A stretch of DNA of 32,000 nt. Source: Candidatus Saccharimonadota bacterium. Its GTDB lineage: Bacteria; Patescibacteriota; Patescibacteriia; 2-12-FULL-60-25. Shown here one piece after another: positions 1 through 32,000 of the stretch (its first letter is position 1; every line of letters starts with the position of its first letter). The notes under the pieces were generated by a model. The model had not been told where the DNA came from. It did not search any database and worked only from the letters and a program-made list of their open reading frames with translations. The stretch spans positions 690,001 through 722,000 of the forward strand of contig OY970357.1 in the NCBI GenBank assembly GCA_963718585.1, read 5' to 3'. The position numbers and the translations under genes were made by a program.

Positions 1-778
1 GATACTCCTTCCAATTCGGTCCCCAGCTGTAACTCGGAAAGTGTTCGAAGAATGCGCCGTTCAGGAGGTCCGCATAGGCGGAACCGCCGTTCCCGATGAC
101 GATCGCATTCGGATCCAACTGATGGATGCGCGTCAGCATCTCCCGCATCCCCTTCTGCCACGCAACGTTGTCGTCTGCCGCGCTGTCCGCGCGGCCGTCA
201 CGATTCAGATCCAAGGCAGATTTCGCAAATCCGGAGATACCGTCGAACGTGTTATCCAAAAAAACACCGTCCCACAGCCCACTCGAGAGGATCTCGTCAT
301 GGATGAACCGCGGAAAATATTGGTTCCACCGGATCCCGGTCGGACCCGCGGGTCCCAGATCCGTCACATTCAGCAATGTCGAACCAGGCCAGAAGTATGC
401 ATGCTGTCCCGAAGGATCGCGGAGATACCAATCATCCTGGATCTGCGATGCGAGTTTGGCGAACGGATAATCCGACGGTTCACTGAACCGCGCCTGGGCG
501 ATCTCCTCGCTCGGGAGGTAGGCGAAGATCTTGATCTTCGGATTGAGCCTGCGAAGTTCGCGGACCCGGTCCGGATAGCGGGCCTGCTGATCCGCATCCA
601 AAACGACGGCATCCCATTTGGCGAGCTTCGGGAGGTCCTCCGTGCGTAGCTGCCAATTGAGATACAGGTTGATGATCTTGGGAGATCCGGCGATGTTCTG
701 CGCGGCTTCAAGCGGCGCCGGCAGGGCTGCCGACGCGATGAGGCCGATCAAGACGGCCAGCGGCGCGAGTCGCTGCAT
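1..778 (-). CDS. Secreted TIM-barrel glycoside-hydrolase-like protein (GHL15/GH114-like); 3-prime end lies beyond the window
   Basis: My own minus-strand translation from the ATG at 778-776; it is absent from the ORF track because it runs off the left edge. It reads MQRLAPLAVLIGLIASAALPAPLEAAQN (signal peptide), then ..KIINLYLNWQL..WDAVVLDADQQARYPDRVRELRRLNPKIKIFAYL..WYLRDPSGQHAYFWPGSTLLNVTD..GLWDGVFLDNTFDGISGF.. and stays open to position 1. The family name is from motif memory only. Confidence 0.6.
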   Translation of the reverse strand, partial: MQRLAPLAVLIGLIASAALPAPLEAAQNIAGSPKIINLYLNWQLRTEDLPKLAKWDAVVLDADQQARYPDRVRELRRLNPKIKIFAYLPSEEIAQARFSEPSDYPFAKLASQIQDDWYLRDPSGQHAYFWPGSTLLNVTDLGPAGPTGIRWNQYFPRFIHDEILSSGLWDGVFLDNTFDGISGFAKSALDLNRDGRADSAADDNVAWQKGMREMLTRIHQLDPNAIVIGNGGSAYADLLNGAFFEHFPSYSWGPNWKEY

Positions 779-787
779 GATCTCTCT

Positions 788-816
788 TCAATATCGAAAA
801 TAAGCCATTTTGTCAA
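788..816 (-). promoter_or_regulatory. Sigma70-like promoter for the hydrolase-like gene, near-leaderless
   Basis: The minus strand reads TTGACA (816-811), a 17-nt spacer, TATTGA (793-788), then 9 nt to the ATG at 778. Confidence 0.35.
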
Positions 817-2051
817 TGTTTTCGGGCCCGGGACTGCGCCGCGTCCGCATACGTTTCCATGATCGCGGAGAGGTGCCGATCCCATCCATATTGCTCGATC
901 GCGGCCGCACGACTTTCCCCTGCCATCTGCGCCCGATCCGAGGCATTCAACCCATTGAATCGCCGCAGGGCCCGCACCAAAGCGTCCACATCACCCGGAT
1001 CGACCAACGATCCATTGACCCCTTCGCGGACAAGCTCCGGCAACCCGCCGATCCGTGAAGCGATGATCGGCAATCCGTCCGCCATGGCCTCAAGGACCGC
1101 GAGCGGCGCATTCTCGTACCAAACCGATGGAACGACAAGCGCTTCCGCATTCCGACGGAGGGCTGCGAGGTCGTCTTTCCGTTTGAAGCCGACGAAGGTG
1201 ATATGCGACGCTCCCGCGGTTTCGACGAGTTGCTTCAGGCGTGCTTCTTCTGGACCGATCCCCGCGATCTGCAATGAAAGTTCCGGGACCGCGGCTGCCG
1301 CGCGGACCAAGACATCGACCCCCTTTTCTTGCGACAATCGTCCGGCATAGAGCAGATACCCGCCGCCGCGAGGCGCCGACTCCTGCGGCGCTTCGACCGG
1401 ATTCGGAATGACACGGAATTTGGACGGCGGCTCGCCCCAGGCGACCATCTTATCCGCCATGAACTGCGATGGTGCGATGAACGTCTGCACCGTGCGTTCG
1501 TACGATCGCATCAACTTCGTCAAACCCATTTCCGCGGCCGCGAGCAGATTCCCCGCCATCGAGGGAAAGAGACAGTGGTGCGCGACCGCCTCAAGGTATC
1601 GTCCGCCCTTGCACCGCTCACAGACCGATCCCTCCGTGTACATCTTGTAATTGGGACAGGCGAGTTTGTAATCATGCAGGGTTTGCACGCAGGGGATCCG
1701 TCGTCGTCGGACCGGCTCGAGGACGGACGTGGAAAGATGGTGATAGACGTTGTGTAGATGCACGACGTCCGGTCGTAGATCATCGAGCAGAGACTCCATC
1801 GCGCGGCGGGCATCGCGATTCCAGAGGAACGCCGCCGCTTTCACGACATCGCGTCCAACACCCTCCTTCCGGGTGTAATCGAACCGTGGAACGAAATACG
1901 ATGCATCTTTTGTCGGAAGATTATCGGGGGCTCGGGTGGAGAACACATGGACTTCATGCCCATCCGCCTCCTGCTTTGCCATCAGTCGATGCATATATCC
2001 TTCCGCGCCACCATGCAGATCGAAGAATTTGTTGACGTGAAGGATCTTCAT
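813..2051 (-). CDS. GT4-family glycosyltransferase (412 aa)
   Basis: This is the C-terminal third of track ORF 813..3935. It starts MKILHVNKFFDLHGGAEGYMHRLMAKQEADGHEVHVFS and continues ..LLYAGRLSQEKGVDVL..PSVWYENAPLAVLEAMADGLPIIASRIGGLPELV.. (GT4 EX7E region). Its ATG at 2051-2049 overlaps the upstream stop in ATGA. Confidence 0.85.
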   Translation of the reverse strand: MKILHVNKFFDLHGGAEGYMHRLMAKQEADGHEVHVFSTRAPDNLPTKDASYFVPRFDYTRKEGVGRDVVKAAAFLWNRDARRAMESLLDDLRPDVVHLHNVYHHLSTSVLEPVRRRRIPCVQTLHDYKLACPNYKMYTEGSVCERCKGGRYLEAVAHHCLFPSMAGNLLAAAEMGLTKLMRSYERTVQTFIAPSQFMADKMVAWGEPPSKFRVIPNPVEAPQESAPRGGGYLLYAGRLSQEKGVDVLVRAAAAVPELSLQIAGIGPEEARLKQLVETAGASHITFVGFKRKDDLAALRRNAEALVVPSVWYENAPLAVLEAMADGLPIIASRIGGLPELVREGVNGSLVDPGDVDALVRALRRFNGLNASDRAQMAGESRAAAIEQYGWDRHLSAIMETYADAAQSRARKH

Positions 2052-3935
2052 ACGTTTTTTTTCTTTATCCCGAGGAGGTCTCGATACAACTGCGCGTATC
2101 CCGAGACCATTCGATCGATGGTGAAACGCGATCGGACACGATCCGCGGCGCGCGACGCACGCTGTGCCGCATCGCTGGGATCGGCAAAGACGCGCTTCGA
2201 TCGCATGTGCGAACGCCGGAACGTCGCCCACGGTGACATAGGATGCCTCATCCGACGAAAGGACCTCATGGAACACGGGAAGGTCGCTGGCGATGATCGG
2301 GGTGGCGGCGGCCGCAGCTTCGAGGAAACCAAGACCAAGTCCTTCCCACCGGGAGGGAAAACAGAACACGTCCGCATCGACGAGCAGTTCCGGCACATCG
2401 GTCCGGTAGCCGAGCCAATGGACACGCGGCGCGATCGCGAGGCGTTCGGCGAGCTGGCGCAATTCCCCTTCACGCGGACCGGATCCGACGATCTTCAGCA
2501 TCCACGGACCTTTGACGAGCGCGAGCGCCTTCAACAACACCGCGTGACCTTTTTGCGGGACCAGTCGACCGACGGTCAGGATCTGCGGAACATCGCGTGC
2601 CGTGCGGACCGGACGCACGCGGATCCGTGACATGTCGATCCCATTGAGGATCACATGGATCTTCGCGGCCGGCAGATGCTCGGCGACCGTCATGTAGGTC
2701 TTCACTTCATTGGAGACCGCGACGAATGCGGTCGTGATCGGAGCGAGTGCGCGTTTCACGAGACGTTTGATCGCCCCATGATCCGGGTTGACGTTATGTT
2801 CGGTCGAGATGATCACCGGGACGCCGGCGATCCGTGCCGCCAAACGACCCCAGACATCTGCAACGCCATAGAGATGCGTATGGACGATATCCGGACGCTC
2901 CCGTTGCATGATGCGGACAAGCGCACGACATGCGGCGATCCCTGCCAGACCTCGACGTCCAAGGATCACATACGGGATCTTCGCTTCTTGGAAAGTCGCT
3001 TCAAGTGGACCTCCCCGCAGGATCGACACGACACGAGCATCCTGCCCCTCATGCGGCAATTTCGAAGCGATCTCAAAGACGAGCCGTTCCGCACCGCCAG
3101 CCTCCAGCGTTGGGAGGACATGCATGACGAGCGGCCGTCCAGCACCGGCCGGAGCGAGCGAAAAAAGCCATCCATCCGCCCAAGACATCGGAAGATGCGG
3201 CGCGAATGCGCCATCCGATGCATCCAGCGTATGGAACAGCTTGCTCCCCCGTTTCAGCAGGAATCGCCCGCCTAAATAGAACCATTCCTTGAACCACGCC
3301 GCTGCCTGCGCCGCACTCCGCACGTGCCATCCGTCACCGCGAAGCAGTTCGATCCACGCGCGATAGCCGAGGTACTGCGCATGCGGGTGCATGGCTTCGG
3401 TCTGGACCACCGTGTCCCGCAAGCCGCGTTTGATCCACCCCTTCAATCGACGTCCGATCGATGTCTTTGTCGTGAACCGACGGATCCGCTCCTCAAGCCC
3501 CTTCCCGTTCGGCACGGAGATCAAAAAGAGGCCGCCCGGCGCAAGTCGCGCGCGAACGTCAGCGAGGAAGGCGACAGGATCCTCCTGATGCTCCAAGACC
3601 TCGCTCGCGATCACGATATCGAACGTTTCATCCTGTACGCGTTCGAAAGACCCCTCGAGGAATCGCAGTTGGGCGTTCGGAACATCCTCCATGGCGCGCT
3701 GCGCACGGGCGATCGATGCGCCATCAAGATCGACGCCGGTCGTCTGATATCCGATACCGCCGAGCGGGAGGGTGATATTCCCATTGCCACATCCGATATC
3801 AAGGACACGGATACTGGCACGTGGCCGCTCGCCGCGCCATGCCTCGATCCGATCGACGAACCAATCCAAACGACGCAAACCACCTGGTTCGCGATGATAG
3901 GACGTGAACGCGTGATAGGCGCGTGAGGGTCTCAC
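2048..3935 (-). CDS. Class-I SAM methyltransferase fused to a GT4 glycosyltransferase; needs one frame correction near 2183-2200
   Basis: MTase motif VLDIGCGNGNITLPLG..DIVIASEVLEH is followed, with no intervening stop, by PLVMHVLPTLEAGGAERLVFEIA.. (GT4). The natural GT4 C-terminus FADPSDAAQRASRAADRVRSRFTIDRMVSGYAQLYRDLLGIKKKNV* is in the frame of ORF 2048..2473, not the main frame. The GTG start at 3935 overlaps the upstream stop (GTGA). Confidence 0.7.
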
Positions 3936-5435
3936 GGTCTAAGGATAGCACGGCGGAACGATCCGGTCGGTCTCACCGAAAACTTCGGCATCAGGAAGGT
4001 TCCGTGCGTCCGGACAGCGGCCTCCTTCCGCCCCAAGACCCACACGGCGCTGATCGCAAAACCGAGCGGGAGCCACATGACGCCGGTCCAGTAATCCGTA
4101 TTGAAAAGTTGATAGGCAAAGGCACCGAACGCGCCGAGGGAAACGAATAACGCCGCGCGTCGCATCGGCTTGGTCTCGATCTCACGCACTCCGCGCCAGA
4201 GAAGCCATCCGGCAAGCGAAACGAAGACGGCGAATGCCGCCAACCCGAGGATCCCCGTCTCCGCGGCCAGTTTCTGGATGATGCCGTGCGAATCAAGCGG
4301 GTCACCATATTCCAAGAGGAATACGCGCGTCGAACCCACCCGATCGAGGAACGTCCCGGCGCCACCGCCGACGATCGGACTCGTCTGAAATACCTCATAG
4401 GCGATCTGCGTCAGCATGAGACGGGTGGAATTGGAACTTTGTGCGGTCGACGATATCGAATAGATCGCCATCCCGATCGCCAATGGTGAAAAGAGAAGTA
4501 TCAAGGAGAATGAGCCGCGCTGCGTGCTTTTTCATCTCCGCACGGAATTCCGTGAATCCGATGATCAAGATCTCTGCGGCAAACACGATCCACGCGGTGC
4601 GCGTGAAGGTCAGCAATCCCATGACGAACATGAAGGCCGCTCCCCCGCCCCAAAGGCGCCGAAGACGGGCGGATTTGGCGATGAGCGAAAGCGCGAGCGC
4701 GATGGGCGCGGTCGCAACGAGCAATTCCGCGAGCTCATTATGATTCCCTCCCAACACGGAGACACCGAACAGCGGCAATGGATGCGCACGGCCGATGAAC
4801 GAACCCGCATCCGGCGACAAGAACATCGCGACGAGTCCGGTCAACGCGGCAAAGATCCCGACCCCCGCAAAGACCGATAGCGCAGCGACCAGCCGGCGGC
4901 GCGAACGGATCAGGTTGACCGGCAAGGCGACATACGCGAGATAATCGAACAAGACCGGACGCATCGAAAACTTGAGGACGATATAGGGATCCGGCTGCAA
5001 GGGGGAAAAGACCGACAAGACATGCGCTGTGACGATCCCGAGCATGGGCCAGGCGAGCGGAAGTCTCGGCCGCCAATTGATGTCATGACGTTTGATCCAA
5101 AGGAAAAGCAGCTTCAATGCCCATGCGGCGAGGATGCAGAACAAGAATGCTTCGCCAAGACTGATATCGATCGATCCGCCGAATGCGCGCTGACCGATCA
5201 AAAGATTCCCCGTGGGGGCAGACAACATGAGACCAAGGAACGGCACAAGCGCGATCGCGGCGTAGAACGAAGCGTAGATATAGCGATACGCCCACCCGAC
5301 GAGGAAAACGATCAGCAAAAGACTCAGTGGGGCCGTCGAAAAACCCGTCACGATGAATACCGCAAAAAGCGCGACGAGGACAAAAAGACCCCACGTGAGC
5401 GTGCGCGGGCTTGCGGGAGGGACCACATGCGCCAT
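3932..5435 (-). CDS. O-antigen ligase / Wzy_C-like polytopic membrane protein, split by a frame change near 4490-4510
   Basis: ORF 4395..5435 (multi-TM, ..LLTFTRTAWIVFAAEILIIGF..) and ORF 3932..4504 (..SPIVGGGAGTFLDRV..DSHGIIQKLAAETGILGLAAFAVF..) read as the N- and C-parts of one O-antigen-ligase-type protein in different frames. Confidence 0.7.
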
Positions 5436-5483
5436 GGATCAAGTGTATCACGTATGAAACGGATATCGCGGATAAAGAAAAAG

Positions 5484-5520
5484 CCCCGTCCACCAAGTGG
5501 CGGACGGGGCGAAGGGGCAA
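5484..5520 (-). terminator. Rho-independent terminator after lipoprotein gene 1
   Basis: The minus strand has GCCCCGTCC...GGACGGGGC (9-bp stem) followed by TTTTTCTTTAT, 18 nt after the stop at 5538. Confidence 0.7.
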
Positions 5521-5537
5521 GTGCGAGGCGTGGTCCC

Positions 5538-7247
5538 TTACGGAACCGGCTGGATCTCCATGTTGTAGAAGACCTCGTTGGGCGGTGCGGGTCCGGTGTT
5601 GTTCCACACCATGCTCCCGCTCACCGGCGCGCCGTTTTCTGTCACGACGACGGATCCGATGAACGAACCGCTCCCTCCGCAGGGCACGTTCGTGCTCTTG
5701 TCGAAGGTCCAACAGAAGCCACCCTGGACCGCGTTGTTCACGTACCTCATGTTGAACGCGAGGTAGGAACCCGACGGGATCACTGTTGAACAGGTGTACA
5801 CGCCGTCGACGGACGACGCCGTGCACAACGTTCCCCAATTATGGGCGATGCCGCCCGGTTCGAGGTACCAGCCCTCGACCGTCACGGGACCGTCCACCGT
5901 CGCGGTGTCCGGAGACCAGGTGAAGACCAGCGTCTTGACGCCGCCGTCGGACGAGCTCCCGCTCGAGCCTCCGGTCGCGGACCCGGCGCTGCCGCCGGAA
6001 CCCGAGGCATCGACGCCCGCATCTGCCGATCCAGCGCTGCCGCCGGAACCGGCCATGCCGGCCGTACCACCCGTGCCTGCACCGGCTGCACCTGCGGTGC
6101 CGCCCGTGCCAGCTGCACCGGCCATGCCGGCCGACCCCGAGCTTCCGCCCGTGGACGTGCCAGCCGTACCGCCCGTCGCGGACCCGGCGCTGCCGCCGGA
6201 ACCGGACGTGCCAGCCGTACCGCCGGTACTCCCTGCGTCGCCACTCCAACACAGGTTGGCGCTGCCACACTGGGTCCCGGAGAGAAGCCAGGTACCGTAG
6301 CCATTAGCGTCTGGACACAGACACTGCAGGATCAACGGCACAGCGGGATTCTCGTTGTTGACGCAGAACGAGACGTTCGAGGGGAGACACCCATAAGCGT
6401 CGACCACACACGGCACATCCGGCTTCGGCGTACAGGCGTTGTTGCCGGACCCGGCCGCACCCGCACTCCCAGAGGAGCCCGCTGCGCCCGAAGTCCCACC
6501 CGTGCCTGCGCCGGCCGTACCGCCGGAGCCGGAAGCTCCTGCCGTACCGCCCGTGCCTGCGCCAGCTGCGCCAGCGCTCCCAGAGGAGCCCGCCGCACCG
6601 CTTGCACCGGCCTGGCCGCCTTGGCCAGCCGTACCGCCGGTACCTGCACCAGCTGCACCTGCGGTGCCGCCCGTGCCTGCGCCAGCTGCGCCGGCCGTAC
6701 CACCGGAGCCGGAAGCTCCTGCCGTACCGCCCGTGCCTGCAGCACCCGCGCTCCCGGAGGAGCCCGCCGCACCGCTTGCACCAGCCTGACCGCCTTGGCC
6801 TGCGGTGCCGGACGAACCAGCTGCGCCAGCCGTACCGCCGGAGCCTGCACCCGCGGCGCCAGCGGCGCCATCGGGACCTGCATCCGCGGCCGGAGCCGGG
6901 ACGAGCATGTTGTTCGAGCAGACGAGCGCTACGGCCCTCTGGTCGGTACACCCCGGCCACAGGCCAGGAGTGTCCGTCTGAGAGCAGTAGTTGCCCGCCT
7001 GGCAGAAGCTGGTGAGCTTGTGCGTCGCAGTGTCGCACCAGAGCTTCCCGCTTGTCCCCGGGTTGTTCGGGTCGTTGAAGCAGAATTGCTGCGGCGTGGT
7101 GCACGTCGCGCCGAAGTCACAGCCCAAAAGCGGACTCGTGTTCGACTTTGACGTCGGGCTCTTGTCGCCCGACGAACACCCCGCCGCGAGACCGAACATG
7201 CCAATGAGCATGCCCGCCACGACGATCAGCCGGATCTCTCTCTTCAT
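5538..7247 (-). CDS. Secreted lipoprotein with Cys-rich modules, two long G/A/S/T low-complexity linkers and a beta-rich C-terminal domain (569 aa)
   Basis: Signal peptide plus lipobox MKREIRLIVVAGMLIGMFGLAAGC. There are Cys-rich segments and linkers such as GQGGQAGASGAAGSSGSAGAAGTGGTAGASGSGGTAG repeated. Its own promoter and terminator are present. Confidence 0.8.
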   Translation of the reverse strand: MKREIRLIVVAGMLIGMFGLAAGCSSGDKSPTSKSNTSPLLGCDFGATCTTPQQFCFNDPNNPGTSGKLWCDTATHKLTSFCQAGNYCSQTDTPGLWPGCTDQRAVALVCSNNMLVPAPAADAGPDGAAGAAGAGSGGTAGAAGSSGTAGQGGQAGASGAAGSSGSAGAAGTGGTAGASGSGGTAGAAGAGTGGTAGAAGAGTGGTAGQGGQAGASGAAGSSGSAGAAGAGTGGTAGASGSGGTAGAGTGGTSGAAGSSGSAGAAGSGNNACTPKPDVPCVVDAYGCLPSNVSFCVNNENPAVPLILQCLCPDANGYGTWLLSGTQCGSANLCWSGDAGSTGGTAGTSGSGGSAGSATGGTAGTSTGGSSGSAGMAGAAGTGGTAGAAGAGTGGTAGMAGSGGSAGSADAGVDASGSGGSAGSATGGSSGSSSDGGVKTLVFTWSPDTATVDGPVTVEGWYLEPGGIAHNWGTLCTASSVDGVYTCSTVIPSGSYLAFNMRYVNNAVQGGFCWTFDKSTNVPCGGSGSFIGSVVVTENGAPVSGSMVWNNTGPAPPNEVFYNMEIQPVP

Positions 7248-7344
7248 TTGGTCCTCCTTGATTGCCTCTAGCTTGCCAAAAGATCGGTCTTTACGACGGA
7301 ATGCCGCACTTCCCGCTTAGAAAAACCTATTTCGGGAATGTCTG

Positions 7345-7374
7345 ACCCTAGCAAAATACGGTTTACCTGTCAAG
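7345..7374 (-). promoter_or_regulatory. Sigma70-like promoter of lipoprotein gene 1
   Basis: The minus strand reads TTGACA (7374-7369), spacer GGTAAACCGTATTTTGC (17 nt), TAGGGT (7350-7345). The CCGTATTTT spacer core is shared with the promoter at 9194-9222. Confidence 0.45.
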
Positions 7375-7442
7375 GAATTACAGGAAAATAGGCTCAACTA
7401 TGCATTTTTCGCTAAACGAACGTAAATTTCGATGATCTGCGA

Positions 7443-7476
7443 ATAAAAAACGCCCCCGGGTGAGTACCCGGGGGCG
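7443..7476 (-). terminator. Rho-independent terminator after lipoprotein gene 2
   Basis: The minus strand has CGCCCCCGGGT-ACTC-ACCCGGGGGCG (11-bp stem) followed by TTTTTTATT. Confidence 0.8.
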
Positions 7477-7501
7477 AAGGTTTCGTGATCGGTTCAGCAG
7501 A

Positions 7502-9095
7502 TCACAGGGAGGCAACGCGTCGGCAGGTATACGCGGGACTCCCTTCGGGCTGGAGGTTGAGGGGAACGAGCGTTCCGCTATTCACGTCGACCACCTGCAC
7601 GGTGACCGAATCGCCATGGCAGATCCCGTTATAGAACGAGCTGTCGTAGCAGGTGCCCTGCCACGCATAGCTGCAATTCGTCGAGTTCTGCGGCCAAGAC
7701 AGATAGAACTTCGTCGGAGCGCTGGACCTCGGAATGAGACCCGTCTCGTAGAAGCCGTTACTGTTCCAGCTCATTGCGTAGGATCCGGCGCCATCGTTCA
7801 CGACGGGAGACACACCCTGACCCACGTTCGACAAGCGGACGCGGACCGTAGCCGGATCGACGTTTCCGTCGCAATCCAGATCGAGCTGATCGTTCCAGCT
7901 TTCGACCTGACCCGGATACTTGGCGTTGTCGTGGTCGTCGCAGTCCTTGAGCAACGGATTCGTTGCCGTCGGACTGAAGCCATCCCCGTCCGCATCATCC
8001 GATGCGACGAGCGACGAGACGTCGGCCGTGACCCAGAGGTCACACCCGTCGTCACTGTCGTGCTTCTTCGCGATGACGCGCGCAGCCGGCTGCCCGTCGA
8101 CCATGGCCCACATCGGCGCGACCTTGGAGGCCTGCGTCGTGGACAGCGAATCGAGCTTGCAGAGGCCGTGCGCCCACGGACTCGAAGCAGACGGATCCCA
8201 CTCGCCGTTGAACTTGAGCTGACTCCCACGCTGGATCGCGACCGAGAAGGTCACGCCCGGCGCATCCGTCGCACTCATGTCCGCCTGCGGATAGGACCAG
8301 TTGGCCCCGCCGATGCGGAACGGAACTTCCTGCGCGTAGAGCTGGAAGGCGTGGTTGCCAGACATGGGCGACAACACGTGGACCGTCAGCGTCACGAGGT
8401 CATTGACCACGCCGCCGTCCGTTCCGTCGTTGCTGCCCGCACCTGCCGCGCCGCCGGCGTTCGTGGAACCTGCTGCCCCGGCGTTTCCGCCGGAACCGGA
8501 CGTTCCGCTCGCACCTGACGACCCACCCGTTCCGGCCGTTCCGGCCGTTCCGCCCGTGCCGGATGAACCCGAGGATCCGCCCGAGCCAGACGTTCCGCCT
8601 GTTCCCGACGATCCCGCACCGCCGCTCGAACCACCCATGCCGGAAGTACCGCCGGTCCCGTTCCCGGTCCCGGACGCTCCTGCCTGGTTGTTCTGCTGGC
8701 CTGCGGATCCGCCCGTGGAGGGCGTTCCCGCCTGACCGCCGGTGTTCGTGGAACCTGCTGCCCCGGCGTTTCCGCCGGAACCGGACGTTCCGCCTGTTCC
8801 CGACGCGCCTGCCGCACCACCCGATGCCGACCCGTCCTTGCAGACGATGTTCGACGCCGTGTCGCTTGGCATGTTGACGCCGCAGTGACACACGTTGTGT
8901 GCCGCACGTCTGCCCCTCGATGGAACAGCTCGTGCCCGTGGCGCACGGATCGGACCCGTTTTTCGGATGCGACCCCGTACCACCCTGGCCAGCGGCACCT
9001 GCCGCATTCGCGTTCCAGTTGATGTCGTCCGCGGCGTTCCCGCAGGCGACGCTCAACAGGGCGATCAAACCGATCAAGATGTGAATGTGCTTCAC
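7502..9095 (-). CDS. Secreted lipoprotein paralogue with a G/S/T/A linker and a MopE-like DCDD..DCDG metal-binding-type motif; frame change near 8895-8903
   Basis: ORF 8400..9095 supplies MKHIHILIGLIALLSVACGNAADD.. (lipobox) ..SCSIEGQTCG. ORF 7502..9007 continues HNVCHCGVNMPSDTASNIVCKDGSASGG.., the linker, then ..DADGDGFSPTATNPLLKDCDDHDNAKYPGQVESWNDQLDLDCDGNVD... Confidence 0.7.
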
Positions 9096-9193
9096 TTGGA
9101 TACCCTTTTGTTGATGGCGCCGCGATGACGCCGGAGTTGACGCCCCCCAAGGAGTACACGGACTATCCGCGCACTCGTCTCAGAGAACAAAGA

Positions 9194-9222
9194 AAGATAC
9201 CAAAAAATACGGATTTTGTCAA
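9194..9222 (-). promoter_or_regulatory. Sigma70-like promoter of lipoprotein gene 2
   Basis: The minus strand reads TTGACA (9222-9217), spacer AAATCCGTATTTTTTGG (17 nt), TATCTT (9199-9194). Confidence 0.45.
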
Positions 9223-9386
9223 GAGTATGACTTACAGAATAGAGCCCTATTTATGCGCTATAAAATGGCCTATTTAGGCCATTTAATTGAACTCACCTCA
9301 TTATTCCTCAAGACTTTTTTACAAAATGTCTGATCTAAGCCATTTTTCCACATCGAACTCCCGCCGTCCGATGCTACACTGGATAT

Positions 9387-9845
9387 ACCTATAGGTCTTT
9401 GAAATGCGTCGTTTCGCTTGGGTACGCCGGGATCCATGACCCCGCACGTCCGGGGTCTTGCCGCTTTAGGCACCTTTTTCCTGTGAAGCAACCCGCGAGC
9501 GACCACCCCGGGTCGTACGATTCTCCCCTGCCCTGCAGAGAAAGTTTGTACGATGGAAAAACACTGATGGACGACGGCAGACCGTTCTCCGCGTCGCGGT
9601 ACGGCTATGCCTCGGATGGCCACACGAACGTGGCATGTAATGGGCAGATATCTGCCCTTGGGGAAGGAACCCAAACGACGGTCAGCCGTCGATGGTACCT
9701 CCGACCCGTCGCCAACTGCCCATACGGGCATTAGCGCGGCGAAAACATCTCCCGGAAGCACGGGCTACCGGTCCCCTTCCCGGTCGCTTCACGCGACGGG
9801 TTCTCATGACCGCCAGATCACTCTGGCGGTCATTTCTATTTCTTC
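9387..9845 (+). ncRNA. Candidate structured non-coding RNA of unknown class
   Basis: There is no convincing ORF in any frame across 9160-9835. An extended -10 TGcTACACT sits at 9372-9380. A chain of GC-rich hairpins follows, e.g. GACCCCG/CGGGGTC, GCCAC/GTGGC, the perfect 16-bp palindrome GGGCAGATATCTGCCC at 9642-9657, CGACGG/CCGTCG and GTCGC/GCGAC. The region ends in a plus-strand terminator. Confidence 0.3.
9806..9845 (+). terminator. Rho-independent terminator oriented for a plus-strand transcript; it also lies just past the trmB-like stop
   Basis: ATGACCGCCAGA-TCAC-TCTGGCGGTCAT (12-bp stem) followed by TTCTATTTCTT. On the minus strand no U-tract follows it. Confidence 0.55.
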
Positions 9846-10601
9846 GATTTCGGCGTTGCGGATGCCCAAGCGGCGTTGAACAATGCGCGGAACAGGTCAG
9901 CGAACCCTTCGTGCTCGACCACGAACCCCATACTCGTCGTCGGCGTCGTAACCGTTGCAGCGACTTTATCGTCTACGATATTGACCTCCCCTTTGAATGG
10001 CGCTTTGTCATACGGAAGAGAACGCACCTCCCATCGAGATAGCTCCGTCGGCGGAAGTGCGACACCGGGCTTCAAAGAACACAACAAACGTCCACGCATC
10101 CGTCTCGCCATGCGCTGTCGCTTCGCGGCATCCACGTTCGAGGCATTCTTGATCAGATCCTCATCCACGGCCGTGAAACTCAGATATTCGCCGCGCGAAT
10201 CCATCATGATCTCTCGGATCGCGATCACCCCTTCTGGCCCTTCGAAATAACGGACCGTTGGTTTGTCTTCCAAGGTGTTATACAGCGCCATGAATAGAGG
10301 CATGGACTTCATGGATGCGCTTTTTCCGCGCTTCAAGATCATCCAACTGCTTTTCGAGCAGCCGATGAAGCGCGGCTGGCGACGTAGCGCTGTACTGGAT
10401 CCGCTTCCCTTTCGTCACGCTCGAGACCAACCCTCTTCGCTGAAGGTCCTCCACGATCGCATAGGTCGTGGTCCGCGTCACGCCGGCTGCTTTGGAGATC
10501 TCCAAGATCCCCGACGGGCCCAGAGAGAGCATCGCCAAATAGACCTGCGCTTCCTTATCTGAAAGGCCCAGTTCCAACAATCGCTGCGTCGCCTCCTTCA
10601 T
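9836..10601 (-). CDS. TrmB-family transcriptional regulator, split by a frame change at the T5/A5 run 10321-10325
   Basis: ORF 10278..10601 is the wHTH part, MKEATQRLLELGLSDKEAQVYLAMLSLGPSGILEISKAAGVTRTTTYAIVEDLQRRGLV... ORF 9836..10342 continues in another frame with ..SMPLFMALYNTLEDKPTVRYFEGPEGVIAIREIM... Confidence 0.75.
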
Positions 10602-10621
10602 ACTCCACTGCTCTCACGCGT

Positions 10622-11747
10622 TCACCATCGCGTCAAGACGGGGATCGTCTTTTCCGCCGTGTTTTTCCATGTATACCGGCTTGCGCGCTCGATACCAGGC
10701 AATCGAAGCCGTTCTTTGAGCCCCGTCTCATCCGAGATCCGCGTCATGAGCGAGACGAGTTGTTCCGGTTCGTCCGGCGAAAAATACAAAGCCGCATCCC
10801 CACAGATCTCGGGGAGCGACGCGATATTCGACACGAGCACCGGACATCCGCACGCCATGGCCTCGACCGGCGGGATCCCGAATCCCTCGTAACGCGACGG
10901 ATGGATCAATGCTTCGGCCGCGTTCATGAGATATGGGAGATCCGCCTCGGGCACATATCCCAATTCGCGGATATCCGACTTGAAAGGTGATGCCGCGATC
11001 TCCTTTTTGATCTCCTCATACCCATAACCCCGAGATCCCGACGAGCGCGAGGCGATGCGGATCACCCACGCCGCGCCGCGTCTTGAATGACGTGAATGCC
11101 TTGAGAAGCATGACGATGTTCTTTTTCGTTTCAAGCCGTCCGACCGTCAAAAAGTAGGGCTGAGGAAGTTGATACCGCCGCAAACGTTCCTCGATCTCCT
11201 GCTTATCTGCGATGGGATGATACGCCTGATGATCCACTCCGTTGTATGTGATCGCGATCTTCCGTGGATCGATGCCGTACGCCTCTGCGATCTCCCGTCC
11301 GGAGAACTCCGAAACCGTCAGGATCCGCGTCGCCTTTTTCGCGATCTCTTTCATCGCATGTTCGTGGATCCGCACCTGCCGCGGTTTGTACAGTTTTGGA
11401 TACCGATGGAATCCGATATCGTGCACGGTCACGACCGTGTTCTTGGGCACGAAGCGCGGCAGCGTGCTCCCCGGCAGCCACAAGGCGTCTACGTGATGCT
11501 TCTTCAATTCCCAGGATAACCGCAATTGCGTCCATCCGAACGGCAGTGGCCAGGTGATCCGTTCCTCGTACCAGTTCTCCGGCAGCTTTTCGAGCCCGCC
11601 CGAGAGCGGCGCATTCGAATACAGGATCCACGAGTTCCCGTCACCGGTCGTGAGACCTTTCAGCTCCTGAATGACATGCCACGCATACCACTCCACTCCG
11701 GTCTTGGCCGGCTTGTTCGCGCGGGTCGCTTCGATCCCGATCAGCAT
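10622..11747 (-). CDS. GT4-family glycosyltransferase, frame change near 11030-11050
   Basis: ORF 11016..11789 reads ..MLIGIEATRANKPAKTGVEWY..YFLTVGRLETKKNIVMLLKAF..LALVG. ORF 10622..11134 reads ..RGYGYEEIKKEI..LGYVPEADLPYLMNAAEALIHPSRYEGFGIPPVEAMACGCPVLVSN... The likely start is the ATG at 11747, preceded by TATACT 6 nt upstream. Confidence 0.75.
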
Positions 11748-11845
11748 GCGCGAAGTATAGCATGCATGGTCCAAAATGTGTCTGGCCATGGATTGACAAA
11801 ACCGCCAAAATGGTGGATGCTGTATCCAGAAAGGAGGTCCTTTTG

Positions 11846-12244
11846 GAACGAAAGACCACGACCGGATTCACAGGCGTCGATTGGCCGTTCGAGCAGATGA
11901 TCAGCATCCTCGTCGCCCTCATCCTCACCGGGCTCAACGCTTTCCAGCTCGCGTTCATCGGTTTTTCCTGGTCAACGCTCTTCGGCACGATATTCTGCGC
12001 GCTCCTCGCAGTCGCGCTCTTCGCACTCCATCGCGTCGCACGACGACCTGATACCGACGGAGGAAGGACGCTCCTCCCCACCCACGCCCCGCATCTTGCG
12101 GGGCGTTATTTTATCCTTGACGTCACGGAGGTCACGGGACTAGCCTCCTTTGCAGGAGGAAAGGAGAAGAGGGATGCGAACCTTTCACGAGCTCCGTCAG
12201 AAACATTTCGGACGCGCCCGCGCCCGGTCAGTGATCTTCGGTGA
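11846..12244 (+). CDS. Small two-TM membrane protein; 3-prime end uncertain
   Basis: AGGAGG at 11832-11837 is followed by an in-frame TTG at 11846 (or the ATG giving MISILVALILTGLNAFQLAFIGFSWSTLFGTIFCALLAVALFAL). The track ORF reads through the terminator at 12084-12114, so the true stop is probably earlier or in another frame. Confidence 0.4.
   Translation, partial: ERKTTTGFTGVDWPFEQMISILVALILTGLNAFQLAFIGFSWSTLFGTIFCALLAVALFALHRVARRPDTDGGRTLLPTHAPHLAGRYFILDVTEVTGLASFAGGKEKRDANLSRAPSETFRTRPRPVSDLR
12084..12114 (+). terminator. Rho-independent terminator
   Basis: ACGCCCCGC-ATCTT-GCGGGGCGT followed by TATTTTAT. Confidence 0.7.
12117..12146 (+). promoter_or_regulatory. Sigma70-like promoter
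   Basis: TTGACG (12117-12122), 18-nt spacer, TAGCCT (12141-12146), then AAGGAG (12161-12166) and the ATG at 12174. Confidence 0.4.
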
Positions 12245-12617
12245 ACATCCGCAGGTCCAACTTGCGCTTGGGGTCGAAAAGAAATCGACCTCACCGACGC
12301 CGAACCGATTCCCTGTGCTCATCGCGCGATGCAACTACATCTTTCCGGATGACGTTGCCGCGGTCCAAATGGCACGCGAGCTGGAAAAGGCGACGCGGAT
12401 GCCCATCGGGGTGAAGAACATGATCCGTTTCGTTTCCAAAGAACGCGTACTGAAGACCTACGAACGCATCGTCGATCATCATCGCGGACGTCCATTGGAA
12501 AACGAAAGTGACGCGTGGGGGGAAGCCGACTTCATCGGCACACGCCGCGGGGAACGTCTCATCATCGTGATGTTCCCCCTCGATCTCCATCCCCGACGGC
12601 TGCGCGCCATCGGATGA
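12174..12617 (+). CDS. Hypothetical protein (147 aa from the ATG at 12174)
   Basis: In-frame part of ORF 12150..12617, with RBS AAGGAG 7 nt upstream and a terminator directly after it. The sequence MRTFHELRQKHFGRARARSVIFGEHPQ.. contains no motif I recognise. Confidence 0.55.
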   Translation: MRTFHELRQKHFGRARARSVIFGEHPQVQLALGVEKKSTSPTPNRFPVLIARCNYIFPDDVAAVQMARELEKATRMPIGVKNMIRFVSKERVLKTYERIVDHHRGRPLENESDAWGEADFIGTRRGERLIIVMFPLDLHPRRLRAIG

Positions 12618-12621
12618 CCTT

Positions 12622-12646
12622 CAGCCCTGGACTTCCAGGGCTTTTT
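12622..12646 (+). terminator. Rho-independent terminator
   Basis: AGCCCTGG-ACTT-CCAGGGCT followed by TTTTC. Confidence 0.7.
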
Positions 12647-12648
12647 CA

Positions 12649-12677
12649 TTGACGATTCCCCGGATCTTCCCTAGCAT
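12649..12677 (+). promoter_or_regulatory. Sigma70-like promoter
   Basis: TTGACG (12649-12654), 17-nt spacer, TAGCAT (12672-12677), then AGGAGG at 12683-12688. Confidence 0.45.
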
Positions 12678-12694
12678 CAGATCAGGAGGTGCAG

Positions 12695-13177
12695 ATGCAA
12701 CAGACGATCTCCCAGCTGATCTTTGGCAACCGTCCGCAGGCCCGCGTGCTGTACGCCGAACCGAACCGCACGTCGATCCTCAAGCGACTCATGAACACGG
12801 TGCGGCAGACGTCCATCTGTCTGTCGAGCGCGCCTATCGAGGATCAGATCCTCGTCGGCTCCGGACTCTGTCCGGTCCTGCTCTTTGAATATGCGATCTG
12901 GTTCCCCAAGGCGATCATCGCCGACGATGTTCCGGAGACGATCGATCATCTCTTTAGCGATGAAGGGGTCGAGGCGCGGATCGCCTCATGGTATGTCCCG
13001 CTCAAGACGGTCGAGGAGGTCATGGACAAATTCTTCATGGGCATGACGCCGCGTCCCGGATTCGGGACGCAACACGACGACTTCGCCAACTTCGTCTATG
13101 ACGTCAATGCCGGCGAACGCTTCAAGGTCGCACGATTCGGCCTTGTGCCGCTCCCTGGCTCGCGTATCTGCGCATAA
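12695..13177 (+). CDS. Hypothetical protein (160 aa)
   Basis: The ATG at 12695 lies 6 nt after AGGAGG (the track starts at the GTG at 12689). The product MQQTISQLIFGNRPQARVLYAEPNRTSILKRL.. has no recognised motif. A terminator follows. Confidence 0.55.
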   Translation: MQQTISQLIFGNRPQARVLYAEPNRTSILKRLMNTVRQTSICLSSAPIEDQILVGSGLCPVLLFEYAIWFPKAIIADDVPETIDHLFSDEGVEARIASWYVPLKTVEEVMDKFFMGMTPRPGFGTQHDDFANFVYDVNAGERFKVARFGLVPLPGSRICA

Positions 13178-13179
13178 AA

Positions 13180-13207
13180 GGCCCGCCTTCTCGGCGGGTC
13201 GTTTTTT
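13180..13207. terminator. Bidirectional terminator between convergent genes
   Basis: A CCCGCC-TTCTC-GGCGGG stem is flanked by AAAAG on one side and TTTTTT on the other. Confidence 0.6.
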
Positions 13208-14904
13208 ATCCCTGCGCCCGTCGCGCCGCGAGATGCGCGATGTGCCGTTTGCGCTCGGCCGCGTACTTCGACAAGCTTGGTCCCAATTTTTCCATCATGA
13301 GTGCGGCCGCATTGCCGCCGAGGAAGTGCGGCAGGATCACATAGCTCGCTCCGGACCGATACAACACCTCAGCCTCGTCCACGGACTGTGCCATCAACAC
13401 GACGATCGCGCGCTTGTTCGCTTTGCGGACCTTGGAGAGGAGGAAGGCATTGGATTCGAAATCCGGGATCGTGGAGACGACGACGCGCACGCGTCCCAAC
13501 CCGAGATCGTCGAGGAACTCGTTATCATCCGCGTCGCCATATCGGCATGGCACGCCCTTGGCCTCGAGCCCCGCGATCACCGCCGGATCAAAGTCCACGA
13601 CCAGCGTCTTCAGTTTGAGATGTTCCAACGACGGGAGGAAGTCCGATCCTACGCGATGACAGCCAAAGAGGATGGCGCCGAACCGTTCACGCCGCCCTCG
13701 TTCCGATATCGGACGCGCACGTTCGAAGATCCCGAGGAGCGGCGCCAATCCGCGATAGATCGGATCCGCATATAAGATGAGGATCGACGATCCGGCGATC
13801 GTGATAAGTGCGACAAGCGTGGCAAGCGCGACATCACTCTGCGTGAGGTAGCCGTCGCGCGCGGCCGTGAACAAGAACAACAGCGAGAACTCGGAGATCT
13901 GCGCGACCGTGAGCCCGGCCATGAAGGACGTCTTCTTCGCGTACCCGAGCAGACCAAGGATCACTATGACCACGATCGGATTACCGATGAGGATGAAGAC
14001 CGAATACCAGATCGCCGGACGCAACAACGGCGCCAAGTCCCGTGATCGGCAACTGCGCGCCGAGCGAGACGAAGAACAGGATGATGAAGAAGTCGCGCAA
14101 GAGTTTCATCTTCGCGCTGATCTCGTAATGATACGGCGACGCCGCGAGCGTGATGCCGGCAAGGAGCGCACCGACCTCGGCAGACAATCCCATCACGCTG
14201 AAGAGCGCAGAAAGCCCCACGCCCCATCCGACCGAGAACAGGAGAAGGAATTCCTGCGACGCCGCGAATACGCGTGTGATGAACGGCAGGATGAATCGCG
14301 CGATGATATACAACAGGACGCCGAGTCCGAGGATCTTGCCGAGCAGGGCGAACCCGGCCGTCGTCACGTCCCCGCCCGCCGCGACCGAGGTCATCACGAT
14401 GATCGCGAGCGTGGCCGCGAGATCCTGCACGATAAGGAATCCGATCGCGATCTTGCCGTACAGCTTCCCGAGGTCGTTCTTATCCGCCAGGAGCTTGGTG
14501 ACGATGATCGTCGAGGAGAATGTGAATGCGAGCGCCATGAGGAGCGCCGGCGCCTGCGCGATCCCGAGCACCCGTCCCAGCGCATATCCAAGGAATGTCG
14601 TGAAGAGGATCTGCCCGAATCCCGTCAGGATCGACGCGCGTCCCACGTCGCGGAACACCTGCGGCGAAAGCGACAACCCGACGATGAAGAGGAGCGCCGT
14701 GATCCCGAGTTTGGAAAAGATGTCGATCGTGCTCTGCGAATGGATGAGGTTCAGCACCGCCGGACCCGCGAGGATCCCCGTGAGCAGATGGCCGAGCACG
14801 AGCGGCAGGCGCAGGGTCTGCATCACGAACGCCACGCCCGTGGCGAGTGCGAGGATGAGGCTGATCTCGACGAACGTGTTCATGCGCGTCATATATCTTA
14901 CCAT
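13206..14904 (-). CDS. CPA2-type cation/proton antiporter with a C-terminal RCK/TrkA-N domain; frame change near 14030-14040
   Basis: ORF 13981..14973 holds the Na_H_exchanger-type TM core (..LPLVLGHLLTGILAGPAVLNLI..GLSLSPQVF..FLIVQDLAATLAIIVM..). ORF 13206..14036 holds the remaining TMs plus ..AILFGCHRVGSDFLPSLEHLKLKTLVVDFDPAVIAGLEAKGVPCRYGDADD... The likely start is an ATG at 14904, 14892 or 14883. Confidence 0.75.
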
Positions 14905-14908
14905 GCGA

Positions 14909-15889
14909 TCACGGCGCGATCCGGTTCCCGCATCGCGCGTGCAGCTCCACAAGGTCCGCACTCGTGAGCACATCCGTGTTCCCCTCGTTCATCGCATACA
15001 TCACGGCATGCGTATCCGAGACATGTTCAAGTCCGAGCGCATGTCCGAATTCATGCGTGAGCACGCGCACGAGTTTATCACGGTCTGCTCGAATTGATAG
15101 ATATTGATCCGCGTCCCCTGCCCATCCGACACATACTCCCCTTCCTGGAACGACTCCCCCTGCGACGTCGCCGACCGTATTATACGTCGCGACATTCAGA
15201 TTCAACGTATGCGCGAGTCGGTTGAGCTCCGACGCCATGAGCATTGACGTCGTCCACCGTCTTATTGAGCTGATCCTGCGCCGCATTCACCGCATCCACT
15301 TCTGCATTGATCACGCTCTGCTCGTTTTGAAGCCGCGATATTCCTTCGCCGAGACGCCACCGCGCTGCGCCGCCTTCACTTCTGACGCGAAGGATGCCTT
15401 TTCCGTATCCAATGCCGCGATCCGCGCATCCAGCCCCTTCTTCGCCGTCTGATACTGCGCATCCAACGCATCGTACTTCGCCTTCAACGCATCATACGAC
15501 GCCCTGTCGTCATGCAGGACGATCCCAAGACTCTGCAATTTCTGCGTTGCCTGCTGACGCGTATCATAGACAAGGTTCACCGCCAGCTCCCCACCCGTCG
15601 CATCCGCGACCAAGAGATCCTTTCCCGCCGCATCGTTCCAGACCTTTGCCGCCGTATCGATCGCATCGGAAAAATCCTGCCGCGAGATGTTGAACCGCGG
15701 ATCAAAGGAACCGATCGAATACGGGATCGGCTGAGCGCACGGCACCGGCGGAAACAGCGTCCGCTGGATATCCTTCCATGTGAGGTGATTCAAGACGAAC
15801 GCGTTGTACGCCGTGGCCGCGAGGATACCAAAAGAGACGAACGTCACCAGGACGGCGAAGAACGGCGTGCCCTCATCCCGCTTTGGCAT
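14909..15889 (-). pseudogene. Matrixin-like (M10) Zn metalloprotease with N-terminal TM and coiled coil; about 4 frame changes between 15075 and 15325
   Basis: Four pieces in three frames join into one protein. ORF 15311..15889 gives the TM and ..YDALKAKYDALDAQYQTAKKGLDARIAALD... An unlisted frame gives QNEQSVINAEVDAVNAAQDQLNKTVDDVNA. ORF 14909..15286 gives ..ASELNRLAHTLNLNVATYNTVGDVAGG and ..DKLVRVLTHEFGHALGLEH... ORF 15001..15195 gives ESFQEGEYVSDGQGTRINIYQF. The HEXXHXXGXXH motif is present. Confidence 0.65.
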
Positions 15890-16227
15890 GCCTCCAGTTT
15901 ACCATTCTCATGTACCCATTCGCACGAATGGTCCAGAACGCATGCAAGGATCGGATGGATCGGATACGCGATCCGATACACGACGAATTCCCGCTCCTGA
16001 CGATATGCAAGGAGCTCGGCGCGAGAAAGCGTGATCAAATGTTTCGATGTTGAACGAAGAGAGAGTCTCAACGCGCCAGCGATCTCCCCGACGCTCATGT
16101 CCCGTCGACGCAAGAGGTGGATGATGGTCAGCCGGCGCGCGTTCGCCAGCGCTTTGAGGATGCGGACGGGCTCCATATCTCTTTCCACCGCTGCCACGAG
16201 ACCCACACCGTTGTCAACCCACTCCAT
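15844..16227 (-). CDS. ArsR/SmtB-family HTH regulator (copy 1)
   Basis: ..MEPVRILKALANARRLTIIHLLRRRDMSVGEIAGALRLSLRSTSKHLITLSRAELLAYRQEREFVVYRI... The 3-prime tail reads through palindrome P1 and overlaps the protease start, so the real end may be earlier. An alternative start is the ATG at 16176. Confidence 0.7.
   Translation of the reverse strand: MEWVDNGVGLVAAVERDMEPVRILKALANARRLTIIHLLRRRDMSVGEIAGALRLSLRSTSKHLITLSRAELLAYRQEREFVVYRIAYPIHPILACVLDHSCEWVHENGKLEACQSGMRARRSSPSW
15916..15931. repeat. Palindrome P1 (ATTCG-NN-CGAAT family)
   Basis: CCATTCG-CA-CGAATGG, with 7-bp arms. Confidence 0.9.
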
Positions 16228-16230
16228 GCA

Positions 16231-16248
16231 CCCATTCGCACGAATGGG
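16231..16248. repeat. Palindrome P2
   Basis: CCCATTCG-CA-CGAATGGG, 4 nt upstream of the ArsR-1 ORF start. A half-site CGAATGGGG lies at 16266-16274. Confidence 0.9.
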
Positions 16249-16358
16249 CGTATAAAGCGCGGGGACGAATGGGGCTGGCGGTCAGAAGCGCTTGATGATC
16301 GTCATACGCTCGTTGCTCCTCACATACCATCCGCACATGGAGGAAGGATAGCACGAGG

Positions 16359-16865
16359 TCACATCCCCTTCAGATACGCTTCCGTCAGTTCAGGCGTCTG
16401 GCAAGCCGTTTGCGCGATCTCTTGCGATCGAGTGATGCATTCATCCAGCAACGAATGCAGCTCTTCCGGGATCTCATCCCTCTGCAGACTCCCCATGTTG
16501 TGCGGCCATGTACTCTTTTCTATGGCATAGATCTTCTCCCACCGCTTGGTGCGTAGGACGCTTTTCTTTACGCCCTTATTCAAGCCATCGAGAAACGCTC
16601 GTCCGAGCCGATCCGCCTTCTCCAGCTGAGCAGGTGTTGGCATCTTTTTCCGTGCAAGCTCTGACGATCTCAATCCTTTCTTTGCGTGTTCTGTCATGTG
16701 AGCTGTATCCGGTGTCTGGTTTCTTGCAGCTTTTAAGGCTCTGATCGTGGAATGGATCGTGACTTCATCATAGTCATAATTCGGCTGACTTTCATCGTCT
16801 GACTGCATCTTCATTAGAGATCCTGCGTCATGGCGAGGATCCGTTATTTGTGTATTGTCTGTCAT
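16359..16865 (-). CDS. Hypothetical protein (168 aa)
   Basis: Track ORF MTDNTQITDPRHDAGSLMKMQSDDESQPNYDYDEV... It is preceded by the conserved leader module and palindrome P3. No motif recognised. Confidence 0.5.
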   Translation of the reverse strand: MTDNTQITDPRHDAGSLMKMQSDDESQPNYDYDEVTIHSTIRALKAARNQTPDTAHMTEHAKKGLRSSELARKKMPTPAQLEKADRLGRAFLDGLNKGVKKSVLRTKRWEKIYAIEKSTWPHNMGSLQRDEIPEELHSLLDECITRSQEIAQTACQTPELTEAYLKGM

Positions 16866-16950
16866 ATATTTCTTTCGTTAGATGAATTAAGTGTCGCGAT
16901 CGCTCTTCCCATCCTTATTCTCTCATTCGCGCGAATGAGAGAATGGAGAT
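16845..16950 (-). repeat. Conserved ~100-bp leader module, copy A (includes P3 and the first codons of the 168-aa ORF)
   Basis: It aligns with 17298-17410 through the shared blocks GTCTGTCATAT, GTTAGATGAAT, GTGTCGCGATCG, TTCCC and CTCATTCG.GCGAATGAG. Both ORFs begin ATGACAGAC. Confidence 0.8.
16917..16944. repeat. Palindrome P3
   Basis: ATTCTCTCATTCG-CG-CGAATGAGAGAAT, with perfect 13-bp arms. Confidence 0.9.
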
Positions 16951-17318
16951 CACGGTTCGAGCTGCTTCTCCGGAAGATCCGGGTGGCCGACCCAATATGC
17001 CTTCTTTTCTCCGTCACTCGGCCAGTCGAAAACGATATGCGCATGCGGGCATTCAGGCCAGGGCCGTTTTGGCGTCTCTTCCCACCATGTCTCATCCGGG
17101 ACCGGGAATATGATGGCGTGCTGCGGGTCTTCCCCGTTGATCCAATCGATCTCCTCCGTGAAGATCCGGATGTACAGCTGGCCGCACTCCTCGCACCGCA
17201 CGAGCCGCGTGCTGTTGTGGGAATCTTCTACATAGGATTTGACGATGGTGAACCCGGCAAGATCTGAAGGTTCAAGAACCGGTTTGGTCCAAAGGTAGCA
17301 TTGTTTGTAGTCTGTCAT
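16950..17318 (-). CDS. Hypothetical Cys/Trp-rich protein (122 aa)
   Basis: Track ORF MTDYKQCYLWTKPVLEPSDLAGFTIVKSYVEDSHNSTRLVRCEECGQLYIRIF... It is preceded by the conserved leader module and palindrome P4. Confidence 0.5.
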   Translation of the reverse strand: MTDYKQCYLWTKPVLEPSDLAGFTIVKSYVEDSHNSTRLVRCEECGQLYIRIFTEEIDWINGEDPQHAIIFPVPDETWWEETPKRPWPECPHAHIVFDWPSDGEKKAYWVGHPDLPEKQLEP

Positions 17319-17410
17319 ATGTGTTTTTTGTTAGATGAATAAGGTGTCGCGATCGGTATTCCCGCCCCCATAGGCTCATTCGTGCGAATGAGCCTATGGG
17401 AGACGATCGA
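17298..17410 (-). repeat. Conserved ~100-bp leader module, copy B (includes P4 and the first codons of the 122-aa ORF)
   Basis: See copy A. Confidence 0.8.
17367..17400. repeat. Palindrome P4
   Basis: CCCATAGGCTCATTCG-TG-CGAATGAGCCTATGGG, with perfect 16-bp arms. Confidence 0.9.
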
Positions 17411-17413
17411 CCG

Positions 17414-17450
17414 GAAAAACAAAAAGCGGCTGAGAGATGTTATTCAGCCG
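17414..17450 (-). terminator. Rho-independent terminator downstream of hicBA
   Basis: The minus strand has CGGCTGA-loop-TCAGCCG followed by CTTTTTGTTTTTC. Confidence 0.55.
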
Positions 17451-17677
17451 TAGCTGAATGAAATCTCCCAACCGTCTTCACGATCAGTCGCACAGCGCCT
17501 TCCGGGCCCCAGCAGATTTCCCTGGTCCCCTTCTCCATTTGCGGAGAGACACTGTCGGCCCGTTTCTGCGGGCTTCAGTCTGCACTCAAAAGAACTTCTT
17601 ACATACTTACTTTACCCCATTTTCCCGATTCCGTCAACTCTCTCATCGCGTCATGGATGCCCATGAGATCGGTATGA

Positions 17678-17902
17678 TCAGCTTTTCTTTGTGAATGATC
17701 CGAATTCGACATTCGCCAATGACAGGATGCCGCGGAGCGTCCCACTTGCGAGCTCGCGATGGAGTGGCACGATCGTGACGATCGTCTTGCCGGCGATCGT
17801 CTTCTTCAATTTCACATGGCTGCCTTTCTGGCTCGCCTGATGGAATCCGAAATCCCGGATCAAGACGGCAATGACGTATGCACCCGAATACGTCTTCGCC
17901 AT
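17678..17902 (-). CDS. hicA: HicA-family mRNA interferase toxin
   Basis: ..VIAVLIRDFGFHQASQKGSHVKLKKTIAGKTIVTIVPLHRELASGTLRGILSLANV.. shows the GSH..P.H..L..GTL..I pattern. It lies 10 nt downstream of hicB. Confidence 0.85.
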   Translation of the reverse strand: MAKTYSGAYVIAVLIRDFGFHQASQKGSHVKLKKTIAGKTIVTIVPLHRELASGTLRGILSLANVEFGSFTKKS

Positions 17903-17912
17903 ATGGACGGGA

Positions 17913-18128
17913 TCAGACCTGGGCCTCCAGCGTCGTCAGTAACGGAGCTTCGCGCGAGATCTGCTTTTTCATCCGCGGCTCGTCTTCCAAAAACAGCTCA
18001 ACGGCCTCTTCGAGATTCTTTCGCGCGTCATCGATCGTCTTGCCCTGGCTCACCACGCCCAACTCGACGGCCCGCGCCACGTACCATTTACCCTCTTTGA
18101 CGATACTGGCCGTGAATTTGTAGGTCAT
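17913..18128 (-). CDS. hicB: HicB-family antitoxin (UPF0150-type N-terminal domain)
   Basis: MTYKFTASIVKEGKWYVARAVELGVVSQGKTIDDARKNLEEAVELFLEDE... Confidence 0.8.
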   Translation of the reverse strand: MTYKFTASIVKEGKWYVARAVELGVVSQGKTIDDARKNLEEAVELFLEDEPRMKKQISREAPLLTTLEAQV

Positions 18129-18218
18129 AGCATTGAGAAAAGCGTACCCTGACTCGACGGAAAAATCAACGGAACCGCTTAAATTTCCTATCTACACGAA
18201 TGAGCCCGTGGTCATACC

Positions 18219-18242
18219 GGTCTTATTCGCGCGAATAAGACC
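18219..18242. repeat. Palindrome P6 (half-site P5 CGAATGAGCC at 18197-18206)
   Basis: GGTCTTATTCG-CG-CGAATAAGACC, with perfect 11-bp arms and a left flank of CATACC. Confidence 0.9.
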
Positions 18243-18492
18243 TGGATCCCAGGACGGCATCGGTCACGATGTGGCGGGGTTCGGCGAGACGGTACTGACG
18301 GACGGTCCCGGTCTGCAGGTGGTCGATAACGTCTGCCTTGGAGAGGATCTGCAGGTGTTTGGATGTTGCGCGAATGGACAGCTTGATCGCGGCCGCGATC
18401 TCGGACACGGAGCGGCTCCCCGGCCGCAGGAGGTCCACGATCGCCAGCCGGCGCCGATTCGCAAGGGCTTTGAGCAGCTTCTCGATCTGCAT
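18223..18492 (-). CDS. ArsR/SmtB-family HTH regulator (copy 2)
   Basis: MQIEKLLKALANRRRLAIVDLLRPGSRSVSEIAAAIKLSIRATSKHLQILSKADVIDHLQTGTVRQYRL... The stop codon lies inside palindrome P6, and palindrome P7 sits 9 nt upstream of the ATG. Confidence 0.8.
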   Translation of the reverse strand: MQIEKLLKALANRRRLAIVDLLRPGSRSVSEIAAAIKLSIRATSKHLQILSKADVIDHLQTGTVRQYRLAEPRHIVTDAVLGSRSYSRE

Positions 18493-18500
18493 ACAGGTCG

Positions 18501-18514
18501 TATTCGCGCGAATA
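18501..18514. repeat. Palindrome P7
   Basis: TATTCG-CG-CGAATA. Confidence 0.85.
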
Positions 18515-18570
18515 AAATTCGCGTCTCTATATACCGCTGCCCTATCCTAACCAGCGTGTCAATCCCCCAT

Positions 18571-18600
18571 ACCGGCCCCATTCGCGCGAATAGGGCCGGT
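18571..18600. repeat. Palindrome P8
   Basis: ACCGGCCCCATTCG-CG-CGAATAGGGCCGGT, with 14-bp arms and 1 mismatch; left flank CAT. Confidence 0.9.
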
Positions 18601-18634
18601 AAGGCGGGGAGGAACGGGAGGATCTCCAATACAA

Positions 18635-18656
18635 GTCCTATTCGCGCGAATACGAC
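18635..18656. repeat. Palindrome P9
   Basis: GTCCTATTCG-CG-CGAATACGAC, with 1 mismatch. Confidence 0.85.
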
Positions 18657-18793
18657 CGGTAGCTGCAAGCCGTCCCACGATGCCCCACCCCCGCCCTCAA
18701 CCCAACCTCTCCCCTCCCGATTTTTTCCCTCATTTTCCCCGTTCGTTGCTCCTTTCTCGCTCATTCGTCCGATTGAACCCGCGGATCATACCA

Positions 18794-18815
18794 GTCCTAT
18801 TCGCGCGAATAAGAC
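18794..18815. repeat. Palindrome P10
   Basis: GTCCTATTCG-CG-CGAATAAGAC, with 1 mismatch and a left flank of CATACCA. A degenerate copy CTCATTCGTCCGATTGAA lies at 18760-18777. Confidence 0.85.
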
Positions 18816-18977
18816 CAATAACGGAGAACACCGGATGGTTCCGGTGAAGCTCTCGGGTGACTATTCGCCAAGGCGGAAGTGATGCGAGGCCCAAGAAGAA
18901 GATGTCGGAAGTCGTTCTCTTCACTTGTGAACACTTCTACTATACGGGAAATCGGGGGAAATGTCAGAGAATCGAGC

Positions 18978-19930
18978 TTAGGCCCTGGACTCACGTGTCT
19001 TCACCTGAAAATAACATTTTTCACAATATCCCTTTGCATAGTGTCGGATTGTGCTTAATTTGCATTTCTTGCAGGATGCATGATCTCGACTCCATTGATT
19101 TGGACGAAGTTTGTTTGATTCATAGATCTTTGTCATCTCTAACATACAGCTATGCATCCTAGCACTTTTGAAATTTTCTAAAGCATGATTTTTCTTGTCT
19201 CCAATATGTAGCATCGTAGCAAATCGTGGTGCTTATTTTTTCTGTATTCGTCCCTGCCAATTCCACACGATTCACACTTCTGACCAGCACGATCCATAGC
19301 CAGCTCACGGTTTCCACCGAGATTCTTTAACATCTCTATAACAATTTTTACAGAAACCTTCTTTAAAATGTTTTAAATCGATTTGTTCCGCAGTTTCTGC
19401 ATGTTGTATGAATTTTTATTCCATCTTTTTTTTTCTTCTCGTTCCAAAATCAACAATTTCCTGTGTATGCCTCCGGGTACATTTCTGAAAGCACTGCCAA
19501 GAGCGTCAGCACCATAATCTCGATAAAAAAGCACGAGCGCTTGTATATTTGTTGATTATTTCTAGCAGCTCATCTTTCTTCGCATGCCGAGCTTCTGCAT
19601 ACATTCGCCGCTTTCTCTATTTCGGTATGAATTTTCTTTTGCGCACCTAAAAAAACATCTAAATCCACGGTATAGCCTTGCGATGCGTGCGCCTCAATTT
19701 CTTTCATCCACGAAGATTGGATCAGCTGGCGGAGTCTGTTCGCGGGTGAGTGAATATTTGTTTCCGATTTCAGCCAAACTAAAACCTTGACGAATAATTA
19801 GATCGATCATCTCGTGTCTTCGTTCATCAACTGCGGGCGTTGAATTCGTGCGTGTCACTTCTTTCATCAGCTGGGTTTCCGGGTCCAGGATGATACGCCT
19901 ACCATCTGTTAGAAACGCTCGCAAGTTCAT
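18978..19930 (-). pseudogene. Degraded sigma-r4-like HTH / double Zn-ribbon / HNH endonuclease gene (at least 4 frame changes)
   Basis: The fragments sit in three frames. They are ..MIDLIIRQGFSLAEIGNKYSLTRE then RVRQLIQSSW.. (HTH); ..TCRNCGTN.. and ..HFKEGFCKNCYRDV; ..GQKCESCGIGRDEYRKNKHHDL..; and LHIGDKKNHALENFK.. plus ..CKKCKLSTIRHYAKGYCEKCY (track ORF 18978..19214). Confidence 0.5.
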
Positions 19931-19975
19931 CTGCTGCAGGTCGTGAGGACCTCTTGAAGTAATTCATTCAGACGC

Positions 19976-20191
19976 CTATCCACATTCGAGAGCATGAAAT
20001 TTTTCCGGATCAAGTCTTTCAAGTTCGAAGAGCATGTCTTTTTGAAAAATTTCAAGATAACGATTAAACAGAAAAGTTCTCCATTGAAGTGAATCTGCCT
20101 TGTATTTTTCGAGTATATTTTTAGCCATTAAATTGGCGGTATTGCTCATCCAATAAATCCCCTCTTGGATATCCTGCTTGCGCTGATACAC
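19976..20191 (-). CDS. Hypothetical 71-aa ORF, possibly the tail of a fragmented gene
   Basis: Track ORF only; GTG start; ..NTANLMAKNILEKYKADSLQWRTFLFNRYLEIFQKDMLFELERLDPEKF... No motif recognised. Confidence 0.3.
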   Translation of the reverse strand: MYQRKQDIQEGIYWMSNTANLMAKNILEKYKADSLQWRTFLFNRYLEIFQKDMLFELERLDPEKFHALECG

Positions 20192-20628
20192 GACATAATC
20201 TCTTGGACTTGTTCAGGTATCACGTCGGTCTGGTCAAACCCAATGGATCCTTGTCATGTGCAGACGGCAGAGACCCGTTTGAGATTTCTCGCCCTTCGTG
20301 CCGAGGTAGTTCTCTGCTTCGCCAGAAGCTACCTTCAGAGCAATCATCGCTTCATGCGGACCGATCTGTGCAGACGAACTTCCCTAAGGCGCCGAGCTCT
20401 TTGCCGATCACGAATCTGTTAATCAGCGGCGACGGACGTGCCTTCGATAGAAATCTTTAGCGTATCGGAATGCAGCACGACGGATGTAGTTTTCAGAGCT
20501 CGATTTTGGGTTCGACTCGGTTCCGAGCTTCAATGTGGCACCGATTGGCACCACATTCCGGACAAAGTACCTTGACCGTAATAGGATGACGAACGTTGAG
20601 CGGAATATCGGCGGCGGGAAATTTAAAC

Positions 20629-22032
20629 TCAACTGGCGATGCAGGCAGGCGCAGTCAGATGTCTGCCTGAATGACCCCCTCCACTGCCACCGCCTCCGGC
20701 TCCACCCTGAACCCCGCCCAGAACCTCACCGATGATTTTTTTCATCAATTTATCTTTCCAGGCGTTCAATAATTCATTGTATTTAGTAGAAATATTTTTT
20801 TGAACCTCTTCGGTTTCTTTTCTCTCCTTATCCGCAATCTTAAGCGCCAAAGACTCTACTTGATCCGCAATCCATTTCAACAAGGCCCTCGTAAGCTCAT
20901 TGTCTGCTAACTTTATACGGTCATTCTTTACACAGTCATGTTCCTTGCTCTCAAGAATTTCACAGCCCGAAAGTTCACCCCAAATATGTGAAGCCTGAGG
21001 AAAATTCTTTACTCCGAGCTCTTGCAATGCATAACTTGCAATAACAGCCTCTTCACCCTGAATATCAATTCTGTTCAGTTCACTGAACTTCGAATTTTCC
21101 AAGGCCTGATCGGATACATGCAGTAAGAGCCTCCCAGGTGCATATTTTTTAGTACCGACTTCCACCGCACCTTCACCGTCCTTGCTCGCATAGGGTAGCT
21201 CGTAAGGTACTTCGATCGGAGATGGCTGTTCAAAATCTTCATATGGCTCCAACTCATCCGGAAGCAGTCTTGCGAATAAAGATTCATTATTTTGAAATAC
21301 GGAAAAATTTATCCGAGGCAACACTCTCATCAGCTGAGGATGATTACGGAGTCGCTCACAATACTTAACACCAGGCAATGGAACCCCACGCTTGCCAGCA
21401 GTTGGCACTGGATCATAACCTCTCACAACGGTAAATCCCGCAAGCCCTTTTTCTAATTTTTTTATGATATTTTTTGAGATAACACGCTCATCAATACGCG
21501 CTATGTGCAGCGCTTTCTGAAAATCAATTTTTTCATCTTGGTGTCCTTCGGCAAATCCGTAACGCTTATGTTTATTAAATCCGAAGATGTTTAGACGACC
21601 GTCTTTATAGGTAATAAAGTCGGAATGCCGAAACATTTGACGCATATAGAATTTTCCACCATTACCATGTCCACCGAGGGTTTTCTTGTTGGTTCCACGA
21701 CCTGCGGCGACCGCACTTCCCCATTTTTTAAAATCAGCCTCTATCCTCGCTTTTGTCGTTCCGACAAAATCAACGCGAGTAATCGCTTGCTCACCGTCGA
21801 GATTATCATCAAAACTTAAAATAATATGCCTTTCAGCATCGGGTACATCGGAAATCGTGTATGCATCCATCGAGTTCTTGATCCACTCGGCGATACCTTT
21901 CGGATGGTCAAATCTAAAATCCTGACCCCATAAATCCAAAACACGCTCAGCGTCCATTTCCGTGGCCACTTCCTTGATCGTAAATCCAGTTTTTTTAGGC
22001 ATATATTCGTAAATAAGATCAGTTGAAGCCAC
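20629..22032 (-). CDS. GHKL-superfamily (HATPase_c_3 / MORC-paraMORC-like) ATP-binding protein, 467 aa
   Basis: N-box-like GIAEWIKNSMDAY, G1-like RVDFVGTT and G2-like LGGHGNGGKFYMRQMF are followed by a long middle region, a KERKETEEVQKNISTKYNELLNAWKDKL helix and a GGVQGGAGGGGSGGG tail. The start is the GTG at 22032 or the ATG at 22002. Confidence 0.7.
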   Translation of the reverse strand: MASTDLIYEYMPKKTGFTIKEVATEMDAERVLDLWGQDFRFDHPKGIAEWIKNSMDAYTISDVPDAERHIILSFDDNLDGEQAITRVDFVGTTKARIEADFKKWGSAVAAGRGTNKKTLGGHGNGGKFYMRQMFRHSDFITYKDGRLNIFGFNKHKRYGFAEGHQDEKIDFQKALHIARIDERVISKNIIKKLEKGLAGFTVVRGYDPVPTAGKRGVPLPGVKYCERLRNHPQLMRVLPRINFSVFQNNESLFARLLPDELEPYEDFEQPSPIEVPYELPYASKDGEGAVEVGTKKYAPGRLLLHVSDQALENSKFSELNRIDIQGEEAVIASYALQELGVKNFPQASHIWGELSGCEILESKEHDCVKNDRIKLADNELTRALLKWIADQVESLALKIADKERKETEEVQKNISTKYNELLNAWKDKLMKKIIGEVLGGVQGGAGGGGSGGGHSGRHLTAPACIAS

Positions 22033-22601
22033 GTATCGTCTGCTGAGATTTCTGGATTAAAAAATCGTGATACTTTCGCAGTGTCGGTAGAATCGTATCC
22101 TGTTCATGACTTTCCTCTGTTTCGCGTAACGCGGTCTCAATTACCTTTAAACGACCTTGAAACTCTGAGGGAGACATTCGAACGTTGGTACCGAGATGAG
22201 AATATAAATCTCCCTCGACGCATCTACATTCGCTTTGCCTTCAATAAATAATTGAAGACCCTCTGTTTTTTTCATGCGATTGATCTCGACCAAAGAAGAG
22301 CGGGTGAAACGACTGTCTCCCTTTTGCTTCTTACCGATCGTCACCTCTTGCAATTGAGCGGCAGCATCAATACCACTAGAAGTTAAAGAGAATATCTTGT
22401 TATTCGCCCTCACAAATCCTTTTGATTTGAGAGCGGAATAAAGCGGCTTATGCACTAGATCTCCTGTATCTGGATATTGAACATACCCCCTTAGTATGGA
22501 ATTTGCTCAGGAAACAATTGAAATACTTTTACAACTATATCCTCGTATTTCAAGTTTTTGGCAGTTCCTCCGGACAAGCTGAACATGGCGAGGAGAATCA
22601 T
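22019..22601 (-). CDS. Winged-helix-like protein of unknown function (~190 aa after two frame corrections at about 22486-22490 and 22209-22218)
   Basis: Three pieces in different frames join up. The first, from the ATG at 22601, is MILLAMFSLSGGTAKNLKYEDIVVKVFQLFPEQ. The second is LRGYVQYPDTGDLVHKPLYSALKSKGFVRANNKIFSLTSSGIDAAAQL.. (track ORF 22147..22455). The third, unlisted, is GDLYSHLGTNVRMSPSEFQGRLKVIETALRETEESHEQDTILPTLRKYHDFLIQKSQQTIRGFN*, ending at 22019. Confidence 0.5.
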
Positions 22602-22646
22602 TTCCGGCTTGGCATTGAGACGTGTGCAGCCGCGGCATTCATAATT

Positions 22647-22874
22647 TTACAATTTAAAATCACCGCCGTTTTTTGCACTGATGAATTTCTCTTTGGCCAA
22701 TCTCAACTCTCGTTCAAGAACCGTAAACATTTTTCTGACTTGTTCGTCTCCGTAAGTATATTGGCGAGTGTTCGACAAATTTCCAAGTGTTTTGAGGCGC
22801 TTTAAGATCTCGGAAACTCGAGCCGTCGCCAGTCTCTTAAAGTTCTCCTCCTTAGTTTCAATCTTTTCTCTCAT
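22647..22874 (-). CDS. Small helical protein of unknown function (75 aa), first gene of the GHKL operon
   Basis: Track ORF MREKIETKEENFKRLATARVSEILKRLKTLGNLSNTRQYTYGDEQVRKMFTVLERELRLAKEKF.., with a strong promoter upstream. Confidence 0.6.
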   Translation of the reverse strand: MREKIETKEENFKRLATARVSEILKRLKTLGNLSNTRQYTYGDEQVRKMFTVLERELRLAKEKFISAKNGGDFKL

Positions 22875-22912
22875 ACGGGGTTACTATAAATGTATAGAAT
22901 TATACGAAAATA

Positions 22913-22941
22913 CTTATACAATAATTATATATATTTGTCAA
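22913..22941 (-). promoter_or_regulatory. Sigma70-like promoter of the GHKL operon
   Basis: The minus strand reads TTGACA (22941-22936), spacer AATATATATAATTATTG (17 nt), TATAAG (22918-22913), within a 237-bp very AT-rich spacer. Confidence 0.55.
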
Positions 22942-23111
22942 GAGTTCGTAAATTATTCACGAAATATTACATCATTTCTATTAAAAATAAGCTTTAAATA
23001 TAAGCGCGTACGTATATTTTCAGTCACCTTGAATAGATCAACTGATTAGGAACTCATGTCGCCCCCATAACTCCAAACCTTACAATAAATTTTTTTAAGT
23101 ATTCAAAAAGT

Positions 23112-23495
23112 CTAGAATGGGATCGAGCCAAAATACTTTTTCTTTTTCAAACGATGATCCCATACTCTCATCGTTTTCCAATCCATCTTATTTAGAGCCC
23201 TTAAATTCCTTCTATCTCGTCGAATATTGGCTTCAATTTTCTTTCTCCAAAATGGAGAGAGTTTTCTTTTGGTTTTCTGGTACCCCCAGCCATGCCAAAA
23301 ACCTCCCTCAATAAATACCGCTTTCTTTGTAGCGGGTATCGCAACATCGGGTGACCCAGGCACAAATTTATAATGCCTTCTAAATCGAATGCCCCGTTTT
23401 ACGAGGTCGGTATATACCAAAAGCTCCAATGAGGTATTTTTGCCTTTAATGTTTGACATTATCTCACTGCGTTTCTTTTTGCTGAAAACGTCCAT
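23112..23495 (-). CDS. vsr: Very-short-patch repair endonuclease (Vsr) homologue
   Basis: ..KKKRSEIMSNIKGKNTSLELLVYTDLVKRGIRFRRHYKFVPGSPDVAIPATKKAVFIEGGFWHGWGY..FWRKKIEANIRRDRRNLRALNKMDWKTMRVWDH.. follows the Vsr pattern RS..MS.I....T..E......G.R.R.......G.PD......A.F..G.FWH. Confidence 0.85.
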   Translation of the reverse strand: MDVFSKKKRSEIMSNIKGKNTSLELLVYTDLVKRGIRFRRHYKFVPGSPDVAIPATKKAVFIEGGFWHGWGYQKTKRKLSPFWRKKIEANIRRDRRNLRALNKMDWKTMRVWDHRLKKKKYFGSIPF

Positions 23496-23612
23496 ATCGT
23501 GATAGGCTTAGTCGAATCATCAAGCCCATGCCGAATCTGCAAACCATTGAAATTGACGGGAAGGGAAAATCAGAAAATTAAACAGGTAAAGTCTATTGCC
23601 GCCGTTTTTCCG

Positions 23613-24388
23613 ATGATACCCGACGAAGTTGAGATAAAACCAGCGCTAAGCCTTATCGAGGCACGCGTCCAAAAAGAAGCGGATTCAGCGGGTTGCACGA
23701 TTCATCAGGGTGCGTTCAATAATGTACGGGGTGAATGGTTCGAATTGTTTCTGAATTCTAGATTTTACAATCTTTCGAAGAAAAACGGCCGGTACTGTAT
23801 TTTCAGCATCCCCAACGTGAATTCAACCCCATTCGTCGAATTCTTCAACACGGAAGTCGTAGAGCGATTGAAGGAGCTTGAAACCAATCTCCGCAAACAA
23901 GATATCGAGCTTCAAATGTCGAATCCGGATTTTCTTTGCGTCGATTTATCCAAAGTGGAACCTGATGTCTCCAAAGAGGCACTGAGTCACGAACGTTTGA
24001 AATTGTTTGATGAAGATAGCGCACAATTTTTAAATGACCTTCATAAAATTTTTATAGGAAATGTTCGTTCGATGCGATCAAGTTCGCAATTTCCGCAAAA
24101 ACATCAGTCCGACCCGATCGCCGGTATCAATTCGTTCATGAAGGAAACATCATTAAGGCATTCACCGCACATTTGCAAACGAGATTCTGGAGAAACGATT
24201 TCGAAATAAAATATTTCGCTATCATGAATGAAGAACCGACCGATGCCGACCGAGAAGTATTGAAAACAGCCGCACTTTCTTCAATCACGAACGTTTTTTC
24301 AAGCTCGGTCCGCGCCGTTGACGGTATCTTTTGGATACAAAAACTCAGCGATATAGACGCCTTCATTAAAAAGGCCCTCGTCTCATAG
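23613..24388 (+). CDS. Type II restriction endonuclease of the Cfr10I/NgoMIV (CCGG-core) family; frame change at the A-run 24059-24061
   Basis: Frame 1 (track ORF 23499..24209; the likely start is the ATG at 23613) reads ..RGEWFELFL..LQMSNPDFLCVDL..FLNDLHKIFIG. The +2 frame reads KCSFDAIKFAISAKTSVRPDRRYQFVHEGNIIKAF.. and runs to the TAG at 24388 (track ORF 24173..24388). Together they give PD ... S-x-K with Glu 14 residues after the Lys, and K-x3-R-x-D-R. Confidence 0.7.
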
Positions 24389-25761
24389 CTTTTCAACCCG
24401 ATCGAGTTGTTTGATTGCTTTTTTCATTTGTAACCCCACTACTCTTGCCAATACGGGCGGTACTGCATTTCCAATTTGTTCACCGATCGTCTTAAGACCG
24501 CCTACATATTGATAATCCAGCGGAAACGTCTAGAGTACCGCCATTTCTATCGTATTCAAGCCTCGATTTTCGGAAGGATGGATATATCTGCCCTTTGTCG
24601 GATTGTAACCGCACGTCCGAATCGTAACCGACGGTTCATTCCACCTCAAACGACCGAACGTGTCTTGACCTTGATATTTTCCACTCTTCCAGCAATCGGG
24701 CAGCATGCGAGCGGGTAAATTTTTGAAGTTACCACCTTCCGGAATCATGGAGATACGTTTCACCATCTCGTCCGAATGGTTCATGGAGCAACAATCTTTT
24801 TTCTTATCCGATCTTTCGGAATGGTTTTAAAAGCTTCTCGCACAGTAACCCACTTCGATATTCCTACATCCGAATTTCTCGAATGTGTGGGTTCCGGAAA
24901 CTCCGGGACAACACCGATCGGCAACCGATCACGAATAATCGTTTACGCTTCTGCGGAGCGCCATAATCCGCGGCAAGTAAAAGCTTGGAGTTAACCGCAT
25001 ATCCGATGCGTGAATGCCTTCTCAAGCGTTTCAATGACGGTTTTATGCTTACTTTGCGTCAAACCTTCCACGTTTTCAAAAATAAATCCCTTCGGTTTGA
25101 TTTCCCTGACGAGTCTGATAAAATCCTGAAAAAGAGTTCCGCGTGAGTCTTTAACGCCTTTTTTCATTCCCATGTTACTGAAAGGTTGACAGGGAGCGCC
25201 TCCGACTACCAACGCGGTTTCTCCGACCCGTAACCCGGCTCTTTTTAAAATGAAGTCCGAAGTAATCTTCGTGACATCACCGTTGAAATCATCAATAGGA
25301 TCCCAATTAGGACGATTTAATCGTATTGTTTCTCGAAAAACGGGATTGAACTCAACTGAAACAACCGTTTCAAACCCTGCCTGTTCGAGACCTATGTCCA
25401 TCCCGCCGGCACCGGTAAAAAGACTCACAACCGGCAAATTCGGTAGTTTTTTTACCTTACGAATTTTTTTATCATGCTCAAAAAAATTCGATCGACGAAG
25501 GAATCTTACGAACGCCGTCGGATCAGATGATGCGGCTCTAACGATATCCGAAGGCAGGTAACCGGCAAGCACCGACCATTCGTCGGCATCTGCCTGTAGC
25601 GCTCCGGCGAGACGGAGTATCAGATCTTTTGAAGGCTTGATGTGTTCGTTCTCGATCTTACTTAAATACGAGTAATCTATCTCGAGTTCGGCTGCAAGTG
25701 TTTTGATGCCGACCTCGAGTTCCGCTCGTCTTGTTCTGATCGCTCCTCCTAAAGTGCTCAT
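24383..25761 (-). pseudogene. XRE-HTH-fused C5 DNA cytosine methyltransferase, disrupted by 3 frame changes and one in-frame TAG
   Basis: The HTH is LGGAIRTRRAELEVGIKTLAAELEIDYSYLSKIENEHIKPS. The MTase motifs are SLFTGAGGMDIGL (I), GGAPCQPFS (IV) and FENV (VI). IGYAVNSKLLLAADYGAPQKRKRLFVIG (VIII) follows after a shift near 25005. Further shifts lie near 24925 and 24795. The 3-prime part reads ..RLRWNEPSVTIRT..IHPSENRGLNTIEMAVL-TAG-TFPLDYQYVGGLKTIGEQIGNAVPPVLA.., with the TAG at 24530-24532. Confidence 0.8.
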
Positions 25762-25763
25762 AT

Positions 25764-25785
25764 GGGTTGATATAATTATCAACCC
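25764..25785. promoter_or_regulatory. Palindromic candidate operator directly upstream of the methyltransferase start
   Basis: GGGTTGATA-TAAT-TATCAACCC, with 9-bp arms, sits 3 nt from the ATG at 25761 and contains TATAAT-like hexamers on both strands. Confidence 0.45.
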
Positions 25786-25828
25786 TGGGTTGGAACAAAT
25801 CAAGAACACTTATCCACAACTAAAAAAT

Positions 25829-26287
25829 TTACAAGTTAATATTGTGTTGAATCCTTGAATGTCTGATTCTTTCTTTTAACTCCGGGTAATTCAACAATAT
25901 AAAAGATTTACTTTCGGGATGAAGGCTCACAAAACAAAACCGGTACTTATCCCCTAGCCTCCTAGCTAGCTTGAACTCATTTTCCGTCGCACCAAAAAAG
26001 AACCCTTTTGGGTTCTCCGGTAACCTCTTCTTCGTCGTCTTCAACTCCACCAGCACGACATCATCCTTTCCAAGATCAATCACACGTTTCATTCCCTTCC
26101 CTGTATACAACACGAGATCAAACGCCCGGGAAAATGATGGCGCAAGTCTGAACACTTCCATCACATGCTTCCGATCGGCTTTATCCAGTCGAAAGAACCT
26201 GTCATCCGCGTTCAATAAATAATCCAAAGCCTCATTCTCCGTCTTGTTGTTCTTTTTCGTAATGACGTACGAATGGGCCTTTGCCAT
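25829..26287 (-). CDS. DUF3883-like PD-(D/E)XK nuclease-fold protein (152 aa)
   Basis: ..FDLVLYTGKGMKRVIDLGKDDVVLVELKTTKKRLPENPKGFFFGATENEFKLARRLGDKYRFCFVSL.. shows D...E-x-K followed by the f.lt.nE...A....Y.ly.V pattern I associate with DUF3883. Confidence 0.55.
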   Translation of the reverse strand: MAKAHSYVITKKNNKTENEALDYLLNADDRFFRLDKADRKHVMEVFRLAPSFSRAFDLVLYTGKGMKRVIDLGKDDVVLVELKTTKKRLPENPKGFFFGATENEFKLARRLGDKYRFCFVSLHPESKSFILLNYPELKERIRHSRIQHNINL

Positions 26288-26343
26288 TAGCCCATGATCT
26301 GCCTACCGATCGGCTGGGTCAAGATCAGCCAGTTAGCTCAAGC

Positions 26344-26371
26344 TTGTATTCTTTACTAAAAACATTAGAAT
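26344..26371 (+). promoter_or_regulatory. Sigma70-like promoter, near-leaderless
   Basis: TTGTAT (26344-26349), 16-nt spacer, TAGAAT (26366-26371), then 9 nt to the ATG at 26381. Confidence 0.45.
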
Positions 26372-26380
26372 ATCATCGAT

Positions 26381-26860
26381 ATGTCTGATGTCTCCAATTA
26401 CGATCAGCTGAGAGCCGACGGGCAGCAATACTATAACCGGATCGGGAAAATCCATTCCCCAGTATTTAATCAAGACATTTACTTTAATGCAGAAGGTTTC
26501 AATCACATTGTTTATAAGGGCTCAAGGTCAGAAAGAGAGAAGCCATCTCAAATACTTCGATTTAAACTTCTTCCTCTTGCTGTAAAGCTGATAAAAACGT
26601 CTACTACATACCAAGAATACGAAGAGACGATTCAGGAGTTTGAAGTAAAAAAATTCAAACAAAAATCACGCGAGTCGAAAGCTGTGAAATACTGGGGGCT
26701 GATAGCTATTATCGATGGAAGAAAAATTAAGGTTATCATCAGAAGAGTAGGAGAAAATGGGCTACCACATTTTTGGAGCATTGTACCGGCTTGGGTCACA
26801 AACCAATACCGCGATACTAAATTTTATTCCACAATGAAAGGTAACCCTGCCGAGGATTAA
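26381..26860 (+). CDS. Hypothetical protein (159 aa)
   Basis: Track ORF MSDVSNYDQLRADGQQYYNRIGKIHSPVFNQDIYFNAEGFNHIVYKGSRSEREKPSQILRFKLLPLAVKLI..KIKVIIRRVGENGLPHFWSIVPAW... Promoter and terminator are present. I cannot name the family with confidence. Confidence 0.6.
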   Translation: MSDVSNYDQLRADGQQYYNRIGKIHSPVFNQDIYFNAEGFNHIVYKGSRSEREKPSQILRFKLLPLAVKLIKTSTTYQEYEETIQEFEVKKFKQKSRESKAVKYWGLIAIIDGRKIKVIIRRVGENGLPHFWSIVPAWVTNQYRDTKFYSTMKGNPAED

Positions 26861-26888
26861 AAAAACATCGTATGAACGATGTTTTTTT
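26861..26888. terminator. Bidirectional rho-independent terminator
   Basis: AAAAACATCGT-ATGA-ACGATGTTTTT, extended by TT, directly after the TAA at 26858-26860. Confidence 0.8.
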
Positions 26889-26948
26889 ACGTGCCTGCCT
26901 TCGGCTTATGTGTTAGCCGAATAGGGCTGACGCCCCACAAGCACGCTC

Positions 26949-26976
26949 AATGTATAACACAATAGCGTTATACATT
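26949..26976. repeat. Perfect 10-bp inverted repeat at the island / mreB junction
   Basis: AATGTATAAC-ACAATAGC-GTTATACATT, 28 nt beyond the mreB stop. Confidence 0.7.
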
Positions 26977-27003
26977 CAACCATATACTAAAAAATACCAA
27001 TGT

Positions 27004-28008
27004 TTACGAGCTAAAAATCGATCTCTTATAGCTCTCCAAATTCTCCAACGCGATGCCGGTGCCTTTGGCCACGCACAGCTGCGGATTGTCGGCCACGAAG
27101 ACCGGGACGCCGGTCGCTTCGCTGTAGAGCCGGTCCATGTTGCGGAGCTGGGAGGTCCCTCCGGAGAGGACCATCCCCTTTTCCATCACATCGGCACTCA
27201 ATTCCGGCGGCGTGTTATGCAGGACGTCTTTGATCGCCTCGATGATCCCTTGGAGTTCATGCTGGATCGCGTCCGTGACATCATCCGACGTCACGGTGAT
27301 GATCCGCGGGAGTCCGGTGATCATGTCGCGGCCTTTGGCCTGCATCTCCAATTTCTCTTCCAAATACAACGCGGATCCGATCCGGATCTTGATGTCCTCC
27401 GCGGTCCGCTCCCCGACCGCGAGACCGTACTTACGCCGCACATGCTCCTGGATCGCGGTATCGAGCTTATTGCCGCCGATGCGCACGGAGGCGGATGAGA
27501 CGATCCCGCCGAGGGAGATGACCGCGATCTCGGACGTGCCGCCGCCGATGTCCACGATCATGTGGCCGGAGGCGGAGCCGATCGGGATGTCCGCGCCGAT
27601 GGCGGCCACGACCGGCTCTTTGATGATGTACGCGGCGCGCGCGCCCGCGCTGATCGTGGCGTCGATGACCGCGCGGCGCTCCGTGGAGGTGATGCCGCCC
27701 GGGACCGCGACCATGACCTCGGGGCGGAAGAGACGGACGCCGCCGACGGCTTTGTTGATGAAATACCGGAGCATGGCCTCGGTCGTGCGGTAGTCGGCGA
27801 TGACGCCGTCCTTGAGCGGACGCTTGGCCACGATCGTGTCAGGGGTGCGCCCGAGCATCTCCTTGGCCTCTTTGCCCACGGCAAGCACGCGCTTGTCCGC
27901 GAGAGAGATCGCGACGACCGAGGGCTCGTTCAAGACGATCCCCTTTTTGGGGATGTAGACGAGGACGGTGGTCGTCCCGAGGTCGATACCGATCTTTTTG
28001 GCGAACAT
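27004..28008 (-). CDS. mreB: Rod-shape-determining actin homologue MreB
   Basis: MFAKKIGIDLGTTTVLVY..NEPSVVAI..AVGKEAKEMLGRTPDTIVAKRPLKDGVIADY..MVAVPGGITSTERRAV..HMIVDIGGGTSEIAVISLGGIV..VLSGGTSQLRNMDRL..., full length at 334 aa. Confidence 0.95.
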   Translation of the reverse strand: MFAKKIGIDLGTTTVLVYIPKKGIVLNEPSVVAISLADKRVLAVGKEAKEMLGRTPDTIVAKRPLKDGVIADYRTTEAMLRYFINKAVGGVRLFRPEVMVAVPGGITSTERRAVIDATISAGARAAYIIKEPVVAAIGADIPIGSASGHMIVDIGGGTSEIAVISLGGIVSSASVRIGGNKLDTAIQEHVRRKYGLAVGERTAEDIKIRIGSALYLEEKLEMQAKGRDMITGLPRIITVTSDDVTDAIQHELQGIIEAIKDVLHNTPPELSADVMEKGMVLSGGTSQLRNMDRLYSEATGVPVFVADNPQLCVAKGTGIALENLESYKRSIFSS

Positions 28009-28075
28009 GTTGGGTGGGTGGGAAGAGGCTAGAAGCTGAAAGCGAGAAGCTGGAAGTCAGGAGTCAAAGAGAAAT

Positions 28076-28187
28076 GTCATGTCGAGCGGAGCCGAGACAT
28101 CTTCATATTGAATGGGTCCTTTGATGCGCTCGGCAGGGGGTTTCATGTGGAAGATCCTCACGGTCGTTCCACTTACCTCAGGATGAC
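28076..28187 (+). repeat. MITE-like repeat, copy A
   Basis: GTCATGTCGAGCGGAGCCGAGACATCTTCATATTGAATGGGTCCTTTGATGCGCTCGGCAGGGGGTTTCATGTGGAAGATCC...GGATGAC. Confidence 0.85.
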
Positions 28188-28204
28188 ATTTGTTTTTCCA
28201 TGGT

Positions 28205-28332
28205 GTCATGTCGAGCGGAGCCGAGACATCTTCATATTGAATGGGTCCTTTGATGCGCTCGGTAGGGGGTTTCATGTGGAAGATCCTTCGCTTCGCTCTT
28301 CCGCCTCCGGCGGAACCCTTCGGGAGGATGAC
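28205..28332 (+). repeat. MITE-like repeat, copy B
   Basis: The first ~90 nt are nearly identical to copy A. The right end ..GGAAGATCCTTCGCTTCGCTCTTCCGCCTCCGGCGGAACCCTTCGGGAGGATGAC is identical to copy C. Confidence 0.9.
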
Positions 28333-28368
28333 ATTCCTTCGTATGTTGTCCTGACCAAGACGAAGAAC

Positions 28369-30582
28369 CTATTTTTTGAACGTCAGGTCGAAGGTCCGGT
28401 CTTCCAATGAATCTGTCGTGTACTCATACCGGCTGTCTCCGAACTGCGATGCGTCCTCTCCGGGCACGGCGGACTGAAGTGTTTTATCGAATGAGAGGTC
28501 CAGCGTCAATTGCGTATGATCGGCCCCGGCTTGCTTGGGCCAGTCGAGATGATACGTCGTGGAACTCACGACGGCCGGTGAAAGCGCGTACGTGAACGTC
28601 AGCGTGCCGGTCTTGCCGGGCTCGATCGCCCAGAACGCCCCGAACACGGTCTTGCCGAGCTCGTGCGTGACATCCACCTGCCCGGGCACGACCACGCCGC
28701 CGGTCTTGGTGAGATCATCCTTCATCGCGCCGTGCGACGAGATGAGCGTCGCGCCATCCGGAACATAGATGCGCGTGTAACTGCGATACCGCGTGTAGCG
28801 CCAGTCAATGACCTTGTTCGTATTCGTGTACGTCAGCGTCACGGTCGCGCGCGGATGCGCCGGATCCGTGGCGTCGAGCGTGTACGCGACCTTCTTGTTC
28901 ATGACCCCGTCGGTCTTGAGTGCCGCAAGATTCGCATCCACGACCTCGAGGAAATCGCCGTTCGTCGCCATCATCCGGCCGGTCCATCTTTTCGCATCCA
29001 GCGTCTTGAGCACGGAGGGGTCCTGCGCGTAGACCATGATCTGTTTACGCTGGAACGCCTGTGTCGCGAGGTTCGTCACTTCGTTCCACCGACTGAACGG
29101 GAGGGCTTTGAGCTTGTCGAAGATCGCGGCACCGATCTTGTTCACGATGTCCTTCCGCTGTTCAAGCGGGATCCCCTCCTTGAGAAACCCTTCCTCGACC
29201 TGATACTGGATCTTGTCGAAGAAATTCGATGCGTCATACGTCTCTCCGTCGACCGTGACCGGTCCGGTCAAACGCAAAAGATCCTCGAAAAAGGCCGGTT
29301 CCAGGGCCAGGACGGCATTGGGCGGATCGGCGACCGGCTTCCCCGTGCCGAGCGCGACCTCGCGGGCGTAGAAGTCGAGGATGCGGTTGGCTGAGGTCGG
29401 GAAATCCGGCGACCAGTTGGCATCACGCAGATACCATGCGCTCACGCCGAGTTGTTTGGCGATCGGCGCCGGCGGGACCTCGTGCCAGTCATAGGAGGAC
29501 GGGTTGTCGATGTTGTACACGTCCGTGAACGCGAAATCCGTCACGTCTCCCCCATCCACGGTGACCGTGCCGACATTGCCGATGAATCCGCCACCCGGTC
29601 GCAGCTCATCCGCGTTCTGCAACAGGACGAGATAGTGGATCGGTTGCGGGTACCCGAGGAGCGGGACCATGGTCTCGATGATCGGCACGCCTTGATCGAG
29701 TGTCTGTCGGAGTTTGGGCAGGGCGTCGGCAATGGGAGCGAGGGCGTCGCGGAGCGGTGCATACAACGCGTTTTGCGGCACGCGATCCCACAGCTCAAGC
29801 GCGATATCGATCTTGTCGCGCGCGAGACGGAGGTCTGGAAGCGCGTTGGAGAATTTGGCGAGCAGATCGCGCTTCTCCTCCTTGGTGAGATCATTGAAAC
29901 TCCGCGTGGGCGCGATGCCCGTCGTCAGCTCCCCGGTCGCGCTCGTCCCCTGAACCGAAGCGCCGCGCAAGGCGTTGGTCACGACCGCGAACACGTCCAT
30001 GAGGCTCGCCGCGCCATCGAGGGTCTGCGCACCGGCGGATGCCGCATCTTCCAGCGCACGGATCTGCGTACCCACGCCAGGGACATCGCGCCAAAAGCCG
30101 GTCTCCTGCAGGGAGTCGTGCGCATCATTGAGATCATCACGCGCCGTGAGGATCTCGGTCTTGGCCGTGGCGAAATCGAGCTGTTTGGCCGCGACCTCTG
30201 CGCGGTTCAATGCATCCCGCGATTGCTTGGCCGATGAGGCGGCCGAAGCGAGGGCGTACGCGGCCGGCAGGGTGACGATGAGGACAAGGGCGATGAGGAG
30301 CGCGATCCCATATTTGATCCATCGATGATGCTTCGGCGCGGGCCTGAGCGGCGGAGGCGTGATCTTCGACGCCTGTGGGACGGGCGTGAGCGGGAATGCG
30401 GGTTTGGGAGCGACAGGCAGAGGTGGCGTGACCGGCGCCAGCGGGACGATCGGATCATCGGCCGGAGGAGGGATCGGCGGGATCGCAGAAGAAGCTTCCG
30501 GCTTGGGAGACGGAAGTTCATCGAATGCCGGACAGGTCAAGAAATTCGGCGCTTGGGGATCGCCTTTCTGCTCACGCTTCAT
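28369..30582 (-). CDS. DUF4012-type membrane-anchored extracytoplasmic protein (737 aa)
   Basis: A Pro-rich N-terminus is followed by one TM (WIKYGIALLIALVLIVTLPAAYALA), then ..LLQNADELRPGGGFIGNVGTVTVDGG... I associate the GGGFxG core with DUF4012. Confidence 0.75.
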   Translation of the reverse strand: MKREQKGDPQAPNFLTCPAFDELPSPKPEASSAIPPIPPPADDPIVPLAPVTPPLPVAPKPAFPLTPVPQASKITPPPLRPAPKHHRWIKYGIALLIALVLIVTLPAAYALASAASSAKQSRDALNRAEVAAKQLDFATAKTEILTARDDLNDAHDSLQETGFWRDVPGVGTQIRALEDAASAGAQTLDGAASLMDVFAVVTNALRGASVQGTSATGELTTGIAPTRSFNDLTKEEKRDLLAKFSNALPDLRLARDKIDIALELWDRVPQNALYAPLRDALAPIADALPKLRQTLDQGVPIIETMVPLLGYPQPIHYLVLLQNADELRPGGGFIGNVGTVTVDGGDVTDFAFTDVYNIDNPSSYDWHEVPPAPIAKQLGVSAWYLRDANWSPDFPTSANRILDFYAREVALGTGKPVADPPNAVLALEPAFFEDLLRLTGPVTVDGETYDASNFFDKIQYQVEEGFLKEGIPLEQRKDIVNKIGAAIFDKLKALPFSRWNEVTNLATQAFQRKQIMVYAQDPSVLKTLDAKRWTGRMMATNGDFLEVVDANLAALKTDGVMNKKVAYTLDATDPAHPRATVTLTYTNTNKVIDWRYTRYRSYTRIYVPDGATLISSHGAMKDDLTKTGGVVVPGQVDVTHELGKTVFGAFWAIEPGKTGTLTFTYALSPAVVSSTTYHLDWPKQAGADHTQLTLDLSFDKTLQSAVPGEDASQFGDSRYEYTTDSLEDRTFDLTFKK

Positions 30583-30637
30583 GTACCTCCGTAGTGTACC
30601 TTATTTCCCGATTCTTCTCCTGTCGCCGATGAACACT

Positions 30638-30762
30638 GTCATGTCGAGCTGTCGAGACATCTTCACATTGAATGATCCATTGATGCGCTCGGCAGGGGGT
30701 TTCACGTGGAAGATCCTTCGCTTCGCTCTTCCGCCTCCGGCGGAACCCTTCGGGAGGATGAC
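30638..30762 (+). repeat. MITE-like repeat, copy C
   Basis: GTCATGTCGAGCTGTCGAGACATCTTCACATTGAATGATCCATTGATGCGCTCGGCAGGGGGTTTCACGTGGAAGATCCTTCG...GGAGGATGAC. Confidence 0.9.
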
Positions 30763-30777
30763 GATCGCTTATAAAGT

Positions 30778-30885
30778 GTCATGTCGAGCTGTCGAGACAT
30801 CTTCACATTGATTGATCCATTGATGCTCTCGGCAGGGGGTTTCACGTGGAAGATCCTTCGTCGCTCCGACTTCCCTCGGAATGAC
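30778..30885 (+). repeat. MITE-like repeat, copy D
   Basis: Same left part as copy C, with a divergent right end ..GGAAGATCCTTCGTCGCTCCGACTTCCCTCGGAATGAC. Confidence 0.85.
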
Positions 30886-30955
30886 AATGCGTCTCGCGTC
30901 ATCCCTCTATCACCCTGATCCGCCGGCTGACAGATCCAGGGTCCACATCTGACCT

Positions 30956-30985
30956 GTCATCCCCCGGCTTGACCGGGGGATCTTC
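30956..30985 (+). repeat. Solo terminal module of the same repeat family
   Basis: GTCAT-CCCCCGGCTTGACCGGGGG-ATCTTC has the same GTCAT + GC-hairpin + ATCTTC architecture as the element ends. Confidence 0.6.
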
Positions 30986-31017
30986 AGATCAGACAAGTGA
31001 GGGATCCGAACCAAGGA

Positions 31018-32000
31018 TCACACGTACCACTTGCGCATGTCCGGACCGGAGACCTTTGCGCGCTTGGCGAGTTCCGCTCGTTTGGCGTGCATGGCCGACC
31101 ATCCGCCGAATGCCGCAAAGGTGCCTTTGAGCACGGACGGCCGGAATGGGAGCGACAGGAGGCGCAGGAGGCCCAATGGCCACAACCACGGGGCGTGCAG
31201 GAGTCGATTACCGAATTCATCGTTCTTCCAGGCCATCCAGATCCGGTTTCGCGTGAGGAGGAAGGATCCGCGCGCCGAGATCCGCGGACGCTTAGCCGTC
31301 CCGACCGGGCGGTGACGCCACACGAGCGCATCCGGAACGAGCGAGGTCCGCATCCCGAGGCGGCGCATGCGCCATGCAAGGTCCGCGTCTTCAAAACCAT
31401 CCTGGAATGCCGCGTCATACACCTCACCGCCCAGTTTGGCGGATGCGAGCGCGGACGCGCGGAATAGCGCACAATCGCCGGTCGCTCCGAAGATATCGAT
31501 CTGCGCATCGTATTGGCCGGCGTCCTTTTCCCCCGCCCCGCGCCGGATGACGCGCCGCGACTTGGTGATCGCGAGGCCGACGGCATCGAGGACATCCGTC
31601 TGCTCGGTCTCGCGACGGCCGTCGTCGCCCACGGAGGAGACCACGGCGCGTAGGATCTTGGGCGCGCACGCCGCAAGCTCCGGATCCGCCTCCATGGCGG
31701 CGACCAGGCGGCTCAGGGCATCTGCCGCGAATTCCAGATCCGGATTCGCGACGAGGACGTACCGATGCGCCCAATCTGCCTCGGGCCATCGCGTGAGCGC
31801 CATGGCGATCGCTTGGTCATGCGCGCGGCCGAATCCTTGATTGCGGAAGTTGCGCAGCACCGTCACGTCCGGGCGTTGTTCATTGAGCCACTTCACGGTC
31901 CCGTCATTCGATGCATTGTCGATGATCGTGATCGTGTGATCCCGTTCCGTGAACGTGTCGAGGGACGCGAAAAGATCCGGGAGATATGCGAGCGCATTCC
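31018..32000 (-). CDS. GT2-family glycosyltransferase; 5-prime end lies beyond the window
   Basis: Track ORF 31018..31896 stays open upstream to 32000 in my translation: NALAYLPDLFASLDTFTERDHTITIIDNASNDGTVKWLNEQRPDVTVLRNFRNQGFGRAHDQAI..ATGDCALFRASAL..FEDADLAWRMRRLG... Confidence 0.8.
   Translation of the reverse strand, partial: NALAYLPDLFASLDTFTERDHTITIIDNASNDGTVKWLNEQRPDVTVLRNFRNQGFGRAHDQAIAMALTRWPEADWAHRYVLVANPDLEFAADALSRLVAAMEADPELAACAPKILRAVVSSVGDDGRRETEQTDVLDAVGLAITKSRRVIRRGAGEKDAGQYDAQIDIFGATGDCALFRASALASAKLGGEVYDAAFQDGFEDADLAWRMRRLGMRTSLVPDALVWRHRPVGTAKRPRISARGSFLLTRNRIWMAWKNDEFGNRLLHAPWLWPLGLLRLLSLPFRPSVLKGTFAAFGGWSAMHAKRAELAKRAKVSGPDMRKWYV

Follow-up and report, generated by a model that had tools for sequence, protein, structure and literature searches.

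The ATTCG-NN-CGAAT palindromes that lie among a cluster of small accessory genes in the DNA we analyzed probably serve as operators for an HlyU-like ArsR/SmtB autoregulator that has no sensor site, and its operator-promoter module appears to have been duplicated in front of those genes. This DNA, a 32-kb stretch that we call the window, comes from a contig of approximately 1.08 Mb belonging to the Patescibacteria (CPR), poorly understood bacteria in which the regulator is nearly always bracketed by two sites. We found no account of such an ArsR-bracketing operator system in the searchable literature.

The window contains nine exact copies of ATTCGNNCGAAT, with cores starting at 15918, 16234, 16925, 17378, 18225, 18502, 18580, 18640 and 18799, and all nine are confined to 2.9 kb (15918-18810), with none in the remaining 29 kb. 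Since dinucleotide-preserving shuffles of the window yielded a mean of 0.14 copies and a maximum of 2, the palindrome family reported by the initial annotation, which also includes degenerate copies, is real. Its count of ten full copies was one too many, as its own list (P1-P4 and P6-P10) has nine names, and reaching "at least 10" requires counting the copy at 18763-18774, which has one mismatch. Half or degenerate copies are present, as described, at 16266-16274, 16323-16340, 18197-18206 (CGAATGAGCC) and 18760-18777. The extended arms vary in the manner described (P4, at 17367-17400 with its core at 17378-17389, is a perfect 16-2-16 palindrome with 16 of 16 positions complementary), and the palindromes do occupy the gaps in an array of co-directional minus-strand genes, namely ArsR-2, hicB, hicA, a 122-aa ORF, a 168-aa ORF and ArsR-1.

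ArsR-1 (15844-16176, minus strand) encodes a small ArsR/SmtB-family winged-helix protein that scores 23.8 bits against Pfam HTH_5 (cut-off, 22) and 61.1 bits against NCBIfam NF033788 (cut-off, 55). Its open frame runs up to 16227, but alignments place the homologous start at the ATG at 16176, so that P2 (CCCATTCGCACGAATGGG, 16231-16248, core 16234-16245), the predicted upstream operator, lies about 57 nt from the start and not 6. Both ArsR starts had been described as having a palindrome 4-9 nt upstream, which is correct for ArsR-2 (P7, 9 nt) but not for ArsR-1. On the gene strand, P2 is followed by GGGTTGACA (16212-16217) and then by a conserved GCAGCGGT block. Downstream, the ArsR-1 frame reads through P1 (CCCATTCGCACGAATGG, 15915-15931, core 15918-15929), which contains no stop codon, and the protein therefore has a tail of about 40 residues whose coding sequence runs into the beginning of the following gene. 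That gene, a 192-aa ORF for a putative membrane protein (15311-15889, minus strand), is the last one preceded by a site: P1 lies 28 nt upstream of its ATG and is followed on the gene strand by TGAGAAT, after which comes a GGAGG ribosome-binding site.

ArsR-2 (18223-18492, minus strand) encodes a cysteine-free ArsR/SmtB-family protein of 89 aa, with the recognition helix LSIRATSKHL and no recognizable sensor site that we could find. Its stop codon, TAA (…SYSRE*), lies inside P6 (GGTCTTATTCGCGCGAATAAGACC, 18214-18247, core 18225-18236), and for both ArsR genes of the window the downstream palindrome overlaps the 3' end of the gene. Upstream are a predicted proximal operator, P7 (18492-18515, core 18502-18513, 9 nt from core to ATG), and a predicted distal operator, the 32-bp palindrome P8 (18570-18601, core 18580-18591). 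The minus-strand interval 18516-18569 is a conserved ArsR promoter block (GGGGGATTGACA, with TTGACA at 18557-18562, then N17 and GCAGCGGT) that is common to ArsR-1 and to the nearest relatives, L099 and L100. The arms of the ArsR-1 pair (P1 and P2) differ from those of the ArsR-2 set (P6-P10), which fits with operators that may have diverged together with their regulators.

The palindrome-bracketed genes exceed the cut-offs of both HTH_5 and NF033788, and an AF2 model (pLDDT 89) has the fold a1-a2-a3-aR-b1-b2-a5, which matches SmtB, HlyU, CzrA and NolR with a TM of about 0.8. Among solved structures, the best profile match is HlyU (E = 2e-15), although at only about 30% identity, and the NCBIfam SdpR model matches the regulator below its cut-off. 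HlyU, a non-metal-sensing ArsR/SmtB protein of Vibrio, and the SdpR-type autorepressors adopt the same minimal fold, a winged helix of about 90-100 aa; like the CPR regulator, they have no metal site and bind palindromic DNA near promoters, as is predicted for the CPR protein. In contrast to these proteins, the CPR regulator family was found solely in CPR within our scan, its gene sits between two operators, one of which overlaps the stop codon, and the operator sequence is different. ArsR-2 also has none of the redox cysteines of HlyU. Alignments further showed that the alpha3N and alpha5 metal ligands are absent from the regulator, with no recognizable ligand or metal site. It would be a sensor-less, HlyU/SdpR-like winged-helix protein of roughly 85-91 aa, and it is conserved across the Patescibacteria.

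We compared 80 loci carrying ArsR homologues, each from another CPR species, scoring sites within 200 nt upstream of the gene and from -20 to +120 relative to the stop codon. The exact 12-bp core was present on both sides of the gene in 57 of the 80 loci and on one side in 11 more. Metagenomic contigs L002, L006, L008, L099 and L100 are bracketed likewise, and L002 carries two paralogues separated by 3.3 kb, each with a core type of its own on both sides. Flanks of the upstream and downstream sites were more alike within a locus (identity 0.665) than between loci (0.466; 0 of 2,000 permutations). A weight matrix trained on 169 sites, all from genomes other than that of the window, recovered eight of the nine window sites at 11-42 bits, with no further hits in the 32 kb and 0.04 hits in shuffled sequence; P1 scored 16-19 bits and P2 26-29 bits. 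Taking the regulator gene and the site on either side of it as the regulator module, we found a site density of 0.109/kb within 1.5 kb of a module and 0.026/kb farther away, as against 0.00095/kb by chance. The gene beyond the downstream site is convergent in 14 of the 48 loci that could be classified, and there the site is therefore not that gene's promoter. The distance from the upstream to the downstream site showed no helical phasing, which leaves DNA looping without support. The comparisons show an ancestral module of predicted operator, regulator gene and second predicted operator overlapping the stop codon, and the window holds two diverged paralogues of the regulator: ArsR-1 with P2 and P1, and ArsR-2 with P8, P7 and P6.

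Protein and site also change together. In all seven loci with an altered recognition helix, the canonical core is missing and a variant palindrome stands on both sides of the gene: LSFAATSRH or LSMAATSRH goes with ATTCAATTGAAT, LSLMATSKH with ATTTGCGCAAAT, VTLPTTSKH with A(C/T)TTGCCTAA(G/A)T, and ISFKAVSNH with ATTCTATAGAAT. The canonical core occurs in 71 of 77 loci that have the canonical helix or a T/Q at its R/K position, a substitution with which the core is kept. The association is significant (Fisher p = 4e-7), and remains so (1e-4) if the changes, which come from about four independent lineages, are taken as four independent events. This covariation indicates that the core is constrained by protein recognition. 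We infer that a dimer would read the two ATTCG half-sites through the N-terminal part of the helix LS-x-[R/K]-[A/S]-T-S-[K/R]-H, while the arms, in most genomes with outer ATTC/GAAT half-sites, would lengthen the binding site to about 26-32 bp and vary in sequence by genome and by paralogue.

The sites adjoin -10 or -35 boxes. In the majority of CPR the core lies directly against, or overlaps, an extended -10 box belonging to a leaderless mRNA, with 26 nt from core to ATG in nine loci and TAGAAT-like boxes 6-7 nt ahead of the ATG. The high-GC clade that includes the window has instead the operator, about 13 nt, TTGACA, N17-18 and GCAGCGGT, with an occasional second operator directly ahead of the ATG. 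Given this position next to promoter boxes, a bound protein would most likely repress its own gene and the neighbors. The motif could also be read as a promoter or UP-like element for RNA polymerase, an alternative sigma or another factor, with ArsR as merely its commonest neighbor: its orientation always matches that of the gene, a conserved G-n-GAATA(G) or -10-like box comes after it, and the genes behind it are very diverse. We consider this highly improbable, however, as a general promoter element would not be missing from the window's other 29 kb or so sparse away from ArsR genes in other genomes, its placement with respect to the -10 and -35 boxes ranges between overlap with the -10 and about -55, and the core changes in step with the ArsR helix. 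The operator reading proposed by the initial annotation, a small regulon of two paralogous ArsR proteins, is favored by this adjacency to promoter boxes, together with the bracketing across CPR, the helix-core covariation and the paralogues of L002.

The operators resemble those of the SmtB/CzrA/CadC metalloregulators, which have the same protein family and fold, in being imperfect inverted repeats with a 2-bp center on or beside the regulator's own promoter, and two dimers per extended site would be plausible in both. The 12-2-12 operator box of those metalloregulators is of the TGAA/TTCA type, from which the ATTCG-NN-CGAAT core differs; the CPR regulator also lacks their alpha3N/alpha5 ligands, adjoins no metal-efflux or metallothionein gene, and has sites that also lie downstream of its gene and form arrays. 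In P4, P8, L023 and L077 the perfect arms reach 14-18 bp per side, more than one ArsR dimer contacts, and therefore imply two dimers or an additional structure-based constraint.

Another reading is that the palindromes act by structure and not by sequence-specific protein binding, as REP-like RNA or single-stranded DNA hairpins that mark transcript ends, processing sites, stabilizers or terminators. The arms differ between copies and yet remain self-complementary, exceeding base-composition expectation up to about 12 positions away from the core; P4 (-34 kcal/mol, z = -8.3) and P8 (-36 kcal/mol, z = -5.1) would form very stable hairpins, and the downstream copy is part of the 3'-terminal region of the ArsR transcript. 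Nevertheless, this stability is uneven, with P1 and P7 no better than shuffled sequence (z of about -1), and no palindrome scores as a hairpin with a U-run, the sole terminator-like hit in the region being a separate 5-bp stem whose T-rich tail runs into P6. Upstream copies, since they precede the -10 or -35 box, are outside the transcript of the following gene. The invariant part is the center (the would-be loop and its closing pairs), whereas an element acting by structure alone would show the reverse, and the sites go with a single protein family and change along with its recognition helix. REPtrons do similarly have short palindromes bracketing a small gene with more copies in intergenic DNA, but their gene is RAYT, a Y1 transposase, and not a winged-helix DNA binder; here the GTAG head and a RAYT gene are absent, and copies are few and near the gene, not dispersed by the hundreds. 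We therefore give the hairpin explanation only a very slim chance. Of the annotation's alternative, REP-like hairpins delimiting cassettes, the hairpin part is unsupported, given uneven stability, local clustering and the absence of GTAG head and RAYT, while the cassette-like modularity is real.

Under the operator reading, the operator-promoter module has been copied to positions before hicBA, two ORFans, an sRNA-like gene and the membrane-protein gene, producing a predicted local regulon of accessory genes. The hicA (17678-17902) and hicB (17913-18128) genes, both on the minus strand, form a toxin-antitoxin pair (17678-18128) downstream of P6, which lies 96 nt upstream of hicB, whose 71-aa product has no DNA-binding domain. 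The sRNA-like cassette (17405-17662, minus strand) begins with a degenerate right half-operator (about 17640-17662) and a TTGACG-N17-TAAAGT promoter (17609-17637), followed by a structured transcript and a terminator consisting of a hairpin and a U-run. P4 lies 59 nt upstream of the 122-aa ORF (16950-17318, minus strand), an ORFan whose sole match among 5.8 billion proteins is itself. P3 (ATTCTCTC-ATTCG-CG-CGAAT-GAGAGAAT, 16917-16944, core 16925-16936), 59 nt upstream of the 168-aa ORF (16359-16865, minus strand; no family match), is a near-perfect version of the CPR-wide consensus with four half-sites and has the top matrix score of the window (40-42 bits). P4 is part of a 99-nt repeat, the other copy of which comprises P3 and the 5' region of the 168-aa ORF. 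The genes behind the sites have no functional theme in common. P9 (18630-18661, core 18640-18651) and P10 (18789-18816, core 18799-18810; the final element ahead of a low-GC island) have no gene behind them and, with the one-mismatch copy at 18760-18777 (ATTCGTCCGATT) in a decayed promoter/cassette remnant (18662-18786), may be leftovers of the same copying.

Alternatively, the palindromes may primarily mark where mobile gene cassettes join, each cassette consisting of one gene and one site and being gained, lost or shuffled at sites of about 30 bp by some site-specific recombinase or by homologous recombination after DNA uptake, with ArsR binding secondary or incidental. Over window positions 16324-18602, contig L001, which comes from a different sample, matches at 100% identity, and it departs precisely where P8 has its outer edge; farther out it has another palindrome and a second, 92% identical copy of the sRNA-like element. 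Logan assemblies use a k-mer size of about 31, however, and L001 is a short-read Logan contig whose junction, coinciding with a 32-bp repeat, could be a chimera. The 99-nt 5' module (palindrome, leader and first codons) shared by two unrelated ORFans also suggests shuffling, as do the orphan and tandem sites without a gene behind them, both in the window (P9 and P10) and in other CPR genomes, and the wide variation of regulator-module neighbors between lineages. Within lineages, by contrast, synteny around the module is stable (L036 with L087; L021 with L032 and L081). No integrase, transposase or RAYT was found among the ORFs scanned from about 13 to 28 kb, the family is missing from 2.9 million viral contigs, the 5-2-5 core is dissimilar to attC, dif and lox-type sites, and the helix-core covariation points to a core constrained by protein recognition. 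Integron cassette arrays likewise consist of co-directional small genes, often ORFans or toxin-antitoxin genes, with imperfect palindromes between them, and hints of strain differences at the cassette level are found here too. But there is no IntI, attI or Pc, every unit has its own promoter, and the window sites are 12-32 bp long with a conserved center and variable arms, as opposed to the 57-141 bp and conserved ends of attC. We regard a primary junction role as unlikely, and cassette-like modularity as a secondary possibility alongside the operator function.

One further observation favors the junction idea. The low-GC island, which carries restriction-modification genes, is edged on one side by P10 and on the other by an isolated half-site, CGAATAGGGC (26918-26927), that has the same letters as the right half of P8 and adjoins the mreB stop codon. 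This P8-type half-site occurs twice in the window, against 0.08 expected, and we tentatively count the copy at the island's far edge as a member of the palindrome family.

The palindrome core ATTCGNNCGAAT occurred nine times in the 32-kb window, at 15918, 16234, 16925, 17378, 18225, 18502, 18580, 18640, and 18799 (sites P1 to P4 and P6 to P10, in that order), with all nine copies falling inside 2.9 kb and none elsewhere in the window. Shuffled window sequence contained 0.14 copies on average. With two mismatches allowed, the 29 copies we counted were at background level (31.6 expected), and a one-mismatch copy at 18763 lay within the array. The arms of the sites are self-complementary and unlike from copy to copy, reaching 16-2-16 at 17367-17400. 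Together with the minus-strand orientation of every gene in the array, these counts bear out the initial annotation's observation that a palindrome family punctuates a co-directional array.

Read in the direction of transcription, the array begins with P10, a decayed remnant, and P9, followed by a second unit made up of P8, a promoter block, P7, and ArsR-2 (18223-18492, minus strand), one of two small ArsR/SmtB-family paralogues. The third unit contains P6, a half-site, hicB, and hicA; the fourth, a degenerate site and a gene resembling a small RNA (sRNA); the fifth, P4 and a 122-amino-acid (aa) open reading frame (ORF); and the sixth, P3 and a 168-aa ORF. Degenerate copies, P2, and the second paralogue, ArsR-1 (15844-16176, minus strand), make up the seventh, and P1 and a 192-aa ORF the eighth. 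P6 contains the ArsR-2 stop codon (…TAT TCG CGC GAA TAA), and ArsR-1 is read in frame through P1 because TAA is absent there. In its homologues, translation stops within the downstream palindrome, but ArsR-1 continues for about 40 more codons (15844-15960, minus strand) and runs into the first part of the 192-aa ORF, which begins at 15889; ArsR-1 may be a decaying paralogue or one with a new tail. The 168-aa and 122-aa ORFs, otherwise unrelated ORFans, have in common a 99-nt direct repeat (78% identical; 16848-16946 and 17301-17399) that takes in the palindrome (P3 or P4), the leader, and the first codons (MTD…).

Several known classes of repeated palindrome could in principle give such an array, and the initial annotation had offered REP-like hairpins as one reading. 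REP elements are imperfect palindromes with a conserved GTAG-type head that are scattered over a whole genome, with copy numbers in the tens to hundreds, whereas the window sites have no such head and are clustered (all 9 in 2.9 kb of the 32-kb window) rather than dispersed. In a REPtron the repeats flank a RAYT (Y1 transposase) gene, but here they flank ArsR genes; the bracketed gene encodes a winged-helix protein, and we found no transposase or integrase among the ORFs scanned. Hairpin energies ranged from −8 to −36 kcal/mol, with P1 and P7 folding no better than shuffled sequence and thus not forming stable hairpins. We therefore set the REP-like reading aside. Intrinsic terminators were likewise unsupported, as no palindrome scored as terminator-like and none was followed by a U-run; the only terminator-like hit of the region came from another stem, 5 bp long (18241-18253), with a tail extending into P6. 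CRISPR arrays have near-identical repeats, regular spacing, and unique spacers, and the window sites do not form one because their spacing is irregular (316, 691, 453, 847, 277, 78, 60, and 159 nt) and their arms vary, leaving the repeats nonidentical. An integron cassette array, with attC sites (R''-L''…L'-R', GTTRRRY) and IntI, attI, and Pc, also differs, in that the window sites have a conserved center and variable arms and lack attC anatomy. Rfam gave no match at the gathering threshold over the whole window and none at an E value of ≤1 over 15800-19000; no tRNA or tmRNA was found, and we found no relatives among viral contigs that would point to a phage origin.

The initial annotation's other reading, that the palindromes are ArsR operators, led to the two bracketed proteins. 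ArsR-2, an 89-aa winged-helix protein encoded between palindromes, matched Pfam HTH_5 (PF01022) at 34.3 bits (cutoff, 22) and NCBIfam NF033788 at 61.8 (cutoff, 55), and ArsR-1 matched the same profiles at 23.8 and 61.1 bits. The AF2 model (pLDDT, 89) had exactly the winged-helix order a1-a2-a3-aR-b1-b2-a5, Foldseek matched Mb0332, SmtB, HlyU, CzrA, and NolR at TM scores of 0.75 to 0.85, and the ArsR family profile matched HlyU at an E value of 2e-15. An inducer-sensing site marks the sensing subfamilies of ArsR/SmtB proteins rather than the whole family. We found no such site here among alpha3N cysteines, alpha5 His/Asp/Glu, and redox cysteines, and the positions that are invariant in the family alignment (A9, A11, N12, R14, R15, V29, S39, T43, S44, H46, L50, and Q60) include no known ligand set and no conserved metal ligands. 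Given that ArsR-2 contains no cysteine and that metal ligands are not conserved, we conclude that it is a sensorless, HlyU/SdpR-like family member. Sequence and comparative genomics both place a predicted operator, an imperfect inverted repeat, at the gene's own promoter, adjoining −10 or −35 boxes, and the proteins most likely autoregulate through these predicted operators.

The evidence that weighed most was comparative and came from other bacteria of the candidate phyla radiation (CPR; Patescibacteria). ArsR-2 sits on a contig of 1,084,458 bp, and its homologues all came from Patescibacteria/CPR assemblies; the first contigs found through them, from unrelated groundwater CPR bacteria with proteins 49 to 65% identical to ArsR-2, had wholly different neighbor genes and showed the core flanking the ArsR gene on either side. 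We then scanned one genome per species, which gave 126 relatives, and kept 80 loci, overwhelmingly from CPR lineages, with a few automatically labeled "uncultured Gammaproteobacteria" or plain "bacterium." Counting a core as upstream within 200 nt 5' of the gene and as downstream from −20 to +120 of the stop codon, we found the exact core on both sides in 57 of the 80 loci, only upstream in 7 (64 upstream in all), only downstream in 4, and on neither side in 12. The downstream core started at the last base of a TAA stop in 21 loci and lay within the last codons, as in ArsR-2, in 5 more. Among the loci that could be classified, the gene following the downstream site was convergent in 14 and co-directional in 34; because the site is kept even when the next gene is convergent, it belongs to the regulator module itself.

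Aligned by position, the CPR sites gave the consensus T(C/G)TCT(A/T)-ATTCG-CG-CGAAT-(A/G)(A/G)G-n-GAATA(G), an imperfect palindrome of about 30 bp with inner and outer ATTC/GAAT half-sites, in which arm complementarity exceeded the base-composition expectation to about 12 positions from the core. A weight matrix built solely from sites of other genomes recovered eight of the nine window sites at 11 to 42 bits, with P3 scoring highest, and matched nothing else in the 32 kb (0.04 hits on shuffled sequence). In the other genomes, sites occurred at 0.109 per kb near the ArsR gene versus 0.026 per kb elsewhere.

In most of the loci without the canonical core, the gene was bracketed by another palindrome, and where the recognition helix had changed as well, helix and core were paired. 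The helices LSFAATSRH and LSMAATSRH occurred with the core ATTCAATTGAAT (three Kaiserbacteria-type loci), LSLMATSKH with ATTTGCGCAAAT, VTLPTTSKH with A(C/T)TTGCCTAA(G/A)T, and ISFKAVSNH with ATTCTATAGAAT. The canonical core was absent from all seven altered-helix loci and present in 71 of the 77 loci with a canonical helix or with T or Q at the R/K position (Fisher P = 4e-7; P = 1e-4 when counted as four independent events). On the groundwater CPR contig L002, two ArsR paralogues 3.3 kb apart (5619-6012 and 9008-9360) each have their own core type, ATTCGCTCGAAT bracketing one and CATTTGCGCAAATG the other, which makes this contig a naturally occurring case of paralogues whose predicted operators have diverged. 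Flank identity between upstream and downstream sites was also higher for sites of the same locus than for sites of different loci (0.665 versus 0.466), a value reached in 0 of 2,000 permutations. Such pairing and flank similarity are as expected of operators coevolving with a dimeric DNA-binding protein.

Bracketing cores across CPR and core-helix pairing thus support the ArsR-operator reading, and we think it likely that the palindromes are operators of a CPR-wide minimal ArsR autoregulator, which in the window would govern a local regulon with two paralogues. This kind of system is known, apart from the bracket layout, the conservation across CPR, and the operator-punctuated arrays of accessory genes; we found no description of these three features in the searchable literature, nor any paper on the motif or on a CPR ArsR regulon. 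Almost nothing is known of regulation in CPR bacteria, most of which are uncultivated and whose reduced genomes encode few regulators. Our analysis provides a concrete, easily testable predicted regulator-operator pair that appears to be retained in many CPR classes. Its specificity residues can be predicted (R/K for ATTCG cores, A for ATTCA), its natural helix-core variant pairs could be swapped by experiment, and it would allow regulons to be predicted from sequence alone in thousands of metagenome-assembled genomes. The bracket of operator, gene, and second operator over the stop codon, together with punctuated arrays, is unusual for ArsR-family proteins and may explain how newly acquired genes are wired into a control circuit in such genomes.

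The position of the sites relative to promoters differed between CPR groups. In low-GC CPR genomes, a TGGTAGAAT-like extended −10 box directly follows the core. The distance from core start to ATG is 26 nt in 9 loci, which implies leaderless mRNA; in others, a distinct TATAAT box stands 6 to 8 nt 5' of the ATG. For the high-GC clade, we aligned ArsR-1, ArsR-2, and their nearest relatives, L099 and L100, and found the layout operator, about 13 nt, GGGG(A/T)TTGACA, N17-18, GCAGCGGT, an optional second operator, and GTATG. From this shared layout, we take P8 to be the distal and P7 the proximal predicted operator of ArsR-2 and place the homologous ArsR-1 start at the 16176 ATG. The alignment also disposed of the idea that "GGTATG" after P6, P8, and P10 represents remnants of ArsR start codons, as this sequence corresponds to arm plus spacer before the TTGACA box. 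Some arms exceed the contact expected of one dimer, and the spacings between upstream and downstream operators showed no 10.5-bp phasing, hence no support for DNA looping.

A candidate small RNA gene lies at 17405-17640 (minus strand), between hicA and P4, with a promoter (TTGACG-N17-TAAAGT), an end formed by a hairpin and U-run, and a structured transcript (minimum free energy, −79.9 kcal/mol; z = −3.6). It had no Rfam match, no conserved ORF, and no copy in other CPR loci. A contig from a different sample, L001, carries a second copy (67-197, 92% identical) behind a consensus-type palindrome, with such a site lying 13 nt upstream of the sRNA-like gene's TTGACG box. Downstream of P1, TGAGAAT and GGAGG precede the start codon (ATG) of the 192-aa ORF. 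Given these contexts and the 99-nt repeat at P3 and P4, the array looks like the product of repeated operator-promoter duplication before different genes.

The genes behind the window sites are a HicAB pair and ORFans. HicB (17913-18128, minus strand) is only 71 aa long and has no DNA-binding domain, so that P6, the predicted ArsR-2 operator, may be what controls hicBA transcription. We found no homologues of the 122-aa protein among 5.8 billion proteins, and libraries of defense, phage, and NCBI families yielded nothing useful for the unknown ORFs; in exact-protein look-ups, the 122-aa ORF and HicA were found in L001 only, and MreB and the 168-aa and 192-aa ORFs were not on record. Elsewhere in CPR, the very diverse genes behind sites include those encoding MazE, DUF2196, NUDIX, GIY-YIG, PD-(D/E)XK, UvrD, Y-family polymerase, Ham1, RNase H, HAD, NifU, and aminoacyl-tRNA synthetases, forming 6 small clusters plus dozens of unrelated Pfam families with no common function. 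Several CPR genomes also have tandem operator copies in the same orientation, 46 to 109 bp apart with no ORF behind them (L017, 9454-9592; L078, 5519-6070; L063, 4826-4913; L026, 6840-6897), which resemble P8-P9-P10.

Such tandem and orphan sites, in the window and in other CPR genomes, raise the question of whether the sites may also act as cassette junctions. L001 is identical to window 16324-18602 and diverges precisely at P8's outer boundary, past which lie the second sRNA-like copy and another site; the 5' module common to two ORFans, the decayed copies within the array, and a low-GC island bounded by P10 and a half-site point the same way. However, L001 was assembled from short reads and could be a chimera joined at a 32-bp repeat, the ORFs scanned include no recombinase, and within lineages the gene order around the regulator module is maintained. 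Strain variants sought in metagenome contigs with the lineage-specific TATTCGCGCGAATNNGNCNNGTAT gave eight single hits, a chance-like result. We consider it improbable that CPR bacteria also use the operator to join the cassettes of a plug-and-play system. If they did, toxin-antitoxin, nuclease, ORFan, and sRNA genes would travel with, or be captured behind, the operator-promoter of about 30 bp, and the near-universal CPR operator would supply a portable stretch of homology at which DNA taken up by the cell could recombine, giving an integrase-free counterpart of an integron. New cassettes would be kept silent by the small ArsR-like protein, in a lineage-specific analogue of xenogeneic silencing, and the window array, with its orphan sites, decayed cassettes, and bounded low-GC restriction-modification island, would be a capture locus.

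The low-GC island (about 0.42 versus 0.59) spans 18820-26930, starting right after P10 and ending at the P8-type half-site CGAATAGGGC (26918-26927), which adjoins the mreB stop codon. It encodes a Cfr10I/Bse634I-like endonuclease (23499-24209, plus strand), Vsr (23112-23495, minus strand), a 467-aa protein with a GGHGNGGKF motif and no family hit (20629-22032, minus strand), and an HTH-fused C5 methyltransferase (24991-25809, minus strand) that covers positions 3 to 129 of a 324-position profile and is thus probably truncated or frameshifted. A tie between Cfr10I-type restriction and RCCGGY in the site arms was rejected, as RCCGGY is common throughout the window (71 sites). Outside the island, GC content is about 0.58 to 0.60, and the window also encodes mreB and a DUF4012 protein. 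Over 5500-9000, GC content rises to 0.68 to 0.72 across two long minus-strand ORFs (569 and 501 aa) with no Pfam family except one MopE-type metal-binding motif. A Kef-type cation/proton antiporter appears to be split into two overlapping ORFs (13206-14973, minus strand), one covering Na_H_Exchanger positions 4 to 280 and the other positions 291 to 369 plus TrkA_N, which suggests a frameshift or sequencing error.
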